From: a virus
Lineage: Duplodnaviria; Heunggongvirae; Uroviricota; Caudoviricetes
DNA: 64,000 nt
Strand: one strand, 5' to 3'
IMG/VR virus record: IMGVR_UViG_3300012983_000030
Part shown: positions 1 to 64,000 of the stretch, piece after piece
How the letters are laid out: each line of letters begins with the position of its first letter
Position numbering within the stretch: position 1 is the stretch's first letter
Made by a program: the position numbers and the translations under genes
Notes under the pieces: model-generated
Databases searched by the model: none
The model's input: the letters and a program-made list of their open reading frames with translations, nothing else
Told to the model about the DNA's origin: nothing

Positions 1-639
1 ATCTTCTTTGTAAGCAGGAATTAAATATTGAACATATTCTTCTGGTAATTTAGAATTAAAAATTACATATGATTCTGTTAAAGTATTTCCTTCAGGTGTA
101 TATGAAATTGTTTCTATATCTGTCGTTTTAGTGAATATTGGTTTCCAACCAGATGCTAATCCATTGGTAGCATACATTTCATGTTCACCAAATTCATATA
201 ATATTTCACCTTTTGGTTTAATAACATCAATATATTCCCCACCTTGGATATTTGTTAAATCATTTGATAATAATTCATTTATTTTTGAAGAAGAATACGT
301 AGATGATGTAGAAACCACATCATCATTTATCATATCTTCTAAATCTGTATCATCAGTAATAATATATGTAATATTATCATTATAAGTACCAAGAGCTTCA
401 TATTCTGCTAAAGTACCTTTCCATAAAGTAGGATTTACATAATTACTAGCCAATACAGTTTTATCTAATACTGTATTTGTAAGTTGTCCATCTTCAGATA
501 AGGATAAGCCTTCACCTGTTGTAATTTTATTTTGTTTTGCATCAACTGCTGTTTTAATGGCTTTTTGAGATGGTATTAAGTAATCTGAATTTTCACTAAA
601 AGTACTATCTGTACTTAAATTTAAGTATTTTGTTGCCAT
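1..639 (-). CDS. tail fiber protein, N-terminal part (partial CDS; the C-terminus lies beyond the window start)
   Basis: Reverse-strand ATG at 639-637 with an AGGAA Shine-Dalgarno site upstream. The N-terminus MATKYLNLSTDSTFSENSDYLIPSQKAIK is paralogous to the N-terminus of the 32648-33790 fiber. The reading frame is open to position 1; the ORF track omits it because it is truncated. Confidence 0.6.
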   Translation of the reverse strand, partial: MATKYLNLSTDSTFSENSDYLIPSQKAIKTAVDAKQNKITTGEGLSLSEDGQLTNTVLDKTVLASNYVNPTLWKGTLAEYEALGTYNDNITYIITDDTDLEDMINDDVVSTSSTYSSSKINELLSNDLTNIQGGEYIDVIKPKGEILYEFGEHEMYATNGLASGWKPIFTKTTDIETISYTPEGNTLTESYVIFNSKLPEEYVQYLIPAYKED

Positions 640-744
640 AGCAAGAAATTCCTGGTAAATATAACTATTTAAAACTATTCCTAATACTATAGAACCAAGA
701 TTTATAAATGACAAGAAATACTTATAGATTTTGGTATTTAATTA

Positions 745-778
745 AAAAGAGAGACATATAAAAAATGTCTCTCTCTTA
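745..778. terminator. bidirectional rho-independent terminator hairpin
   Basis: Perfect inverted repeat AGAGAGACAT / ATGTCTCTCT flanked by an A-run and a T-run. It lies downstream of the minus-strand gene 920-2284. Confidence 0.55.
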
Positions 779-919
779 TTAGACCTGGACTAAACCTCAA
801 AATAGTCTTTAAAGAGGCAGGCCTAGTTAATCATTAAGCACTTTATTATGTCTATACAGCAATAAAATTGTGTTCCGACCGAATACCGAATTTGAAGTGT
901 CTTAATGATCCCCCTCAAA

Positions 920-2284
920 CTATTTCGTCTTAGTTTGAGTATCTTGTTTATTAGAAGTATTTTTAATCAATTTTTTAATTAAATTATTTCCAATATCTGA
1001 TTGATTAAATGCTTCTAACATTCCAGCTAATTCAGTACCACCGTTTGCTGAAAATAAATCGGTTATTTTATTAATACCAGAAGAAATTCCATCATTTGAA
1101 TTAGCAATTACTTTTAAGTTAGCCTGTGTTAAAGCTTTTGCTTGTTCAATTCCAATTTTTTCATTAGCTTCTACTTGACGAATAGTAATCAAATATTGTT
1201 GATATTGTTCGTTTTCACCAACTTCTTTTGCCAATGTAGTTTGAGCTGTTACTGATGCTAATTGTAATTGTTTTTCTGCTTCGGCTTTTGCTTCACCTTC
1301 TAATTTAATACCTTCTGCATTTTTAGTTTGAGTAACTAGCTTAGCTTCTGCTTCTAATTCAATTTTAGTTTTTTCAGCTTGAGCATTTGTTTCGATTATG
1401 ATTTTTTCTGCTTCAACTTCTAAACGTTTAGTTTCTTTTTTAATTTCAGCATCACGTACTTGTTGTACTTGAATTACTTCCATTTCTTTTTCTTTAGTAA
1501 TTTTAGCTTGCTCTTTAATAGCTTGTTGAGCTTTTTCATGAGCGAGTCCAACTTCTTTAGTTACTTCAGCTTGTTTTTTTCCAACCTCACGCTTAGAATC
1601 TTCATTTTTTAATGCAACTTCTTGTTTAGCAAGAATCTCTGCTTCTGTGGCCAATTTTTGGTTATTAGCGACTGCAATACGAGATGTTTTTTCTACTTCT
1701 GATTGTTTGATTGCCATTGTATCAGCAATAACTGTTGAACCACCAGAATCTCTTACATCCATTAATTCAATGTTCTTTACTGTTTTAACACCCCATTCTT
1801 TAAGTTGTTCTTTTACTGCTTCTGTAAATTTATCACCGTATTGGTCACGTTCATCCATGATGGTTTTTAATTCAGATTTGGCAAGAATTGTACGAATACA
1901 ACCTCTAACAATAGCTAGTAATTGTTCTCTTAAAATAGATTGAGAAGATACTTTTTGAGAAGCAACTGCTGGATTATCAATCGTAAAGAATGAAGTAACA
2001 TCTACCTGAAATGGAATACGATCTTTATCATATGCTTCATAATTTACAATATCAATATTAAAAATTTCAGTTGATAATTCTTTTACATTAACACCTAATT
2101 TTGGTAACCATTCTGGCCAAGCATAATAAACATTACCATCTGCTTGGTCCATACCACGTAAGTATGTTTTATTATTTTGTTGAATTACATGTACATAATT
2201 TAATGGTACTACTGTTCGTAAAGATATAATCCAAGCTATTAAAAAAACGCCTAAAGTAAATAAAATTGTTAAAAAAGCTATCAT
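920..2284 (-). CDS. SPFH/band-7 (flotillin/YqiK-like) membrane protein with a long coiled-coil tail
   Basis: N-terminal transmembrane helix, a central SPFH-like segment, then about 250 aa of highly charged E/K/A/Q-rich heptad-like sequence, as in flotillin or YqiK. Confidence 0.55.
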   Translation of the reverse strand: MIAFLTILFTLGVFLIAWIISLRTVVPLNYVHVIQQNNKTYLRGMDQADGNVYYAWPEWLPKLGVNVKELSTEIFNIDIVNYEAYDKDRIPFQVDVTSFFTIDNPAVASQKVSSQSILREQLLAIVRGCIRTILAKSELKTIMDERDQYGDKFTEAVKEQLKEWGVKTVKNIELMDVRDSGGSTVIADTMAIKQSEVEKTSRIAVANNQKLATEAEILAKQEVALKNEDSKREVGKKQAEVTKEVGLAHEKAQQAIKEQAKITKEKEMEVIQVQQVRDAEIKKETKRLEVEAEKIIIETNAQAEKTKIELEAEAKLVTQTKNAEGIKLEGEAKAEAEKQLQLASVTAQTTLAKEVGENEQYQQYLITIRQVEANEKIGIEQAKALTQANLKVIANSNDGISSGINKITDLFSANGGTELAGMLEAFNQSDIGNNLIKKLIKNTSNKQDTQTKTK

Positions 2285-2336
2285 TTGTCTATTCTCCTTT
2301 TGTTAAAATGATATCTTTTATATATTATAAGTTTTT

Positions 2337-2395
2337 TTAAAAGTAAAACAAAAAAAAAGGCAGTACCCAATAGATACTGCCTATAATTTTTTTTA
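2337..2395. terminator. rho-independent terminator downstream of the tail sheath gene
   Basis: Hairpin AGGCAGTA...ACTGCCT flanked by an A-run and a T-run. Confidence 0.5.
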
Positions 2396-2405
2396 TTTAA
2401 TTTAA

Positions 2406-4400
2406 TTATGCGCCAAGAGTTTCTACAGAAACTGTAGTATCTGCACCCATAACTGTAGTATTCAAAAGAATAACTTCAGCTGTATATGTAGGCCATAAGT
2501 AAATATCAATAACTAATTGATTATTTGCAATTACTTGTGGAGTATTATTTGACTCATCGCAGACAACTTGGAATTTTTGAATACCTTCTGCAGAAAGGAT
2601 TGTATTCAAGAAGCTATTGAATTGCAATGTAATTTGCATACGTGTATATGCTGTATTATTTTCAAATAAATGATATCTAGCAGCATCACGTAATACAGTT
2701 TCAATATAAATAACTGTTCTTGCTACGTTAATTCTATCTAAAGCAGATGGTTTAGCTTGTAATGTTCTTTGACCCCAGTTAACATAACCAGCACCTGGAT
2801 TACGAATAATACAGTTGATTTGGTTATCTGTATATAATGTGCCACCTTGAACATTATCATAATATTGAGTTAAACCAGTAGGTGATACAGCAGCTGCGGC
2901 TAATACACCACGATTTAAACCAGCAGGAGCAACCCAAGGCTCATATGCACCCATAATTTTAGCAACATATGCAGAAGGACACATTACGAAATTTGCACGA
3001 CCTTGAACTGAGTCATATGTTTTAACCCAAGGTGAACTTAATGCACCACGATAAGTATTAAAACCTTGAAGGTTCTTTCTCCAATCGATAGCATTTTCCA
3101 TAGAAGTTTCTGTCATTGGAACATCAAATAAACAGAAACAGTCACGACGGTGTTCGGCAATTTCTAACATTTTAGATTGATATGCAACATTACCTTTATT
3201 TACATAACCACTATTCATAAGTAATGAAACATTAACTTGTGAACGGTCACGGAATAATTCCCATGCATTACATAAATCAACATATTTTTTAGCTGCATCT
3301 GTCCAAATACCAGATTGACCATTTTCTAAAGCAATGTTTTCACCAAATGTTGGAACAACTGCTGCGTCTGGATCAATATCTAAGAAATTGTTATTTACAA
3401 ATACTTGAATATAATTAGAAGTACCATTTACAACGTCTTCTAAAAACATTGAATTACCATAATTATCTTGTGCATGATATAATGTACAATATTCAAATGT
3501 TTCAAGAGTTTGCATTACACGACCAATTTTTTCTTTAACTACAATACTAAATGTAGTTTCGTTTGTTTCTGGATAACGACCAACTCTTGCATTTGAATCT
3601 ACAACAGATTCGATTGCACCATCAACAAAATAAGAAATAGTTCCTTGAGTACGATCTTCATTTACTGAAAAATCATATACTGTAAATGTGCCATTCAAAG
3701 CACTTTCTTTTTCTACTGGATCAGTAACTTTCATTCTAGAAACAGCAATTTTAGAATTTTCTTCTAATCCATCTACAACTTCATAAGGAACAGTAACAGT
3801 AACTAAAGTTCTTGGTGTTTCACCAGATTCAACTTCAAGTTTAGTAGGAGCTAAAACGGCATAAGCTCTGTTTTCATTAATTGTACTATCAGCAATAGAA
3901 ATAAATAATTTTCTATTATTTGGATCAGTAGCTGTAACAATAAACGCTGATTCAAAATCTTCTGGTTCAAATAAACCTGAAGCTGAACCAGAGTCACGTG
4001 AATTTTCAGCAGCTGTTATTTCTTCATACCAGTAACCAGCATTTGTAGGTCTTGGTTTATCAGCTGTGTTTACTAAAACAGTAGCTGCGGCCCATACTGC
4101 ATCATTTTCACGATTTTCTGGTAAATCATCTGGATCACCAACTGGAACAACACGTACAAATTGATGTTCTGCAATAGATTCTGAAGCAACTGCTAATGAA
4201 TAACCAGCGTAACCATAACGAGAACTTAATGTACCAAAACGATCAATAAAACCTTGTAATGATGATAATAAAGTTGGTTTAAATACTGGACCATATTCTG
4301 CTTCACCAACATAAGCACATGCAGTAGTAGCATTATCTGCAACTACTCCACTAAGGTCTCTAATGCTTGGGTAAACGCCCGGAAATTTGTAGCTTGCCAT
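2406..4400 (-). CDS. contractile tail sheath protein (T4 gp18-like)
   Basis: Conserved C-terminal motifs shared with T4 gp18: PAGLNRG (T4 has PAGYNRG), FDRINV, and RVVCDxxNNTPxVI followed by a FYIQP-like segment. N-terminal FPGVY-type start. Shine-Dalgarno AAGGA. Confidence 0.85.
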   Translation of the reverse strand: MASYKFPGVYPSIRDLSGVVADNATTACAYVGEAEYGPVFKPTLLSSLQGFIDRFGTLSSRYGYAGYSLAVASESIAEHQFVRVVPVGDPDDLPENRENDAVWAAATVLVNTADKPRPTNAGYWYEEITAAENSRDSGSASGLFEPEDFESAFIVTATDPNNRKLFISIADSTINENRAYAVLAPTKLEVESGETPRTLVTVTVPYEVVDGLEENSKIAVSRMKVTDPVEKESALNGTFTVYDFSVNEDRTQGTISYFVDGAIESVVDSNARVGRYPETNETTFSIVVKEKIGRVMQTLETFEYCTLYHAQDNYGNSMFLEDVVNGTSNYIQVFVNNNFLDIDPDAAVVPTFGENIALENGQSGIWTDAAKKYVDLCNAWELFRDRSQVNVSLLMNSGYVNKGNVAYQSKMLEIAEHRRDCFCLFDVPMTETSMENAIDWRKNLQGFNTYRGALSSPWVKTYDSVQGRANFVMCPSAYVAKIMGAYEPWVAPAGLNRGVLAAAAVSPTGLTQYYDNVQGGTLYTDNQINCIIRNPGAGYVNWGQRTLQAKPSALDRINVARTVIYIETVLRDAARYHLFENNTAYTRMQITLQFNSFLNTILSAEGIQKFQVVCDESNNTPQVIANNQLVIDIYLWPTYTAEVILLNTTVMGADTTVSVETLGA

Positions 4401-4647
4401 TTCATTAATTCCTTATTTTTTAAGTTTAATATTAATATAATTCATAAATGTTAGAACTTTCAAACAGGTATAACGAATTGACAATTTAAATTATACCGAG
4501 TCTAAATTCTTCAATATTAAAGAACTCCATATAATCGAAATTGTTTATACTTATATATTTGGATGTAAATCTGGATTAGTTTTTTATTTATATATATTGT
4601 TAGAACGACTCTTCCATTTTATATTAATAATTACTGATATTATATAA

Positions 4648-5526
4648 TTATACTTCAAACATGCATTTTTCAGAAAATAATGCACCTAGATATTGATTTA
4701 ATTTTGGATAAGATTTAGCATTTCCAACTACATCATCAAATACACTTAACCAATCTTCATTTAACCAACTGTCAGATAAATCAAATTTTAAAGTAATTTT
4801 AACATCTTTTATTTTTCGTGGTGTATCTAATTCGGCATCTGGATATAAATTTTTATATACGCTTCTTTTGTGCAATACTTTCGGTGTCATATTAAATTGT
4901 AATATTTCCGGTTTATTAAGCATTTCTAAGAAGTTTTTCTTATTTATAATAATAGGAATATGAGATTCATAATCATAATGTGATTTACAATTTAATTCAT
5001 CTAACAATTCAATAGCATATTCAAATGCATATTGCCATCTAGAACGTTTTTCATTAACTTTATATTTTTCTACTTCATCTTCTAATGTACCTAAACATAC
5101 ATTTAAACTTTTTTTCCAATTATATATTGGATTTAAAGCAAAAAAATCATCATTCATTAAAATGAAATTATCAGAAATGTCTTTACATTCACAAGCTGCT
5201 CTGTAATTTATAATAGAATTTTTCCATTTATCTTGATTTTGATTAGTAGGTAAATAATTTACATTCTTTACCCATGTAGGTTTATATCCAACTAACCAAA
5301 TGTTTCTAAAATTGCAAAATTTAGCAACAGAACGTAGAGAAATTTTTAAATCTTGATTTCGTTCACTTCTTTTTAAGATATATACTAAATCGTATTGCTT
5401 ATCTTCTGGTAAAACTTTAGAAGGATCTATTGCTTTTTTTGGAGGTATTTTAATAGAAGTCCAAGAATGCGTATTTACATTTAGACGTCTAATACCTGGA
5501 ATTAAAGGCTTAGCTACACCCCCCAT
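4648..5526 (-). CDS. Stealth-family hexose-1-phosphoryl transferase (conserved regions CR2-CR4 present)
   Basis: LKISLRSVAKF...IWLVG..P.W matches Stealth CR2; MNDDFF matches CR3; SHIPIIINK matches CR4. Confidence 0.55.
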   Translation of the reverse strand: MGGVAKPLIPGIRRLNVNTHSWTSIKIPPKKAIDPSKVLPEDKQYDLVYILKRSERNQDLKISLRSVAKFCNFRNIWLVGYKPTWVKNVNYLPTNQNQDKWKNSIINYRAACECKDISDNFILMNDDFFALNPIYNWKKSLNVCLGTLEDEVEKYKVNEKRSRWQYAFEYAIELLDELNCKSHYDYESHIPIIINKKNFLEMLNKPEILQFNMTPKVLHKRSVYKNLYPDAELDTPRKIKDVKITLKFDLSDSWLNEDWLSVFDDVVGNAKSYPKLNQYLGALFSEKCMFEV

Positions 5527-5545
5527 TTTAATTTTTAATCCTTAT

Positions 5546-5935
5546 TTATTTTTTAGTTAATTCTTGAGCTAATTTTTTAGCAGATACTTCTAAAGGATAC
5601 ATTATTCCACCATTAGCTTTTAAGAAATTATAAATTTTAGTTTCTAATTCAGCTTCAGTATTATTTTCTTCTACAGGATATTTACCTTTTAAAATTCCAT
5701 GTATTCTAGAGTAAATACGTTGTGCAACTTCACGCTTGGCTTCATCTGATAATTCAGAAACGATTGCTGAATGATATTCACAAATATCAATTAAAAAATC
5801 TTCGATTTCTTCAAAAGAATCTGCATTAATAATTATACTAGATTCAATATAGTTTAATTTTTTATTAATACTATTTGCAATCTTAGCATATGGATTTAAT
5901 GCTTCTGTAAATAACGTTCTTGTTTTAGACATCAT
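5546..5935 (-). CDS. hypothetical protein
   Basis: ORF with coding-like composition, in an operon with its neighbours. Confidence 0.4.
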   Translation of the reverse strand: MMSKTRTLFTEALNPYAKIANSINKKLNYIESSIIINADSFEEIEDFLIDICEYHSAIVSELSDEAKREVAQRIYSRIHGILKGKYPVEENNTEAELETKIYNFLKANGGIMYPLEVSAKKLAQELTKK

Positions 5936-6771
5936 GCTACAATCTTTTTCTTAGGGTTTCTTCCACCAAAAATAGAATGAGAAGTATTCCAACCTATTTC
6001 TTTTTCTCCATTATATTCAAGAGCTCTTAAGTATTGAATAACTTTATATAATTGTTCTTTAGCCGCAATCGAATATACATTATCCATAATATTTTCAATG
6101 CTAGAAATATCAGAATCTATGTCATCTTTAAATTCATTTTTACGATCATTGATAGGATCATCTGTTGCAATAATAGCATTTTCTAATCTATCAAATTTAG
6201 CATCAGATATTGTAAAGATTTTACGTAATTCAATAAGATAGTTATCAACTTCTTGTGGAGTTAATTCATCTTCTGCATATCTAAAGATGTCTTCTACTAA
6301 TTCATATTGTTTATCTGTTAATCCAAATTCTTCAGCAATAACTTGTTCTATTTTCCAAGTGTCATATAATCTTTGATCTTGAACAGCTTCTTTTAATTCA
6401 GTAACTGATTCTGAGATATCTTTTCCTGATTTAGCTTCCTCTGTACCTTTATCAAAGTCTTCTTTTATATTAGGTAATTGAGAAATCTTTTCAGTTAATT
6501 GTGCAATGTGTTTTATTTCTTCATTACGGATATCTGTTAGAGTATCATGAAACATATCTACAATCCATGGTTCACATTTATCTTCTAATGAAAGAATTTG
6601 GGTATATTCAACTTCAGCTGAAGATTCACTAGCTAATGCTTTAATAATAGCTTGTGCATATAATTCAGTAGCCGGAGTATCTTTTACAGCATTTTCTAAA
6701 GGATTAACTTCAGCTTCCTTTAATTTAACTGATTCTGTAAGAATTGGTTTCTGTTTTGGAATACATCTCAT
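5932..6771 (-). CDS. hypothetical acidic protein
   Basis: 279-aa ORF, D/E-rich; its start overlaps the stop of the downstream gene. Confidence 0.4.
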   Translation of the reverse strand: MRCIPKQKPILTESVKLKEAEVNPLENAVKDTPATELYAQAIIKALASESSAEVEYTQILSLEDKCEPWIVDMFHDTLTDIRNEEIKHIAQLTEKISQLPNIKEDFDKGTEEAKSGKDISESVTELKEAVQDQRLYDTWKIEQVIAEEFGLTDKQYELVEDIFRYAEDELTPQEVDNYLIELRKIFTISDAKFDRLENAIIATDDPINDRKNEFKDDIDSDISSIENIMDNVYSIAAKEQLYKVIQYLRALEYNGEKEIGWNTSHSIFGGRNPKKKIVA

Positions 6772-6786
6772 AATTATTCTCCAAAA

Positions 6787-7482
6787 CTATTTTGCTACAG
6801 GAAAATCTTCACTCTTGCTATCAATTTTATAAGTATCATCATCTAATTTTAACTTTAAGTTTTGTACAACTAAAGTTTTAGGTAATTTATCTTTTTCAAT
6901 TTGAGATACTTTATAGCAATTATTTTTGTTATCATCATATAATTGATCAACATGGATGCCTTCAGAACCATCACCAATTTCAGCTTTTAACTTATTAAGT
7001 ACATCTGAAACATTAATACGTGTATCGGGAATAAAATCTAAAGGACCAGCATAATCACCAGCTTCTTTTAAATATTGCTCACATGATTTGCCATTAAGTA
7101 CTTTTTCAACTAATTTAGCAAATTTAGATTCACCAAAATGACAACATTTTTCTTCCGGTGTTTTTATAATTTCTACAGAGGTTGCTTCTTCTGGTTCAGA
7201 AATATCAACTAAATCGTCCATCATTTCTTTTGCTTTATCCATCAAATCTTCACCAGAAATTTCTTCTTTGTTAAATTCAGTATCATTTGACATTTCAGCA
7301 GTATTTACTAAATTTTCTTTATCTGTAATTTCGCCTTGTGCAAATTCACCTGGCACTACATTTGCCATACCCATGTTTTCAAAAGAAGGTACAACATTAT
7401 CATTAATCATTTCTGCTGAACTATCTACACCTTCTTGCAATTTATCTTTTGCGATGTTAAGTAAACGCTCTCTTAAGCTCAT
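6787..7482 (-). CDS. hypothetical acidic protein
   Basis: 231-aa ORF, D/E-rich. Confidence 0.4.
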   Translation of the reverse strand: MSLRERLLNIAKDKLQEGVDSSAEMINDNVVPSFENMGMANVVPGEFAQGEITDKENLVNTAEMSNDTEFNKEEISGEDLMDKAKEMMDDLVDISEPEEATSVEIIKTPEEKCCHFGESKFAKLVEKVLNGKSCEQYLKEAGDYAGPLDFIPDTRINVSDVLNKLKAEIGDGSEGIHVDQLYDDNKNNCYKVSQIEKDKLPKTLVVQNLKLKLDDDTYKIDSKSEDFPVAK

Positions 7483-7574
7483 GTCAATATCCTCTGTAAT
7501 AAGATCTTATTTTAAATTGTACAATATTATGATATTAAGAATCATTTTATAATTAGAACTTTTGTGTTTTATAA

Positions 7575-7859
7575 TTATTTATTTTGATTAACTTTAACAA
7601 AACCTGGACACAATGTAACAATTTTACCTGTTTTTGATTTGGCATACATTGCGCAACACGGTTTATTGTTTTTAATCCAATTTTCTACTAAAACTATATG
7701 AAAATGATTATGACAATTATGAGATTCTGCAAAATATCTACAAGAGCAAGATCTTGGATTTAATGATACTTTATGTTCTTCTATCAAATATCCTTGAATT
7801 TTTTCTTTCACAATATAAATAGGTTGATCATTTTCAATAGATTCTTCGATTAAATACAT
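7575..7859 (-). CDS. small Cys/His-rich (zinc-binding-like) protein
   Basis: CSC...CHNHFH...CC...C pattern in 94 aa. Confidence 0.35.
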   Translation of the reverse strand: MYLIEESIENDQPIYIVKEKIQGYLIEEHKVSLNPRSCSCRYFAESHNCHNHFHIVLVENWIKNNKPCCAMYAKSKTGKIVTLCPGFVKVNQNK

Positions 7860-7892
7860 TGCTTTCCTTTATTTGATGTTAAATATAATTCA

Positions 7893-7935
7893 TAGAACTA
7901 ATAAAAAGAGCCCCAAATTAGGAGCTCTTCTTTAG
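7893..7935. terminator. rho-independent terminator (reads on the minus strand after gene 7955-9256)
   Basis: Hairpin AAGAGCCCC / GGAGCTCTT with a T-run on the reverse strand. Confidence 0.5.
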
Positions 7936-7954
7936 TTTTTTTCAATACTTGAAA

Positions 7955-9256
7955 TTAAGCGAAAAAGCGTTTAGAGAAACGTTTTTCTTCTTTAGTTTCA
8001 GCAATGAAATTATCGCAATCTACAGATTCTTTGAAAGCTGCAACGAATTTACCGTATTTACCATCAAAGCAACGTACGCATTCTTTTAATGATTTATTAT
8101 CGAATGTAGCAACGATTTTAGCAATTACACCTTCAGCTAAACCACGAGCAGCTAAAACATTAACCATTCTTACATAATCAGCACCTGATTTTGCAGATTC
8201 TTCGAATCTCTTTAATACACGTTCAGCACATTCTGCAACTGAACAAGATTCAGCAGCAAATGCAGGTTGTTCATTCATATGAGCGCGTAACATTTCATAA
8301 GAAACAGGCTTATCAGCTGAACCATCTGGATTAGCACCCATGAAGTTAGCATAGAACGGATCACCTGTCATGTCATACAAGTCAGCAGCACACCAAGCAG
8401 CGTCTGTACCGTCTTGTTCACATTTATCTAACCATTTTTCAGGAGCAACTTCATAGTTATCTTCGAAATCAGCAACACCAAAATCAAATTCTTCCATTAC
8501 AGGAGCAGCTTCTACATCAAAACCGTCCATAGCTTCAGCAGAATCAAATTCGTTTTCTAAGAAAAGAATACCAGAGTTAGCTTCTTTATTGAAAGCGCCG
8601 ATAACTTTACCAGATTCTGATAATGCAATTTCACGTGCACCAGGTTGTAAAGAACCTTTCATTTCAGAAACGCGAGCAGCAAATTTAGCATAATCTGTCA
8701 TAGATTCACGCATAACTCTGTCAGCTTTAATTACAGACATATGAATTGGAGCTTCGTCAGATTCATCAACTAAGATAGATTCACAAGCCAAAACTCTTTC
8801 TGGATTAATACGGTGTGTACTGAATTTAGCAAATTTGGCTTCTACAGATTCTTTTTGTTCAACGTCAAGTTCAGCAACTTCAACTTCTTCGTTGTCGTCA
8901 TCGGCAAGACTGTCAATAACGTCTTCAACTTCTTCACCGCCCATAACAGCGTCTAAAGCTGGCTTTTCAACGAAGTTAACGTCAGACAACTCATCAGAAG
9001 AAATAACTACGTCTGCAATTTTAGCAGCTAAATCAGCATCAGAAATAACTACAACAGCAGCTTGACCTTGAATAGCCATATCACCTTCAGGAGTAGCACC
9101 GATTTCAGCAACATCACCTTTTTCAAATTCTACATCCATTTCTTCTGTTTCTAAAATTAATTTCTTAGATACAATCCAATTTTTAGATTCTTTTGCAGAT
9201 TCACGTAAAGCTTCACGAGCAACACGAGCTGCCAATCTATTTAAATATTTACTCAT
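7955..9256 (-). CDS. strongly acidic protein, possibly a scaffold or head-core protein (function unknown)
   Basis: 433 aa, very D/E-rich. Codon usage looks like that of a highly expressed gene. Shine-Dalgarno present. Confidence 0.4.
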   Translation of the reverse strand: MSKYLNRLAARVAREALRESAKESKNWIVSKKLILETEEMDVEFEKGDVAEIGATPEGDMAIQGQAAVVVISDADLAAKIADVVISSDELSDVNFVEKPALDAVMGGEEVEDVIDSLADDDNEEVEVAELDVEQKESVEAKFAKFSTHRINPERVLACESILVDESDEAPIHMSVIKADRVMRESMTDYAKFAARVSEMKGSLQPGAREIALSESGKVIGAFNKEANSGILFLENEFDSAEAMDGFDVEAAPVMEEFDFGVADFEDNYEVAPEKWLDKCEQDGTDAAWCAADLYDMTGDPFYANFMGANPDGSADKPVSYEMLRAHMNEQPAFAAESCSVAECAERVLKRFEESAKSGADYVRMVNVLAARGLAEGVIAKIVATFDNKSLKECVRCFDGKYGKFVAAFKESVDCDNFIAETKEEKRFSKRFFA

Positions 9257-9466
9257 TTATAAAATCACCTTATTTAATATAAAAAATTAATTAACAAATC
9301 TAAAACTAGGACATATGAAAAAAATTAATAAAAACTAGAAATTATTATGCTATATAGAACAACTATTTATTTATTTTTTCTTTAATATTCTTATTTTTAA
9401 TATTATTGAATTAAAATTTGATAATATTGTTATTCTATTAAGTAATAATAGAAAAGGAGTTAATAT

Positions 9467-10504
9467 ATGTCATATGCAATGGATATGTTAAGATGGTGGA
9501 TTAATAAAGATCCATTTACTGAACGTGAATTACAACTTTTAAAAAGAGATAGAAGTACAGATCTTAAAGTATATAACGATTCAGAAGAATATCGTAAAAT
9601 AGTTACAGATAACTTTATAAAGTATATTTCATATGGTAATATTTCCAGTGAAACACATAATGTTACGTTTGGTGATTCAGCTACAGAATTAATCCAACGT
9701 TTATTTAAGCATTATCATGCTGATAATGATAATACATTAGTAGTATACTCAAATAATGAGCATCATAGTGCAAAGAATTGTGTAGATAAATGTAAACATA
9801 CTTTAGAAGTATCATATGATGAAGAAATTCTTTTATGTAAAGTAGATAGAATTGTTAATGAAGCAAAGAAATTTAAAAGTACACTTATTTATATTATAGG
9901 TACTCAAATTTCAAATGGTTTAATTTCACCACAAGACTTTTTTATAAAACTGAGAAAAGAATTAGATAAAAATAACATAGACTATACATTAATTTTAGAT
10001 GATGTACATGGTATGTTATTTGTTCCAAGAGATTATTCTTTATTTGACTATGTTATCTATACTTGTCATGCTTGGGTATTAAATTATGACGCAGGCGTAT
10101 TGATAAGTAATAGAAAAAAGAAAAAATTTGGATATGAAATTGCTAACTGGGCTACTGATTATATGGAAAATATGAATATCTTATTTAAAAGATGGGATAA
10201 AATTCATACTTTCAAAGCAGTTATGATGAATTTCTTTGTAAAATATTTAGTTAATCCAAAAGTAAAACTACCATTATTTGGGTCTGATCAAATATTTGCA
10301 CCTTATTTAATTAATGATGAACATTTAATTGATGAAAAACTTGCAGATGTATTAGAAGATTATCACATTAGATGTGAAGGAGTAGATAGTCCACAAATTT
10401 ATTTTAGATTTAGAATTTCTGAAATTATAATGTATACAGAAGAAGATTTACAAAAACTTGAAAAAGGATTTAAGATTTTAGATAGTATTTTATTAGAAGA
10501 ATAA
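9467..10504 (+). CDS. hypothetical protein
   Basis: 345-aa ORF with Shine-Dalgarno AAAGGAG. Confidence 0.45.
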   Translation: MSYAMDMLRWWINKDPFTERELQLLKRDRSTDLKVYNDSEEYRKIVTDNFIKYISYGNISSETHNVTFGDSATELIQRLFKHYHADNDNTLVVYSNNEHHSAKNCVDKCKHTLEVSYDEEILLCKVDRIVNEAKKFKSTLIYIIGTQISNGLISPQDFFIKLRKELDKNNIDYTLILDDVHGMLFVPRDYSLFDYVIYTCHAWVLNYDAGVLISNRKKKKFGYEIANWATDYMENMNILFKRWDKIHTFKAVMMNFFVKYLVNPKVKLPLFGSDQIFAPYLINDEHLIDEKLADVLEDYHIRCEGVDSPQIYFRFRISEIIMYTEEDLQKLEKGFKILDSILLEE

Positions 10505-10530
10505 AGGCTCTTAAAAAGAGCCTTCTTTTT
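10503..10530. terminator. bidirectional terminator between convergent genes
   Basis: Hairpin GGCTCTTAAAAAGAGCC followed by a T-run. Confidence 0.55.
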
Positions 10531-11494
10531 AACTAATTACTATTCTACTTACTCTGTCTTCTCGTTCAACATGTATATTCATTCTAATCATTTCAATATA
10601 ATGCTGTGGTAAAGGAGCATCTGTTAAGCAACCCCAGACATTTACATTAAATGCTGTACCATAAATATAACCTTCACCTTTTAATTTATCTTTTGAAGTA
10701 GGATATCTATTTATATTAGGAATTCCAAATACTGTAAATATCTGATTTTCTGCACCATTTATTGTAGGTGAAGAATATTTATGCCAAATTTGAGCATCTG
10801 CACAACGTAAAATAAATTTATCTCTAATATATTGTGCTTCATCTCTAGTTTTACATAATACAACAGCAGTATAGGTACCTGTAATGGCTTTTGCTTTATA
10901 TACTGAAGGAACTTTTTTACCAGTAGGTCTTAAATCGTCTGCAGAAAAAAGTCTTGGATAAATTTTTAGATTTTTTTCTCTTTGCTTTATTACTTCACCA
11001 TTAATAGCTATTTCAAAAGATAGACCGGCTTCTCTATGAATTTTAAAAATTTGAGCTTCTGTTCCACGTAAATGGTCATCAGTTGCTATAATTACGGTAT
11101 CCCCTTCTTCCCATGTATCTTCGTTAATAGGAATATCAAAATACCATTGTTTATAACGATTTCCTGTACCCCAAAAAGCAGTTTCAATATCATTTTGTAA
11201 ATAAGCCAGTAATGGATAATTGACATCTACATTTTTTTCTTTATTTATATTTTTACGTAATAAATAAGTATCAAATATTTCTTCTGTTGTTAATTCATCT
11301 ACTTGAAAAACTCTAGACTCATCCCATAACCAATTTTCATCATCGGTTACAACATCATTTTGATCTCCACCTTTTTTACGTGGGTCTGCAATACGCATTT
11401 GATTCAATAATACACTTCCAATAGCTAAATCTATTTCATTTAAACTACTGTGAAATCTACTATTTGTTGGTATTTTTAAATCTATTGTTGGCAT
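10529..11494 (-). CDS. hypothetical protein (possibly structural)
   Basis: 321-aa ORF; no motif I can recognise. Confidence 0.4.
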   Translation of the reverse strand: MPTIDLKIPTNSRFHSSLNEIDLAIGSVLLNQMRIADPRKKGGDQNDVVTDDENWLWDESRVFQVDELTTEEIFDTYLLRKNINKEKNVDVNYPLLAYLQNDIETAFWGTGNRYKQWYFDIPINEDTWEEGDTVIIATDDHLRGTEAQIFKIHREAGLSFEIAINGEVIKQREKNLKIYPRLFSADDLRPTGKKVPSVYKAKAITGTYTAVVLCKTRDEAQYIRDKFILRCADAQIWHKYSSPTINGAENQIFTVFGIPNINRYPTSKDKLKGEGYIYGTAFNVNVWGCLTDAPLPQHYIEMIRMNIHVEREDRVSRIVIS

Positions 11495-11531
11495 AATTCA
11501 CTCACTCTTAATAAACATAAGTAATAGAACT

Positions 11532-12221
11532 TTACTTGTTATATTTATTGAGTATTTTATCTATTAAGGCCCATCGTTCTTCTTTTTTTACTTTTTTACA
11601 TAAATTTGTATCGTGTGATCTATAATAGTATAAAACTTTATGAATACTTGCTATTGGCATTTGCTTTAATATTTGTAAATGAAAATCAAAATCTTCACAC
11701 ATTTTTAAGGATTCATCAATAGCACAAGTTTTTAATAACGTTTGTCTAAACATCATTCCACCTGCATAACCGGTACCCGCTAATTTTTTATTGTTAACAA
11801 TGTCAGCAAAATCCCAAATTTCAGGTCTAGTAATATGTTGAGAAGTATTTCCAAATCTTTTTAATTCACAACATACTGCGCCAATCATTTCATTATTTTC
11901 TAAAAATTCTAATTCTTCTTTAATTAAATCTTTATGAAAAATATCATCACTACCTAATCTAACAATATACTTACCTTTAGCCAATGAAAATGCTTTGTTT
12001 ACAGATTTATTCATACCGAGATTTTTTTCATTTTTATATAATTTGATTTTATTTGATAACTTTGTAATATTATCATAATTTATATTTGGAGACGCATCAT
12101 TAATACAAATTATTTCAATATTTTGATATGATTGTCGTAATAAAGATTTTAAGCATTCATTTAAATAATTAAGTTTTATTTCATATAAAGTTAAAATTAT
12201 TGATACTAAAGGTTTTTGCAT
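11532..12221 (-). CDS. family 2 glycosyltransferase
   Basis: N-terminal GT-A signature: VSIILTLYE...CL.S...Q....EIICINDAS. Confidence 0.6.
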   Translation of the reverse strand: MQKPLVSIILTLYEIKLNYLNECLKSLLRQSYQNIEIICINDASPNINYDNITKLSNKIKLYKNEKNLGMNKSVNKAFSLAKGKYIVRLGSDDIFHKDLIKEELEFLENNEMIGAVCCELKRFGNTSQHITRPEIWDFADIVNNKKLAGTGYAGGMMFRQTLLKTCAIDESLKMCEDFDFHLQILKQMPIASIHKVLYYYRSHDTNLCKKVKKEERWALIDKILNKYNK

Positions 12222-12223
12222 AT

Positions 12224-12826
12224 TTATTCTTCTTCGATTAAATCGTAATTAGATAATGACCCAGGACGTCTCATATAATGATAATATATATTATTGTCAG
12301 GACATTCAAATATATTTTTAGTATGATTATAAATCCATCTTTTAAATGTACTATCTTCTCCTGCTTCTCTTTTTCCAGGAAATTTTAAATTATATTTATT
12401 AAGAAATTCTCTTTTTATAATAGAAGGAATTATACAACCGTATTCATTTTTACCGTGTTTATTATCTTTATCAATTACTCTAATTCCACGAATTAAATCA
12501 TATTGATTTGCATAACTATATAATTCTTCAAAGTATTTTATATCAACATAATCATCACTATCTATAAAGCCAATATATTCACCTTTAGCTCGTGACATTC
12601 CATAATTTCGTGCAATACCAGCACCTTCATTTCTTTTTGATAATATTTTTATTCTAATATCTTTTAATTGATAGTCTTGTAAAATTTTAAGTGAATTATC
12701 TGTTGAACCGTCATTAACACAAATAATTTCAATTTCTTTTAGTGTTTGATTTATTGCGGAATCTAAACATCTAGCTAAATATTTTTCACTATTGTAAACT
12801 GGAATTATAATAGAAACTTTTATCAA
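12224..12826 (-). CDS. family 2 glycosyltransferase
   Basis: Canonical GT2 N-terminus: SIIIPVYN...CLDS..NQT...EIICVNDGSTDNS, with a DSDD motif further on. Confidence 0.7.
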   Translation of the reverse strand: MIKVSIIIPVYNSEKYLARCLDSAINQTLKEIEIICVNDGSTDNSLKILQDYQLKDIRIKILSKRNEGAGIARNYGMSRAKGEYIGFIDSDDYVDIKYFEELYSYANQYDLIRGIRVIDKDNKHGKNEYGCIIPSIIKREFLNKYNLKFPGKREAGEDSTFKRWIYNHTKNIFECPDNNIYYHYMRRPGSLSNYDLIEEE

Positions 12827-13299
12827 TGTATAAATCCTTGTTTTTGTAAATAATCTATAAATTCAATTAAATGAGAACACATTCCAGGTAAATTGTATGG
12901 ATTATTTGGAGCGCGATCTGTTTTTCGATGATAATTTGGAAATCTTGCTCCTGTTCCAGCTCCCGCAGTACGATTTGCTTTATCAAAACGAAATCTATAA
13001 TTTGGACAGCTACATCTTACTAAAATTTCATGTTTAGATAGACTAGGTTTAGGTTGAAAGCCTTTAATTATTTCTTCTTCCGTTAAACCATCTGTTCTTT
13101 TTACACCTTTGAATGAAACAATACACGAATAACTACTTGGTTTACTAGAAGAGCTTACATCAGCATAAAAAGTAATAGTACTAACACCTTCATCATATCT
13201 TAAATCTAAATGATTTATTCTAGCAGATTGTGTTAAATTATTTATAGATTTAGGTGCTACGTTTTTAGTACCTTTATATAAAGCTCTATATACTGGCAT
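12823..13299 (-). CDS. SWIM zinc-finger-like protein
   Basis: CxC...CxH pattern (CSCPNY...CSH). It sits next to the VRR-NUC and helicase genes, as in known phage modules. Confidence 0.4.
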   Translation of the reverse strand: MPVYRALYKGTKNVAPKSINNLTQSARINHLDLRYDEGVSTITFYADVSSSSKPSSYSCIVSFKGVKRTDGLTEEEIIKGFQPKPSLSKHEILVRCSCPNYRFRFDKANRTAGAGTGARFPNYHRKTDRAPNNPYNLPGMCSHLIEFIDYLQKQGFIH

Positions 13300-13300
13300 T

Positions 13301-13753
13301 TTATTCTTCTTTTGGTGAATTTAAATTTAAGTTTTGTAAAATCCAATTAGTACATTCTTCTAGTGTTCTCCATTCTAAAACTTCATACCCCATAGAAGTA
13401 AGTAAATTACACATTGCTTCCTGATCTGTAGATTTTTTTCCTTTTTTCCATTTAAATTCTACAAATGTACATTTTCCACGGTTTAAAATAATTAAATCAG
13501 GTTGACCTGTTGCTGCACCCATTTTTTGCATATGTGTTTTATAAATAGCTTTGAATTTAATATCACGAATAAAAGACATTCCATTGAAAACATCTGTACA
13601 AAAACAAAGCATATTATGAGCACGTAATTTAGCAACGCATGCTTTTTGTAAATCGTGTTCAGAAGAAATTTCTTCAGTTTTTGTTGCTATTTTTGGTATA
13701 TTTCCAGATAAACTTCTTTTTCTTTTTATAGTCATATTACTTGTACCGTACAT
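13301..13753 (-). CDS. VRR-NUC domain nuclease
   Basis: GQPDLIIL...EFKWKKGK motif typical of VRR-NUC domains. Confidence 0.55.
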   Translation of the reverse strand: MYGTSNMTIKRKRSLSGNIPKIATKTEEISSEHDLQKACVAKLRAHNMLCFCTDVFNGMSFIRDIKFKAIYKTHMQKMGAATGQPDLIILNRGKCTFVEFKWKKGKKSTDQEAMCNLLTSMGYEVLEWRTLEECTNWILQNLNLNSPKEE

Positions 13754-13763
13754 TACAACCTCA

Positions 13764-14126
13764 TTAATTTAAAGATGCTTTAAAATCTAATACTGTACAA
13801 GCCAATACTGCAATTACTAATTTAGTCTGATCCCAGATTTGTACTGCATTAGATAATGTTAATTTATCAGCATTTTCTGCAGTAATTTGTAATTTTTCCA
13901 TATACTTCTGTAATTCAACACATAATGCTTCTAGTTCTGGTTTACCTACATAAATTTGTTTTTCTACTAAATATTTATGTAAAGTAAAACCTTCTTGTAA
14001 AATAGTATTTAATAACATTACAGAATCTTCTGTTGTAATTACTTTACCTTCTTCCGATACATATTTGTCTGAATAAGTATCAATGTCATTTAATATTTTT
14101 TCAGATAATTGACAGGCTTTTTCCAT
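13764..14126 (-). CDS. hypothetical protein
   Basis: 120-aa ORF. Confidence 0.4.
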   Translation of the reverse strand: MEKACQLSEKILNDIDTYSDKYVSEEGKVITTEDSVMLLNTILQEGFTLHKYLVEKQIYVGKPELEALCVELQKYMEKLQITAENADKLTLSNAVQIWDQTKLVIAVLACTVLDFKASLN

Positions 14127-14127
14127 G

Positions 14128-14406
14128 TTATTTCCCTTCTTTTGCTAAAGCGATTTTAATTGTTTCATTTAATTTTTTTGTTTTACCAAATTCCAATAAT
14201 GCCATTCCTATAAATAAGCATTGCTCTGCATCTAGTATAATTTCATTCATGTTTTTTATTTCAACTATAGACAGACATTTATCATTACCGTTAGGTTTTA
14301 CTTGAAGTACTACATCTTGTAATTTTAGATCTTTAAAATGAATAAATTGATTTTCAATATTTATATCTTTTTGATTTTTATTCTTTTTTCTAAAAAATCC
14401 AAACAT
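14128..14406 (-). CDS. hypothetical protein
   Basis: 92-aa ORF. Confidence 0.35.
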   Translation of the reverse strand: MFGFFRKKNKNQKDINIENQFIHFKDLKLQDVVLQVKPNGNDKCLSIVEIKNMNEIILDAEQCLFIGMALLEFGKTKKLNETIKIALAKEGK

Positions 14407-14491
14407 TTTAGCTCCTTTTGTTATATTTAATAATTAGAACAATCTTTATTAATATATTCTATAAACAATATGAAAATATAAAGGAAAAAAT

Positions 14492-16054
14492 ATGCCTATT
14501 TACAATACAAATACTTTTTGGAATTATATTGCTAATGAACCTTTGCTAGTAATGAAAAAATGTAAAGATTTATTGACACGTACTGATTATAATTTTGATA
14601 CAAAAATGGACGAAATATCTAAATACTATACTATTGTATCAAAAATTGAATTAGATGACGGAATACATGAAGTATTACGTTTTCCATCTGGATTATTAAA
14701 ATACATGCGTGAAAAAGCAGGTATTCCAGTAGAAGATAAAAATCGTAATTATGTTACGTATACAAAACAAGATATTTTGAAATATGCAGATATTGTAAAA
14801 GAAATTAATCCTCATTTTGAAATTAGAGAATATCAAATAAAAGCAGTTTTAGCTTCTCTTGATAAATTCGCAAGTTTAATTACAGCTGGAACAGGCTCAG
14901 GTAAAACTTCAATAATGTCTTTATTGTGTAAAGTTTTAGAAAAAGATAAAATATTGATATTAAATAATAATAATTTTATTTTACAACAAATATATGAAAG
15001 ATTGTTATCCTTTGGTATTGAAGATATCAGTTGGAATCCAAGCAAAGATCCAGATTATAGTAAGCGTATTGTTATTTTAAATACTTCTTCTTCAGACAGT
15101 CGCTTAAACAAACAAGATGTAAACTATTTAGAGTACTTAAAAAAAGTAAATGTAGTAATTTGGGATGAAGCTCATGGAGTACAAGCTCTTACTTATTTTG
15201 AGCCATTGTTTTATACAGATATTGAAAATTTGAAACATATAATAGGATACACTGCGACTCCTTTTAGAAAATATAAAGGACCTTATAGTGATCCTCAAGA
15301 TTTTAGATTGATTTCAATTTTAGGAGAACCTGTTTTTAGTTATGATTTAAAAAATAGTATTGAAGACGGTAATGTTGCACAACCTTATGCTTATTTTATA
15401 AATTTTCCGAATAAAGCCAGTAATTTACCAGCACAATTTAAAGATAATTATTATATGCAATATCGTTCAGGTATTACTTATAACAAAGCAAGAAATAAAG
15501 CAGGTTTAGAAATGCTTAAGTTTTTAAATAAAAATGGTATTAAAACAATGGCCTCTTTTAATAATATTAAACCTGGACAAAATCTATTAAAAGCATTAAA
15601 AGAAGAAGGTATAGATAGCTTATTTATTTGTGGTGGTGAAACAGTTTATGAATGGGTATATAATAAAAAAGGCAAATTAGTATTAGAAACTAGAAGTGGA
15701 AATGTAGATACAATAAAAGAAGCATTGAGAGATAAGTATAATATAATTATTAGCTCAAAAGTATTTGATGCCGGTGTAGATATTGATATCTTTCAGGCGG
15801 TTGTATTATTTTCTGCTGGAAAAACTCCAATCGCAGGTTTACAAAGAGTTGGTCGAGCTAGTCGTAAAAAGGTAAATGGAATTAATGTAGCACTAGCTAT
15901 CGATTTCAAAGATGTTAACGGTTTTCAAGTATTACATTCGCATTATCAACAAAGAAAACAATTAATGGTAGATTCTGGGGTAATCATTTTAGATAATGTG
16001 TATGCTTTTATGGATTTAGTTACTAAGATTAAAGAATCAAAAGAAGAAAGTTAA
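14492..16054 (+). CDS. SF2 DEAH-type helicase
   Basis: Walker A ITAGTGSGKT, DEAH-type motif WDEAHG, and a C-terminal helicase domain with the QRVGRASR motif. Confidence 0.7.
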   Translation: MPIYNTNTFWNYIANEPLLVMKKCKDLLTRTDYNFDTKMDEISKYYTIVSKIELDDGIHEVLRFPSGLLKYMREKAGIPVEDKNRNYVTYTKQDILKYADIVKEINPHFEIREYQIKAVLASLDKFASLITAGTGSGKTSIMSLLCKVLEKDKILILNNNNFILQQIYERLLSFGIEDISWNPSKDPDYSKRIVILNTSSSDSRLNKQDVNYLEYLKKVNVVIWDEAHGVQALTYFEPLFYTDIENLKHIIGYTATPFRKYKGPYSDPQDFRLISILGEPVFSYDLKNSIEDGNVAQPYAYFINFPNKASNLPAQFKDNYYMQYRSGITYNKARNKAGLEMLKFLNKNGIKTMASFNNIKPGQNLLKALKEEGIDSLFICGGETVYEWVYNKKGKLVLETRSGNVDTIKEALRDKYNIIISSKVFDAGVDIDIFQAVVLFSAGKTPIAGLQRVGRASRKKVNGINVALAIDFKDVNGFQVLHSHYQQRKQLMVDSGVIILDNVYAFMDLVTKIKESKEES

Positions 16055-16117
16055 CTATATGGAAAAATAACAAAAGTAGAATAGACACATCCGTTTATTC
16101 TAAATATCAAATAAAAA

Positions 16118-17566
16118 TTGCAATACAAAGAGGAAAAGATGCTAGAAAAAGAAATAGATGTTGAAGATCAATCATTTAATGACGAATTTGGATTAGAAGC
16201 TCAAAAAAGATTTATATCTTTGCTTATCTTTGATGAATCTTGGGCATTAATGAATGGATTTGATATTATTCGTCCTGAATATTTTGAAAATCGTGTATTA
16301 AATCGTATATGCAAATGGATACATTCATATTATGAAAAAAATAAAGCCATTCCAACAAAACTTGTTTTAATGCAAGAAGCTCAAGATTTCTTAAACGAAG
16401 CTAATGTTTCTTCTTCTACAAAAGAATATTTTATATATAAAGACGCGATAGATACAATATATTGCACAGAAGGTGGTATTGCAGAATTAGAGTTTTTTAA
16501 AGAAAAAGCAGTAGCGTTTGTAAGACAAATGCGTTGGAAAAAAGCACTTGAAAATGCAGGTAAAGCTTTGAAAATAAGCAATTTTGAAGATGCTATTGCC
16601 AAATTCAAAGAAGTTTTAGCGGTTGGAATTGAAAATGATTTAGGTTTAGATTTTGATACCATGGATGAAGATGTGTTTCTTCATGATTTGGGTGAAAATT
16701 ATGATACTCAAAATATGATTAAAACTGGAATACCTGATTGGGACAAAGCATTAGGTGGAGGTTTTGTTAGAGATAACTTACATATTGTTGGTGCTCCTCC
16801 AGGGGGCGGTAAAAGTAGGACAATGGCATTTTTGGCTACACAAGCTATTAAAGACCTAAAAAAAGTTATTTTTATTTCTTTGGAATTAAGTAAATTAGAA
16901 ACAATGGCTAATATCAAAGCATGCGCAACTGGTATTTCAACAAATGATTTACTTAAAATTGAAAATAGAGAAATATATAAAACTAAAGTAGCTACTTTTA
17001 AAAATACATTTGGTCCTAATTTAATGGTACAATTTTATAAGCCCGCTACTGTAACAGCAGATACTATTTATAATTATATTCAAAAAGTAATACAGTATAA
17101 AAAAGAAAAATTAGGTATTGATTGGAAACCAGATGTAATCTTTTTAGATTATCTTGATAAATTACTTCCTACTCAAAAATTAAAAGGAAGTTTATATGAA
17201 GATATTGGTGGTGTTGCGGACGATTGTAAAAATTTAGCTATTACTTTTCATTGTCCTGTTGTAACCGGTTCACAACTTGGTAAATTTACTTGGAATGTAA
17301 AAGGAAATGAAGTTGTAAACTTAGATAGCTTGGCTGAAAGTAGTAGAAAAGCTCATTTAGCACATAGTATTACAACAATTAACGTAAATCCAGGTGAAAA
17401 AGCACAAGGTAAAGCTAGATTATTTATGGCTAAATCAAGATCTGGTTCTCCAGGCAAAACTATATTCATTGAGCAAAATTTAGGTAAGTGTTTATTAACA
17501 CAAGTACCTGAATGGGACCCAGTTACTTTACAAGGTACAGATACTTATACTGTAAAAGGTGCATAA
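16118..17566 (+). CDS. DnaB-like replicative helicase
   Basis: Walker A HIVGAPPGGGKSRTMAFL and Walker B VIFLDYLD. The true start may be the ATG at 16139, which has an AAGAGGA site upstream. Confidence 0.65.
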   Translation: MQYKEEKMLEKEIDVEDQSFNDEFGLEAQKRFISLLIFDESWALMNGFDIIRPEYFENRVLNRICKWIHSYYEKNKAIPTKLVLMQEAQDFLNEANVSSSTKEYFIYKDAIDTIYCTEGGIAELEFFKEKAVAFVRQMRWKKALENAGKALKISNFEDAIAKFKEVLAVGIENDLGLDFDTMDEDVFLHDLGENYDTQNMIKTGIPDWDKALGGGFVRDNLHIVGAPPGGGKSRTMAFLATQAIKDLKKVIFISLELSKLETMANIKACATGISTNDLLKIENREIYKTKVATFKNTFGPNLMVQFYKPATVTADTIYNYIQKVIQYKKEKLGIDWKPDVIFLDYLDKLLPTQKLKGSLYEDIGGVADDCKNLAITFHCPVVTGSQLGKFTWNVKGNEVVNLDSLAESSRKAHLAHSITTINVNPGEKAQGKARLFMAKSRSGSPGKTIFIEQNLGKCLLTQVPEWDPVTLQGTDTYTVKGA

Positions 17567-17567
17567 A

Positions 17568-17596
17568 AAAGCGGGATTATTCCCGCTTCCTTTTTA
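17568..17596 (+). terminator. rho-independent terminator
   Basis: Hairpin AGCGGGATTATTCCCGCT followed by a T-run. Confidence 0.6.
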
Positions 17597-17753
17597 CTTT
17601 AACTGTTCAGAGGCTTGGATACTAGAACTTTTCCACTTATTTCATTAGGTCTGAGTTCAGAGGCGTAAAATTACCTTGATAAATAGAACTTTTTGTTTTA
17701 CTCATTTAAAAAATCTTATATATTTGTATTATAATTAACAAAAGGATTAAAAA

Positions 17754-18221
17754 ATGTATCGTTTACTTTATTATAATAATAGAGATAATCGAAATGATTT
17801 TGCAATAATATATCATATATTGCTTAATTGTACGAAAAATAATGAAGAAATGCAATTTGATGATTTTTATTGGATTATCAATAAAGCAAATTATTGGCAT
17901 TCATGTAAGTATTATAAGTCAGTATTATCTTATGATTTTTTAGTATGGATAGATGAAATTCCATTGTGTTTAGATAATTTTGAACAAAATTGGTCAGCTA
18001 AATATAAAATTGGTAGAAACGGCAAAATAATTAAAAATAAAGCTAGACAAATAATAATAGGACATGAAAATTGGAAATATACAGATTATTTATCTAAGGC
18101 CACTCTTACTGAATTAAATTCAGCAATAAGAGCATGGAAAATATATGGAAAATATTTTGTTAGAATAAACAGTATTATATATTCTATAAAGCAAAAAATA
18201 AGGAGTAAAGATAAATGTTAA
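17754..18221 (+). CDS. hypothetical protein
   Basis: 155-aa ORF. Confidence 0.4.
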   Translation: MYRLLYYNNRDNRNDFAIIYHILLNCTKNNEEMQFDDFYWIINKANYWHSCKYYKSVLSYDFLVWIDEIPLCLDNFEQNWSAKYKIGRNGKIIKNKARQIIIGHENWKYTDYLSKATLTELNSAIRAWKIYGKYFVRINSIIYSIKQKIRSKDKC

Positions 18222-18550
18222 TGCTTAAAGATTTTTTTAACAAGTTATTTGGATATGATAAAATAATTGAAGAAAACAATGCTTTTAATGTAAAAGAATC
18301 AATCGTTTTAGATCATATTACAACAGCTTTGTTTAGTAAAAATACTTCTATGGATGTTATAAAAAATCTTTGTGAATTAATTGTTCAACTAAATACACCA
18401 GTTGTAGATATTTGGTTAGAAGATTGGCGATTGGGAAAAGAATTAGAAAAAAATTATGAAAAACGTTTAAATGTAGTTTGTCCAATATTAGTAAAAGAAT
18501 TAAAAAAATTAGAACGTTTGAAAGAAAAAGAAGATGCTGAATTGGATTAA
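18215..18550 (+). CDS. hypothetical protein
   Basis: 111-aa ORF; its start overlaps the stop of the upstream gene. Confidence 0.4.
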   Translation: MLMLKDFFNKLFGYDKIIEENNAFNVKESIVLDHITTALFSKNTSMDVIKNLCELIVQLNTPVVDIWLEDWRLGKELEKNYEKRLNVVCPILVKELKKLERLKEKEDAELD

Positions 18551-18782
18551 AAAAATCATAAGAAGACTTAAAAAAGATAATTATACTGAAAATCTTTGGT
18601 ATGATTTATATTATTATACATTAAAACCTCAAATTATTTCATTATTAGAATTACGTGAAAATACTTGGGATAAACAAAGAGTAGACAGAATAATTAATAC
18701 TCTATGTTATATAAATTTGGATGAATTTTCAAAAGATTATGACTTAAAAGAGCATATTCGAGAAATTAGAGAAAAGGATTAA
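18534..18782 (+). CDS. hypothetical protein
   Basis: 82-aa ORF. Confidence 0.35.
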   Translation: MLNWIKKIIRRLKKDNYTENLWYDLYYYTLKPQIISLLELRENTWDKQRVDRIINTLCYINLDEFSKDYDLKEHIREIREKD

Positions 18783-18785
18783 TAA

Positions 18786-19946
18786 ATGACACAAGTTGTA
18801 AACGAAGAACAATTAGATTATTGTGATGTATTAATTAAACCAAAACGCTCTACATTAAATTCAAGAAAAGAGCCGAATGTATATAGAAATTATACATTTA
18901 AATGGTCTAATAGAACAGTAGAAGGAAATGGATTAACTGTAGCTAATATGGCAACTACTGGTACATTTGAAATGGCAAAAATTTTTCAATATAATAAAAT
19001 GTTCTGTTGTTTACAAAAGCATTATTCTTTTGATAGGCTTTATGAATTTTTTACTGAAAATAATCTTTCTGCCAAAACTTTTGATGGACACATTTGTGGA
19101 AATGATTATATCTTTTTATCAACTGGCGTAAATACTGAAGACATAAGTAAGACAAAACGTGTTTTAGATACGGGTCTTTGTAAAAATTTATGTATTGATA
19201 TTGCTAATGGTTATATTCCAAAACTTTTAGAAACAGTAAGTTTATTTAGAAAGGAATATCCAGATATTGTTATAATGGTTGGCAATGTTGTAACCGGAGA
19301 TATGGTCCAAGATTTAATATTAGCCGGAGCAGACTTGATTAAGTGCGGGATTGGACCGGGCGCTAACTGTGTTACTAGAAAGCAAACCGGTGTTGGACGT
19401 CCACAATTATCTACAGTACTAGATTGTGCAGAAGCAGCTCATGCTGTAGGAGGATATATCTGCGCTGATGGTGGAATTACTTGTTATGGTGATATAGCAA
19501 AAGCTTATGGAGCAGGTGCTGATTTTGTAATGGTTGGATCGTTAGTCGCAGGTGCAGATGAAGCAGAAGGTGATATAATTGAAAAATGTTATCGTACTAA
19601 TGAATATACATTTTCATATGAGCCTATAGATGAAGCAAATACAACAGACTGTTTTCCAGAAAAACCAATGTTTAGTATAAAACAATTTAAACTTGCATAT
19701 GGAATGTCATCTAAATATGCACAAGATAAACATTGGAATGGTATGGCTAATTACAGAACATCCGAAGGTATTGTTACATTAAAAGAATATACTGGTCCTG
19801 TACAAAATATTATTGATGATTATTTAGGCTCATTAAGAAGTACCATGACTTATATAAATTGTACAAAATTAAAGGATTTTCCAAAAGTAACTACTTTTTA
19901 TAAAGTTAGCAGAATTTTAAATAATGATGGAAAGGGTATTTTATGA
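18786..19946 (+). CDS. guaC: GMP reductase / IMP dehydrogenase-family oxidoreductase (GuaC-like)
   Basis: Catalytic-loop signature GIGPGANCVTRKQTGVGRPQ. The flanking TIM-barrel motifs (IDIANGY, ADLIKCG) match GMP reductase. Confidence 0.65.
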   Translation: MTQVVNEEQLDYCDVLIKPKRSTLNSRKEPNVYRNYTFKWSNRTVEGNGLTVANMATTGTFEMAKIFQYNKMFCCLQKHYSFDRLYEFFTENNLSAKTFDGHICGNDYIFLSTGVNTEDISKTKRVLDTGLCKNLCIDIANGYIPKLLETVSLFRKEYPDIVIMVGNVVTGDMVQDLILAGADLIKCGIGPGANCVTRKQTGVGRPQLSTVLDCAEAAHAVGGYICADGGITCYGDIAKAYGAGADFVMVGSLVAGADEAEGDIIEKCYRTNEYTFSYEPIDEANTTDCFPEKPMFSIKQFKLAYGMSSKYAQDKHWNGMANYRTSEGIVTLKEYTGPVQNIIDDYLGSLRSTMTYINCTKLKDFPKVTTFYKVSRILNNDGKGIL

Positions 19947-20100
19947 AAAAAATCTTTGTGTATTGTTTAAATTCTGTTTTACGTGCAATAATTATCTGTG
20001 TATGTATAATAAGTATAACAAAGTGTGTGGCAGAAACTGAACCTAAAACTGTAACACATGTTTATAAAGGAGTATGCCATGATTCAGGAGCTATAAAATG
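19944..20100 (+). CDS. small putative secreted or membrane protein
   Basis: 52-aa ORF with a hydrophobic N-terminus. ATGA overlaps at both ends link it to the neighbouring genes. Confidence 0.25.
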
Positions 20101-20460
20101 ACACCTAAACAAAATCGTACTATTTATAGAGTAATAAATACATTTGGTGAAAAAAATCAAACAATGCAAGCAATTGAAGAGTTAATGGAATTGCAAAAAG
20201 CTTTGTTTGAAAATATACATCGCGGAACTGATAATATTGAAAATATTATAGAAGAAGTTGCAGATGTAGAAATTATGCTACATCAAATAAAACAAATTTA
20301 TAATATAGATCAAGAAAAAATTGAAAATATAAAAGATTATAAATTAGAAAGACTTGATCATACTATAGATAAGTATATCACTAAGAATGGAAAAATAAAT
20401 ACTGCTGAAACTAAAGCAACTGAAGTTCATATAGATAGAAATACATCAAATGGTCGATAA
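20098..20460 (+). CDS. MazG-like nucleotide pyrophosphohydrolase
   Basis: Small all-alpha MazG-like pattern: EELMELQKAL...EEVADVEIML. Confidence 0.5.
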   Translation: MTPKQNRTIYRVINTFGEKNQTMQAIEELMELQKALFENIHRGTDNIENIIEEVADVEIMLHQIKQIYNIDQEKIENIKDYKLERLDHTIDKYITKNGKINTAETKATEVHIDRNTSNGR

Positions 20461-20476
20461 TAAAGGAGAAAATATA

Positions 20477-20653
20477 ATGTTTGTAATTAAAAATACAAAA
20501 TATTCATATAATGCTTATTTAAATGAAAAAGGTGAATGGAAAGGATTATTATCTGCTAAAACTTTTAGTACTAGAGAAGAAGCTGAAGCAAATTTACCTG
20601 AAAATGGCGAAATAATTGCTTGGAATGAAGTAGTTGGTTTAAAAAATAAATAA
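20477..20653 (+). CDS. hypothetical small protein
   Basis: Shine-Dalgarno AAAGGAG seven nt upstream of the ATG at 20477. The ORF track started it at 20450. Confidence 0.35.
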   Translation: MFVIKNTKYSYNAYLNEKGEWKGLLSAKTFSTREEAEANLPENGEIIAWNEVVGLKNK

Positions 20654-21158
20654 AAATTTAATTAGAAATAATAATTTTTAATATTCTATATAAAAGATAA
20701 TTTTTTGTTTTACATTATATAATATTTTTAGTATAGTGTAAAAAGTTGTAGAACATAGTGAATAGGAATAATATTAAAATAACAATTCTGTTATATTAAA
20801 TACATTGACTCTACTTGGACTTCCATCTGTATTAACAGGTCTCCATGGAAGTGGATTATCATGAGCTGAACATCCTGTTGGGGTATGAGTCATAACTGCA
20901 ATTTGTGATGCAGTCCATTTAAACATGCTTGTATCATGCCACTCAATATTTGATTGTTTGACCACATTCTAAGATTGGTATAGGTAAAGATATTTCTTTT
21001 GTTTTATGGGTAATAATCACCGTATGACGACGATGTTATGAAGTTTCAAATTACAGTAGTATAATATAACACTGGCAGTCTTAAATTTCTTAGTCAGGAC
21101 CTGGTCTTAATTAGATTATTTTTACTTAAATAATCTATAAAAGAAATTTATATACTGT

Positions 21159-21233
21159 AGCGAGGTAGAGCAGTGGTAGCTCACAAGGCTCATAACCTTG
21201 GGGTCGGAGGTTCAATTCCTTCCCTCGCAACCA
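21159..21233 (+). tRNA. tRNA-Met(CAT): tRNA-Met/Ile2 (anticodon CAT)
   Basis: Cloverleaf traced by hand: D-arm TAGAGCAGTGGTAGCTC, anticodon loop CTCATAA, T-loop TTCAATT, CCA encoded. There is an A1:A72 mismatch. Confidence 0.6.
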
Positions 21234-21490
21234 AAATAATAAAATTTATACTTCTTTAAGCACGTACAGCAATTTTAACAAAAATCAAACTTTTACTTTG
21301 ATCAATAGTGCTTAGTCGAAGAAATAAAGACAAATCCAATTATCTATTCTAGATTAAATAATTGGCGGTAATCCTTGCCGCACAAGGAAGTTTGCATAGA
21401 ACTTTTCTATGTAGGTAGTATAAAGGATGCCTGATCTGCAGTCAAAGTTTTTGAGGTTAAATATACCCTTAAACACCTTTATTTTTTTTT

Positions 21491-21575
21491 GGAGGGTTCG
21501 CATAATGGTATTGCAGCGGTCTTGAAAACCGCCGACCGAAAGGTTGTGAGAGTTCGAGTCCCTCACCCTCCGCCA
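21491..21575 (+). tRNA. tRNA-Ser(TGA): tRNA-Ser (anticodon TGA), type II
   Basis: Acceptor GGAGGGT/ACCCTCC, anticodon arm GCGGT-CTTGAAA-ACCGC, long variable arm, CCA encoded. Confidence 0.6.
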
Positions 21576-21582
21576 AAAATTT

Positions 21583-21658
21583 GGTCCGTTGGGAAAACAG
21601 TTAATCCGCCTCCCTGTCACGGAGGAGATAATCGGGGCAGCACCGATACGGATCGCCA
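21583..21658 (+). tRNA. tRNA-Asp(GTC): tRNA-Asp (anticodon GTC)
   Basis: Anticodon arm CCTCC-CTGTCAC-GGAGG, T-arm ATCGG...CCGAT, acceptor pairs, CCA encoded. Confidence 0.55.
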
Positions 21659-21664
21659 ATTTTT

Positions 21665-21749
21665 GGATTCGTGGCGAAATGGGTAAATACAAGGGATTTA
21701 AAATTCCTTGGTCATCATGACTTTATGAGTTCAACTCTTATCGAATCCA
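21665..21749 (+). tRNA. tRNA-Leu(TAA): tRNA-Leu (anticodon TAA), type II
   Basis: Acceptor GGATTCG/CGAATCC, anticodon loop TTTAAAA, variable-arm hairpin GTCATCATGAC. Confidence 0.55.
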
Positions 21750-21821
21750 CTAAAAAACTAGTACAAATCTAATATAATCGCCATTTTAATAGTTCTGTAC
21801 AGTAAATAAAGGAGTATTAAA

Positions 21822-22754
21822 ATGAAAATAAATGAAGATCTTATAAATAAAGCTTTGGAAGTAGCAACATCTCAAAAAGAATTTTATAGAATAATTGGTT
21901 ATAAAAATGGAAATGTTGGAAGTAATACAGATAAACGCTATAAAAAATTTTTGTTAGATACAAAAAATATTAATATAATTGAATACTTTTTAGAAAAACA
22001 AAAATTGTTAAATAAAAGTATAAATCAAGAAGAAAAAATATGTAAAAATTGTGGAAAAATATTTGTTGGTAAATATTCAAAAAATTGTTCTGGAGAATTT
22101 TGTTGTTTAAAATGCAGTAGAATATATGTTGCCAATTTAAATAAAACAGAAAAAAGAGAAAAAATACGTTTAGGATTGAAAAGACATTATGATAAATTAA
22201 TTGATTTTATACCAAAATATCAATCTAAAATTAAACCTTTTTATAAAAAATGTATTATTTGTGGTAAAGAATTTAAAACAATAAAAGCTAAAACAAAAAC
22301 ATGTAGTCATAGTTGTGCTTCAAAATTGGCATATAAAGTTTCAAAAGAAAAATATCAAGATTGGAAATTTATACAAGGAGGTTTTAGAGAAAAATCTTCA
22401 AGAGGTAAACAAGGTTGGTATAAAAATATTTTTTGTAATTCTCAATGGGAATTGGCTTTTGTAATATATTGTTTAGATCATAATATAAAAATAGAAAGAA
22501 ATAAAGAAAACTTTATATATTTTTATAAAAATAAACAACATTTATTTTATCCTGATTTTATTGTTAATGGAAAATTAGTTGAAATAAAAAATTATTGGCG
22601 TGAAATAAATGATATTAAAATAAATGCAGTTAAACAAATAAAAGATATAGATATTTTATATACAAAAGAGTTAGAATATGTTTTTGATTATATCTTAAAT
22701 AAATATGGAAAAGATAAAAGACATATTTATGAATTATATGAAAAAACATTATAG
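21822..22754 (+). CDS. zinc-finger protein, probably a homing-endonuclease-like gene embedded in the tRNA array
   Basis: Several CxxC pairs. The N-terminal region resembles that of the HNH gene at 34849. Its position between tRNAs is typical of mobile endonucleases. Confidence 0.4.
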   Translation: MKINEDLINKALEVATSQKEFYRIIGYKNGNVGSNTDKRYKKFLLDTKNINIIEYFLEKQKLLNKSINQEEKICKNCGKIFVGKYSKNCSGEFCCLKCSRIYVANLNKTEKREKIRLGLKRHYDKLIDFIPKYQSKIKPFYKKCIICGKEFKTIKAKTKTCSHSCASKLAYKVSKEKYQDWKFIQGGFREKSSRGKQGWYKNIFCNSQWELAFVIYCLDHNIKIERNKENFIYFYKNKQHLFYPDFIVNGKLVEIKNYWREINDIKINAVKQIKDIDILYTKELEYVFDYILNKYGKDKRHIYELYEKTL

Positions 22755-22866
22755 ATTGGGTTCTATTGTCTAATAACTAAGGCATCAGGTTTTTTATGAA
22801 GTAATTAAATAAGGTTCGATTCCTTTACTGTCTATTCAGTCTAATGGTTAGTTTACTTCATTTATT

Positions 22867-22939
22867 ACACTCATAGGCTAATTGGACAAACCCAAAGTCT
22901 TCTAAACTTTTATTACAGGTTCGAGTCCTGTTGAGTGTG
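22867..22939 (+). tRNA. tRNA-Arg(TCT): tRNA-Arg (anticodon TCT)
   Basis: Acceptor ACACTCA/TGAGTGT, anticodon arm AAAGT-CTTCTAA-ACTTT, T-arm ACAGG-TTCGAGT-CCTGT. Confidence 0.55.
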
Positions 22940-23228
22940 CTAGCATTTTATTCCCAGTGCGAGGGATTAAGATTAATTGAGTAAATCTAACACACGAATG
23001 ATAGAGGCAACCACCGAAAGAGCTAATAGGAATTTTCTTAGGTAAGTCGTGATATCCGAAAGATTTATTGTCCTAACTCTGCCTAACGCTGATTCGCACC
23101 TTGTACATAAAGTATCAATTAATCGTTTATATAGGATGTCATATTTCGTAAGAATATGAGGGTCAGGATTAAGTTCACAAAAGAGATAAAGTAGATGTTA
23201 ACCTCTACCTATCCTATATTTTTTAGTT

Positions 23229-23304
23229 GGGGGTATAGCTCAGCTGGGAGAGCACCTGCTTTGCAAGCAGGGGGTCAGGAGTTCGAACCTCCTTACCTCC
23301 ACCA
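23229..23304 (+). tRNA. tRNA-Ala(TGC): tRNA-Ala (anticodon TGC)
   Basis: Matches the GGGGGTATAGCTCAGCTGGGAGAGC consensus, G3:U70 pair, anticodon loop TTTGCAA, CCA encoded. Confidence 0.8.
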
Positions 23305-23311
23305 TTTTATA

Positions 23312-23438
23312 AGAGGAGCTCTACTATGTCAAATTAGTATTTCTGCAGAAAGAAAGTTTGATTAAGAAGACGGGAAGTAGAGGGAAATTCTAATATCTGC
23401 AGGCATTAGTTGTGTGTGGTTCGACTCCACCTCCTCTA
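23312..23438 (+). ncRNA. tRNA-like gene of about 127 nt: perfect acceptor halves and a canonical T-arm, but about 50 extra nt inside
   Basis: 5' AGAGGAG pairs with 3' CTCCTCT; T-arm GTGGTTCGACTCCAC; a CTGCAG...CTGCAG segment lies between them. Too long for any standard tRNA. Confidence 0.35.
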
Positions 23439-23452
23439 GCCGTTTTTTTTTT

Positions 23453-23544
23453 GGAATCATGGGTGAGTGGCTGAAACCAGCAGTTTGCTAAACTGTCGTT
23501 CCTTTTATAAGGGACCGAAGGTTCGAATCCTTCTGATTCCGCCA
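23453..23544 (+). tRNA. tRNA-Ser(GCT): tRNA-Ser (anticodon GCT), type II
   Basis: Acceptor GGAATCA/TGATTCC, anticodon loop TTGCTAA, long variable arm, T-arm GAAGGTTCGAATCCTTC, CCA encoded. Confidence 0.6.
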
Positions 23545-23555
23545 AAATTAATAAT

Positions 23556-23630
23556 GCGACTATAGTACAACGGTTAGTACGAAGCCTTGCCAAGGCCTAG
23601 ATACGAGTTCGATTCTCGTTAGTCGCTCCA
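23556..23630 (+). tRNA. tRNA-Gly(GCC): tRNA-Gly (anticodon GCC)
   Basis: Acceptor GCGACTA/TAGTCGC, anticodon arm AAGCC-TTGCCAA-GGCCT, T-arm ACGAG-TTCGATT-CTCGT, CCA encoded. Confidence 0.7.
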
Positions 23631-23643
23631 TTTTTTTTTTTCA

Positions 23644-23735
23644 TGGGGGTCGGTAAAACTATCCTTACAGATGCTAGCTATAGTTTGGACGTTTACATAG
23701 GTTGCGCAATGACACCGATATAGCTACCCCCGCCA
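23644..23735 (+). ncRNA. non-canonical tRNA-like RNA of about 92 nt (GGGGGT...ACCCCCGCCA ends, internal 8-bp stem, no TTCGA T-loop)
   Basis: Closing helix GGGGGT/ACCCCC with a CCA-like 3' end; inner stem TAGCTATA/TATAGCTA. It ends 2 nt before tRNA-Glu. Confidence 0.3.
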
Positions 23736-23737
23736 AT

Positions 23738-23814
23738 GGTCCCGTCGTCTAGCGGCCTAGGACATCTCCCTTTCACGGAGAAGATCACGAGTTCGAATCT
23801 CGTCGGGATCACCA
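23738..23814 (+). tRNA. tRNA-Glu(TTC): tRNA-Glu (anticodon TTC)
   Basis: Acceptor GGTCCCG/CGGGATC, anticodon arm TCTCC-CTTTCAC-GGAGA, CCA encoded. Confidence 0.65.
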
Positions 23815-23867
23815 GTTTACTATATACTTTGTTCTAAAAGGTAGATAAATCTTCTAGGACATTAAGT

Positions 23868-24386
23868 ATGCGAATATATACTGATGCGAGTACCAGAAAA
23901 AATATATCTGGAATAGCTTTTGTCGTAACAAATGCTAAAGATGAAGTACTCTGTAGAAAGGGAGTAATCGTAGAAGAATCTGATAATAATTCTGCAGAAT
24001 TACGTGCGATTTTATTTGCATTAGCTTATACTAAAAGTACAAAAGAGCATACTACAATATTTACTGATTCTACTTATGCTATAAATGCTATACGAAATGG
24101 TTACTATAGACCAAATGAAAAGAAGATAGTAGAAGAAATTCATAAAAATATGAAAGAACGTAAATGTCATTTAATGTGGATTAAAGGGCATTGTCAAGAT
24201 GGTACTATTCTTTTATATTATAATAAACAAGCGGATAAATGTGCAAAAGAAGTAAGAAAAGCTTATGAAAATGAATTACTTCTTCAAAAAAAGAAAAATA
24301 TTCAATTACTTAGAGATCAATATAGAAAAAAATCTAAGAAAAATAAAAAACAGAAATTTATTACAAAAAATAATTCAAGAGAATAG
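23868..24386 (+). CDS. rnhA: ribonuclease H
   Basis: RNase H-fold catalytic motifs: IYTDAS...AELRAILFAL...TDSTYAIN...GHCQDGT..N.QADKCA. Confidence 0.65.
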   Translation: MRIYTDASTRKNISGIAFVVTNAKDEVLCRKGVIVEESDNNSAELRAILFALAYTKSTKEHTTIFTDSTYAINAIRNGYYRPNEKKIVEEIHKNMKERKCHLMWIKGHCQDGTILLYYNKQADKCAKEVRKAYENELLLQKKKNIQLLRDQYRKKSKKNKKQKFITKNNSRE

Positions 24387-24407
24387 TTCTTATATAAGTA
24401 ATTTTAA

Positions 24408-24481
24408 GCCGAATTAGTTAAATGGTATAACAGTTGACTTGTAATCATCTATTGGAAGTTCGATTCTTTCATTCGGCACCA
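24408..24481 (+). tRNA. tRNA-Thr(TGT): tRNA-Thr (anticodon TGT)
   Basis: Acceptor GCCGAAT/ATTCGGC, D-stem GTTA/TAAC, anticodon loop CTTGTAA, CCA encoded. Confidence 0.6.
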
Positions 24482-24486
24482 TTTAT

Positions 24487-24563
24487 TGGTCGGTAGCTCA
24501 GGTGGTTAGAGCACAGCTCTGATAAAGCTGGGGTCGCAAGTTCGAGTCTCGCTCGGCCAACCA
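24487..24563 (+). tRNA. tRNA-Ile(GAT): tRNA-Ile (anticodon GAT)
   Basis: D-arm TAGCTCAGGTGGTTAGAGC, anticodon arm CAGCT-CTGATAA-AGCTG, CCA encoded. Confidence 0.7.
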
Positions 24564-24574
24564 TTTTAGTTTAT

Positions 24575-24649
24575 TGGGATGTAGCACAGTGGTAGTGCAA
24601 TCGGCTGTTAACCGATTGGTCGGGGGTTCGAATCCCTCCATCCCAGCCA
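24575..24649 (+). tRNA. tRNA-Asn(GTT): tRNA-Asn (anticodon GTT)
   Basis: Acceptor TGGGATG/CATCCCA, anticodon arm ATCGG-CTGTTAA-CCGAT, CCA encoded. Confidence 0.7.
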
Positions 24650-24672
24650 AATTTTAAAAGGAGTGTTATATA

Positions 24673-24858
24673 ATGGCGATAGAAAAGAAAAAGAAATCTT
24701 TTGAAGAAATAATGTTTGCAAAACGCTGGGCAAAGAGAATGAAATTAATGCCAAGTTTTCATTTATTAAAAAGTACAGTAGGTAAAGCTCCGGCTTGTAA
24801 TACAAATACTACTAAAAAAGAAGTAACATTACAAGTGGCTAGTAAAAAGAAAAAATAA
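24673..24858 (+). CDS. small basic protein (hypothetical)
   Basis: Shine-Dalgarno AAAGGAG seven nt upstream; 61 aa, Lys-rich; a terminator follows. Confidence 0.35.
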   Translation: MAIEKKKKSFEEIMFAKRWAKRMKLMPSFHLLKSTVGKAPACNTNTTKKEVTLQVASKKKK

Positions 24859-24898
24859 TCAAATTTTTGTTTTACTTTTAAAAAATTTAGTATATATT

Positions 24899-24933
24899 AA
24901 AAGTGTTCTTAAAAAATATAGGAACACTTTTTT
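24899..24933 (+). terminator. rho-independent terminator
   Basis: Hairpin AAGTGTTC...GAACACTT followed by a T-run. Confidence 0.55.
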
Positions 24934-24951
24934 AAAATTATTATTTAAGAA

Positions 24952-25038
24952 GGGCTTGTGGCGGAACAGGTAGACGCTGCAGACTTAAAATCTGTTGTCC
25001 GCAAGGACGTGCCGGTTCGATTCCGGCCTAGCCCACCA
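24952..25038 (+). tRNA. tRNA-Leu(TAA): tRNA-Leu (anticodon TAA), type II; second copy
   Basis: Anticodon arm GCAGA-CTTAAAA-TCTGT, variable-arm hairpin GTCCGCAAGGAC, T-arm CCGGTTCGATTCCGG, CCA encoded. Confidence 0.6.
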
Positions 25039-25056
25039 TTTAATGAAAGATGCTAA

Positions 25057-25296
25057 ATGCAAAAATGTAAAATACGATTACAAAATGATATAGAATGGGA
25101 AGAATATGAAAATGAACAAAATGTTCATCCTATGATATTAGTACAATCGTGGGTAGAAAAGCATCCTGAATGGTATGCAAAAAGTGTAGTTTTAGATGGT
25201 GATAGAGTATTATTTGTGGAAGTTTTAGATGAAGATATAATTCGTACTTTTCAAGTTACAGTGACATTTTCATTTAAAACGGTTGAAATAAGTTAA
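25057..25296 (+). CDS. hypothetical protein
   Basis: 79-aa ORF with a weak Shine-Dalgarno site. Confidence 0.3.
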   Translation: MQKCKIRLQNDIEWEEYENEQNVHPMILVQSWVEKHPEWYAKSVVLDGDRVLFVEVLDEDIIRTFQVTVTFSFKTVEIS

Positions 25297-25303
25297 TCTT
25301 ATG

Positions 25304-25419
25304 CGAGAAGTAGCTCAGTCTGGTAGAGCACGTATTTGTATTTAGTCCTAAATACGTACAGCATTATATTTTTTTGCTTGGTAAGCACGTGGTCATTGGT
25401 TCGAATCCAATCTTCTCGC
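25304..25419 (+). ncRNA. tRNA-like gene with a canonical 5' half and T-arm but an extra internal segment of about 42 nt
   Basis: 5' CGAGAAG-TA-GCTCAGTCTGGTAGAGC, T-arm ATTGGTTCGAATCCAAT, acceptor 3' CTTCTCG. The insert holds a 7-bp hairpin (CGTATTT/AAATACG) and a T-run. AGCACGT recurs on both sides of the insert. Confidence 0.4.
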
Positions 25420-25442
25420 ACTTTTTTAGAAAGGAAACATTA

Positions 25443-25700
25443 ATGAAATTATCTAAATCTGAAATTGAAAGAAAAGTAAAAGAAATATTAAGTGAAGTTT
25501 TAGTAGCACCTAAAGAATCAATTACTTTAAATGCAAATTTGGCACATGATTTAGGAGCAGATAGTTTAGATAATGTTGAAATAGTAATGTATTTAGAAGA
25601 AGAATTTGGGTATATTATTCCAGATGCGGTTACAGAAAAATTAGAAACAGTAGAAGATATTATTAATTATATAGAAGAAAGAGAAAAAAATGAAGTCTAA
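25443..25700 (+). CDS. acpP: acyl carrier protein
   Basis: Classic phosphopantetheine-attachment motif LGADSLDNVEIVMYLEEEFG. Shine-Dalgarno AAAGGAAA. The upstream part of the listed ORF (from 25374) overlaps a tRNA-like gene and is not coding. Confidence 0.7.
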   Translation: MKLSKSEIERKVKEILSEVLVAPKESITLNANLAHDLGADSLDNVEIVMYLEEEFGYIIPDAVTEKLETVEDIINYIEEREKNEV

Positions 25701-25891
25701 AAAAAATGACAATAACAGTTAAAATTCCAAAACCAAGGGATTTTAATTTAATAAATGCTCAAATAAAAGGATTGTTAAGAACAAAAGTAATTAGAAATAA
25801 AAAGAAAGACGTAAAAAAATATAATTGGAAAAAAGATATGTCTTATTATTTAAGTATTTTAACAATAAAGTATTTTAATAATAAGACATAT

Positions 25892-25968
25892 GCCTGATTA
25901 GCTCAGTCTGGTAGAGCATCTCGTTTACACCGAGAGGGTCGGCAGTTCGAACCTGTCATCAGGTACCA
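25892..25968 (+). tRNA. tRNA-Val(TAC): tRNA-Val (anticodon TAC)
   Basis: D-arm TAGCTCAGTCTGGTAGAGC, anticodon arm TCTCG-TTTACAC-CGAGA, CCA encoded. Confidence 0.7.
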
Positions 25969-26108
25969 TTTTTAATTTTAACTTCTTGTGGTGTAAGCGA
26001 TAGGTTTAATAATACTATAGCTCTTTTATTAAATCCTAACGGTAGTAGCTTAATTCCCACTAAGGTTTAGGTACAAGTGCAAGTCTTGTCAAGAAGAACA
26101 TTTTTTAT

Positions 26109-26188
26109 GGGGTGTTAAATCTGGTTCTAGAACAGATTGCTTAGGATGTAGGTCCAAGATAACGTGTGAAAATCATGTGGCCCCGCCA
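26109..26188 (+). ncRNA. non-canonical tRNA-like or structured RNA of about 80 nt (GGGGTGT...GGCCCCGCCA)
   Basis: Terminal helix with a CCA-like end followed by a T-run; internal palindromic hairpin AATCTGGTTCTAGAACAGATT; no canonical T-loop. Confidence 0.25.
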
Positions 26189-26277
26189 TTTTTTATAATA
26201 TTAAATATAATATTGTTTTACTTTCTAAATAATGTATATTAAATAATAAAAGTTGAAATTATTTAGAAAGGTTTAAA

Positions 26278-26445
26278 ATGACATATCAATATTATTCCAG
26301 AAAAGAATTACAAGAAATTTATAATACATCACAAAAGACAGAAAATCTCACATTTTCAACGTTTTATATTAGAGTACATCAATTAAATTGGTCTATTGAA
26401 AAAGCATTAACTTATTATGTAAAACCATTAAAAAGGAGAAAATAG
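26278..26445 (+). CDS. small hypothetical protein
   Basis: 55-aa ORF whose stop abuts the start of the next gene. Confidence 0.25.
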   Translation: MTYQYYSRKELQEIYNTSQKTENLTFSTFYIRVHQLNWSIEKALTYYVKPLKRRK

Positions 26446-26622
26446 ATGGCAAACTCTAGACAAGAATATAACTATGAGATTTTAAAAGTTCTGAAAGAAA
26501 ATATTAAAAAATATCCAGATTATAGATTTATCCAATTACTTTGGGCATTAAATATTATCGATGGCTCAGACAAGTTTTATGAAGAATCGAAAGAAACTTT
26601 AGATTATATAAAAGATAAATAA
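26446..26622 (+). CDS. small hypothetical protein
   Basis: Shine-Dalgarno AAAGGAG upstream; 58 aa. Confidence 0.3.
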   Translation: MANSRQEYNYEILKVLKENIKKYPDYRFIQLLWALNIIDGSDKFYEESKETLDYIKDK

Positions 26623-26700
26623 AAAATATTATTCCTGTTTTACTTTTTTATAAATTCATAGTATATAAAAAGTATTCTATAAATAAAAAAGGAGAAATTT

Positions 26701-28266
26701 ATGAATACTTATATTGATGTTTTAGGTTTAGATAAAAATCACACTGAAATTAAACCAGCTCGTGTAAAGACAAATAGTTTTATCAAAGCTCAAACTAATA
26801 AAACGTTTACTGAAAACGGGGCTTTGACTAATGCTTCTTCTTTATCTAAAATTGTTGATTGGTTTTTTCATGGAGCTGCTCTTCGTAAAGCTGAAGAAAA
26901 ACGTATTTTAAATTTATTCACAGATGCATTTAAAGAGAATCCTACTAGTGCTTTACGTATTTTATTTTATATTCGTGATATTCGCGGTGGACAAGGCGAA
27001 CGTCGTACTTTTAGAATTTGTTTGCAATGGCTTGGAAATTATGAAGCAGAATGGTTATCAAAAAATCTATCATTGATTTTTGAATATGGTAGATGGGATG
27101 ATTACTTTGTATTATTTGATACTAAAATTGCTAATACAGTAATTGATTTCATTGGAAGCCAACTTGAAAAAGATTTGAAACATCATGTTAATAATGAAAT
27201 AAGTAATCTTTCGTTGTTAGCAAAATGGATGCCTTCTGAAGCAAGTGTTAAGTATGAAACAAAAAAATATTATAATGCTTTACTTAAAACTGGTAAATTT
27301 GGTACAAAACGTAATTATCGTAAAGCAATCAGTATTTTAAGAAAAGACTTAGATATTGTTGAAAGAAAATTATCTGCTAAAGAATACTCTAATATTGATT
27401 ATGAAAAATTACCTTCATATGCAATGTTAAAATATTCTAAGCCTCGTGTTTATAATGGTATGGAAGGTAGCTTTTTAAGAAATGATAAAAAGCGTTTTTC
27501 TGAATACTTAGATAAAGTAAATAAAGGTGAAACAAAAATAAACGCTAAGACTTTATATCCATACGATTTAGCACGTGAATATACTGATAATCTTTATTGG
27601 AAGTGTACTTATAAAAAATCTGAGTTAAATGCTACTATTGAAGCTCAATGGAAAGCATTACCAGATTATGTTCCAGAAATAAACGGATTAGTAGTATGTG
27701 ATACTTCTGGTTCAATGAATGGTTTGCCTATGGCAGTAGCTATGTCTTTAGCAGTTTATATTGCAGAAAGAAATAAATCTGAAATTTGGAAAAATTATGT
27801 AATACCATTTTCATCTTCAGCTAAATTTATGGAAGTATCTGGTGAAACACTTCTTGAAAAATTAATATCAATATATACTGGTGATTGTAGTAATACAAAT
27901 TTACAAGCAGTATTTGATTTAATTTTAAATAGAGCTAAGGCAGCAAATGTATTGGCAGAAGACATGCCAAAACAATTGTTGATTATAAGTGATATGGAAT
28001 TTGATTCTACTTCATTTGGATATACAAATTATGAAAAAATTAAACATAAGTATAAAGAGAGTGGATATGTTTTACCAAAATTAGTTTGGTGGAATGTAGA
28101 CAGTAGAAATACACAAACTCCAGTTACTATTGATGATAAAAATAATTTGTTATTGTCTGGATCATCTCCTTCTTGCTTAAAAGTAGCTTTATCTGGAGAG
28201 TTTGATATAGTTGAAACAATAAATAAAATTATTGAACAAGAACGATATAGTTGTATAAATTATTAA
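26701..28266 (+). CDS. DUF2828-like protein with a C-terminal von Willebrand A (MIDAS) domain
   Basis: MIDAS motif VVCDTSGSMNG; N-terminal region ILFYIRDIRGGQGERR; 521 aa. Confidence 0.5.
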   Translation: MNTYIDVLGLDKNHTEIKPARVKTNSFIKAQTNKTFTENGALTNASSLSKIVDWFFHGAALRKAEEKRILNLFTDAFKENPTSALRILFYIRDIRGGQGERRTFRICLQWLGNYEAEWLSKNLSLIFEYGRWDDYFVLFDTKIANTVIDFIGSQLEKDLKHHVNNEISNLSLLAKWMPSEASVKYETKKYYNALLKTGKFGTKRNYRKAISILRKDLDIVERKLSAKEYSNIDYEKLPSYAMLKYSKPRVYNGMEGSFLRNDKKRFSEYLDKVNKGETKINAKTLYPYDLAREYTDNLYWKCTYKKSELNATIEAQWKALPDYVPEINGLVVCDTSGSMNGLPMAVAMSLAVYIAERNKSEIWKNYVIPFSSSAKFMEVSGETLLEKLISIYTGDCSNTNLQAVFDLILNRAKAANVLAEDMPKQLLIISDMEFDSTSFGYTNYEKIKHKYKESGYVLPKLVWWNVDSRNTQTPVTIDDKNNLLLSGSSPSCLKVALSGEFDIVETINKIIEQERYSCINY

Positions 28267-28288
28267 GTTCTAATAAAAAGTTTAGAGT

Positions 28289-28462
28289 CACCAAAAAACA
28301 TACAGCAGACACTATATGAAAAATATTTGTATTTAACATAGGTCGGTATTGTTTAGATAGTTAAGATTTGTTCTGATTATCAATGAGTGACAATACGAGA
28401 TGAGGACCCGGATGCGTTTTTTGTTAAGCGTGACTCTAAAGCGGGTCCTCATTTATTTTAAA
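28289..28462 (+). ncRNA. structured non-coding element with nested inverted repeats, including a GC-rich hairpin with T-run
   Basis: Outer inverted repeat TTTAGAGTCAC...GTGACTCTAAA (11 bp, 130 nt apart); inner GATGAGGACCCG...CGGGTCCTCAT followed by TTTATTTT. Confidence 0.3.
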
Positions 28463-28473
28463 AGGAATATAAA

Positions 28474-29025
28474 TTGAAAAAGTATAAAACAAAAATAAAA
28501 AATTTAAAAAATACAATAAATAATACTTCAAAAGAACTTGCCTGGAATGTAGACATAGCTTTTGCTGAAATGTTATATCCAGTTATTAAACAGTTTAAGA
28601 AAGATGCATTAAAACACATTGATTTTTCACAATATGGTATGTATAAATATGAAAAAATATTATGTAAATATTTAAAAAATAAAAAAGTGTATGAATATTT
28701 TCATAATAAAGGTAAAACTAGATTTGAAAATAAACTCAATGAATTAGAAGATTGTTTGAATGATATTTGTATAGAAGATACTAAAGAACACAGAACAAAA
28801 TGGAATTTAAAAGAATTATTAGAAGTAAAATATAATCATATTCCTATTAAAAAACCAAATGTTGGATTATTATATCGTATGGAAATCAAGCCAGAATATA
28901 AAGAAAATGATATAAAAAATACAAAAATAATACAATATAATGCAAAGATACTTAAAAAATGCTATAAATGGCGAAAAAAATGCTTATATTGGTTTATTGA
29001 TAATTTACATATTTTATGGTGGTAA
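28474..29025 (+). CDS. hypothetical protein
   Basis: 183-aa ORF. Confidence 0.4.
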   Translation: MKKYKTKIKNLKNTINNTSKELAWNVDIAFAEMLYPVIKQFKKDALKHIDFSQYGMYKYEKILCKYLKNKKVYEYFHNKGKTRFENKLNELEDCLNDICIEDTKEHRTKWNLKELLEVKYNHIPIKKPNVGLLYRMEIKPEYKENDIKNTKIIQYNAKILKKCYKWRKKCLYWFIDNLHILWW

Positions 29026-29028
29026 AAA

Positions 29029-29313
29029 ATGGATATTGTTACCTTAATGAAGTTACATAAAACTACTTTTAAAAATAAAGAATTATTAGATACAACTAAT
29101 GAATGCGCATGCTGTTCTTGTAATCATTTTTTAAAAACTTCAGACATTAAAGAATGGACAGATAATGCTTTAACTGCAATATGTCCATTATGTGGAGTAG
29201 ATGCTATAATTCCTATAACTGTTGAAAATCCTATAACTGAAGATGATTTGGAAAAATTATATAAATATTATTTTACTAATTTAGAAAAAGAATTTAAAAA
29301 TAATAAAAAATAA
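29029..29313 (+). CDS. hypothetical Cys-rich protein
   Basis: CACCSC...CPLC pattern. Confidence 0.4.
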   Translation: MDIVTLMKLHKTTFKNKELLDTTNECACCSCNHFLKTSDIKEWTDNALTAICPLCGVDAIIPITVENPITEDDLEKLYKYYFTNLEKEFKNNKK

Positions 29314-29510
29314 CAGTTCTATAAAACATGATGAATATTTTAGTGACATATTTTTACCCTTATTATCAACAACCTATAAACGGTTGATGGGTAGTTATTA
29401 CTTAAAATATTATCATAAGTAGGAAGTGCCCATCAAAAGAAATTTTGTGGGTATTTTTTTATTTTTGTGTTTTACATTTATTATTTTAGGTATTATATTT
29501 ATATTGTTTT

Positions 29511-29587
29511 CGGAATGTAGCTCAGCCTGGTAGAGCGCTAGTTTTGGGTACTAGATGTCGTGAGTTCAAGTCTCGCCATTCCGACCA
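29511..29587 (+). tRNA. tRNA-Pro(TGG): tRNA-Pro (anticodon TGG)
   Basis: Acceptor CGGAATG/CATTCCG, anticodon arm CTAGT-TTTGGGT-ACTAG, CCA encoded. Confidence 0.7.
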
Positions 29588-29592
29588 TTTAA

Positions 29593-29678
29593 GGGTGAGT
29601 CGCATAGAGGCTTATTGCAGCGGACTGTAAATCCGCCGTCTTCGGACATCGGTGGTTCAAATCCATCCTCACCCACCA
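29593..29678 (+). tRNA. tRNA-Tyr(GTA): tRNA-Tyr (anticodon GTA), type II
   Basis: Acceptor GGGTGAG/CTCACCC, anticodon arm GCGGA-CTGTAAA-TCCGC, long variable arm, CCA encoded. Confidence 0.7.
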
Positions 29679-29682
29679 TTAT

Positions 29683-29756
29683 TGGAGGATCGTCTAAAGG
29701 TAGGACAACGCACTTTGACTGCGTTAATATTGGTTCGATTCCAGTTCCTCCAGCCA
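29683..29756 (+). tRNA. tRNA-Gln(TTG): tRNA-Gln (anticodon TTG)
   Basis: Acceptor TGGAGGA/TCCTCCA, anticodon arm ACGCA-CTTTGAC-TGCGT, CCA encoded. Confidence 0.65.
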
Positions 29757-29776
29757 TTTTTTAATAAAGGGGGTTA

Positions 29777-30812
29777 TATGCGAACAGTAGGCACGTCTGT
29801 ATATGGATTAATTTGTCCAATTTTTAAAGAAGGTGATGATTTATGCCAAAAAATTTGTGATACACTTTTAAATAGTGAATTAGAAATAAATGATAGAGAT
29901 ATTTTAGGTATTACAGAATCTGTGGTCGCTAGAACTGAAGGAAATTATGTTACTGTCGATGAAGTAGCAGAATCAGTTAAAAAGTTATTTAATAATCCAA
30001 TAGATATTTTAGTATATAATCCGATTTATTCTCGTAATAGATTCGCAATGATTTTAAAAGGCATTGCAAGAGCAGTTACAGGAACTGTCTATATAACAAT
30101 GCTTAATATTGATGAAGTTGGTAATGTATTACAAAATCACCCTTTTACTGGTTTGAATTATGATGAATATTATAAATCAATTGTTGAAGCAGAAGGTAAA
30201 AAGTGTTATATTATATATCAAAATGAATCAGTAGGTTATTTTGATAATGTAATAGATTGTCAAATACATCAAAATACATTCGATGTAACATTAAAAGACA
30301 TTTGTTCAGATAAATGCGAATATGGACTTTATGGTTCAAATAAAGCAACAGAAGAAAAATTAAAGTTATTTCCATCTAAAAAATTTGCTCAAGAACTTAT
30401 TAGTAATATTCAAATTACTATTTATGGCAAAGTCGGTAAGAAAATTGAAGTAATGGTATATGGGGATGGTTGTTTTAAAGACCCTGTTGGTGGAATATGG
30501 GAATTAGCAGACCCTGTTGTAAGTCCTGCTTATACAGATGGATTAAATGGAACTCCTAATGAGTTGAAACTCAAATATTTAGCAGATAATGATTATAAAG
30601 ATTTGAGTGGAGACGAATTAACAAATGCTATTAAACAAAGCATTAAAACAAAAGATAAAAATCTTGTTGGCAACATGGCATCACAAGGAACAACACCGAG
30701 AAGATTAACAGATTTATTAGGTTCTTTAATGGATTTAACATCTGGAAGTGGTGATAAAGGTACACCTGTTGTTTATGTCAAAGGTTATTTTGATAATTTG
30801 AGTACTTATTAA
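29777..30812 (+). CDS. CofE-like (F420-0:gamma-glutamyl ligase family) amino-acid ligase-like protein
   Basis: ILGITESVVARTEGNYV resembles the CofE active-site strand. Shine-Dalgarno AAGGGGG. The start was moved from 29652 because the upstream part overlaps tRNAs. Confidence 0.45.
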
Positions 30813-30822
30813 GGAGGTCTTA

Positions 30823-31026
30823 ATGAAATTAAAGTATATAATACTTTTTATTTTGATTATTTTATTGTTAATGGCTTGTTCTCATGAAAATACTTCTTTA
30901 GATTTAGATAAAGAATTACGTTGTCAAGGTTATATTCGCACTGATTATACTGAAGAAGAAATTTTAAATGAATATTCAAATGTACATGAATGCATACAAT
31001 ATAATAAAAAATTTTATTGCTATTAA
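30823..31026 (+). CDS. small lipoprotein
   Basis: Signal peptide followed by a lipobox (LLLMAC); 67 aa. Confidence 0.4.
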   Translation: MKLKYIILFILIILLLMACSHENTSLDLDKELRCQGYIRTDYTEEEILNEYSNVHECIQYNKKFYCY

Positions 31027-31072
31027 TTTTCTGCTTTTAATTTAATGTAAAATTTGATATATAAATAAATAT

Positions 31073-31150
31073 GCGTCGGTAGCTCAGCCCGGTTAGAGCT
31101 GTCCGCTCATAACGGATAGGTCGTTGGTTCGAATCCAGCCCGACGCACCA
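31073..31150 (+). tRNA. tRNA-Met(CAT): tRNA-Met/Ile2 (anticodon CAT); second CAT tRNA
   Basis: Acceptor GCGTCGG/CCGACGC, D-arm TAGCTCAGCCCGGTTAGAGC, anticodon loop CTCATAA, CCA encoded. Confidence 0.65.
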
Positions 31151-31151
31151 A

Positions 31152-32330
31152 TTATAATAAATTTAAATTAACAATACAAAGTACTAGCTTTTCATTTGTT
31201 TCAACACTACTCTCTAAAGCCCTAGCTAGTACTTTTTTATTTATATCATACCATTTCTTTTTTCTTGCAATTCCTGGAATAGATGATAATACTAATTTAT
31301 CACCTCTTTGTATTTTTCCAATTACTCTTACTAATACCCGTCCAGACAATGCAATTTTACAAGGATTTTCATAATCATTATTACTATTTAAGATAAAACC
31401 AGGTTGACTTGAAATTACTGCAATAGGATCTGAAGAAGCAATGGATATTTCACTATTTTTGCCTATTTTGACTAAAGTTCCAGCAGGATAATTTTTATCT
31501 GCTTCATAAATTTCTGCTAAATCTGCATATTGGGCATATAATGCTGTACCTTTAATAATACTAGAAAAAGTTTTAACGCCTGCTATTGTCTCATCACCAG
31601 TCTTATGAACAACGGCACTGTCATTAGCTTTTCCTGCAAGAGAAGTTGCCCAATTACTCCAATCCATTTGAGATTGATTGATTTGACCATTAGCAACAAT
31701 TACAAAAAATCTTGCTCTTAAGTTATCACCTTGTACTTTAGCTCCACTTTTATGAATGCCATTTTCTGCTGAAGCGTTAGTCATTTGTTGACGAGCAGTG
31801 GAATATCCTGAAGCAGCTCTATCTGAAAATTCACCATTGGTACCAGCTCCATTCGTACCTGTATTGACAATTACACCTCCAACAGTAGTAGATGTTGCAG
31901 GAACATATCCAGCATTCCCTGCTGTTCCTCCAGCATTAACAATAGCAAGATGGTGAGTATGATCCGGTAAACTTTCTTTATATATTTTTCCTAATTCACT
32001 ATCAGATTTAGCTTGTGTAAGATAACTACCGTCTTTTATTGTTGGTACTTTAAATTTTTTATTAGTCGAATCTACTGCAAATTTATTTGTTTGACCATAT
32101 GTATTTAGGTCAGTGGTATATTCGGCATAAGTACAAGTAAGTAATTTTCCAGTTAATAAATAATTATTAAACAGCTCAGAAAATTGAGCTTCTTGATATT
32201 CTGATCCATCACAAGGTAAACAACCAGAAGGAATATAAGAAGAATTACAAATTACTTTAACAATCTGTCCTATAATTTGTATACCATCTGATGTTCCAAA
32301 TATTTTTTTAGTACCTAAATAAACACCCAT
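31152..32330 (-). CDS. tail fiber / receptor-binding protein
   Basis: Gly/Thr/Asn-rich repeats and a VHKTGDETIAGVKTF-type fiber motif. It lies next to another fiber gene. Confidence 0.55.
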   Translation of the reverse strand: MGVYLGTKKIFGTSDGIQIIGQIVKVICNSSYIPSGCLPCDGSEYQEAQFSELFNNYLLTGKLLTCTYAEYTTDLNTYGQTNKFAVDSTNKKFKVPTIKDGSYLTQAKSDSELGKIYKESLPDHTHHLAIVNAGGTAGNAGYVPATSTTVGGVIVNTGTNGAGTNGEFSDRAASGYSTARQQMTNASAENGIHKSGAKVQGDNLRARFFVIVANGQINQSQMDWSNWATSLAGKANDSAVVHKTGDETIAGVKTFSSIIKGTALYAQYADLAEIYEADKNYPAGTLVKIGKNSEISIASSDPIAVISSQPGFILNSNNDYENPCKIALSGRVLVRVIGKIQRGDKLVLSSIPGIARKKKWYDINKKVLARALESSVETNEKLVLCIVNLNLL

Positions 32331-32332
32331 AA

Positions 32333-32638
32333 TTATTCTTCCAGTTTACGAATTTCTTCTCTCCAAGCTTTACGTGTAGCCTTTTTGATTTCCCATTCTT
32401 CTTCAGTATATTCACCGTCTAAATATTTTTGTCCCCAGTAATCTGCCTCTTTTAACAAATATTTTAATTCTAAAATTCTATTTTTCTTTGCTTCTTCTTC
32501 AGTTGGTTTTGGGGTTTGTATAATTTCATAATATGTATCACAATCTTTAAATTCAGCATGGTTTGCATTACACCAAATAGCATATTTAGCATATTCTTCA
32601 TCAGTTAATTTATCTTTGTATAATTTTTTACCTATCAT
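32333..32638 (-). CDS. hypothetical protein (possibly a fiber assembly factor)
   Basis: 101-aa ORF lying between the two fiber genes. Confidence 0.35.
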   Translation of the reverse strand: MIGKKLYKDKLTDEEYAKYAIWCNANHAEFKDCDTYYEIIQTPKPTEEEAKKNRILELKYLLKEADYWGQKYLDGEYTEEEWEIKKATRKAWREEIRKLEE

Positions 32639-32647
32639 TTCTTTATC

Positions 32648-33790
32648 CTAATAACCGCATGCATACCAATGTACAGGACCACCGTCAGTACCTGAACCAC
32701 TTAGACCATGAATATAAAGAGTTACTTTTGAAGTAGTAACAAAAGTTACTCCTGCATTATTAGCTGTATTACCAACAGTCACTCTCATTTCGTTTGCTTC
32801 ACCGTTTGTTACTTCCAAATTACAAATAAAAGTAGGTTTTTGAGTAAATGCTTTCAAAAACGTTAAAGTATTAGTAGTTCCTCTATACCAAGCTGCTGTT
32901 ACACCGCCTTGTTCAATCCAACCATCAGACCAAACTCTATACCAGTTATTACCAGATTTATAGTTTTGTGTAATAACAGCGACTCTATTTGCGGTAGCAG
33001 AAGAAGTAGTAGTAGCTTTAGCAGTACATTTTGGGAAAGACATATTTACTCCACCTGCTGTATCTACCCAAAGATTTAATTGAGCATACTGCATAGTACC
33101 ATTAATACTTCTACCATGATTTATTCCAAATCTACTAGTACCATCTGTTAGCCAATAACCTTCTACTTTACCATAACGCTGACCTTTATTATCATAAAAA
33201 GTCATACCACTATAAGCAGCAGAGGTAGGCGTTGTCATATGATCTGTAAAATGAGTAGCATAATGAGAAATAGTATCTGCATTTGTTTTAATTACTAATT
33301 TGCCTGTCATGGTATCACCAGCTTTTGCTACTTTAGTATTATTTTCAGTTTTAGTAGCAAATTTGGCGTCAGCTTCTATAATGTTATACTTGGCATTTAA
33401 AAGATAATCTATTTCAGCTTGAGTATATGTATTGACTATTAATGATTCTGCTTCGTCTGTAATACTATATAAAGTATTATCATCTTTAGTAGTTAAAGCA
33501 TCATATTCTGCTCTAGTTCCTACCCAATTTTTTATAATTAAGTTTTTATTTGTTTCTACTGTACCAATTGTTTGGTATTGACTGTTTGTATCTTTTTTGA
33601 TACTATTTACATTAAATTTTGGAATATTATTTAAATCAGTATATTCATTAGTAGTAGCAACTTTACTTAATGAAGAAATGTCTGCTTTTTTATCGATAGC
33701 AGACTTTACGGCTTTTTGAGAAGGAATTATATAATCAGAATTAGCACTAAAAGAAGAATCAGTGTCTAAATTTAAATATTTAGTAGTCAT
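32648..33790 (-). CDS. tail fiber protein
   Basis: N-terminus MTTKYLNLDTDSSFSANSDYIIPSQKAVKSAID, paralogous to the partial fiber gene at 1-639. Confidence 0.6.
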   Translation of the reverse strand: MTTKYLNLDTDSSFSANSDYIIPSQKAVKSAIDKKADISSLSKVATTNEYTDLNNIPKFNVNSIKKDTNSQYQTIGTVETNKNLIIKNWVGTRAEYDALTTKDDNTLYSITDEAESLIVNTYTQAEIDYLLNAKYNIIEADAKFATKTENNTKVAKAGDTMTGKLVIKTNADTISHYATHFTDHMTTPTSAAYSGMTFYDNKGQRYGKVEGYWLTDGTSRFGINHGRSINGTMQYAQLNLWVDTAGGVNMSFPKCTAKATTTSSATANRVAVITQNYKSGNNWYRVWSDGWIEQGGVTAAWYRGTTNTLTFLKAFTQKPTFICNLEVTNGEANEMRVTVGNTANNAGVTFVTTSKVTLYIHGLSGSGTDGGPVHWYACGY

Positions 33791-33915
33791 AACATTAAAT
33801 AATCTCTATATTGAAACTTAATATATTATATATGATATATGAACGATTTAATTTAGTTTTTTGTTTTACTACACAAATATAATAGTATAATATAATTGAA
33901 AATAAGGAGTTTGTC

Positions 33916-34308
33916 ATGACACGAATTAATTTAATATCAACAAAAGAATTATCTGATCAACATTTATTAGCAGAATATAGAGAATTACCTCGTGTAATTA
34001 AAGGTGATTTTAATATTAATAATGCTCCAATAAAATATTGTCTCGGTAAAGGACATATAAAATGGGCAAAGTTACATAGTGCTTATTTAATTCTTAGATA
34101 TGATTTAATTTGTCAAGAAATGAGATATAGAGGTTTTACAGTTAATTATCCTTCGAAAGATTTAATTAAAGAATGGGATGGTGGACACATGTATTTTCCT
34201 TCAAAAGAAGATATAGAAGTAAGCAAAAGACGTTTAATAGAAAAATATAAATTAAAACCTAAATGGTATAAATGGACAAATAGAGAAAAACCAAAATATT
34301 TTTCATAA
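33916..34308 (+). CDS. denV: pyrimidine-dimer DNA glycosylase (T4 endonuclease V / DenV-like)
   Basis: N-terminus [27 protein letters not shown] closely matches T4 endonuclease V ([27 protein letters not shown]), including the catalytic N-terminal Thr and the Glu. Confidence 0.85.
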   Translation: [130 protein letters not shown]

Positions 34309-34492
34309 ATTGTGATTTTTTGCTTTACTTTAAATTTTTATATGTTATTATATTTTTTATCGACTATGATTGGTTAAATAAAGGTTCTAAATAATATGAT
34401 GAAAAGTACGATTAAACATTTTTGGCATTGTTTTTACTTCGCTAGAGGCGATGCCGTTTAATTATACCTTTTTGTCGGTATTATTTGGTTTG

Positions 34493-34525
34493 AGCCTCTG
34501 AGATTTTTCAGAGGCTTTATTTTTT
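34493..34525 (+). terminator. rho-independent terminator
   Basis: Hairpin AGCCTCTGA...TCAGAGGCT followed by a T-run. Confidence 0.6.
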
Positions 34526-34601
34526 GGTTAAGTAGCTCAGTTGGTAGAGCAGGAGACTGAAAATCTTCGTGTCGGCGGTTCGATCCCGTCCTTGACCACC
34601 A
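34526..34601 (+). tRNA. tRNA-Phe(GAA): tRNA-Phe (anticodon GAA)
   Basis: D-arm TAGCTCAGTTGGTAGAGC, anticodon loop CTGAAAA, T-arm GGCGGTTCGATCCCGTC, CCA encoded. Confidence 0.7.
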
Positions 34602-34603
34602 TT

Positions 34604-34677
34604 GCACTGTTGGCAGAGAAGTTATGCATCGGTCTGCAAAACCGACAAGAGAGGTGCAATTCCTCTACAGTGCTCCA
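34604..34677 (+). tRNA. tRNA-Cys(GCA): tRNA-Cys (anticodon GCA)
   Basis: Acceptor GCACTGT/ACAGTGC, anticodon arm TCGGT-CTGCAAA-ACCGA, CCA encoded. Confidence 0.65.
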
Positions 34678-34678
34678 T

Positions 34679-34753
34679 GCGATTGTAGTATAATGGTTAT
34701 TATTCCGGTCTTCCAAACTGAGGATGTGAGTTCGATTCTCACCAGTTGCTCCA
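34679..34753 (+). tRNA. tRNA, isotype uncertain (loop CTTCCAA gives anticodon TCC = Gly, or CCA if read with an 8-nt loop)
   Basis: Acceptor GCGATTG/CAGTTGC with G-U pairs, T-arm GTGAGTTCGATTCTCAC, CCA encoded. The anticodon stem is weak. Confidence 0.45.
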
Positions 34754-34755
34754 AT

Positions 34756-34829
34756 AGGGGTTTAGTTTAATGGTAAAACCTTACTCTCCAAAAGTAAAGA
34801 TGATAGTTCGATTCTGTCAACCCTTGCCA
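34756..34829 (+). tRNA. tRNA-Trp(CCA): tRNA-Trp (anticodon CCA)
   Basis: Anticodon arm TTACT-CTCCAAA-AGTAA, T-arm GATAGTTCGATTCTGTC, CCA encoded. Confidence 0.6.
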
Positions 34830-34848
34830 TAAAATAAAGGAATATAAT

Positions 34849-35328
34849 ATGAAAAGAATAAGTAAAATATTAAGTATAAGTCATCAAGAATTGCAAGATA
34901 TAATTGATGTTTCAAATTCATTATCAGATATTTTAGTTAAATTAGGATACAGTCCAAATGGTGGAACAAATTATGTAACTTTAAAGAATAGATTATATAA
35001 TGAAAATTTTGATTTAAAAAAATTATTAGAAAAGCGTAAAAATAATTATAGAAATATTAAATTAAAAAATGCTGAAGAAGTTTTTATACAAAATTCCATG
35101 TATGCAAGACATAATTTAAAAAGAAGAATATTAAAAGATAATTTAATACTATATAAATGTGCTATTTGTGGGCAAGAACCTATTTGGAATGGAAAAGAAT
35201 TAGTATTAGTTTTAGATCACATAAATGGAATAAATAATGATAATAGATTAGAAAATTTAAGATTTTTATGTCCAAATTGTAATGCTCAACAAGATACTTT
35301 TGCGGCTAAAAATAAAAATAAACATTAA
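34849..35328 (+). CDS. HNH homing endonuclease
   Basis: HNH motif LVLDHINGINNDNRLENLRFLCPNCNAQ and an N-terminal DNA-binding region. It lies inside the tRNA array. Confidence 0.75.
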   Translation: MKRISKILSISHQELQDIIDVSNSLSDILVKLGYSPNGGTNYVTLKNRLYNENFDLKKLLEKRKNNYRNIKLKNAEEVFIQNSMYARHNLKRRILKDNLILYKCAICGQEPIWNGKELVLVLDHINGINNDNRLENLRFLCPNCNAQQDTFAAKNKNKH

Positions 35329-35393
35329 CTTTATATTATTTTTGTCATTTCTACGAATAGAAGTATATATCAGTATATATCTGGTCTATTCTT

Positions 35394-35469
35394 GTGTTCG
35401 TAGCTTAATTGGTAAAGCGCTAGATTGTGGTTCTGGAGGATATGGGTTCAAGTCCCATCGATCACCCCA
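35394..35469 (+). tRNA. tRNA-His(GTG): tRNA-His (anticodon GTG)
   Basis: D-arm TAGCTTAATTGGTAAAGC, anticodon arm CTAGA-TTGTGGT-TCTGG, T-arm TGGGTTCAAGTCCCA, CCA encoded. Confidence 0.6.
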
Positions 35470-35477
35470 ATTATTAT

Positions 35478-35550
35478 ATACCCGTGAGTCAAGTGAAGCA
35501 TACGGTTTCCATCATCGTAAGAGTAGGACATCTTCCTGCCGGGTATGCCA
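35478..35550 (+). ncRNA. tRNA-sized (73 nt) non-canonical tRNA-like gene
   Basis: Perfect acceptor ATACCCG/CGGGTAT plus GCCA. The anticodon-like arm ACGGT-TTCCATC-ATCGT has a CCA triplet with T at position 37. The T-arm GTAGG-ACATCTT-CCTGC lacks the TTCGA consensus, and the D-arm is unclear. Confidence 0.3.
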
Positions 35551-35551
35551 C

Positions 35552-35626
35552 AGAGGTATAGTTCAGTAGTAGAACATTGATCCCCAAAACCAAATGTCGG
35601 GAGTTCGAATCTCTCTGCCTCTGCCA
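35552..35626 (+). tRNA. tRNA, isotype uncertain (anticodon loop CCCCAAA)
   Basis: Acceptor AGAGGTA/TGCCTCT, D-arm TAGTTCAGTAGTAGAAC, T-arm GGGAGTTCGAATCTCTC, CCA encoded. The anticodon stem has one mismatch and position 33 is C. Confidence 0.45.
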
Positions 35627-35710
35627 TTTTTTATCCTGTTAATGCAGAATCTGTTTTACATTTATAATAGAATATATTATAATTATTATAATATATAGAA
35701 AGGAACAGAT

Positions 35711-36370
35711 ATGTCTGTAACTCATTATGATATTTTAGGAATTAATAAAAATGCTACTTTAAATGAAATTAAAGCGGCTTATAAATCTTTAGCCAAAAAA
35801 TATCATCCTGACATTAATCCAAATACAAGCGATTTATTTAAACAAATAAATGAAGCTTATTCTGTTTTATCTGATTCTGTCAAAAGACATGAATATGATA
35901 GTTTACTTTCTAATGATGATTTAGATATTGAAGATTTAACCGACGATGATTTAGATGCAATAATTTCAAAATTAGAAGAACTTAGAAAAGAAATCTACAA
36001 TAAAGAAAAACAAAAAACAAAATCTAGTTATAAAAAACCAAAACAAGTAACAGAATCTATATTTGATATAGTTAATAATTTTTCTAGTTATAAATTTACA
36101 AAAGGATGCTCACTTTTATGGAATAAAAAAGTAAGTACATTATTTGGAGCATGGTTAATTTTTATATTAGGTACTTTTTATATAACTATAGCAAAGGTTT
36201 TTTGGTTTTTAGCTCCAAAAAATACTAATAAATTCATTTGTAACTGGATTACAGAATTAAAAATTCTTTGTTATCAAGATAAATTGATTAGCACTTTATC
36301 TTGGACTGTCTTTCTATTTATATTGTGGTTTATGAAATTGATATCTAAAATTTTAATGCCTTTTAAATAA
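35711..36370 (+). CDS. DnaJ (J-domain) protein with a C-terminal transmembrane region
   Basis: J-domain: [29 protein letters not shown]; two C-terminal hydrophobic helices. Confidence 0.65.
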
Positions 36371-36439
36371 ATTTTGTTTTACATTTTTCATATTATCATT
36401 AAAAATATATTTAATGTAAATTTTTTAGGAAAAAATGTA

Positions 36440-36631
36440 ATGTATATAATTTATTATAGTGTTCTTGCAATTATAGGATTATGTATCGCGATTGCTGTCT
36501 ATACCAATAAAAAATATAATTTTTTGTGTAAAATTGGTTTTCATGATTGGGAATGGGTAGTAGACGAAAAATATAAATATCCAGGAGCAAGACAAATATG
36601 TAAAAATTGTAAAAAAATGAGGGAATATTGA
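36440..36631 (+). CDS. small membrane protein (hypothetical)
   Basis: Internal start MYIIYYSVLAIIGLCIAIAV carries a transmembrane helix followed by CxxC. The first part of the listed ORF is unlikely to be coding. Confidence 0.3.
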   Translation: MYIIYYSVLAIIGLCIAIAVYTNKKYNFLCKIGFHDWEWVVDEKYKYPGARQICKNCKKMREY

Positions 36632-36831
36632 TGTTTAAGATTTTCAGTAAGCAAAAAGTAAAACTACAAGAAATCAAAAAAGAAGAAATTCAATTAAAAG
36701 AGCAGACAGATGCTCTATCTAAAGTAGATGAAAAATATAGTTTGTTATATGAAAAAGCAAATAAAATGTTTACTGAAAAGAATTTTGAAGGAAATTCAGC
36801 TGAACAGTTTTATTCATTATTTATTCAATAA
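36628..36831 (+). CDS. hypothetical protein
   Basis: 67-aa ORF; its start overlaps the stop of the upstream gene. Confidence 0.35.
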   Translation: MMFKIFSKQKVKLQEIKKEEIQLKEQTDALSKVDEKYSLLYEKANKMFTEKNFEGNSAEQFYSLFIQ

Positions 36832-36940
36832 AATTTAATATTATGTCATTTAAGAGAGATGTTAAAAAGCATCTCTTTTTTTGTTTTACTTTTAAAATAT
36901 CAAGTAATATATAAATAATATAAATATTAGGAGCAAACAG

Positions 36941-37315
36941 ATGAATTGTAATTGGACAAAACAGCAAAATATTTGGTATTTAGAAGATAACAATCATTTT
37001 TATAAGATAAATTTTACATATTTTCATCCATATGGTATGATTAGTTTAAAGATAATTGATAAAAGCAATATAAAAATTTCATATACTTTTGATTGGTTTA
37101 AGTCAACTAATAAAATAACTTTAATAAAATTTGATAAAACGAAGCCGGATGATTTAGTAGATATAATAGCTAGAGAATCATTAACGGCAATAGATACTTT
37201 AGATACTTTTAGATTAGCTATTAAATACGCTGAATTATCTAATGAAATACTAGATTCAAATGTATATGAAGACTTTTTAGAGGCAATACAATGGGCTTGT
37301 ACGGATCTAAATTAA
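36941..37315 (+). CDS. hypothetical protein (paralog of 37291-37638)
   Basis: C-terminal motif LDSNVYEDFLEAIQW matches LDPDVYEDFCNYEV in the next gene. Shine-Dalgarno AGGAG. Confidence 0.4.
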   Translation: MNCNWTKQQNIWYLEDNNHFYKINFTYFHPYGMISLKIIDKSNIKISYTFDWFKSTNKITLIKFDKTKPDDLVDIIARESLTAIDTLDTFRLAIKYAELSNEILDSNVYEDFLEAIQWACTDLN

Positions 37316-37638
37316 ATTGGACAGTAACTGAAGATTTTAGTCATTATTCTTATAGAGATCCTAATAAAAATCTTGTATATTTCATTGATTCTATTTGTGT
37401 TGCAGGATTATTACAAAATAAAACTTTAACTATACTCAATGAAAATAATAATGCTTTAGTATATTTTATGTATGAAGAAGTAGCTAACTTATATACAGTT
37501 AAATATCATTATAAAGAAAGAACTGAAGTTGTATCAGATATTTCAGATTTAATGGTAGCATTATGTACAGTTAGTCAATATTTAAACGATACATTAGATC
37601 CTGATGTATATGAAGATTTTTGTAATTATGAAGTATGA
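37291..37638 (+). CDS. hypothetical protein (paralog of 36941-37315)
   Basis: 115-aa ORF sharing its C-terminal motif with the preceding gene. Confidence 0.4.
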   Translation: MGLYGSKLNWTVTEDFSHYSYRDPNKNLVYFIDSICVAGLLQNKTLTILNENNNALVYFMYEEVANLYTVKYHYKERTEVVSDISDLMVALCTVSQYLNDTLDPDVYEDFCNYEV

Positions 37639-37820
37639 CAAGACTGTTGTTTTGCTTGTATTATTTTTTCTACAGCTTTCTTTTCATAATATTTTCTTTT
37701 ATTCTCTAATATTTTTTGATATTTATCTTCAGAACCTTCTCTAGATTGATTACAAAATTCATTTAATTGTTGTGCTTCATATCTATAATCAGCATATTCT
37801 TCATAACCATTTGTAGACAT
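37626..37820 (-). CDS. small hypothetical protein (the only minus-strand gene in this block)
   Basis: 64-aa ORF with AAAGGA on the reverse strand. Confidence 0.35.
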   Translation of the reverse strand: MSTNGYEEYADYRYEAQQLNEFCNQSREGSEDKYQKILENKRKYYEKKAVEKIIQAKQQSCHTS

Positions 37821-37954
37821 TAAAAATTCCTTTTATTATATTTTTACCATATTATAGAATTTATACTAATTGCATTTTCTAATATGATTTTTTGCTTTAC
37901 AAATCATTTATTTTTATTAAAATAATATAATAACATAATTTATAAGAGGCTTTT

Positions 37955-38341
37955 ATGAAGTTTTCACTATTAGATCAACAAATTAGACGTTGTATAATTG
38001 CAGATTTAATTTCTGTAATACCTTTATATAATGTAAAAAATATAAATGAAAACACAACTTTTCAAATAAATTGGAATTCCTTTTATCTAAAAATAAAAAG
38101 CTTGGATATGACATATTATAATCAAGTTATGCAGATATTAAACAAAATACAAGCCGAATTAGATGTATTTAGGTGTATTCGTCCAGAAATTACTAAAAAG
38201 AATAAAGGAATATACGCTGAATTAAAAAAGAATTTATCAAACGAACAAATCATTACATTAATGAAATTATATAAATACAGTTTAGAATATGTAAAAAGTG
38301 CTTTACCTACTAAAATCAACATAAAATCAGAGATTCTATAA
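37955..38341 (+). CDS. hypothetical protein
   Basis: 128-aa ORF. Confidence 0.4.
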   Translation: MKFSLLDQQIRRCIIADLISVIPLYNVKNINENTTFQINWNSFYLKIKSLDMTYYNQVMQILNKIQAELDVFRCIRPEITKKNKGIYAELKKNLSNEQIITLMKLYKYSLEYVKSALPTKINIKSEIL

Positions 38342-38387
38342 ATAAAGTTTACAGATACTATTTTGTTAATTTTTAACTTTATTTATT

Positions 38388-38873
38388 ATGTCAAAAAAGA
38401 ATCAAAATGTATTACAGGGAACATTATTTCCTGAATACGAGGTCAAACAACCAAAAAAGACCCAGAAAAGACCAAGTGCTGTCAAAAGATTACAAGCAGA
38501 AAAGGCAAAGCTTGAAGAGAAAGTAAGACAGTTAAAGAAAGAAAATGCGAAACTTAAACTAAAAGCAGAAGCTTTCGATGAACTTATTGCTTCATCTAGT
38601 CTCTTTACCACAACTGTGATTGCCAAAAGCTTTGGTTGGTCAGCAATTAGACTGAATCAGTACCTAAATCAAAAGCGAGTACAGTATCAGCAAGGTGAAG
38701 TATGGGTACTTTATGCTAAGTATGCAAATGAAGGGTATACAAGAATTTGCTGGTATGATTATGCCACCGATTCAAAAGGAAAACCTTTGTCTAGAGCGCA
38801 TACTTATTGGACAAGTAAAGGATTACTGTTTATACGACAGCTCCTTAAAGAAGATGGTCTATTAAAAGACTAA
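38388..38873 (+). CDS. KilA-C/antirepressor-like DNA-binding protein (tentative)
   Basis: Basic coiled-coil N-terminus followed by a C-terminal W/Y-rich domain like the C-terminal parts of phage antirepressors. GC content and codon usage differ from the neighbours. Confidence 0.35.
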   Translation: MSKKNQNVLQGTLFPEYEVKQPKKTQKRPSAVKRLQAEKAKLEEKVRQLKKENAKLKLKAEAFDELIASSSLFTTTVIAKSFGWSAIRLNQYLNQKRVQYQQGEVWVLYAKYANEGYTRICWYDYATDSKGKPLSRAHTYWTSKGLLFIRQLLKEDGLLKD

Positions 38874-38972
38874 AACTACAAAAAGCAGGTATTATTACAA
38901 TATCTGCTTTACTTTTTTATGTATTTTACATATAATATATAATGAAAAATAATAGTATAAGGGTAAAATACA

Positions 38973-39362
38973 ATGCAAATAAATAAATTATGCAGATTAG
39001 CAAGAGCTTCGTTAATAGAACATTTATATATACAATATCATTTTTATCAATTAAAATCTATTAAAAATTTTGACATAGGTTTTACAATAAGGTCTAAAAA
39101 GAACAAAATCGGTCCAAATACTGCAGAGGTAGTATTAGCCATTTGTTCGCATTGTCCTAATCAATCAGGAGAAATACTAAAAATCTTAAAAACCTACTTA
39201 GAAAAAACATTAGATATAAACTTTGCTTTTAAAAAAACAGAGGAAAAATTATCTGATAATATGTCATTAACACCTATAAGTCATTCGGTGGAATATACAG
39301 CAGAAATCACTAAACAGGAATTAGAAAGTATATACAATACAGTTACCACTTTGGAGAATTAA
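38973..39362 (+). CDS. hypothetical protein
   Basis: 129-aa ORF. Confidence 0.4.
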   Translation: MQINKLCRLARASLIEHLYIQYHFYQLKSIKNFDIGFTIRSKKNKIGPNTAEVVLAICSHCPNQSGEILKILKTYLEKTLDINFAFKKTEEKLSDNMSLTPISHSVEYTAEITKQELESIYNTVTTLEN

Positions 39363-39364
39363 TA

Positions 39365-39820
39365 ATGTATCCTATAAAAAACATTAAAAAATATCTTTTG
39401 AATTTTATAAACGATAGAATATATAAATATATACTATATAATTCTGTATACGCTGAAATTATTACAAAAAGAAATGAATATAGAATATCTATAAATGTTT
39501 TAGATACTACATTAGGTATATGGAATAAAAAGACTCAAAAAGCAATAGAAACTGACTTTAATACTATATGTAGTAAAATAACCGATACTTTTTCTATAGA
39601 GTTTGAAAATACTATAACTGAATCATACATAGAAGACTTAGGAAATGTAAAAACTCATATTAATGAAATAAAAGTGCATACTAGATTATCTAAACCCTTA
39701 TCTAGAAAAGAATTTAAATTATTACCCGTTTTATCTAAAATAAATAAAAACATAGACTTAAAAGAATATAGATATATGTATTGGACACCTTTATTAGAAA
39801 GGACACAATCATGGATATAA
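39365..39820 (+). CDS. hypothetical protein
   Basis: 151-aa ORF. Confidence 0.4.
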   Translation: MYPIKNIKKYLLNFINDRIYKYILYNSVYAEIITKRNEYRISINVLDTTLGIWNKKTQKAIETDFNTICSKITDTFSIEFENTITESYIEDLGNVKTHINEIKVHTRLSKPLSRKEFKLLPVLSKINKNIDLKEYRYMYWTPLLERTQSWI

Positions 39821-40389
39821 ATAAACTATCAAACGCACTACGTAGAAGATTAGCTATATCAGTATACTTAGAAAATGAGTGTATTGATGCTTTACCTACA
39901 GATAGAGATACAAATAACATAAATATATCTTTCTGGATACATAAGACAAGAAGAGATAATAAACGACCCGTATATAAATTAGGAATACATTTAGAATTAC
40001 CTAGACATCATGAGTATTTTAGTCCAGCAAATAAAAACACGTGTGAAAAAATAAAAAATATTTTATATAAGAAATTAAAACAAGAATATAAAATACAATT
40101 AGATATAAACAATGCAGTAATACTAAATACAAGTACACTATTTCACGATAAAATAATATACAGTATTTATACTAAGTCATTTACATATAATAAAATAAAA
40201 CAACTATATACATATCTAAAACTAATACGTGAAACAGATAAACATAATGAAAGCATGCAAGCTAAATATGATCGCTTAACTACACTAGAATTATACGAAG
40301 TAATAGCAACAATAATGCCAAACAGCAATAATATCACTAATGAAGATACTAATGCTATTCTAACGGGATTAGATAACTACTTTGCATAA
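39811..40389 (+). CDS. hypothetical protein
   Basis: Start at ATG 39811 with AAAGGA upstream. The ORF track began it at 39781. Confidence 0.4.
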   Translation: MDINKLSNALRRRLAISVYLENECIDALPTDRDTNNINISFWIHKTRRDNKRPVYKLGIHLELPRHHEYFSPANKNTCEKIKNILYKKLKQEYKIQLDINNAVILNTSTLFHDKIIYSIYTKSFTYNKIKQLYTYLKLIRETDKHNESMQAKYDRLTTLELYEVIATIMPNSNNITNEDTNAILTGLDNYFA

Positions 40390-40989
40390 TAGGATATACT
40401 ACTAGTACTTTCTTACTGACTATTGCTGTGTATATACATACTTACTGACTTTTGCTACAATATTTATGACACTTTACTTACTACGGCTATATATACATCT
40501 TGTTGTCTGCTTTTGACATCTTCTTCTTATTTTTCTGCTGACCTTCTTACGACTTTTCTATTTTCTTTCTAACTTTTCTCTCTTCTGTTTACTGCTGTTT
40601 ACTGACACCTCCTACTGGGTTTTGACTGGCTGCCCTGGTCCCTATATGTAAAGGGCCCGCCCCCGGGGGTCCCCTGGCTGGGTATGGGTCTTTTTAGGTC
40701 CTTATATGTAGGAATCCATATAATTGCTGTAGGAGTCTGTCTTATATTCTGGTTATAAATTATATATGATTTAGGAATCTGTATTCCTGTGGTCAAAAAA
40801 AGTATGTTTATGTGAGTGTTTCGGAATTAGGTAATCGGTAGTCTAATAGTCTACAAATATTCAGCCTGATTATACAGTCTAATTGTTTATGTATAATCTA
40901 AACCTGTAAATGACAAAAACTAAAGTGAAAGGTAAACATGATGTAAATGAAAAAAATATTTTCTCTGTTATTATAAAACTGTCTCGTTG

Positions 40990-41034
40990 TAAATAAACAA
41001 CCTATTTCTTACTAGAGGTAGGTTGTTTTTATTT
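40990..41034 (+). terminator. terminator hairpin fused to a conserved 20-mer (repeat copy 1)
   Basis: Stem AACAACCTA / TAGGTTGTT and a T-run, followed by ACGTAAAGGCCAAC. Confidence 0.45.
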
Positions 41035-41160
41035 TATACCTATACGTAAAGGCCAACTTAATTATGCAGTCTAATTTATTTAGTATATTCTATAATCATA
41101 AAATATAGGCACAGCTGAAAAGTGTATTTGTATTTTATATTACACATGATTTTTCTCAAG

Positions 41161-41215
41161 ATAACCTATACTAAATAAGTGTAGGTTATTTTTTTATTCG
41201 CACGTAAAGGCCAGC
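41161..41215 (+). terminator. terminator hairpin fused to a conserved 20-mer (repeat copy 2)
   Basis: Stem ATAACCTA / TAGGTTAT and a T-run, followed by ACGTAAAGGCCAGC. Confidence 0.45.
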
Positions 41216-41254
41216 CTAATTGTACAACTTAATATAATTGATATATAATAAAGG

Positions 41255-41289
41255 TATAATAAGAAAACAATAAGTTTAATCTTATTATA
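41255..41289 (+). repeat. stem-loop repeat 1 (stem TATAATAAG/CTTATTATA, loop AAAACAATAAGTTTAAT)
   Basis: Read directly from the sequence; the loop sequence is conserved across all three copies. Confidence 0.6.
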
Positions 41290-41374
41290 GATAAAAAAAT
41301 TATAATAAAGTGTTTTAATGTTCAACTTAATTATAATATATGATCAACTTAATAAATATATATTATAATAAAAC

Positions 41375-41409
41375 TATAATAAAGAAACATTAAGTTTAAC
41401 TTTATTATA
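41375..41409 (+). repeat. stem-loop repeat 2 (stem TATAATAAAG/CTTTATTATA, loop AAACATTAAGTTTAA)
   Basis: Read directly from the sequence; the stem covaries with the loop unchanged. Confidence 0.6.
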
Positions 41410-41500
41410 AAATATAAAAACTTCAAAAAATAAATAAATTAAATGACCAGCCTAATAAAAATAATTGATCAACAAAATATTTATAATATATAATAAAATT

Positions 41501-41533
41501 ATAAATAAAAAACAATACGTTTAATTTATTTAT
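41501..41533 (+). repeat. stem-loop repeat 3 (stem ATAAATAAA/TTTATTTAT, loop AAACAATACGTTTAA)
   Basis: Read directly from the sequence; the stem covaries with the loop unchanged. Confidence 0.6.
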
Positions 41534-41692
41534 AAATACGAATCCTCACCAACCTAAATTATACTATACACCAACCGAATTTATATACCATAATACAACT
41601 ACATATTGAGTATAAAATATGTGGTTATACTATAGTATATATTCGGACAATATACTATAGAATTGTAAACCTAACTTTAAAGGAGATAAATC

Positions 41693-42034
41693 ATGACAAA
41701 AGCAAAATCATTACAAGAAGTTAAACAATTACGTGAAGCAAACAAACCGGCATTGTTTAATATGGCAGTTGCATTAGATGTAGTTAAAACAACTGCTCCA
41801 AAGACTAAAGGGACTGGTGTATTGTCAACCTTTAGTACAGATTTGATTAACTTGTTTAAAGAAGCTGGAGCACAACTTGCAGTCAATCAAGTAGTTGCAG
41901 CATTCAAAGCAAATGATATAGAAGTGACTTCAAAACAAGTTGCAGATAGATGTTGGTTGCTTGCTAAGAAAGGTATCTTAGAGAAAGGCGACGCTAAAGG
42001 TACTTATGTATATAAGAGCGACGCTCAAGCATAG
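41693..42034 (+). CDS. hypothetical protein, first gene downstream of the control region
   Basis: Strong Shine-Dalgarno AAGGAG. The 113-aa product is rich in A/K/V. Confidence 0.5.
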   Translation: MTKAKSLQEVKQLREANKPALFNMAVALDVVKTTAPKTKGTGVLSTFSTDLINLFKEAGAQLAVNQVVAAFKANDIEVTSKQVADRCWLLAKKGILEKGDAKGTYVYKSDAQA

Positions 42035-42217
42035 CCACCCCCCTACCGCCCCCCTATTAAAAGCGACGCTTGTTATATAAGAGTGCCGCTCATTTTTTAT
42101 TGAAAGGAGTATTGCTATGAAAGAATTACCAAGCATCGCTATTGCATTGGTTGTAGTTAAACCTGGTAGTAGCAACACAACAACAATGATTATCGCAGAC
42201 GAAAGGATAGACATATA

Positions 42218-42403
42218 ATGAAAAAAGTTTTAGAAATATTATCAATAAGTGTAGCAAGCGTCGTATTTACATTAGTATTTATGCTTTGTTTACTAACACC
42301 TGAAAAAACTAAATATAATACATATACTGATCCATATAAATACTGGACAAGCGACGCTTACTTGTGTGAAAACTTTGATTATTGTGAAAGGAGTCAACAA
42401 TGA
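42218..42403 (+). CDS. small membrane protein
   Basis: 61 aa with one transmembrane helix; Shine-Dalgarno GAAAGGA. Confidence 0.4.
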   Translation: MKKVLEILSISVASVVFTLVFMLCLLTPEKTKYNTYTDPYKYWTSDAYLCENFDYCERSQQ

Positions 42404-42639
42404 ACGAGTTTATTTCAATAAGTGTATTAGAATTAAAAGTAGCGCATCCTGATACATATCAACTTACTTATAAGCATACTACTTGTGTAGATGTTAATAA
42501 AAGAATGGTTGAATCATTCCAAACGATTAAAGATCCTTTTAACAAAAAAATATATGTTTTGTTAACAATGACTTCCGGTAAAGAGTATGTCATTGATGAA
42601 GAATCTGAAACATTACTTAGAAGGGAGATTGAACAATGA
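42400..42639 (+). CDS. hypothetical protein
   Basis: 79-aa ORF; its start overlaps the stop of the upstream gene; Shine-Dalgarno GAAAGGAG. Confidence 0.4.
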   Translation: MNEFISISVLELKVAHPDTYQLTYKHTTCVDVNKRMVESFQTIKDPFNKKIYVLLTMTSGKEYVIDEESETLLRREIEQ

Positions 42640-42848
42640 GTATTGTAAATAAAACAGATAGAGATTGGAATTACACATTATTTGTGCAAACAGTCAATAC
42701 ATTAAAATCTTCACAAGGATTTTATTCAAGATTAGCGGCGCAACTTGCTGAAATGTCTGAAGAAGAAAAAGAGCAACTTAAAGAACAGTTGGCTAATCAA
42801 CCTAAGTTTAATGACACATTAGATGTTGTTATGTTTTTAGAAGGTTAA
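42636..42848 (+). CDS. hypothetical protein
   Basis: 70-aa ORF; its start overlaps the stop of the upstream gene. Confidence 0.4.
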   Translation: MSIVNKTDRDWNYTLFVQTVNTLKSSQGFYSRLAAQLAEMSEEEKEQLKEQLANQPKFNDTLDVVMFLEG

Positions 42849-42862
42849 CAAAGGAGGTTATC

Positions 42863-43270
42863 ATGACAGTTAAACGTTATAATGAACTCAAAGAGATTTG
42901 TAGAACACAAAAGTTTGAAGGTATTGAGTATGTGTTTGGTGATAAACAGTTTAAGGAATACCTTGAACGAAACGGTTATACAGAAGCAGACATTGAGTCT
43001 GGTTTACTTGTAGGTGATGGTTGCGGTGGAATCGGAACTAAAGAAGCCTTCGCTAAACGTCACGAATTTTATGAACAAATAGATGAAAGGATTAAAGCTG
43101 AATGCAAACCAGAAGATATTTTTGAATCAGAATGGTGGAATCATGAATGTGGTTTAACTTATAGTTATTCTACACCACTTCATCTTACACAACATTACTT
43201 CCCAGACTTTAAACCATCTGCGAAGTTATTGAATAGATTACAAAAACGATTTAATGAGCTTAATTTTTAA
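42863..43270 (+). CDS. hypothetical protein
   Basis: 135-aa ORF; Shine-Dalgarno AAAGGAGG. Confidence 0.4.
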   Translation: MTVKRYNELKEICRTQKFEGIEYVFGDKQFKEYLERNGYTEADIESGLLVGDGCGGIGTKEAFAKRHEFYEQIDERIKAECKPEDIFESEWWNHECGLTYSYSTPLHLTQHYFPDFKPSAKLLNRLQKRFNELNF

Positions 43271-43280
43271 GGAGATACGT

Positions 43281-43547
43281 ATGAATAATACAAACGAATT
43301 ATTATATATGGTAAGACAAACACAACCAAGTGCTTGCTATGATAAAACTACTATTTACATATATACCAATGAGGAAGATGCAAATAGAGTTGCAAGACAA
43401 TTAAACAAAAAGTATGGTGCTAATTGTGAGTTTACTGAAGAGTATGACTTTATTGCTGAAAATGATGATGTGGATTATGATGAGATTCATTATTATGATG
43501 TAGAAGCAATAAGGTTAAACGAAAAGCTTGCACCATTTTATACTTGA
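43281..43547 (+). CDS. hypothetical protein
   Basis: Start at ATG 43281 with TAAGGAG upstream. The ORF track began it at 43254. Confidence 0.4.
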   Translation: MNNTNELLYMVRQTQPSACYDKTTIYIYTNEEDANRVARQLNKKYGANCEFTEEYDFIAENDDVDYDEIHYYDVEAIRLNEKLAPFYT

Positions 43548-43563
43548 TGAAAGGAGTTAAATC

Positions 43564-44079
43564 ATGACAAAAACAACTTATATTATTACTGACCCTTGCT
43601 ACATTATAGAAGATAATGTATGGAATGATATTTGTGGTCAATGTACTAGTGATGATTTTTATAATGGTAAATTTAATAAATTGGTTGCTGACCATCTTAC
43701 TAAAATTACTGGTCAACAAGCGTATGCTTCAGAAACAGGTTTTGGTGATTGGGACAATCAGTTATTTGTAAGTATACCAGAATTACTTAAGAACTCTGGT
43801 AATTTTTGTGCAGATTCTGGTATGGTCTGTGTTTGTAAACTAGATGCAGCATTATTTAGTAAGTATACACCAGAACAAATTAAGAAGTTTGGTGCAATCT
43901 TTGAAGTAGAAGGTGAATTAAAAGTAAACATTGATACTTCAAATAGTGATTGGACACAAATTACAATGTCTGATTCAGCTGGTCATACATTCAGTACACT
44001 TCCTGCAGATGTAATGTTTGAGGAAGATTATGATGAAGATGATGAGTCTGGCTACTTTGATGACCATGCAAATTGGTGA
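43564..44079 (+). CDS. hypothetical protein
   Basis: 171-aa ORF; Shine-Dalgarno AAAGGAG. Confidence 0.45.
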   Translation: MTKTTYIITDPCYIIEDNVWNDICGQCTSDDFYNGKFNKLVADHLTKITGQQAYASETGFGDWDNQLFVSIPELLKNSGNFCADSGMVCVCKLDAALFSKYTPEQIKKFGAIFEVEGELKVNIDTSNSDWTQITMSDSAGHTFSTLPADVMFEEDYDEDDESGYFDDHANW

Positions 44080-44161
44080 TGAAGGAGAGTAAATGTTGAA
44101 CGATACCAGCTGAATATGTATCTATTATATTATGTTTAACTTAATTGAAAGGAGATTTAAA

Positions 44162-44470
44162 ATGTTTCAAGCAGGTGATATTTTATGTAGCTCACACGGT
44201 TATAACTGTACTCTAGTAAGTTTTTATAGAGTATTAAGAGTAACAAAAGCAAGTGTAGTATTACAAGAATTAGAAAACAGATTTGATGAGCATGATGGCT
44301 ATGGTCAAGTAGGACATGTTGTACCAAGTCATGTTGAACGTGCAGATAAACCATTCATGAGAAGAATATTATATAATCAATATAGTAATGAGCATTATGT
44401 TGCTATTAGTAAATATGAATATGCTAGTAAATGGAATGGTAAACCTGTATATTATAACTCAATGGATTGA
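44162..44470 (+). CDS. hypothetical protein
   Basis: Start at ATG 44162 with GAAAGGAG upstream. The ORF track began it at 44132. Confidence 0.4.
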   Translation: MFQAGDILCSSHGYNCTLVSFYRVLRVTKASVVLQELENRFDEHDGYGQVGHVVPSHVERADKPFMRRILYNQYSNEHYVAISKYEYASKWNGKPVYYNSMD

Positions 44471-44481
44471 CGGAGGTAAAC

Positions 44482-44640
44482 AATGAAGGATGACGATGAT
44501 AATCCTATAATTGGTGTTATTCAGATAATCATAGTTATTTGGTTAATAACTCAAATAACCAGTATGGCAAGTGACATCAATCAAATAAAACATGATGTTG
44601 AAATATTAAAGTTAAGCCATTGTTATGCTGACGCTGATAC
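44482..44640 (+). CDS. small membrane protein
   Basis: About 52 aa with one transmembrane helix; Shine-Dalgarno GGAGG. Below the ORF-track size cutoff. Confidence 0.3.
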
Positions 44641-44655
44641 GAAAGGAGGTAAACA

Positions 44656-45069
44656 ATGACAATACCCTATGTAACGAGTGATCAACTTAAAAATGCTGCA
44701 GACTATCTTGCTTCTACTAAAGAACAAGGTGGTTGTTATCATTGGAAAGTTTGTAGTCAAGGTGATAAAGACATTGCTATTGTCCTAGGTTGGACAAATG
44801 GTTTTGATAAGGATGATCCTGCTAAAGATAAATATCAAGATGATACTTGGAGACTTGCTGTTAAAGTTGGTTATCAACCGTCTAATAGTATGATGCAATG
44901 TGATTACGATATAGATTTTAGTCTTCCATATAATCCTGATAATGGTGATGTATGTGATGATTGCGAATATTGTATATACGAAACCACTAACTTTGGAGCA
45001 CTTGCTAAAGACATAAACAGCAATGTAGATTGGGTAATCCAACATTGGAAGGAGTTAGGACATGACTAA
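44656..45069 (+). CDS. hypothetical protein
   Basis: 137-aa ORF; Shine-Dalgarno AAAGGAGG. Confidence 0.45.
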   Translation: MTIPYVTSDQLKNAADYLASTKEQGGCYHWKVCSQGDKDIAIVLGWTNGFDKDDPAKDKYQDDTWRLAVKVGYQPSNSMMQCDYDIDFSLPYNPDNGDVCDDCEYCIYETTNFGALAKDINSNVDWVIQHWKELGHD

Positions 45070-45253
45070 AAAAGTATGGGTCTTATGCTACGAAGATAAT
45101 TTTGGTCAAATAGATTTGAATAATCTTTTTGGTGGTTATGATACAAAGGAACAAGCTGACGCAGCACTTAAAGAAATTACTGATAGGTTTGGTCCACAAG
45201 GCTTTGTAGTAAGACAAGTAGATTATAAACTAATTGAAGCAACCTGTGTTTGA
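45062..45253 (+). CDS. hypothetical protein
   Basis: 63-aa ORF; its start overlaps the stop of the upstream gene. Confidence 0.4.
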   Translation: MTKKVWVLCYEDNFGQIDLNNLFGGYDTKEQADAALKEITDRFGPQGFVVRQVDYKLIEATCV

Positions 45254-45265
45254 AAGGAGTAAGTA

Positions 45266-45418
45266 ATGCACAAAAGGATTAAGCGAAAATTAAAAAGAAT
45301 AGCTGATGCTTTAAAGAAAGCTTTTTTACAAAAGAAATATATAAATGAATTTCAATATAAACCACAAGAACAAATGGAATATGTTTACATACCATTAAAT
45401 ACTAAAAGAAAGGAGTAA
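45266..45418 (+). CDS. small basic protein
   Basis: About 50 aa; Shine-Dalgarno AAAGGAG. Below the ORF-track size cutoff. Confidence 0.3.
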   Translation: MHKRIKRKLKRIADALKKAFLQKKYINEFQYKPQEQMEYVYIPLNTKRKE

Positions 45419-45422
45419 TCTA

Positions 45423-45644
45423 ATGGCTAAGATATATAAAGAATATAAATGTATACCTGTTGTTGATGGATGTGGTGACAGTTGGTCAGCTCATCTTGAA
45501 TGGCAATATAACGGTGACATTGGTCTAAATGAAGATATGATTGAATCAGAACATGACATGGAAGTTGTGCAAGAAGGTACAGTCTATAATTTTAGACATG
45601 TTACAATGCGAAGTGGCAACGAACATTTTCTATTAAAGGAGTAG
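45423..45644 (+). CDS. hypothetical protein
   Basis: 73-aa ORF; Shine-Dalgarno AAAGGAG. Confidence 0.4.
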   Translation: MAKIYKEYKCIPVVDGCGDSWSAHLEWQYNGDIGLNEDMIESEHDMEVVQEGTVYNFRHVTMRSGNEHFLLKE

Positions 45645-45647
45645 AGT

Positions 45648-45989
45648 ATGAAAACATTAAATGATGTACAAATAATAATAACTGAAGATGGAGTCTCATA
45701 TAATTATAAAGGAGTACTCTTTACTAAAGAACAGTTTGAAGAACAATTTCTTCCTAAGTCTAAAAAGTTTGTGCTAATCTATACAGACTATGGTGATACA
45801 TGCGATGGTTTGGCTAGAGTATCTGGTGTATTCAATACATTCAGAGAAGCACAAATTGAAATGGATAGAGATGTTGAACAATATAAAGTAGATTGTCCTT
45901 ATATTGAAGAAGCATCTGATGATAACTATTTTGTATTAGGCGATACATTCGGTGGTTGTCAATGGCAAATCTTAGAAGTGGAGTTGTAA
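45648..45989 (+). CDS. hypothetical protein
   Basis: 113-aa ORF; Shine-Dalgarno AAGGAG. Confidence 0.4.
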   Translation: MKTLNDVQIIITEDGVSYNYKGVLFTKEQFEEQFLPKSKKFVLIYTDYGDTCDGLARVSGVFNTFREAQIEMDRDVEQYKVDCPYIEEASDDNYFVLGDTFGGCQWQILEVEL

Positions 45990-46415
45990 ATGAATAAAAC
46001 AATTTATATCCTAGCCTCTCGTTATGAGTATGATGAATGGTATGTTATCTATGCTACTTACGAAACCCTTACTGAGGCTGAAAAAAATTGGAAGAAGGAA
46101 CTTAAATCTTTCTTTAAGTATGGTCCTGATGACTGTACTTCTTTTATTTTGGCTAAGTGTGAATTGTCTGAAGAACAATTTGATAGACTCCAAGACCACA
46201 TCAAACAGTGTGATGACGATGACATGCACATTTATGATGAAGAGTTTACTACCTTCATGCGAGAAATCTTCTATGACCATGGAGATAAAATCCATTGGGA
46301 AGACTGTGATGGTGTCTTAGAAATCTATGAAAAAGCTGAAGACAAAGGTGAAGACCCTAACGATGATAAGGTCTTTACTAAATACTTTAACCAATACTTT
46401 AAACGTAATTATTAA
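45990..46415 (+). CDS. hypothetical acidic protein
   Basis: 141-aa ORF; its start overlaps the stop of the upstream gene. Confidence 0.4.
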   Translation: MNKTIYILASRYEYDEWYVIYATYETLTEAEKNWKKELKSFFKYGPDDCTSFILAKCELSEEQFDRLQDHIKQCDDDDMHIYDEEFTTFMREIFYDHGDKIHWEDCDGVLEIYEKAEDKGEDPNDDKVFTKYFNQYFKRNY

Positions 46416-46428
46416 GAAAGGAATACAT

Positions 46429-46608
46429 ATGACTGATTTATATTATACAGTTGAAGACGAAGATGGTAATTCTTGGGATGAGGATAGCAAAGAAAAAGCT
46501 ATGACTCTAGCAAGACAACTTGAAGCTGAAGGTCATCGCTGTGTTCATGTCTTTGCTTGCAGAGATGATGAAGACGGTGAACCAGAAGTTGTTAAAACAA
46601 TTTATTAA
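46429..46608 (+). CDS. hypothetical protein
   Basis: Start at ATG 46429 with AAAGGAA upstream. The ORF track began it at 46327. Confidence 0.4.
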   Translation: MTDLYYTVEDEDGNSWDEDSKEKAMTLARQLEAEGHRCVHVFACRDDEDGEPEVVKTIY

Positions 46609-46622
46609 GAAAGGAAAATAAT

Positions 46623-46814
46623 ATGGCTTGTTATAAAATAACATTTAAAGAATCTTATGAATACATAAAATTTATTGAAACAGATGATAATGAAGATATC
46701 AATGAAATAATTAGAGACCCATTACAATGTCCAAGAGTAGTTGATATGACTAATGATGAATATCAAGAACTCAATGGAATATGTGTCAATGAGTATGAAG
46801 TAGAAGAAGTCTGA
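46623..46814 (+). CDS. hypothetical protein
   Basis: 63-aa ORF; Shine-Dalgarno AAAGGAA. Confidence 0.4.
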   Translation: MACYKITFKESYEYIKFIETDDNEDINEIIRDPLQCPRVVDMTNDEYQELNGICVNEYEVEEV

Positions 46815-46874
46815 CCTCTGTAAAAATTTGCAGAGGTTTATTTTTAACCTAACCACATTAAAGGAGAACAGATC

Positions 46875-47276
46875 ATGGCTAAAATATATGATGATGGAAA
46901 TCATGAGTTTGTAGGTATGGACCTATGTGTTTACTGCGGTGAATGTAAACAATTACTATTACAAACTGAATTTTTTAGAGCAGCAAATGGTGAAATGAAA
47001 CCAAGGAAAGGAGTAAGTAAATGCCAGTCAACTAGTCCTGAACCTTGTGATAAATGTAAACAAAAGTTTAAAGAAGATGGTGTTGTACCTATGATTGCGG
47101 CACGAAGAGGATTTAATGGTAAACTTGAATTTACTAATAAATTAGTCTTTGTTCGTAGAGAATCAATCCAAGGTGAACAGTTTATAAAAATGATGGAAGA
47201 GGTTGGTTTTCTTATCATGGAAGAAGATGAGTTTGATAGAACATTTATACAAAACAAAGCACATTTGAATGCTTAG
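46875..47276 (+). CDS. hypothetical zinc-ribbon-like protein
   Basis: CVYCGEC...CDKC pattern; Shine-Dalgarno AAGGAG. Confidence 0.45.
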   Translation: MAKIYDDGNHEFVGMDLCVYCGECKQLLLQTEFFRAANGEMKPRKGVSKCQSTSPEPCDKCKQKFKEDGVVPMIAARRGFNGKLEFTNKLVFVRRESIQGEQFIKMMEEVGFLIMEEDEFDRTFIQNKAHLNA

Positions 47277-47383
47277 TGTAAAAAAATGTGTATAACTCAA
47301 ATCGTTAACTACTTATTAGTAAATCCTATTTTATAATTCAACCTGATTTATGATTATTATAATTAGGGAAAGGAGTTTATATT

Positions 47384-47857
47384 ATGACTGAAAAGAAAAG
47401 ACCACCAAAACCAACGCTTGAGGAATTAAGGAAACTTATTGCTGAAGCAAATGAAAAACTTGGACGACAACACGGTCGTGCAGGTAAAGAAAATGAAACT
47501 GAGGAACAAGAGTACAAAAGACTTTATAACAATTGGAAGTCTAGAGAATCTCGTGACCGTAAAAAGAAATTGGAAAAACACCAAGAACGTTCATACCGTG
47601 AATTACTTGGGTTTAATGCTGATGAAGATGAGTATGGAATCAGACCTGTTGATGAACGCAGATATCGTGCATGCTTTAAGTCAGCACCAATTGGTAGCAT
47701 AGTGTATAGAGACTATGTAAAAAGAATGACTGGACTAAGTAAAAATCAAATATATATAATGCAACAAAGAACTGGTCTAGTACCTCATCCCGCTGTGACT
47801 AAAAAGGAAGCAGATGCAGATGAGAAAAGACGCTGGGAAACAGGAGACTACTTCTAA
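47384..47857 (+). CDS. hypothetical basic protein
   Basis: 157-aa ORF; Shine-Dalgarno AAAGGAG. Confidence 0.45.
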   Translation: MTEKKRPPKPTLEELRKLIAEANEKLGRQHGRAGKENETEEQEYKRLYNNWKSRESRDRKKKLEKHQERSYRELLGFNADEDEYGIRPVDERRYRACFKSAPIGSIVYRDYVKRMTGLSKNQIYIMQQRTGLVPHPAVTKKEADADEKRRWETGDYF

Positions 47858-48094
47858 ATACCAGCCGAATAAAAATAAATAACCAACTAAAAATATATAA
47901 TATATAATCCATTCAATAATCATGATGAAGAGTTTTATACTTGAATGTGTAAAATACTTTTCCTTGTGGTTAGGGAAACTACCTTAGCATGTAGTTAAAC
48001 TGCTTGTCCGAGTGGAGTGTGCTTTAATGAGCTCACCAAAAAATTAGAGCACACTCTTTATTTCTAAATGTATAAACCTAAAATGGAGGCAATT

Positions 48095-48382
48095 ATGACA
48101 AAAGAAGTAAAAGTACTTAACGAAAAGCAAGTTAAAGCTTTAGTTAAAGCATATGTTGAATACAAAAAAGCTGAGAACGCTTTTAAGAAACTTAAGGATG
48201 AATTATGTAAAGATATCATTGAAGGCAAACACGAAAGTGATGTCGGATATGTATTGAAAACAACCTCTAAAAGATCTAGCTTAGATAAGACTAGATTGTT
48301 TGAGGATCATCCTGAGATCAACGAAGAAGAGTACCTAACTGAGAAGGAAGTTACTACTATCACAATACAAAACTTAAGATAA
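48095..48382 (+). CDS. hypothetical protein
   Basis: Start at ATG 48095 with a GGAGG site upstream. The ORF track began it at 48068. Confidence 0.4.
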   Translation: MTKEVKVLNEKQVKALVKAYVEYKKAENAFKKLKDELCKDIIEGKHESDVGYVLKTTSKRSSLDKTRLFEDHPEINEEEYLTEKEVTTITIQNLR

Positions 48383-48397
48383 ACAAAGGAGAGTAGT

Positions 48398-49372
48398 ATG
48401 AAAACATTCAAGCAATGGGTTGACGGGCTAAGTGAAGCAGCTCGTGACTATATTGAAAAGCGCTGTAGTGATTGGGCTGACTTTACGACAGAAGATTATT
48501 ATCGTAAAATAGACCCGAATGATACAGAGTTTTTAAGAAAATTAATTAGAGAAGCATATGGATATAATAAAGCTGATAAGTTATTATTAGCAACTTCCAT
48601 GCTGTTATTACAAAAAACTGATCCTAACTCTAAAGAAATGTTTAACACCCTCTTACAAAATAACAGTGACTATGATAATACATTATGTGCTGTTATAGGT
48701 AGAGATGCTTACAGAGAATGGTATAGAAAAAAATATGGTCAAAGACTAAGTAAGAGTATAGATTATATATTGCTTATGACTGATGACTTTGATAATATAG
48801 ATTTCAGTGAATATGATAACGGCAATTTAACTGCTGACCCAGAATACTTTGATATTTTTGGTGAAGAGTATATGCTAAACTTTCTTAAGGAAAATCCAAG
48901 ACTATTTAAGCCAACACAATTAGCTATCGATGACGAGCGCTTTGATAAGTTATTCTTTGGTGAAAACGGTTGGACCGAAGCACAAAAGAAACAAGTCATT
49001 GGTAATTATACCGGTGATGTATGGCAAATGGATGACTTCTTAGAAAGAATAGTAGCTGTAGATAAATCTTATCTTAAATATGTTTATAATATTATTTATA
49101 GAGATGCTGCAGCAGCTGCTAAATTGTATACTGCTAAGAAAGATAACTATGATGTAAATACAACCACAGTTCAACAGAGATTCAGATATTCGAAAGAATT
49201 GAGGAAACTCTTTATGATTGCAGGTTGTTGTGCAAGAGAGTCTTTACCTAAAACAAAAGCAGGTACAATTGGTGACATATCAGCATTGGTTAAGTTATAT
49301 AATTTTGACTTTAACTCAATATTTGATTGTCTATATCCAGAATTAATGGAACAACAAGTAATTATTGAATAA
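48398..49372 (+). CDS. hypothetical protein
   Basis: 324-aa ORF; Shine-Dalgarno AAAGGAG. Confidence 0.45.
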   Translation: MKTFKQWVDGLSEAARDYIEKRCSDWADFTTEDYYRKIDPNDTEFLRKLIREAYGYNKADKLLLATSMLLLQKTDPNSKEMFNTLLQNNSDYDNTLCAVIGRDAYREWYRKKYGQRLSKSIDYILLMTDDFDNIDFSEYDNGNLTADPEYFDIFGEEYMLNFLKENPRLFKPTQLAIDDERFDKLFFGENGWTEAQKKQVIGNYTGDVWQMDDFLERIVAVDKSYLKYVYNIIYRDAAAAAKLYTAKKDNYDVNTTTVQQRFRYSKELRKLFMIAGCCARESLPKTKAGTIGDISALVKLYNFDFNSIFDCLYPELMEQQVIIE

Positions 49373-49474
49373 CTTGTCCAACTAAATAGAAGGATATGCC
49401 AACCTAATAAAAAAGGTGTATCCTTCTTATACTTTAATTAAAAACCTTAACCACATATAGAAAGGAAATTTAAC

Positions 49475-50704
49475 ATGTCTAAAATTCAAGATAAATTTTT
49501 AATGCCAGAATTCACAATTGATACAATCGTTGATGAAAAAGGTAATGAGACACCAGGTATTAAACGTATGTATGATATTGCATTAGCTATCAATGACAGT
49601 ATTATGCAATGGGGTGCTCCTGGTGTTGGTAAGTCACAAGCAGTTCAACAATGGAATGCTGAAAAAGTAATTGAATATCAGAAAAGAATAGCAGCAGGTG
49701 AAAAGGTAAAACCTTGGAATCCAGATGTTTGTGATGTACGTTTAAGTATGAAAGAACCTGTTGACTTAGTTGGTGTACCAATTCCTACTAAGAATGAAAA
49801 AGGTGAAATGTGTACTGTATGGGCTACTCCTAGTATGTGGCCAAAAGATAATGGTGAGTTCGAAGGTGGTGTAATTCACTTAGATGAAATGAACCAAGGT
49901 CAAGCAGCAATTCTTAATGCAGCTTTCCAACTTATTCAAGACCGAGCTCTAGGAGAATACAAAGTACCTGAAGGTTACATTATCATTGGTTCATCTAATA
50001 CTTCAGCTTATAATAATACAGTAACTGAGTTTAGTGTTCCATTGTCTAACAGATTTAGTCACTTTAATATTAAAGCAGACTTTAATTCTTGGTTAAACTA
50101 TAGAATGAATAATGGAGGTAACCTGGATGTCATGACCTTCTTAAAGACACAAGGCTCCAATATGTTATTCGATAGTGAAACAATGAAACAGAGAGTTGGT
50201 GACTTAGCAGATGCTATGTATACTGATATTGTTGTAACACCAAGGTCATGGGAAGTAATTGAGAAATTACTGAACTTGCCAGTAGGTAATCCATCAACTG
50301 GTGGATTTAGTTTGGATGAGAAACAAAGATATGCAACCGGTCGTTTAGGATTGGCTTTGGCATCAAGATTATTCTTGTACTTGAAGGATAAAGAAAAATA
50401 TCAGGATTGGAGAGAAATTCTTATTGATGGAAAAGACTTCCGTGATGAGAATACTGAACAATTCTGGGCAGTACAGATGGCATGTATGTCTACTATCATT
50501 AATGAAAATGATGATAAGAAATGTCGTGATTATGTATTGAACTTTATCAATGCAACAAGACATCTTAAATCTAAAGCATATCAAGTAATTAATATTACTC
50601 AGTTAGTAAGAACTAAACGATTACTTGGTGCACTCCATATCTTCAATCCAATGAAAGATTGTCCAGATATGGTAATGCTGGCATCCGTATCACTTAAAAA
50701 CTAA
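49475..50704 (+). CDS. MoxR-like AAA+ ATPase
   Basis: Walker A GAPGVGKS, Walker B VIHLDEMN, sensor-like SSNTS. It has a partner protein carrying a vWA domain. Confidence 0.6.
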   Translation: MSKIQDKFLMPEFTIDTIVDEKGNETPGIKRMYDIALAINDSIMQWGAPGVGKSQAVQQWNAEKVIEYQKRIAAGEKVKPWNPDVCDVRLSMKEPVDLVGVPIPTKNEKGEMCTVWATPSMWPKDNGEFEGGVIHLDEMNQGQAAILNAAFQLIQDRALGEYKVPEGYIIIGSSNTSAYNNTVTEFSVPLSNRFSHFNIKADFNSWLNYRMNNGGNLDVMTFLKTQGSNMLFDSETMKQRVGDLADAMYTDIVVTPRSWEVIEKLLNLPVGNPSTGGFSLDEKQRYATGRLGLALASRLFLYLKDKEKYQDWREILIDGKDFRDENTEQFWAVQMACMSTIINENDDKKCRDYVLNFINATRHLKSKAYQVINITQLVRTKRLLGALHIFNPMKDCPDMVMLASVSLKN

Positions 50705-50782
50705 GAGTTGATACTAAGTAAAAAGGGACTGAGTTAAGGCTTGGTCCCTTACTAACCTAACCACAAACAGAAAGGAAACACA

Positions 50783-51289
50783 ATGACTTATGTAGTTAAA
50801 CAAGATAAAGCATACATAAAGTTTGATAGATTTGTAAGAGGAATGTCTATCGTAACTACAATGGAACCAGTTGTAAATATAATAGTAGCAACTGAGTTTG
50901 AAACAGAAAATTCAGCAAAATCAATACTTAAAGAAGCAGACTCTTGTGGATTTGATATTACTAAATGTGTAATTCATGATAGAGATGAAATAGATAAACA
51001 AGACCAAGAAAGAGCAAAAGCTGAAGCGCTTGCTATACAAAAGGAAGCCTGGGAGAATACATCAGAAAAAAGAAAGCGTGAAATGCTTAGAGCAATCCTA
51101 GATAATAATGGTCAAGAAGCTGTAGATAAGTTTCTAAAAGAAGTTGGTGATACTTCAGGTATTCAACCTGCTGAACCAGCTGAGAACGATAACTTATCCA
51201 TCCTAGATAAAGTATATCAAAATATGGAGAAACTTTTAGGTAGACCATTAACTGAGTCTGAAAAAGAAGATTTAACTAAAGGAGTTTAA
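50783..51289 (+). CDS. hypothetical protein lying between the ATPase and the vWA gene
   Basis: 168-aa ORF; Shine-Dalgarno AAAGGAA. Confidence 0.4.
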   Translation: MTYVVKQDKAYIKFDRFVRGMSIVTTMEPVVNIIVATEFETENSAKSILKEADSCGFDITKCVIHDRDEIDKQDQERAKAEALAIQKEAWENTSEKRKREMLRAILDNNGQEAVDKFLKEVGDTSGIQPAEPAENDNLSILDKVYQNMEKLLGRPLTESEKEDLTKGV

Positions 51290-51290
51290 T

Positions 51291-52646
51291 ATGGAAACAG
51301 ATGTAAAAGATTTATGGGAAAGAGCAATGATTGATTTAGTATTAGATTTTCCTATATATGCAAATCTTATTACTAGAATCGGTTGTAAAATAGTTGAGAC
51401 TCCCACAGATAGTATTGCTTGGACTGATGGTAAAGCTATCTATATAAATGCAACAACTGTTAAGAAATGGAATGAAGATCCTATTATAACTGGTGATTCA
51501 GGAAAACAATATAACAGAACAATTGGTAAAAAAGAAATGATGTTTCTTCTTTGTCATGAGTTAATGCATCTTATTGGTTTAACATTCGATAGAGGAACTG
51601 CTCTTGGTATATCAAATGTACATGAAACAAATGAAGAAGAAAGAGCAAAACAAATCCTTTGGAATAAAGCTACTGACTATGAAATTAATGCGATATTACA
51701 TACAAATGAAAGTCGTGATGCTAATGGTCGAGTAACTAGAAATCCTGTAGGTAAGATGCCAGAAGTTGGTTTATACTCATCTGAATATAGAGACATGCCA
51801 GCTGAAAAGATTTATGAACAATTATATGAAGAATATCAAAAGAATCCTGAAGGCAATAAGCAATCATTCACATTTGATGGTGACCAAACTGGTAACTCAG
51901 CAGATGGTTTAGGATGTAGCTTAGACCAACACATGCCTATCCTAGATGATGCTACACGAAGTGAAGTAATCTCTAAGATGTCAGAAGTATTTGGTTCAAC
52001 ACAAAATGGTACTGGTGAGTCAGCTATTGACAGAATGTTAGAAAGAGCATTCAAACCACAACCATTTAACTGGAGACGTGCGCTAACTAAGTACATCAGA
52101 GGTTGGATGAAAGATAATTATACTTGGAATAAACCTTCACGTGCTGGTATAGCAAATGGTTTAATCTTACCTTCTTCTGGTCGTACACCTAAAATGCACA
52201 TTGGTGTATCAGTTGATACTTCAGGTTCGATTCATGATTCAGAATTACATACAATGATGGATCATCTATTTACTATCTTACAACAATTCAAAGACTTTCA
52301 AGTTGATGTTTGGTGCTGTGGTTCAGAAGTATATCCTGAAACATTCAGAACATATACTGGACAGAACAAGAAAGACTTAGTTAACTTTGAGTTTAAGTCT
52401 GATGGTGGTAACGATATGCGTAAGAATTTTGAGTTTATCAAAAACAAATATCGTGGTGATAAATTAGATTTATTCATCTGTATGTCTGACTTTTATGATC
52501 CACTTGATGGTGATACAACAACAGTAAGTCCTTGTAATTGTATTTGGTTAGTACTAGATCATCCTGACTTTGTACCACCAAAATTGATTAAAGCAGAAAC
52601 TTATCCGTTTGTTGTTGAAAAAAGTAAAAACGATAGCAGATACTAA
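51291..52646 (+). CDS. HExxH zinc-metallopeptidase-like plus von Willebrand A domain protein (DUF2201-like MoxR partner)
   Basis: HExxH motif (LLCHELMHLIGL) in the N-terminal half and a MIDAS motif (GVSVDTSGSIHDSE) in the C-terminal half. Its start overlaps the stop of the upstream gene. Confidence 0.55.
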   Translation: METDVKDLWERAMIDLVLDFPIYANLITRIGCKIVETPTDSIAWTDGKAIYINATTVKKWNEDPIITGDSGKQYNRTIGKKEMMFLLCHELMHLIGLTFDRGTALGISNVHETNEEERAKQILWNKATDYEINAILHTNESRDANGRVTRNPVGKMPEVGLYSSEYRDMPAEKIYEQLYEEYQKNPEGNKQSFTFDGDQTGNSADGLGCSLDQHMPILDDATRSEVISKMSEVFGSTQNGTGESAIDRMLERAFKPQPFNWRRALTKYIRGWMKDNYTWNKPSRAGIANGLILPSSGRTPKMHIGVSVDTSGSIHDSELHTMMDHLFTILQQFKDFQVDVWCCGSEVYPETFRTYTGQNKKDLVNFEFKSDGGNDMRKNFEFIKNKYRGDKLDLFICMSDFYDPLDGDTTTVSPCNCIWLVLDHPDFVPPKLIKAETYPFVVEKSKNDSRY

Positions 52647-52707
52647 TACTAATAATAAGGGTTATCTGAAATATGGTAACCCTTTAGTTTCATGAAGGAG
52701 AACAAAC

Positions 52708-53559
52708 ATGAGAAGTAAATTAGTACAATATATAAAGCAGTATATCGAATATGTTAAAAGCAGAACGGATATCGAAGATACAACTAAGTCTTTCTTTATA
52801 CGAGAAATTGAAAGTCATTTTAAGTACATACTACGTGATAGAGATCCAACGAAAGTTAATCATAGTGCAAAAAGATATTCCGACTTACCAGAATACATTT
52901 GGTATGTACCACCAAAAATTCTTTTTAACATTATGCATGCTGATGATCTTGAATACATTAGTGCTCGATTATGTGCAATAGAAGATATTGATAACCCAAC
53001 AGATACTGAAATGACTTTTTTAATACGTAATGGTGTAAACTTATCACATTTAGGATTATATACATTTATTTGGGGAAAGCAAAAAACATATGAAATGATA
53101 TTTAGATGTTTACAAAAATATGATTATATTGATCTATCACGACATTGTTATGGATGTAGTATCGATGATGTTATTGATTTTCTTGCAGCAATTCCTTCAA
53201 AATTTATTAATTCAATAAATGGTTTGGATTCAGTTTTTGGTATACGTATAGGTGATATCATTAAATATGAAGAATTTGATAAGTTATGTCAAAAAAATCC
53301 AATGTATTATAAAAAGATTGGTATGTTTATTACTGATAAACGAACAAATTTTTATAAACATATAATGAGAAGATTTAATCTTAGTGATACTTATATAACC
53401 TGTCTTGCAATTAAACAGTGTTGTGACAGACATACTGTGACTGCAACAGATGAAACTGTCTTAAAAGAATATGCTGGATTAATAAGACTTTATGATTATA
53501 ACGCTGATGCAATCATAGATAATATACTTGAGAGTAAGTTAAAGGAGAATGTAAAATGA
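52708..53559 (+). CDS. hypothetical protein
   Basis: 283-aa ORF; Shine-Dalgarno GAAGGAG. Confidence 0.4.
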   Translation: MRSKLVQYIKQYIEYVKSRTDIEDTTKSFFIREIESHFKYILRDRDPTKVNHSAKRYSDLPEYIWYVPPKILFNIMHADDLEYISARLCAIEDIDNPTDTEMTFLIRNGVNLSHLGLYTFIWGKQKTYEMIFRCLQKYDYIDLSRHCYGCSIDDVIDFLAAIPSKFINSINGLDSVFGIRIGDIIKYEEFDKLCQKNPMYYKKIGMFITDKRTNFYKHIMRRFNLSDTYITCLAIKQCCDRHTVTATDETVLKEYAGLIRLYDYNADAIIDNILESKLKENVK

Positions 53560-53912
53560 AAGGAGATGATTTAAGAAAGATGGCCTGTGTCTTACAAGTC
53601 ATTCCTAAAGAAATGTTCTGGGCATACGAATCTGTTCGTCAGTCTGGTATATTTAATATGAATGGATTTACTTGGCACATGGCTGAAACACGTGTTGATG
53701 AATGTTTTGAAATAATGAAACAAACATATTATCAATATATTATAAGAGGTAACATTGATTTAGATAAAGTCAATATGCCTCATCTGACTAAAGACCATGT
53801 AAGATTTATTCAAGAATGTTATAGTGTCTGTAAAGATGGTTATGGCATTCCAGATGATCTTATTGAAATTAAACAGAAAGTATATACTGAAACAACATAT
53901 ACTTTAAAGTAA
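53556..53912 (+). CDS. hypothetical protein
   Basis: 118-aa ORF; its start overlaps the stop of the upstream gene. Confidence 0.4.
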   Translation: MKGDDLRKMACVLQVIPKEMFWAYESVRQSGIFNMNGFTWHMAETRVDECFEIMKQTYYQYIIRGNIDLDKVNMPHLTKDHVRFIQECYSVCKDGYGIPDDLIEIKQKVYTETTYTLK

Positions 53913-53923
53913 AGGAGGTTAGT

Positions 53924-54148
53924 ATGTGTGATAGTACTACTAAAAGACCTGCACCTAGACCGCAATGCTTTATCATAACAGATGAAGATACAGGTGAAAT
54001 ACAGAGATTTGAATTTTTAGCAGAGGCTGAATCTAAATATAAAGAATTACGTAAAGAAAAACCTTTACATACTTTAAATTTAGTACGCTACTTTGCTAAT
54101 TATAAAATATCTAAAACAGAACATCAAGTAATTTACAGTACAATTTAA
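53924..54148 (+). CDS. hypothetical protein
   Basis: 74-aa ORF; Shine-Dalgarno AAGGAGG. Confidence 0.4.
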   Translation: MCDSTTKRPAPRPQCFIITDEDTGEIQRFEFLAEAESKYKELRKEKPLHTLNLVRYFANYKISKTEHQVIYSTI

Positions 54149-54158
54149 AGGAGGTAAT

Positions 54159-54389
54159 ATGTGGTGGGTAATAATGTTAGTATGTTTTATGTTAGATAGT
54201 AAACCAGATGGACATAAATATATGTGGATAGTTATAGCACTTGGATGTCTTACAACTTGTTTTGAAACAGTTATAAATAGTGCCCTAGAAAGGGAACGCA
54301 CTAAAATCCTTCAAGGGCTTACCACAAGTATTACAAGTTCATCTACTAAACTATCAAATTTAGTTGGTAATCCAACCATTAAAAAGTAG
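54159..54389 (+). CDS. small membrane protein
   Basis: Two transmembrane helices; Shine-Dalgarno AAGGAGG. Confidence 0.4.
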   Translation: MWWVIMLVCFMLDSKPDGHKYMWIVIALGCLTTCFETVINSALERERTKILQGLTTSITSSSTKLSNLVGNPTIKK

Positions 54390-54426
54390 ATTATAATAGT
54401 ATAACTTTATTAAAAAGGAGTAATAT

Positions 54427-54846
54427 ATGACTAATAATGAAATCTTAAACATACTTTTGGAAAGAGGTACTGATTCTGAATCAGCAACGCATTCAGTAAA
54501 TGCACTTAATACTAAAAAGTATTTACCAATGTGGAATAATGAAGAAGGCCTCTTTCCTCATGAGGAATTAGAAAAGTATATTCGTATGAATGAATGGACT
54601 AAAGAAGACTTTAACTATGATATGGAGCTTGTACTTAAAGATACTCTGCTTCCATTCGTATTAGATATCTTCTTTGAAGTTAAAGACTTCCGTTCAGACC
54701 ATAGAAATGAATTACTTTCAACACAAGAAGTATTCGCAAGGTTATATGGATACCCATATAATACTCAAGATGAGAAAGCATTTTGTGTATTCAAATGTGC
54801 TTTCCAAGAATACTTAAATGCATCAAGACTAAATCAAGGAGAATAA
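54427..54846 (+). CDS. hypothetical protein
   Basis: 139-aa ORF; Shine-Dalgarno AAAGGAG. Confidence 0.4.
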   Translation: MTNNEILNILLERGTDSESATHSVNALNTKKYLPMWNNEEGLFPHEELEKYIRMNEWTKEDFNYDMELVLKDTLLPFVLDIFFEVKDFRSDHRNELLSTQEVFARLYGYPYNTQDEKAFCVFKCAFQEYLNASRLNQGE

Positions 54847-54848
54847 AT

Positions 54849-55022
54849 ATGAATAAATATATGGTAGTAGCTAACTTAAAATCTAATGAAAACAATAACT
54901 TAGAGATTATTGACTTCGACTTATCTAAGGAAGAAGCATTAGAGAAATTAAAGAAACTACAAAACGATGAAGACGTTGAATCTTGTCTTATCGTATCTCA
55001 TGGTGAATTTATTTATGCATAG
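54849..55022 (+). CDS. hypothetical small protein
   Basis: Start at ATG 54849 with AAGGAG upstream. The ORF track began it at 54783, inside the upstream gene. Confidence 0.35.
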   Translation: MNKYMVVANLKSNENNNLEIIDFDLSKEEALEKLKKLQNDEDVESCLIVSHGEFIYA

Positions 55023-55030
55023 GAGGAATA

Positions 55031-55303
55031 ATGAGAAATACAGATGAACTTAAAAAAATCTTTCTTGAAGAGTTAACTAACTTATTTATTGAAAATAAAC
55101 AAACTGTCTTAACATTACCAAATTTAATGAAAGACAATAATGAACAAGCACGTGACGTGTATGAATCTTTACGAAAAAAAGGTAAAGATAAGTTAGATAA
55201 ACATAATGTAACTGATGAAGAAATGAAAATAATCCAAGCTAATCAAATGGCTTGGTCAGCAGAAGTTGTTGATATTATATTCAATAACCTGAATAGTAAT
55301 TAA
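55031..55303 (+). CDS. hypothetical protein
   Basis: 90-aa ORF; Shine-Dalgarno AGGAGG. Confidence 0.4.
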   Translation: MRNTDELKKIFLEELTNLFIENKQTVLTLPNLMKDNNEQARDVYESLRKKGKDKLDKHNVTDEEMKIIQANQMAWSAEVVDIIFNNLNSN

Positions 55304-55328
55304 CCTAACCAAAACAAGGAGATCCCTA

Positions 55329-55808
55329 ATGACAAGACAATGTATAGTTGATAAAGATGAATTACATACTCGTGTAATGGAATTATTTAAACGTAGATGT
55401 AAAGTATATCTTGGTATACCAGAAGTATCAGATAATCGTAAAGAATGGTCTACTGCTGTGCAGCGTGAATATAAAAATGCACACTCTACAGTATATCATC
55501 AAATGAGACGTGAGCTTAAAGATAAAGCAAATAACTTTTGGTTAAATCTAATTGATAATGGTAATATTAAGGCACTATTAGAAAAGCATGGACTAACTAT
55601 TCACTGTGGCGAAGTATGTTGTAAAGATGCTGGTGCTCTTATTATTGCTAAGTATATAACAGAAATAGTATTGCCTGAACTTGAAGAGCTTGGAATAACT
55701 GGAGTTAAAATGGCAAAGAGACCATCTGGATTAAAAAGAAGTATTCTTGACTTCACTAAAGCTGAGGTAGTACAAACAGCAGGTACTGCTGTTGAGAAGG
55801 AGGACTAA
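55329..55808 (+). CDS. hypothetical protein
   Basis: 159-aa ORF; Shine-Dalgarno AAGGAG. Confidence 0.4.
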   Translation: MTRQCIVDKDELHTRVMELFKRRCKVYLGIPEVSDNRKEWSTAVQREYKNAHSTVYHQMRRELKDKANNFWLNLIDNGNIKALLEKHGLTIHCGEVCCKDAGALIIAKYITEIVLPELEELGITGVKMAKRPSGLKRSILDFTKAEVVQTAGTAVEKED

Positions 55809-55976
55809 ATGAAATGGTATTTTATAAGAAAAGGAGTATTCTGTGCAAGAAATAAAGAATGTTTATTATTTAGATTAATAAAAGAAAATGACTTTGAAGT
55901 TCAAGGTCCTTTCAAAAATAAAGCTGAAGCAGAAAGAGCATGGAATCTATTTATGAGTCAACAAAAAAGTAGTTAA
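55809..55976 (+). CDS. small hypothetical protein
   Basis: 55 aa; Shine-Dalgarno GAAGGAGG. Below the ORF-track size cutoff. Confidence 0.3.
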   Translation: MKWYFIRKGVFCARNKECLLFRLIKENDFEVQGPFKNKAEAERAWNLFMSQQKSS

Positions 55977-56047
55977 GTAGAAACCTGCTTTACTTTCTGA
56001 TTTAATATGATATATTAATTTAACAATTTTTACAAAAGGAGTCTAAT

Positions 56048-56452
56048 ATGTTTAAAGTAGTACAAAAAAATAATGTCAATAAATTCGTTGAATTTAAAAC
56101 TAAAGAAGAAGCACAAGCTTTTCTTGCTAGTAAAGGACGTGCAGCTAACTTCTTTAGGATTGAAGAGGTAGTTACTGAACCTGCAGCAAATACAGAAGAA
56201 CGTGATTGGAAGAAATCAATTGACTGGTCAGATGCTGTACAAATTACACGTAATAATGTAAGACTTTTCTATAAAAAGATGGGATACATTAAAGTAATTA
56301 ATCCTGCAGGAAAAACTTTACACATTGGAAGAACCAGAAATATGGGTAAGGTATTTAGTAACTATGTTAATTGTAACAGATATAATCAGTCATATGATTT
56401 TAACTTAGATCGTGGTGACAGATTATTCTTTAAAGAAACAGAATCATTCTAA
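56048..56452 (+). CDS. hypothetical protein
   Basis: 134-aa ORF; Shine-Dalgarno AAAGGAG. Confidence 0.4.
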   Translation: MFKVVQKNNVNKFVEFKTKEEAQAFLASKGRAANFFRIEEVVTEPAANTEERDWKKSIDWSDAVQITRNNVRLFYKKMGYIKVINPAGKTLHIGRTRNMGKVFSNYVNCNRYNQSYDFNLDRGDRLFFKETESF

Positions 56453-56463
56453 GGAGGAATATA

Positions 56464-56742
56464 ATGACAAAAGTATCCCCAAATATTACACCTTTATCTC
56501 AAAATGCAATAACTGCAACTAGAAAGGATGTAGATCCCAAGGATATAGTAAATATAAAATATGTAGTAATTGCAGAGGAAAAACCTGAAATAAGGGGAAC
56601 ATCTAAACCAATGCGTTTACGAATGGGAGCAAAGACTTTAGAAGAAGCAGAACAAATGCTTGAACAAATTCAGTCAATGCCGGGTGGAAGTATGCTGTTT
56701 AATTTTAGAATAGAAAAATCACCTATCGAAACTAAAGAATAA
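56464..56742 (+). CDS. hypothetical protein
   Basis: 92-aa ORF; Shine-Dalgarno AAGGAGG. Confidence 0.4.
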   Translation: MTKVSPNITPLSQNAITATRKDVDPKDIVNIKYVVIAEEKPEIRGTSKPMRLRMGAKTLEEAEQMLEQIQSMPGGSMLFNFRIEKSPIETKE

Positions 56743-56807
56743 GTTTTAACTAATTGGGATGGGGCTATTGTTCCATCCCACAAATTTCTAAGAAAGGAGG
56801 TAAGACA

Positions 56808-57101
56808 ATGAGAGAGATCAATATCAATAAAACTTTATCAATATTTATCAATAGCTTAATTGGTATTGATAATTCGCGTTGTGCATTTACAAGTAGTATA
56901 ACTAAAGAAGTATGTATGCTTTATACAATATCGGATACAATAGCAGATAAAGTAAATCTTTTAAAGCTGAATGACCAACTTAAAAAACTTGGTATAAATA
57001 TAGCAAATAAAGGTGATCATGTAATTGTATTAAAATTAGAAGATATGAATAAAGTATTAACCTTATGCCGTATGCAAGGCAAAGCGGTATATCATAATTA
57101 A
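56808..57101 (+). CDS. hypothetical protein
   Basis: Start at ATG 56808 with AAAGGAGG upstream. The ORF track began it at 56754. Confidence 0.4.
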   Translation: MREININKTLSIFINSLIGIDNSRCAFTSSITKEVCMLYTISDTIADKVNLLKLNDQLKKLGINIANKGDHVIVLKLEDMNKVLTLCRMQGKAVYHN

Positions 57102-57124
57102 CCTAACCACGAAGGAGAATGGAC

Positions 57125-57937
57125 ATGTATATTGATTTACAAAAGACAGAAGATGTTTATTTAATATGTAATAAACTAAAATTAGATATCAAAACTTACG
57201 GTATGTTAGATATAAATAACGATTTATCAAATCATTATAAAACTAGTCTTATTTATCATAAAACAATAGTGTCAGATATACTACCAGATTGTACATCATT
57301 TAGTAGAAAAGATTATGACATCTTTAAATGCAAAAGAGCTAAATTATACTATACACAAACTGATTTATGTGATTTTAAGACTTCTCAATGGGAAAATAGT
57401 GATAAAAAGAATAAATTATTATTTGCAATTTCTAGTATAACTGGTGTAAAAATATTTAACATGCATACTAAAACCGCAGAAGGTATGAATTTATATGAAT
57501 TTAAACACATAGAATATTTAAAGCGTAAACCACAAATATTTGTGTTATTATCAGATAGTTTAGAATATCTCAATGATAATCAATCAAAGCCTTCAATATT
57601 ACAAGTAGATAAATTAAAACTGTTTAATAATATTTATAGACCTAGTATAGAGGCAACTTTAAATAGTATTGGATTAGATCGCAGTTATGATGATATTGCA
57701 TTGAAGGAAGACGCAGTAACTCTTAGAGTAGGACTATCAAAATCTTTAAGAAGAGAAATATTATTAAAGATGAAAGATCATTTACCAATGATCTTAGAAG
57801 AAGTTACTGATAATAAATTTAATAAGACATTAACTGAAATAAATGTTAATGTAGACAGACTTATTGATGATATTGCAAATTCTTTTGATATGTTATATAC
57901 AACATCATTAGATGTGGATACTAAAAATCTTTTGTAA
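57125..57937 (+). CDS. hypothetical protein
   Basis: Start at ATG 57125 with AAGGAG nine nt upstream. The ORF track began it at 57119. Confidence 0.4.
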   Translation: MYIDLQKTEDVYLICNKLKLDIKTYGMLDINNDLSNHYKTSLIYHKTIVSDILPDCTSFSRKDYDIFKCKRAKLYYTQTDLCDFKTSQWENSDKKNKLLFAISSITGVKIFNMHTKTAEGMNLYEFKHIEYLKRKPQIFVLLSDSLEYLNDNQSKPSILQVDKLKLFNNIYRPSIEATLNSIGLDRSYDDIALKEDAVTLRVGLSKSLRREILLKMKDHLPMILEEVTDNKFNKTLTEINVNVDRLIDDIANSFDMLYTTSLDVDTKNLL

Positions 57938-57948
57938 AGGAGGATACC

Positions 57949-58509
57949 ATGAGTTACGAAATATATAAATCTATTAAACAATTACCAGATAATAGTTTTA
58001 AAACAGTCTCGGCTTCCTCTAATTGTACTAATGCATTTGGAGGAAGAGACTTCTCTACTGGTAAGATTGACTTTTTCAGAGATAATTGGCCATATGCAAA
58101 TGCTGAAGAAACAAGAGCACTTTGGTTAATCTATTCTGCATACAATGGTGATAAATTTTATCCGGCTAATTGGAAAGCAGACCAAAGATTAGCTTATAGA
58201 TTTATGCAAGATAATGGATACGATGTAAGAGATATAATAGCTGACCATAATCTTTGGTTAGATAGAGCACGCGAATTCGTTAAATACAAACGTGACAATA
58301 AAAGAAATAATCCAAAGAAATATTACATTGTACAAATGGGTGGTCATTTTATAGAGCGTAGAACAAAGAACAGATGTTATCAATGCTGGCATAAAGAAAA
58401 TGCTAAAATCTTTCATACTTCATTGGAAGAATTAACTAGAATGTTTAGAGGATACGCTAGTTATAAACCAACCTTTGTGGAAGTAACAAAAGAAGGGGAA
58501 CCAGTATAA
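57949..58509 (+). CDS. hypothetical protein
   Basis: 186-aa ORF; Shine-Dalgarno AAGGAGG. Confidence 0.4.
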   Translation: MSYEIYKSIKQLPDNSFKTVSASSNCTNAFGGRDFSTGKIDFFRDNWPYANAEETRALWLIYSAYNGDKFYPANWKADQRLAYRFMQDNGYDVRDIIADHNLWLDRAREFVKYKRDNKRNNPKKYYIVQMGGHFIERRTKNRCYQCWHKENAKIFHTSLEELTRMFRGYASYKPTFVEVTKEGEPV

Positions 58510-59198
58510 TGAAAGTAACTAAAGTTAAAAAGACATGGTGGGTATTAAGTAAATACAAAGGCATGTCAGGTGGTGAAGCAGAATATAGTAAATATTTATC
58601 TATTACAAAGACTAGACCAGTAAGAGATGCTGAAGACTTACTATATTTCTTATCTGATGGGTATGAGGTAACTTTAACGGAAGAGGACATCCTAAATGAC
58701 CCCAGACTTAACATGCCTTTTCTTAAACCTGCTACTGTAGCGTCGGTAGTACGTGATATGTACTTTCCTAATGCAGAGGAATGTTTCATAAATAGTGATG
58801 AAGATTACTATCTTCTTACTGATGACCACGGTAAATTAATTCATTCAACAATAACTGTCTTCTTAAAAAGAGAACAAAGATTTGATTTAACTAAAAAAGA
58901 TAGAGCCAGAATTGATAAAAAAGAAGCATTGAAAACCAATCAGAAATTAGTAAAGACTTTTGCATTAGGTAGTATTGAAGAAGTACTTGCTAAGTATGGT
59001 ATGGAAATACGTTTTAATTCAGTTAGATTTAAAGATTCAAATACTCTTAAAAAGTTTGTAATACAAGCACTTGAACAAACGATTGTTAAAGAGTTAAATG
59101 ATCTCGGACTTGATGTTAAATTAAGTAAGCGCTTTCAAAAGCTAACTCCAAAATCAACATTAATTGAAATGGAAAAAATACTATTAAAACAGCAATAA
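58509..59198 (+). CDS. hypothetical protein
   Basis: 229-aa ORF; its start overlaps the stop of the upstream gene. Confidence 0.4.
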   Translation: MKVTKVKKTWWVLSKYKGMSGGEAEYSKYLSITKTRPVRDAEDLLYFLSDGYEVTLTEEDILNDPRLNMPFLKPATVASVVRDMYFPNAEECFINSDEDYYLLTDDHGKLIHSTITVFLKREQRFDLTKKDRARIDKKEALKTNQKLVKTFALGSIEEVLAKYGMEIRFNSVRFKDSNTLKKFVIQALEQTIVKELNDLGLDVKLSKRFQKLTPKSTLIEMEKILLKQQ

Positions 59199-59352
59199 TA
59201 TGCTTTACACAGAAAATAGTATATATTATTATAACTTGGTATAATCTATAGACTAAGGAGAACAGAAATGAAAAAATCTACTGCGATTAAAATTAAAATA
59301 ATCAAATCTAAAGGCATAAAAAGAAAGTAATTTAATTAAATTGGAGGTTATA

Positions 59353-60216
59353 ATGGATATAAAGAAACTAATTAATACACTAGGTCTTGCTTATCGAGGT
59401 GTAAATAAAACTAATAATACTGAATTTCTTAAAGGTATTACAGTTGCATGTGACCTCCAAAACAATGGTGAATGGATAAAGCATTGTATGAAACTTGATC
59501 CTCGTCACTGTAGTGAGTATTTAGTACTAAGTGAAGAAGATAAGTTATATGCAAATGGTAAACTACTGTTACAGTTTCCTGCTGATAAAATAACTTTACC
59601 TTTATTAGAAAGAGCTTTAAATGCAGAAGCTCCTCTTACACCAAGTATGGTTGCTACTAATAAAGTTTTAAAGAATATTATTACTAATGAATTGATTATT
59701 AAGAAAGCTAAGTTTTCGTCATATGACTATGATACTGGTTCTTCTTACGAATATTATCATTTCGATTGGTTAAAATTATGGAATAAAAAAGGTAAGTCAT
59801 TTTCTGAATTAACAGGAATAACAGATTTACCTGGTATATATAGAGCATTGAGTATGTGTCATATATTGGATACTAGACCTTCTATGCCTATTCCTACTAA
59901 AGTAACTTCTGCCTTATCTAAGTTACAGCTATCTGATGATTTCTTTTCAGTAATGGAAGAAGTAAGAGCCAGACGTGCTGTATATGAACATATAACTGAA
60001 GAATTTTATAAAAAGAGAAATAGTTTAGCTTGGTCTGTTAGAGATTCAATAAAAAGAGAATATATTCCAATATCTGATAATCCAGAAGAAGACGAATTAT
60101 TTATTGCAATGCTAAGAATGTCCGGTGGATTAAATAAATATATGGAAAATGGTATATGGAAAAGTAGTACTGCTTATGTAAAAGCATGTATATATGTGTT
60201 AACCCAACAAAGATAA
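59353..60216 (+). CDS. hypothetical protein
   Basis: Start at ATG 59353 with a GGAGG site upstream. The ORF track began it at 59341. Confidence 0.4.
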   Translation: MDIKKLINTLGLAYRGVNKTNNTEFLKGITVACDLQNNGEWIKHCMKLDPRHCSEYLVLSEEDKLYANGKLLLQFPADKITLPLLERALNAEAPLTPSMVATNKVLKNIITNELIIKKAKFSSYDYDTGSSYEYYHFDWLKLWNKKGKSFSELTGITDLPGIYRALSMCHILDTRPSMPIPTKVTSALSKLQLSDDFFSVMEEVRARRAVYEHITEEFYKKRNSLAWSVRDSIKREYIPISDNPEEDELFIAMLRMSGGLNKYMENGIWKSSTAYVKACIYVLTQQR

Positions 60217-60228
60217 AGGAGAAATGCT

Positions 60229-60363
60229 ATGTGGTATGTACATTTAAATGGTAGAGTTCTTCCAACGCCTTATCAACAATATCGTGATTGTATGGATGAG
60301 TGTGAAAGACTCAAAAGAACAATGGTTGCTGTAATAGTATACCCTGTATTAATTCAAGACTAG
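60229..60363 (+). CDS. small hypothetical protein
   Basis: 44 aa; Shine-Dalgarno AAAGGAG. Below the ORF-track size cutoff. Confidence 0.25.
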   Translation: MWYVHLNGRVLPTPYQQYRDCMDECERLKRTMVAVIVYPVLIQD

Positions 60364-60379
60364 ATGAAGGAGAACCACG

Positions 60380-60649
60380 ATGAGTGAAAATATTACACCT
60401 GAACAAATGCTAGCCTTACAAGTAGTACTTCAAAAGAAGCTGCGTCCTCTTGGTATATTTATAACTTATTCTCATTGTGGTTTTCCTCTGGTATGTTTAT
60501 CAGGTCCATGGAATCGACGTTTCCAAGACTTAATAACTACTTGTAAAAAATTAGACATTGATATAGATGTTATAGATGATAAACACTTCCAAATATATTC
60601 TGATAATATAGAAGCTGTTACCGGTTTATTGAATATTACTAAAATATAA
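60380..60649 (+). CDS. hypothetical protein
   Basis: 89-aa ORF; Shine-Dalgarno GAAGGAG. Confidence 0.4.
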   Translation: MSENITPEQMLALQVVLQKKLRPLGIFITYSHCGFPLVCLSGPWNRRFQDLITTCKKLDIDIDVIDDKHFQIYSDNIEAVTGLLNITKI

Positions 60650-60658
60650 GAGGTCTAA

Positions 60659-60970
60659 GTGTTTGATTTAAAAGAAATATCTGATTTAATATATAGAAAA
60701 TTATCAATTAGAGTAGGTGTAACATTACATTACACTACTGAAGGGGAAATGTATGTATTAAAGAAAGACATCTTACCTCATCCTTATCATGATAATTTAC
60801 ATAAGTCAATATATCAGTTAAATAATGAAATAAATAAGCTACATTTAGAAAAATTCTTTAATGATAATGATATTCCATATGCATTAGTAGATAACCCAAA
60901 GTATATATTTGTATTCTATTTGGCACCTAAAGATATGGAATTTCTTATTGGTTTACTGTTAATAAAATAA
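60659..60970 (+). CDS. hypothetical protein (GTG start)
   Basis: GTG start with AAGAGG upstream; 103 aa. Confidence 0.35.
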   Translation: MFDLKEISDLIYRKLSIRVGVTLHYTTEGEMYVLKKDILPHPYHDNLHKSIYQLNNEINKLHLEKFFNDNDIPYALVDNPKYIFVFYLAPKDMEFLIGLLLIK

Positions 60971-61092
60971 AAAAATGTTTTACAATATTTAAATATATGC
61001 TATAAATAAGATTGTCGTGAGGGTAATATATAGATAAAGACCATGATCATAGACTCCCTCCCCGATCCCCAAATCTATATATTACAAGGCAA

Positions 61093-61125
61093 GAGTAGGT
61101 TTTTAGTCCGCCTACTCTTTTTTTA
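61093..61125 (+). terminator. rho-independent terminator
   Basis: Hairpin AGAGTAGG...CCTACTCT followed by a T-run. Confidence 0.55.
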
Positions 61126-61209
61126 TGTTCTATATTTTGTTAAGGTAACGCGCCGTCTTAACCTAAGGTATCCTTAGAAAGGCGTACTTAAATAATAGGA
61201 TATAATAAA

Positions 61210-61599
61210 ATGCTTAATAAATTAATCGCTACAGGTACTGTATTAGAAGAAAACGAAGTTAAAATCGTTGCTTCTGTATATGTTGATCTTATGGAAGATG
61301 GTTCTGAATCTACAGAAGTTGGTGCTCACTATGTTACTCTTTCTTATGCAAATGGTAACGCTGAAGCTCAACCAATGGATGCTATGACATTTGCTGACAT
61401 TGCTGCAGCTGCTGGTGCAAAAGAAGAATCAGGTGCCGAAGAAGAATCTGCTGCTGCAGGTTTAGTTGTTCCTGGTTTCGAAGGTCATGCTGATGTTGAA
61501 TTAGCTGCTCCTTTCGCTGTTAGATATAGCAAAACTAAATCTTTCATGCGTGTTGACGGTACAGTTCAAGTTAATGTTGCTATGCGTTATGTATTCTAA
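61210..61599 (+). CDS. hypothetical protein whose codon usage suggests very high expression
   Basis: Codon usage is dominated by GCT, GGT, GAA and GTT, unlike the neighbouring genes. It is an isolated transcription unit between terminators. The product is 129 aa with an Ala/Glu-rich low-complexity centre. Confidence 0.5.
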   Translation: MLNKLIATGTVLEENEVKIVASVYVDLMEDGSESTEVGAHYVTLSYANGNAEAQPMDAMTFADIAAAAGAKEESGAEEESAAAGLVVPGFEGHADVELAAPFAVRYSKTKSFMRVDGTVQVNVAMRYVF

Positions 61600-61623
61600 T
61601 TAGAAAATTAGAGTATAAATTTA

Positions 61624-61660
61624 GGGTCTTGATTAACTTCTTGACCCTTTTTTATTCTCC
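61624..61660 (+). terminator. rho-independent terminator
   Basis: Hairpin AGGGTC...GACCCT followed by a T-run. Confidence 0.6.
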
Positions 61661-61819
61661 CTCACTCATTTTTTTACTTTTAGACAAGAAAAAATAGACA
61701 AAATTTCTAATTTCAATTATTTAATAAAATCAATGACTTATAAAAAATGAGGTGTTGTTTTGTATATAGGGAAAACACTACAAATGTCTTGTCCAAAAAT
61801 CAATTATAGACAAAAAAAA

Positions 61820-62050
61820 TTACCAGCCTCTTTCGATGTAATATGTCATTATATACATTCTTATTACTGATAATCTTTCTAATTTTAATGGTTTCCACTG
61901 TATACTTTGGCATTTAAGTATATGTTCACATTTCTTTTGTAATGCTTCTTCTGTACATTCTGCTATTTCAAACTTAATATAATGCTCAGAATTACTTATT
62001 TCATTTACACGGTCTCTATCTTCAAAACATTTTATAATATCTTTAGACAT
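61820..62050 (-). CDS. hypothetical protein
   Basis: 76-aa ORF on the minus strand. Confidence 0.3.
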   Translation of the reverse strand: MSKDIIKCFEDRDRVNEISNSEHYIKFEIAECTEEALQKKCEHILKCQSIQWKPLKLERLSVIRMYIMTYYIERGW

Positions 62051-63051
62051 AATATATCCCTACATTAATTTAATACATTTTATAGAATTTGAAAAAAAGT
62101 ATTTACAAATAAAAAAATATATGTTATATATAAATTGATTTGTCAGATTTAGTTAATCCTAGATTTTAGTCTTGGTTTAATCTAGTTTGAAATAAAAAAC
62201 ACACAGAATGAAATATAAGGCATTTTTGTATTTCATTTTTCCTTTTTGAAGACTAGATGTAGAAATATGTCTGGTCTTTTTTATTAAGACACACATAAAC
62301 AGCTAAAATTTGACCATACAGCTATCTAATTCTAATTTTCTAACTTAGGCTACTAGAAAAGTAGAAATATTGTCCTACGGTCAAAAAATGTATTTTTTTT
62401 TAATTTTCTGCTTTACTTTTATAAAAATATATATTATATTGAATAATGTAAATGATGAAAAAGTATTATTAATATACGTAAGCCTCAAATACGGTTGTGT
62501 TAAGTCAATGATAGCACCAGCATATGGCAAGCTTTCATCATTACAAAGGGTTATTATTTATCATTTTTTTGAATGTAAGTGCGGTTTGAAACTTCATCTA
62601 CATCGATGTATACTTGATATGTATTTCCCTCATCATCAGTAATTAAAAAAAACCAGGTGTCGTTCGAGCTTGGTTTTTTTATTTTTTTTTTGCTTTACAT
62701 TTAAATATTTATGTGTTAAATTAAATAACGTAATAATAAGAATGTTTCTTGTTCTTACATGTTGGTACATATTAAATATCTTGAGTACATTGAGTATTAA
62801 TATGTTTGACATGCTGAATATAAAGTCTATATATTATATTCAGTTTAAAAGTCACCTCCTTCAAGTTACGGTCTTATACTTTTGGACCGTACAAAAATAA
62901 AGGATATTCTGCTAGTATAGACCTAGTTGAACAGCTTATGACTTATAGTAATATTTTTTATCTTTACTATTACTTTTTATGAAGCTAAAAGAATATTACA
63001 AAAGTATAAATTCTTTTCATAGTTTGAAAAAAAAAAACAATGTTAGTCATT

Positions 63052-63092
63052 AGTTCCTCCTAGTTTTTCGACTTCTAGGAGGAATTTTTTTA
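63052..63092. terminator. bidirectional terminator
   Basis: Perfect stem TCCTCCTAG / CTAGGAGGA followed by a T-run. It abuts the stop of the minus-strand gene at 63090. Confidence 0.6.
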
Positions 63093-64000
63093 TTCATTAT
63101 ACCATACAAACTTTTTAGAGCCACATCCATGACATTCAAATAGCTTACCTTCATTTACCATTTGCTTATATTGTTGATATGCATATGGACTTCTATTAAT
63201 TCTTTGCATTTTATTATTAATAGTAATATAAAACTTATCTGGACCGGTATATCCTTCTAATTGAAATCCTGCTTCTTCATATCCTTTACCACTGAATAAA
63301 TTCCAATCACTAAAGCATAGTATATTATTCGGTTTATACGTATCAATAAAATATTTTAATAATTTGCTAGTACCACCTACTACTTTATTATTACTACTAA
63401 TACAACCGCGAACCCATTCATACTCATATTTATCTATGCTATTATAACTATATTGTCTAGCTTTATTAAAGGAAGCTATCTGTACTAATTCATTTTTATA
63501 GTATAATCCTAGCTTAATACTAGCACTTCTATATCCTTGTACGTGATATTTATTACAAAATTCTCTATAATCAGCAGTACTAACATCTCTTATTTCGCAT
63601 TTACGCGCATATATTTTTTCACCACGTATAATTCCTAATCTAGCAGCTATAATATCTTTAATAATTTCTTTTTGATTTTTCCACTGATCTTCCCATACTT
63701 GTATTAATTCTATACCTTCTTTATATGCAATTACATTCTTATTGAAGTGATAATTCTTTCCTCTATGGTTTATGCCATTACTAGCATGATAATAACAACC
63801 ATTGTACTCTACTGCTAAGTTTTTTTCTTTTACGTATATATCTAGTTCAAATCTATTATGATCTTTACCTATCACATACTTATTAGTACTAAAGCCTAAT
63901 GACTCTATATACTCTCTAATTTCTAATTCCCCTTTAGAAGAAAATAGTGTACCATTCTCACTTTTAGTTTGAAATGCTTTAAGATATCTTTCTTTCCACT
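63090..64000 (-). CDS. endonuclease-domain protein (DUF559/Vsr-like PD-(D/E)XK fold), partial; the N-terminus lies beyond the window end
   Basis: FELDIYVKEKNLAVEYNGCYYH motif. The reading frame has no stop between the listed GTG start at 63875 and position 64000, so the gene continues out of the window. Confidence 0.45.
   Translation of the reverse strand, partial: WKERYLKAFQTKSENGTLFSSKGELEIREYIESLGFSTNKYVIGKDHNRFELDIYVKEKNLAVEYNGCYYHASNGINHRGKNYHFNKNVIAYKEGIELIQVWEDQWKNQKEIIKDIIAARLGIIRGEKIYARKCEIRDVSTADYREFCNKYHVQGYRSASIKLGLYYKNELVQIASFNKARQYSYNSIDKYEYEWVRGCISSNNKVVGGTSKLLKYFIDTYKPNNILCFSDWNLFSGKGYEEAGFQLEGYTGPDKFYITINNKMQRINRSPYAYQQYKQMVNEGKLFECHGCGSKKFVWYNE

Follow-up and report, generated by a model that had tools for sequence, protein, structure and literature searches.

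Three Compensated Hairpins Within Tandem Promoter-Like Modules at the Head of a Small-Gene Cluster in an Uncultured T4-Like Phage

Emory, Bouvet and Belasco are said to have described, in 1992, 5′-terminal stem-loops acting as stabilisers in the ompA and papA leaders. Hairpins of this type form the very start of the transcript, zero or one unpaired nucleotide preceding the stem, and their effect depends on this position; they feature neither a conserved apical sequence nor a bulge, and do not constitute a sequence family. The early region of phage T7 is headed by three tandem promoters for the host RNA polymerase (RNAP), A1, A2, and A3, which lie about 100 bp apart, have no comparable hairpin at +1, and are followed by one RNase III site below all three. 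For phage N4, three hairpin-containing early promoter elements are used by the virion RNAP, the hairpin (stem of 5–7 bp, loop of 3 nt) being itself the promoter on a single-stranded template. The put RNA of phage HK022 suppresses termination in cis through the zinc-binding domain of the RNAP β′ subunit. A put site comprises about 70 nt and two stem-loops below an early promoter and involves an RNA triplex; putL, transcribed just downstream of PL at the 5′ end of the early transcript, has stems that are kept by pairing and contains a −10-like element, which its authors proposed to cause sigma-dependent pausing and to aid folding (PMC9378689). In phage lambda, a nut site consists of boxA and of boxB, a small hairpin near an early promoter with a 5-bp stem and a conserved, GNRA-like pentaloop, and works with the arginine-rich N protein. 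At PR′, the single late promoter of lambda, RNAP pauses at +16/+17 because of a consensus −10-like element located at +1 to +6 (PMC9191641).

The array described here originates from a large, uncultured T4-like myovirus, of which a stretch of 64,000 nucleotides, referred to as the window, was analysed. The window is AT-rich (about 29% GC), carries 23 tRNA genes, and encodes a tail sheath protein of 664 aa with approximately 25% identity to homologues of T4 gp18. Searches of 50,697 GenBank phage records by megablast for near and blastn for distant relatives yielded no usable relative for the region, and a 432-aa protein encoded at 7955–9253 was also without a match in these records. Two blocks of plus-strand genes are separated by a non-coding, very AT-rich spacer of 1.3 kb (40400–41692): the upstream block ends at 40389, and the downstream cluster extends from 41693 to about 62.6 kb and is composed mostly of small genes with no assigned function. 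It is from these many small genes of unknown function that the operon starting at 41693 is inferred to be an early one. Intrinsic terminators with G-C pairs and T-runs were identified upstream of or at the edge of the array (40995–41028 and 41158–41192), and one clear internal terminator was found within the approximately 20 kb of the cluster (46813–46838). Two open reading frames were rejected as genes, namely a minus-strand frame of 43 aa (41194–41325), which starts with TTG and sits in the repeats, and a frame of 28 codons in the upstream unit, which is truncated in the related locus L004.

Region 41196–41550 represents a tandem triplication of a promoter module of about 120 bp, with 60–73% identity between the modules (Table 1). 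The conserved blocks of each module are two direct boxes of the consensus CARYYTRAT, the hexamer TATAAT, a spacer of 4–5 nt, and a hairpin, the proximal box overlapping the −35. In total, 21 matches to CARYYTRAT were counted in the window, 9 of them within 40862–41456 and all 9 on the plus strand. A preliminary description of this DNA had placed a consensus promoter in front of each hairpin, which proved correct for the −10 (TATAAT in all three modules) but not for the −35 hexamers, matching the consensus at three to four of six positions; in module 2, the −35 had been given as TTGATC, and the sequence reads ATGATC. A consensus promoter scan listed modules 1 and 3 only, and promoter-like matches in the region were not enriched overall (40 versus 47 in shuffles). 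The −10 of module 3 is CATAAT in the related loci L005 and L011, and a further inverted repeat encloses the −10 of this third promoter (P3). Start sites were predicted by the usual distance rule as the seventh nucleotide after the −10.

Table 1. Positions of the features of the promoter and hairpin array and of the adjoining leader and first gene in the window.
Feature	Position	Strand	Remarks
Module 1 boxes	CAGCCTAAT 41212–41220; CAACTTAAT 41225–41233	+	Flank/overlap the −35
Module 1 −35	TTGTAC 41220–41225 / TGTACA 41221–41226	+	
Module 1 −10, TATAAT	41244–41249	+	Predicted start about A41256
Hairpin 1	41255–41289	+	Lower stem TATAATAAGA/TCTTATTATA; AAAC/GTTT; AA bulge; loop AATAA; 65.5 bits (model R1)
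Module 2 boxes, CAACTTAAT	41323–41331 and 41345–41353	+	
Module 2 inverted repeat, 12 bp	41330–41341 / 41358–41369		Encloses the −35
Module 2 −35 (weak)	ATGATC 41340–41345 / TGATCA 41341–41346	+	
Module 2 −10, TATAAT	41364–41369	+	Predicted start about A41376
Hairpin 2	41375–41409	+	Lower stem TATAATAAAG/CTTTATTATA; AAAC/GTTT; AA bulge; loop ATTAA; 63.9 bits
Module 3 box and variant box	CAGCCTAAT 41448–41456; CAACAAAAT 41470–41478	+	
Module 3 −35, TTGATC	41465–41470	+	TTGACC in L004, L005, and L011
Module 3 −10, TATAAT	41489–41494	+	Predicted start about A41501
Hairpin 3	41499–41535	+	Lower stem TTATAAATAAA/TTTATTTATAA (11 bp); AAAC/GTTT; AA bulge; loop AATAC; 58.6 bits
Structured leader common to the three transcripts	41575–41660	+	Long imperfect hairpin 41575–41647
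11-bp palindrome, CTATAGTATAT-N9-ATATACTATAG	41630–41660	+	Within the leader
Ribosome-binding site, AAGGAG	41680–41685	+	
First gene of the cluster	41693–42034	+	113 aa, C-terminal winged-helix fold (predicted)

The three stem-loops, which had been reported to lie about 120 bp apart, are indeed present, with start-to-start distances of 120 and 124 nt. Their common fold consists of a lower stem of 10–11 bp, an upper stem of 4 bp (AAAC/GUUU), a 3′ AA bulge of 2 nt, and a loop of 5 nt, A(A/U)UA(A/C); the segment previously taken as a conserved loop of 15–17 nt is thus conserved, but most of it folds into the upper helix and the bulge. The window contains the apical motif AAACAWTAMGTTTAA exactly three times, once in each of these hairpins. 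RNA folding energies amounted to −6.9 to −8.7 kcal/mol (z = −3.5 to −4.4), with none of 200 shuffles being as good, and DNA folding gave similar results. The stems are nearly all A-U, with one C-G pair in the upper stem and one extra G-C pair in hairpins 1 and 2. As all pairs are Watson–Crick and none is G-U, an RNA, a single-stranded DNA, and a cruciform look alike in these sequences. Perfect hairpins of at least 10 bp numbered 5 in the 355-bp array, compared to 0.19 in its dinucleotide shuffles (approximately 25-fold; 0 of 300 shuffles reached 5); the window as a whole contains 15 such hairpins, 6 of them within 41255–41660.

The hairpin starts 4–5 nt past the −10 throughout, both in the three modules and in all orthologues, and the predicted +1 coincides with stem nucleotide 2–3. 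At these predicted starts, the hairpin would fall within the approximately 0–2 nt from the 5′ end that characterise a 5′-terminal stabiliser. For P1 and P3 transcripts starting at or beside the predicted sites, the 5′-terminal hairpin persisted in the minimum-free-energy folds, the internal hairpin copies of the P1 transcript giving way to alternative pairings. A hairpin directly after a −10 is not a general feature of promoters in this window, in which the sole other plus-strand site was found at 35663.

Covarying stems and, with them, selection for pairing had been proposed for the array, and the comparison of the copies bears this out. Among the three paralogues, which are the only independent copies available for this purpose, the orthologues being nearly identical, 4 of 14 pairs had changed on both sides and 100% of the cells remained paired. 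None of 500 shuffles reached this percentage or the covariation score, and registers slid against each other were 36–50% paired. Variable columns between the paralogues amounted to 0% in the −10, 13% in the apical 15 nt, 40% in the lower stem (all of them compensated), and 79% elsewhere. Close orthologues, with a spacer identity of approximately 90%, were obtained from L004 (Logan SRR29277929), L005 (JGI 3300041712), and L011 (JAEIGA010000010.1, a contig of 241 kb). Across these three and the window, 0 of 62 positions varied in the lower stems and 2 of 107 in the whole hairpins, versus 42 of 298 in the remaining spacer (Fisher p = 3e-4 and 2e-4, respectively), and both variable positions belonged to the apical loop of hairpin 3. 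Pairing in the hairpins is maintained by selection, the hairpins as a whole are under purifying selection, and their apical part is conserved; the comparison comprises three paralogues and four genomes that are very similar to each other.

Neutral AT-rich duplication was what the preliminary description would have concluded from missing transcripts together with missing conservation in related phages; the hairpins are kept in L004, L005, and L011, all of them close relatives. A neutral history, in which palindromes persisted by chance, templated repair, or gene conversion, is hardly credible for this array. The very AT-rich composition speaks for it, and the loop of hairpin 3, which is ATTAA in L004, L005, and L011 and thus equals the loop of hairpin 2, could reflect conversion. 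However, conversion would homogenise whole modules and not the apical 15 nt alone, the number of long hairpins exceeds local expectation as given above, and the hairpins rank as the most conserved stretch of the spacer whether orthologues or paralogues are compared.

The earlier statement that no described element matches this pattern also held: Rfam release 15 returned only tRNAs across the window at the gathering threshold and nothing over 41196–41550 in a scan of 40300–41750 with E-values up to 5. Furthermore, neither ARAGORN nor the Rfam tRNA model detected a tRNA or tmRNA-like element across 35626–64000. A covariance-model search of related phage loci, as had been suggested, recovered the copies in the close relatives and no further one in distant relatives; within the window and 17 related loci, model R1 assigned 53–66 bits to the true copies and 27 bits to the best other match, and extra or diverged copies were not found. 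Pattern scans for the hairpin yielded nothing but chance matches in IMG/VR and revealed one further close relative, L011, in JGI metagenomes (two matches). In representative bacterial and archaeal genomes, five matches were obtained; two of these, L024 and L027, were inspected and proved to be chance matches within coding DNA of bacteria, so that a mimicked host element or CRISPR repeat is not indicated. CRISPR arrays and solitary-repeat RNA anti-CRISPRs are built from near-identical repeats of 28–37 nt located approximately 60–75 nt apart, and the present array, with a spacing of 120–124 nt and stems differing between copies, corresponds to neither. Judged by these searches, the hairpin sequence family is restricted to one clade of uncultured phages.

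Our preferred explanation, held tentatively and at somewhat below an even chance, is a cis-acting RNA hairpin at the 5′ end of the leader that shields this end and to which a factor probably binds. Each module would provide a sigma70-type promoter with a perfect −10 and a weak −35 overlapped by a lineage-specific box, and the array would feed the long plus-strand cluster of small genes starting at 41693. Every transcript would begin at stem nucleotide 2–3, so that the RNA would open with the hairpin, no single-stranded nucleotides preceding it, and the hairpin would act as RNA in cis. RppH requires at least two unpaired 5′ nucleotides, and the original reports on mRNA stabilisation by 5′ stem-loops are listed in the same review (PMC3997798). 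A fully paired 5′ end would block 5′-end-dependent decay (RppH, RNase E, or RNase J) and would thereby stabilise the operon mRNA. Protection of the 5′ end would account for each promoter keeping its own hairpin at a fixed distance, whereas a nut, RNase III, or other processing site would be needed just once, downstream of all promoters. The conserved, asymmetric AA bulge argues for a folded single strand and not for a symmetric duplex site. Since the apical helix, bulge, and loop are unnecessary for end protection, an additional binding partner is inferred; a factor probably contacts what is invariant there (the AAAC/GUUU helix, the AA bulge, and the A-U-A positions of the loop).

Several observations weigh against this stabiliser reading. 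The conservation of the apical sequence demands that a second function be assumed, and the motif is unique to this locus and not general to the transcripts of the phage. With stems consisting almost entirely of A-U pairs, the hairpins reach only −7 to −9 kcal/mol. Moreover, the promoters are recognised by consensus only and have weak −35s, and promoter-like matches in the region are not enriched over shuffles; in addition, two distant lineages (L006 and L018) feature no significant hairpin at the same place, and the hairpins of a third (L014) have weak z-scores and are followed by a T-run.

The array had also been suggested to encode three short structured RNAs. This suggestion found no support, as a terminator scan of the plus strand detected no intrinsic terminator at the hairpins, that is, no G+C stem followed by a U-tract, and the predicted transcripts continue through the leader to the gene at 41693. 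Three independent short RNAs, or weak intrinsic terminators serving the minus strand, are accordingly considered extremely improbable. Each hairpin does have its own promoter, and when read on the minus strand, all three run into U-rich tails (CCUUUAUUAU, GUUUUAUUAU, and UUUUAUUAU). On the plus strand, however, the sequences downstream are A-rich (GAUAAAAAAA, AAAAUAUAAA, and AUACGAAUCC), no terminator precedes the gene, and the real terminators of the phage possess G-C pairs and T-runs. The minus-strand reading was rejected, because the U-tail is merely the complement of TATAATAAA and no minus-strand open reading frame of at least 90 aa follows downstream of the hairpins before 63090.

Downstream of the array, the structured leader is shared by the three predicted transcripts. 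A 211-nt fold including this leader reached z = −4.8, and a related hairpin before the ribosome-binding site is seemingly present in distant lineages, as seen by eye. The first gene of the cluster belongs to a family of 25 homologue clusters, for which a profile search of IMG/VR provided no new loci. The model of the 113-aa product showed pLDDT values of 80–87 over residues 50–110, and Foldseek matched it to the DNA-binding domains of MarR, Fur, IclR, and PadR with weak E-values (0.02–0.1). The recognition helix of this product hardly varies from one lineage to another.

The predicted fold of this first gene product bears on a second interpretation, in which the hairpins are DNA operators; binding sites controlling the operon had also been offered as an alternative in the preliminary description. 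A phage regulator would recognise the 35-bp imperfect palindromes across the start sites, in duplex or cruciform form, and would thereby switch off or adjust all three promoters; the winged-helix protein is one candidate, which would amount to autoregulation. An invariant palindrome of 13 bp, AAAC-N5-GTTT, with half-sites 9 bp apart and centred at about +16, is consistent with this, as are the inverted repeats enclosing the −35 of P2 and the −10 of P3. However, a protein reading the sequence leaves the compensatory changes of the outer arms unexplained, and a symmetric dimer would not fit these arms, which the AA bulge displaces relative to each other. The near-invariant recognition helix also occurs in lineages without the hairpin sequence, so that the winged-helix protein more likely reads something conserved between lineages, and the Foldseek matches assigning the fold are weak. 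We regard operators as unlikely.

Upstream DNA was fetched for several of the homologue clusters of the first gene, and a long, repeat-rich spacer was found in each lineage with enough sequence. These spacers contain tandem promoter-like modules together with lineage-specific boxes (TTCAAGGYT in L006, YTTTGTGA in L016, and others). In L014, whose first gene is 44% identical, three tandem modules are composed of TATAAT or TATATT, 4 nt, and a bulged hairpin. The outer stem of the latter is AACGAA/UUCGUU in one copy and AAUAAA/UUUAUU in two, corresponding to two compensated pairs, and is combined with an invariant inner stem (AAAUAU/AUAUUU), GNRA-type loops (GCAA/GCGA), and a 3′ AAA bulge. The z-scores of these hairpins are weak (−0.9 to −1.9) and a T-run follows them, unlike the hairpins of the window. 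The L014 array follows the same design in another sequence, and its GNRA loops suggest that the element acts as RNA. L006 and L018 retain the double TATAAT (TATAATAAATTATAAT and TATAATAAAATTATAAT), and at the equivalent place they contain no hairpin better than shuffles. Past the close clade, therefore, it is only the architecture that is conserved, and this only in part. The six distinct lineages inspected, which share the first gene and have kept more than about 300 nt upstream of it, have a common layout of a conserved landmark motif, lineage-specific box arrays, tandem promoters, a structured leader, and the winged-helix first gene.

The double −10 is also the basis of a further interpretation. 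In each module of the window, a second hexamer (TATAAT, TATAAT, and TATAAA, respectively) follows 11 bp after the −10 and constitutes the 5′ arm of the hairpin; a −10-like hexamer at about +1 to +6, by which a sigma-dependent pause element is recognised in sequence, is therefore present in all three. The hairpins could accordingly belong to a pause-coupled RNA element that modifies RNAP or loads a factor onto it, similar to put, nut, or Q systems. The second TATAAT (about −1 to +5) would hold RNAP at about +14 to +17 in a sigma-dependent manner, and the nascent hairpin, or a protein on its apical part, would then convert the complex into one that resists termination, or is changed in some other way, for transcription of the long operon. 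The placement of the second hexamer resembles that of the lambda PR′ pause element, and the arrangement TATAAT-N5-TATAA is confined to 41233–41504, where all four copies in the window are located. The double −10 recurs in the arrays of L006 and L018 and, more loosely and read by eye, in the promoter array of L014. Furthermore, the conserved apical sequence and the bulge would suit specific recognition, and the cluster includes an intrinsic terminator (46813–46838). On the other hand, this terminator is just one clear case in approximately 20 kb, and a single antitermination site below all three promoters would suffice. A put-like RNA of approximately 70 nt with two stem-loops was neither seen here nor found by Rfam, and no Q-, N-, or put-type partner was identified. 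TATAAT is also common in a genome of 29% GC (249 copies in the window), so that the second hexamer could be the mere base of an AT-rich stem. We therefore regard coupling to a pause as decidedly unlikely.

An elaboration of this idea would be a previously undescribed promoter-coupled switch, in which the −10 repeat at +1 pauses the sigma-bound RNAP, and either the nascent hairpin or a phage protein recognising its invariant AAAC/GUUU-AA top reprogrammes the polymerase or tags the transcript. The design would have arisen anew with other hairpins (GNRA-looped in L014) within a clade of uncultured, AT-rich T4-like phages of approximately 240 kb. Such a switch appears quite improbable to us.

The long repeat-rich spacer at this place in every lineage examined could also be read as a replication origin or DNA-structural region, where tandem promoters, meltable palindromes, and iteron-like boxes would serve transcription-primed initiation, as at the primary origin of T7 or oriF/oriG of T4. 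The 1.3-kb non-coding, very AT-rich region between plus-strand blocks, the clustering of the boxes in one orientation, and the dense palindromes would agree with such a role. However, the cumulative GC skew does not turn near 41 kb, its minimum at approximately 14–15 kb coinciding with the change of gene strand, and no initiator gene was recognised nearby. The fixed distance between hairpin and −10 and the compensatory changes would likewise be left unexplained, which makes an origin a very improbable reading.

Compared with the systems introduced above, the proposed 5′-leader hairpin resembles the ompA/papA-type stabilisers in its predicted position at the extreme 5′ end and is unlike them in its conserved apical sequence, its bulge, and its membership of a sequence family; stabilisation itself is here a prediction. 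With putL, it shares a structured RNA from the 5′ end of an early transcript that would act in cis, a −10-like element, and stems kept by pairing. In contrast to put, a single bulged hairpin of 35 nt belongs to each promoter, with neither sequence similarity nor an Rfam match to the HK022-type element. Like boxB, it is a small hairpin with a conserved loop near a presumed early promoter, and the GNRA loops of L014 recall the GNRA-like fold of boxB. The stem of 14–15 bp with its bulge, the loop A(A/U)UA(A/C), and a first-gene product with no arginine-rich N-terminus nevertheless separate it from a lambda-type nut site, and no boxA was noticed. Resemblance to lambda PR′ is limited to the consensus −10-like hexamer at about +1 to +6, and resemblance to T7 to the three tandem promoters at the head of a presumed early region. 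With N4, the array has in common three promoter elements that contain hairpins; its stems are longer (14–15 bp), its hairpins follow an ordinary −10, and the phage is a T4-like myovirus. By analogy, the closest functional counterpart of the element would be a 5′-terminal stabiliser hairpin, with putL or boxB as possible further ones. We class the element as a variant of the promoter-proximal leader hairpin that is restricted to one clade, lies outside the described families, and is not a new kind of system.

If functional, the array would represent a compact and testable case of how the output of a first transcription unit is controlled in a large uncultured phage, three promoters each being hard-wired to the same structured 5′ end. 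The apical part is a candidate recognition motif between RNA and a protein or RNA and polymerase, with no described relatives, and the module of promoter, second −10, and 35-nt hairpin is small enough for synthesis and tests in a surrogate host. Together with the leader and the winged-helix gene, the wider region seems to constitute a regulatory hub for this group of phages.

Within 600 bp of the spacer (window 40862-41478), nine exact copies of the box CARYYTRAT and the variant CAACAAAAT were identified, all of them on the + strand, with the clustered boxes arranged in pairs at a spacing of 13 or 22 bp. The total for the whole window is 21 CARYYTRAT boxes, which equals the chance expectation overall. 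In the three tandem promoter modules (modules 1-3), the start of the proximal box lies 19 bp upstream of the -10 element, and the same box-to-(-10) geometry was seen again at 47339-47364, 5' of the gene at 47384. Other box arrays occupy the equivalent place in distant lineages, namely TTCAAGGYT in locus L006 and about 13 copies of YTTTGTGA in locus L016. The arrays may be where an activator or initiator specific to the lineage binds.

Two small promoter-to-terminator units (see table) each include a pair of CARYYTRAT boxes; in both, approximately 95-130 nt separate TATAAT from a good intrinsic terminator with a T-run behind it. In the close metagenomic relative L004, the 28-codon ORF of unit 1 is shortened to 8 codons, and both units therefore probably specify small non-coding RNAs. 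L011, another close relative, has unit 2, which is absent in L004.

Features of the spacer and their counterparts in related loci (leader counterparts putative, matched by eye)
Feature	Sequence	Position	Composition
Promoter-to-terminator unit 1	window	40852-41036	CARYYTRAT box pair, TATAAT, terminator 40995-41028
Promoter-to-terminator unit 2	window	41044-41198	CARYYTRAT box pair, TATAAT, terminator 41158-41192
Perfect inverted repeat	window	41330-41369	12-bp stem; encloses -35 of module 2
Perfect inverted repeat	window	41478-41507	10-bp stem; encloses -10 of module 3
Structured leader	window	41575-41660	long hairpin 41575-41647 and 11-bp palindrome
Leader counterpart	L006	~725-770	
Leader counterpart	L009	~735-765	
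Leader counterpart	L014	~2443-2470	
Leader counterpart	L016	~625-670	
Conserved landmark	window	40605-40700	
Conserved landmark	L011	970-1060	
Conserved landmark	L006	85-160	
Conserved landmark	L014	1790-1860	
Conserved landmark	L018	1385-1440	
Conserved landmark	L020	1345-1410	

Two perfect inverted repeats made up of TATAAT-like words enclose promoter elements of modules 2 and 3, and both are retained in L011; the repeat in module 3 competes with the 5' arm of hairpin 3, which follows the -10 element of that module. Outside the array, the only + strand site of the window featuring TATAAT and then a long hairpin within 3-8 nt is found at 35663-35696, with tRNA-Trp (35552-35626) to one side of it and the ORF at 35711 to the other, its hairpin being an 11-bp perfect palindrome (ATATATTATAA-TTA-TTATAATATAT).

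The leader is located just 5' of the ribosome binding site of the first gene, and its palindrome reads CTATAGTATAT-N9-ATATACTATAG. Compared by eye, all lineages appear to possess a CTATAG/ATATAG-based leader hairpin whose stem varies between them and whose loop contains GACA, and an ATT(T)TGTAAA-like sequence appears to lie 3' of it in each case. In the same manner of comparison, one pair of the L011 leader seems to be replaced by G-U when read on the + strand, and such a change would speak for a structure formed by RNA.

Further upstream, six lineages share a non-coding landmark consisting of CTACTG(G/A), approximately 35 nt and TATA(C/T)GTAAAGG(G/C)CCC, leading into a G+C-rich hairpin. The strand-biased tract 5' of it is pyrimidine in the window and purine in L014, and ACGTAAAGGCC was found again behind both upstream terminators, at 41047 and 41202. 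As to its role, the landmark may act as a structured RNA or serve in packaging or as an origin signal. Its sole Rfam match, on the minus strand, is the L2-Alphaproteobacteria leader, which scored below threshold (25.9 bits versus a gathering score of 37.8) and is probably due to chance.

The first gene of the downstream cluster (41693-42034) encodes a protein of 113 aa whose C-terminal part is predicted to form a winged-helix domain (pLDDT 80-87); the recognition helix of this domain (SKQVADRCWLLAKKG) is near-invariant between lineages. Foldseek matched this protein to MarR, Fur, IclR, PadR, Zalpha and cullin-WHB structures (E 0.02-0.1), and no match was obtained in Pfam and PHROG. Its homologues form 25 clusters, and a long non-coding spacer precedes the first gene wherever the locus retains enough upstream sequence.

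Directly 5' of the spacer, three consecutive ORFs (window 38973-40389) encode 129, 151 and 202 aa, none with a Pfam or PHROG match. By eye, the N-termini of the ORFs at 38973-39362 and 39781-40389 are alike (M.INKL...), and these two may be paralogues. Elsewhere, at 25304-25419, Rfam recorded a tRNA match of 46.8 bits in which 46 nt are inserted in the region of the anticodon loop, and ARAGORN made no tRNA call there; this may be an intron-containing tRNA gene inside the phage tRNA cluster.

In the distant locus L021, the gene diverging from the equivalent spacer (1-791, minus strand) encodes a 301-aa protein. The sigma-70 region 4 domain that this protein carries is a hint that, in some relatives, sigma factors encoded by the phage act close to this regulatory region.

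Follow-up and report, generated by a model that had tools for sequence, protein, structure and literature searches.

The locus comprises three plus-strand ORFs within a 64-kb window (the whole stretch of viral DNA analysed, 64,000 nt), encoding a MoxR-like AAA+ ATPase of 409 aa, a protein of 168 aa and a zincin-vWA partner of 451 aa (Table 1). Each is preceded by a GGA-rich ribosome-binding site, 7-10 nt before the ATG. The ORF positions and sequence motifs quoted in the original prediction were all recovered exactly where it had placed them, as was the small gene between the ATPase and its partner, which proved to be lineage-specific. The protein at 26701-28266, a putative second vWA protein which had been assigned to the DUF2828 type, indeed matches Pfam DUF2828 (3e-42), together with DUF7788 (7e-41). 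The pair is surrounded by co-oriented small ORFan genes, with no terminator-like plus-strand site between 46.9 and 54.5 kb, and it is plausible to read these surroundings as an early-gene block of a lytic phage.

Table 1. Features of the ATPase-partner locus and its upstream neighbourhood (window coordinates).
Feature	Position	Strand	Support
Upstream cassette, three genes, clade-specific	47384..49372	+	Conserved gene order
Cassette gene 1, 157 aa	47384-47857	+	
Cassette gene 2, 104 aa	48068-48382	+	
Cassette gene 3, 324 aa	48398-49372	+	
17-nt motif ACCACAnAnAGAAAGGA, including the ribosome-binding site before the ATPase start	49450..49466	+	
AAA_5/MoxR-like AAA+ ATPase, 409 aa, homologue of phage N4 gp24	49475..50704	+	PHROG 1297, BLASTP
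Walker A P-loop GAPGVGKS, aa 47-54	49613..49636	+	Homologue alignment
Walker B HLDEMN, aa 135-140	49877..49894	+	Homologue and midasin alignment
Sensor-1 Asn N175 (IIGSSN) and PLSNRF R193, putative arginine finger	49982..50056	+	
Sensor-2 region VTPRSW, P256-R257	50234..50251	+	
Intervening protein, 168 aa	50783..51289	+	Stop codon 1 nt before partner ATG
Zincin-vWA partner, 451 aa, homologue of N4 gp25	51291..52646	+	Pfam, PHROG 1314, BLASTP, AF2
HExxH zinc-binding/catalytic motif HELMH, aa 89-93 (predicted)	51555..51569	+	
N125-x3-D129-x3-N133 motif (WNKATDYEIN)	51663..51689	+	Invariant in homologues
MIDAS DxSxS motif DTSGS, aa 309-313	52215..52229	+	
Further MIDAS elements SDGGND (G372, G373, N374) and MSD aspartate D400	52398..52490	+	

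The ATPase comprises an AAA+ core (approximately aa 40-265) and an all-helical C-terminal domain (approximately aa 270-409). It matches PHROG 1297 'ATPase' at 7e-55 and, by BLASTP, N4 gp24 with 24% identity across 314 aa (E 2e-16). By itself, the protein falls below the Pfam thresholds (AAA_5, 16.1 bits against a cut-off of 22; bpMoxR, 14.9 against 27, with a sub-threshold E of 0.014), and its assignment to the MoxR type therefore needed further evidence. Among 40 close homologues searched with the curated models at E<=0.1, AAA_5 (PF07728) was matched by 24, with a best value of 2.3e-5, AAA_3 (PF07726) by five, and bpMoxR by 23, with a best E of 3.6e-4. The phage G homologue gp566, 30% identical to the window protein (3e-28), exceeds the AAA_3 cut-off with 35.9 bits against 27. 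Against PDB sequences, a profile of the ATPase family matched midasin at 2.5e-38 (2.6e-10 for the best single midasin AAA domain), CbbQ/NirQ/NorQ at 4e-10 and MoxR 2r44 at 1e-8. By profile and fold alike, the nearest solved relatives are MoxR, midasin, NorQ, CbbQ and RavA, and the closest structures fall in the MoxR/midasin/dynein/chelatase group and in no other AAA+ clade. The C-terminal helical domain, roughly 140 aa, yielded fold matches to designed helical repeats only.

All the expected catalytic elements, namely Walker A, Walker B, the sensor-1 Asn, the arginine finger and the sensor-2 Arg, are found in canonical order. Within Walker A, G50 and K53 are each present in 72/72 aligned homologues and G52 in 71/72, and position 54 is always Ser or Thr; four homologues of 69-76% identity carry a P-loop intein at this motif (GAPG/C...HN/CGKS). 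Walker B position 137 is Asp in 70/74 and Glu in 4/74 homologues, and position 138 Glu in 66/74 and Asp in 8/74, the region aligning with the 'lDEln.A' motif of midasin AAA domains. The segment spanning N175 and R193, each conserved in 74/74, aligns with midasin 'aAqNp...lp...nRF'. In the sensor-2 region, R257 occurs in 75/75 sequences and P256 in 71/75. Checked for the helix-2 insert and pre-sensor-1 β-hairpin that mark AAA+ clade 7, the structural model shows a tentative β-hairpin between β2 and β3 (aa 103-115), where pLDDT is 43-61. The motifs in their order, the Pfam matches of homologues and the midasin and MoxR relatives found by profile and fold bear out the AAA_5/MoxR-like class originally predicted, and the profile searches led to no unrelated clade.

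Three parts make up the partner: a zincin-like metallopeptidase domain at the N-terminus, a linker of low model confidence and a vWA/MIDAS domain at the C-terminus. DUF2201_N (PF13203) covers aa 79-295 at 3.3e-15 (56.9 bits; cut-off 23.2), and the VWA-like DUF2201 (PF09967) covers aa 306-430 at 5e-8 (33.6 bits; cut-off 26.4). Further matches were obtained to PHROG 1314 (2e-57) and, by BLASTP, to N4 gp25 (E 5e-7). In the AF2 model (pLDDT 80), the C-terminal domain adopts the Rossmann-like vWA fold, and both profile and fold comparisons matched it to vWA/MIDAS domains. With a profile of the partner family, the HExxH region matched selecase MJ1213 (4e-4) and an M48 peptidase (1e-3). Across diverse homologues, H89 and H93 are each found in 85/85 sequences and E90 in 84/85. 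The usual form in the family is HExxHxxxxH, with the last His in 79/85; in the window clade this position is a Thr, T98. Downstream, N125, D129 and N133 are each conserved in 85/85 homologues, and the sequence makes D129 a candidate for the third zinc ligand.

At the MIDAS, D309, S311, G312 and S313 are each invariant (85/85), and DTSGS aligns with 'iDgSGSi' of the integrin I-domain. G373 is found in 82/82 aligned homologues and D400 in 81/81. Position 374 is Thr in 79/82 homologues and Asn in 3/82, the window protein belonging to the Asn group. This Asn at the MIDAS Thr position had been overlooked in the original prediction. Given T98 in place of His and N374 in place of Thr, the metal sites of the window clade may behave differently from those of the rest of the family. 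Both the N-terminal HELMH peptidase domain and the C-terminal vWA domain that had been proposed for the partner are thus present, the former over its Pfam cut-off with a motif conserved in homologues and the latter over its cut-off with a vWA fold in the model; a check for a missing MIDAS found DxSxS and D400 in place, with Asn at the Thr position. Many GenBank and RefSeq records label this protein 'HNH endonuclease' by way of PHROG 1314, a label that is wrong.

The 168-aa protein between the two has no family in Pfam, PHROG, NCBIfam or PADLOC, gave no tblastn match in the phage collection, and is conserved solely within the window's own clade. In other lineages the pair is either uninterrupted or separated by genes of unrelated families, between which hhalign gives probabilities of <=1%. 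Judged by sequence comparison, it is no universal part of the module. The three cassette proteins upstream likewise have no Pfam, PHROG or PADLOC family. Their gene order is kept in 7-8 of nine related loci, with 27-60% identity for these proteins as against 61-80% for the ATPase; for the 324-aa neighbour the figure is 27-34%. We regard the cassette genes as associated neighbours of the pair and, at most, putative members of the module. The motif ACCACAnAnAGAAAGGA occurs a second time before the 168-aa gene, at 50760-50776; these are its two matches in the whole window, against an expectation of 0.13, and at least two matches arose in 0/100 shuffles. The protein downstream of the pair, at 52708-53559, has no Pfam or PADLOC family.

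The Pfam matches of the partner and the PHROG match of the ATPase lie far beyond chance, and the pairing itself is strongly conserved. The ATPase gene lies upstream of the partner gene on the same strand in 71/71 IMG/VR viral loci whose upstream sequence extends for about 1.4 kb or more, and in 6/6 genome loci, with identical order in phages A4, PA5oct, phiFa, W70, G and N4. This constancy speaks for functional coupling of the two genes. Nine IMG/VR loci without the ATPase are interrupted by a contig end. The module was found in N4-like, rV5-like and Rak2-like phages, PA5oct, phage G and Thermus phages, and the pair is conserved among phages of Proteobacteria, Firmicutes, Thermus and cyanobacteria. 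By tblastn, 657 phage records match the ATPase and 405 match the partner, and the partner family contains 11,338 clusters at 50% identity (E<=1e-3). Even where identity falls to 21-27% for the partner and 10-29% for the ATPase, the catalytic and metal-site residues stay invariant or almost so. Together with the P-loop inteins of close homologues, this conservation speaks for active enzymes. The window pair is a further member of a known phage module present in hundreds of phages, and no published experiment on any family member was found in the literature searched.

The usual genomic context of the pair is a replication/nucleotide-metabolism or early-middle region, outside the late structural module. 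On the N4 map, the genes for dCTP deaminase, thymidylate synthase, rIIA/B, helicase and DNA polymerase follow the pair, and the core set of 14 genes in 25 N4-like phages includes gp24 and gp25. An RNase H gene is intercalated at the pair in phiFa, an Nmad5-like gene lies between the two members in 29 loci, a thymidylate synthase gene is found near the pair in A4, and a dUTPase gene follows the vWFA gene in RG-2014.

Taken as a whole, our favoured explanation, which we hold to be probable though well short of certain, is that the locus is a phage copy of a widespread two-gene module of the N4 gp24/gp25 type, whose target is more likely phage-encoded. For the mechanism, in which we infer complex formation, proteolysis, target and timing alike, CbbQ-CbbO, NorQ-NorD, RavA-ViaA and midasin serve as analogies. 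The ATPase would assemble into a ring onto which the partner would dock; the MIDAS site would then grip an acidic residue of the target protein, ATP hydrolysis would remodel the target, and the tethered zincin would cleave it. Because the pair is a core gene pair across unrelated phage families, a phage-encoded target is more likely than a host defence protein. It would be a phage protein or complex that needs maturation during intracellular development, acting either in virion or ejection-protein assembly, as proposed by Iyer et al., or in a replication phase. The replication and early-middle context of the N4, phiFa and Nmad5-like loci fits poorly with a role in virion assembly.

The original prediction suggested that the pair could act in host takeover or counter-defence. 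In such a role, the MoxR-like motor and vWA adaptor of a split AAA+ protease would capture a host protein, for example a housekeeping factor or a sensor or effector of immunity, for destruction by the zincin. We somewhat disfavour this role and give it limited credence. It accords with the location of the pair in a co-oriented block of small ORFans typical of early and middle regions, with its position outside the late structural genes of other phages, with the fast evolution of the clade-specific flanking genes, exemplified by the 324-aa protein, and with the service of MoxR-vWA cores in bacterial conflict systems (PMC7159879). PADLOC returned no match, Pfam detected no VMAP, iSTAND or β-propeller third component, and the literature searched held no experimental link to counter-defence. 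Anti-defence genes, moreover, are usually sporadic and host-specific, whereas this pair is core in N4-like phages and keeps its active sites invariant across phages of those four host groups. Core status in N4-like phages, a gene order kept across families and invariant active sites together form the pattern of a housekeeping function rather than of a variable anti-defence accessory. We consider it unlikely, in turn, that the module is a split phage AAA+ protease essential for infection in many unrelated families. There, a MoxR-like unfoldase would hand a specific target to the MIDAS-tethered zincin; the target might be a host factor of immunity, the nucleoid, transcription or translation, or else a phage protein of ejection or replication, and in the window clade the 324-aa neighbour and the 168-aa protein might be specificity factors or substrates.

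Characterised MoxR-vWA pairs, including CbbQO, NorQD and BchI/D, mostly mature metalloenzymes. On the model of NorQD, CoxD/E, CbbQO and the Mg/Co chelatases, the pair might instead be a chaperone for metal-cofactor insertion or activation, serving a metalloenzyme, of phage or host, that acts in nucleotide or DNA metabolism, with the zincin-like domain mainly binding metal or substrate. This precedent and the recurrence of nucleotide-metabolism neighbours (in N4, RG-2014 and A4, and the Nmad5-like gene in 29 loci) speak for a role that we nevertheless find quite doubtful, since those neighbours vary across lineages and are absent beside the pair in the window, and since neither a CobS_N, CobT or BchD signature nor a large CobN/BchH-like subunit was found in the window, whose largest ORF is 664 aa. 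Retention of the HExxH catalytic Glu in 84/85 homologues, furthermore, points to real hydrolysis rather than to binding only. The label 'VMAP-type' under which the pair was originally placed did not survive. In VMAP ternary systems, a third protein with a VMAP-C domain is defining, and effectors follow the vWA domain as C-terminal fusions (Kaur, Burroughs, Iyer and Aravind 2020; PMC7159879). The adjacency of a MoxR-like ATPase and a vWA protein and the sub-threshold bpMoxR matches of the window ATPase and its homologues would suit a phage-borne NTP-dependent conflict system of the VMAP type or of another ternary kind. However, no Pfam family was detected in the five neighbours checked for VMAP-C, namely the 168-aa protein, the three cassette proteins and the 52708-53559 protein, with a Pfam set that includes the sister model bpMoxR and is assumed to include the VMAP-C model. 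The zincin is N-terminal, and no effector follows the vWA domain, which closes the protein. The gene between the two is specific to its lineage and frequently missing. Contradicted by the absent third component and the wrong effector position, a system of this kind is very improbable.

The pair as such was already known: N4 gp24 and gp25 have counted as core genes from 2009-2014 onwards, and a 2021 study described the combination of MoxR with a peptidase-vWA protein in jumbo phages. What the present analysis adds is a clearer view of one module, strict in gene order and invariant in its key residues, that spans N4-like, rV5-like, Rak2-like and PA5oct-like phages, phage G, and Thermus and rumen or gut jumbo phages. 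It is among the more widespread conserved phage gene pairs for which no functional test was found in the literature searched, and the tractable N4/E. coli system allows it to be tested directly. The 'HNH endonuclease' annotation of the partner is worth correcting in GenBank and RefSeq.

Among known systems, the VMAP ternary systems share the MoxR and vWA core with the window pair, which differs in its N-terminal zincin and in showing no association with multicellular bacteria. A cobaltochelatase-like CobS/CobT pair was also considered and rejected: there were no CobS/CobT matches in Pfam or NCBIfam and no large CobN-like ORF, and a zincin is found instead. The cellular pairs CbbQ-CbbO, NorQ-NorD and RavA-ViaA serve defined cellular metalloenzymes, and their partners CbbO, NorD and ViaA have no zincin domain; unlike them, the window ATPase bears the long helical C-terminal domain described above. 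Midasin (Rea1/Mdn1), the top sequence-profile match of the ATPase family, likewise unites AAA_5 modules and a MIDAS vWA domain, the latter binding an acidic residue of its ligand. Unlike the window pair, it is one giant polypeptide of eukaryotes in which six AAA domains are fused; it has no peptidase and acts in ribosome biogenesis. In viruses, p618 (MoxR) and p892 (vWA) of Acidianus two-tailed virus, an archaeal non-tailed virus, are likewise a MoxR-type ATPase with a vWA partner. They are reported to chaperone tail development outside the cell, and p892 is without a peptidase domain (PMC7824862).

The architecture is shared by the pair reported in group 2.2 jumbo phages by Iyer, Anantharaman, Krishnan, Burroughs and Aravind (2021; PMC7824862), a MoxR ATPase and a vWA cochaperone that carries a metallopeptidase at its N-terminus, for which a chaperone-plus-processing role in virion assembly with peptidolytic processing was proposed. 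Our matches in Rak2/121Q/GAP32/A4-type phages are to gammaproteobacterial jumbo phages of the kind treated in that study. It confines the pair to group 2.2, whereas the module is much wider here, extending to N4-like, rV5-like and Thermus phages and phage G, and the window phage itself belongs to a distinct, low-GC rumen or gut jumbo lineage. With N4 gp24/gp25, the correspondence includes homology of both proteins, the same order and strand, and common HExxH, DxSxS and AAA+ motifs. The N4 genes are directly adjacent, whereas the 168-aa gene separates the window pair, and their products are shorter, at 352 and 380 aa. N4 gp25 also retains the His five residues after HExxH ('HELWHVGLLH') that is Thr in the window clade, and the two modules reside in very different phages, N4 being an E. 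coli podovirus and the window phage a rumen or gut jumbo myovirus.

The ATPase and its partner, a zincin-vWA protein, are encoded by the first and third of three co-oriented open reading frames, whose coordinates agree with the original prediction. The motifs quoted there were all recovered: GAPGVGKS and HLDEMN in the ATPase, and HELMH and DTSGS in the partner. A GGA-rich ribosome-binding site precedes each of the three frames, and the middle gene ends with its stop codon 1 nt ahead of the partner ATG. The 17-nt element ACCACAnAnAGAAAGGA, with the Shine-Dalgarno sequence inside it, stands before both the ATPase gene and the middle gene, with no third copy in the window (expected matches 0.13). 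The pair is embedded among small ORFan genes that form a block on the + strand. No terminator-like site was found on the + strand between 46.9 and 54.5 kb, and a promoter and terminator scan showed no enrichment.

The ATPase matched PHROG 1297, 'ATPase', at 7e-55; searched alone, it fell under the Pfam thresholds, with AAA_5 at 0.012 and bpMoxR at 0.014. Among 40 close homologues, AAA_5 was matched by 24, bpMoxR by 23 and AAA_3, the MoxR Pfam family, by five. Phage G gp566, 30% identical to the window ATPase (3e-28), passes AAA_3 at 35.9 bits. We built a broad family profile, A3, from 39 diverse phage homologues and ran it against PDB sequences, where it matched midasin (2.5e-38; best single AAA domain 2.6e-10), CbbQ/NirQ/NorQ (4e-10), the MoxR protein 2r44 (1e-8) and RNF213, in alignments spanning the 'DEln.A...L' and 'N...lp...nRF' signatures. 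Only this broad profile succeeded, a narrow-clade ATPase profile giving no match to PDB sequences at E<=1. Because Clp/Hsp104 domains score too (1e-14 to 1e-9), the sequence evidence indicates an AAA_5-like ATPase but no particular subfamily. Little or no variation was seen in the Walker A glycine and lysine, the Walker B D[DE], N175, R193 or P256-R257 when 75 homologues, 10-29% identical, were compared. Together, the Pfam matches of the homologues, the A3 matches and the motif conservation place the ATPase in the AAA_5/MoxR group, as predicted. Clamp-loader and terminase readings, which would have moved it to an unrelated clade, were ruled out by fold and profile ranks, and a CobS/CobT reading was rejected on the absence of the family signatures in Pfam and NCBIfam searches. 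The C-terminal 140 residues were modeled confidently as an all-helical domain that matches designed helical repeats only. The NCBIfam search gave nothing useful, and the sole PADLOC match was DolB on the ATPase, at 0.0077.

Inteins home to conserved sites in important proteins. Four ATPase homologues (P0016, P0018, P0113 and P0114; 567-688 aa, 69-76% identical) carry one, recognized by Pfam Hint, Intein_splicing and HNH_3. Its site is exactly inside the Walker A P-loop, GAPG|C...HN|CGKS, equivalent to the junction of G50 and V51 in the window ATPase.

In Pfam, the partner exceeded the curated cut-offs of two families, the putative metallopeptidase domain DUF2201_N (3.3e-15) and the VWA-like domain DUF2201 (5e-8), in line with the predicted peptidase and MIDAS halves. 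With its broad family profile, A4, matches were obtained to the vWA domains of integrin and ArnB and, via the HExxH helix, to selecase MJ1213 (4e-4), an M48 peptidase (1e-3), HtpX and BepA. Residues H89, H93, N125, D129, N133, D309, S311, G312 and S313 are invariant across 85 homologues at 21-27% identity, E90 is kept in 84 of the 85, and no sequence that aligns at the G373 or D400 column deviates there. Since these motif residues hardly vary, the peptidase and MIDAS site are under strong purifying selection. The metal sites differ slightly in the window-clade, the clade of the window phage: the last histidine of the usual HExxHxxxxH is missing (T98; histidine in 79 of 85), and the MIDAS threonine, present in 79 homologues, is replaced by asparagine (N374). 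D129 is the putative third zinc ligand.

PHROG 1314 calls this zincin-vWA family 'HNH endonuclease', and many GenBank/RefSeq phage records label partner homologues likewise, or as 'homing endonuclease', 'DNA repair ATPase' or 'putative anti-sigma factor'. We found no support for an HNH nuclease in the partner protein, and the 'HNH endonuclease' label on the family is a propagated misannotation.

By tblastn against phage records, ATPase homologues were found in 657 and partner homologues in 405, each at less than 60% identity. Carriers include N4-like podoviruses, rV5-like myoviruses, jumbo phages of the Rak2/121Q/GAP32/A4 type, PA5oct, Salicola SCTP-2, Thermus phiFa, phage G, Aeromonas and Vibrio phages and cyanophage S-TIM5. 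Of 80 IMG/VR loci with a partner homologue, 71 hold an ATPase homologue, upstream and on the same strand in every case (71/71); in each of the remaining nine, the contig breaks off less than 1.4 kb upstream. The same order and strand were seen in 6/6 genome-assembly loci, from a scan with narrow patterns that samples the bacterial distribution thinly. A search of 1.84 billion proteins gave 11,338 cluster representatives (50% identity, E<=1e-3) for the partner family. The two genes lie 4 nt to 4.4 kb apart: they are adjacent in phages A4, W70 and N4, separated by four genes in PA5oct, a homing endonuclease among them, by three in phiFa, including an RNase H, and by several in phage G. The GenBank note on the PA5oct ATPase homologue (EST35_0335, L006:1-1081) reads 'ESI-MS/MS', a flag also carried by structural proteins there, which hints that virion proteomics had picked up this homologue; neither gene of the pair is discussed in the PA5oct preprint.

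The middle gene does not behave as a universal third component, as at least three unrelated families occupy the intervening position and many loci have none; hhalign among these families gave no relation (probabilities <=1%). The window's 168-aa protein had no family by Pfam, PHROG, NCBIfam or PADLOC and no tblastn match in phage records, and is conserved in the window-clade only, chiefly over its first ~70 residues. An intervening family of ~220 aa occurs in 29 viral loci (for example IMG/VR loci L018:2192-2857, L046:4385-5038 and L073:1108-1830) and is related to Nmad5, the nucleotide-modification-associated domain 5 of Pfam, one member reaching threshold (1e-6; 29.4 bits vs 27); no Nmad5 likeness was detectable in the 168-aa protein. 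In three inspected members of the ~220-aa family, the C-terminus is an acidic 'LLGD[DE]' tail. An unrelated family of ~284 aa takes the same position in 15 loci. The window-clade keeps a longer cassette, of 157-aa, 104-aa and 324-aa proteins, ATPase, middle gene and partner, and the order of the three upstream ORFan genes is retained in most clade relatives. Across this clade, identity is 61-80% for the ATPase, 52-67% for the partner and only 27-34% for the 324-aa protein, which diverges much faster than the ATPase.

The window derives from a jumbo myovirus from rumen or gut metagenomes. It encodes tail sheath and helicases at ~29% GC, and a 100% identical partner protein is found on a 241,032-bp contig. 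Nucleotide searches with the locus and 25 kb of the window gave no match in 50,697 phage records; among these, no sequenced isolate is close to the phage. The cassette of ATPase and partner recurs, with 55-58% partner identity, on two single contigs that were labelled 'MAG: Bacilli bacterium' on deposition, one from buffalo rumen and one from another metagenome (L091, JAFZWP010000001.1, 245,208 bp; L092, JAZNQD010000009.1, 249,415 bp). Their length agrees with that of the 241-kb contig of the window phage, and both are probably genomes of jumbo phages that were binned as bacterial. The protein given as a second vWA protein in the original prediction is indeed of the DUF2828 type (3e-42), with DUF7788 at 7e-41; it also matched PHROG 850, 'RNA-binding protein', at 7e-119, and had no PDB relative by sequence. 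Its gene is surrounded by + strand tRNA clusters, which cover most amino acids. One Rfam tRNA (46.8 bits), without an ARAGORN call, has a 46-nt insertion in the anticodon-loop region and overlaps the start of a reading frame; it may be intron-containing or otherwise interrupted.

Coordinates of the features in the window
Feature	Position	Strand	Detail
tRNA genes	21159-35626	+	23 (ARAGORN) / 24 (Rfam)
Homing/HNH endonuclease-like gene	21822-22754	+	PHROG 15427/1271, ~1e-7
tRNA with insertion	25304-25419	+	Rfam
ORF overlapped by this tRNA	25374-25700		
DUF2828/DUF7788 gene	26701-28266	+	within tRNA gene region
Three upstream ORFan genes	47384-49372	+	157, 104, 324 aa
ACCACAnAnAGAAAGGA, copy 1	49450-49466	+	before ATPase gene
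ATPase	49475-50704	+	409 aa; GAPGVGKS aa 47-54, HLDEMN aa 135-140
Equivalent of intein site	49622-49627		between G50 and V51
ACCACAnAnAGAAAGGA, copy 2	50760-50776	+	before middle gene
Middle gene	50783-51289	+	168 aa
Partner	51291-52646	+	451 aa; HELMH aa 89-93, DTSGS aa 309-313
Homing/HNH endonuclease-like gene	63090-63875	-	PHROG 3339, 2.5e-69

By analogy with CbbQ-CbbO, NorQ-NorD, RavA-ViaA and midasin, drawn from established knowledge plus the fold matches, the ATPase would assemble into a ring onto which the partner docks. The MIDAS site of the partner could then bind an acidic residue on a target, which would be remodeled by ATP hydrolysis and cleaved by the fused zincin. As to what such a machine might serve, Iyer et al. 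(2021; PMC7824862) proposed for the jumbo-phage version a role in virion assembly with peptidolytic processing. The usual genomic context of the pair is replication and nucleotide metabolism, not late structural genes, and this assignment is therefore not secure. The original prediction suggested a possible role in host takeover or counter-defence. Phage N4 gp24, an AAA ATPase, is homologous to the window ATPase (direct BLASTP 2e-16), and gp25, a vWFA protein, to the partner (5e-7); the two are among 14 core genes in 25 N4-like phages. Given that the pair is distributed as core genes and that its active sites do not vary, we favor a housekeeping role in phage development over host-specific counter-defence. 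Literature searches found no experimental function for gp24/gp25, DUF2201 or COG3864, and no experimental data on any member of the family.

The 'VMAP-type' label initially attached to the pair is incorrect. A VMAP system requires a VMAP-C protein, and its effectors sit C-terminal to the vWA domain (PMC7159879); Pfam and PADLOC revealed no VMAP-C protein at the locus, and no effector follows the vWA domain of the partner. The main value of the locus lies in pointing to a widespread, conserved and testable module and to the propagated 'HNH endonuclease' misannotation. With this locus, an already described phage module gains a new member, from a new host and ecological lineage and with a slightly divergent metal site.
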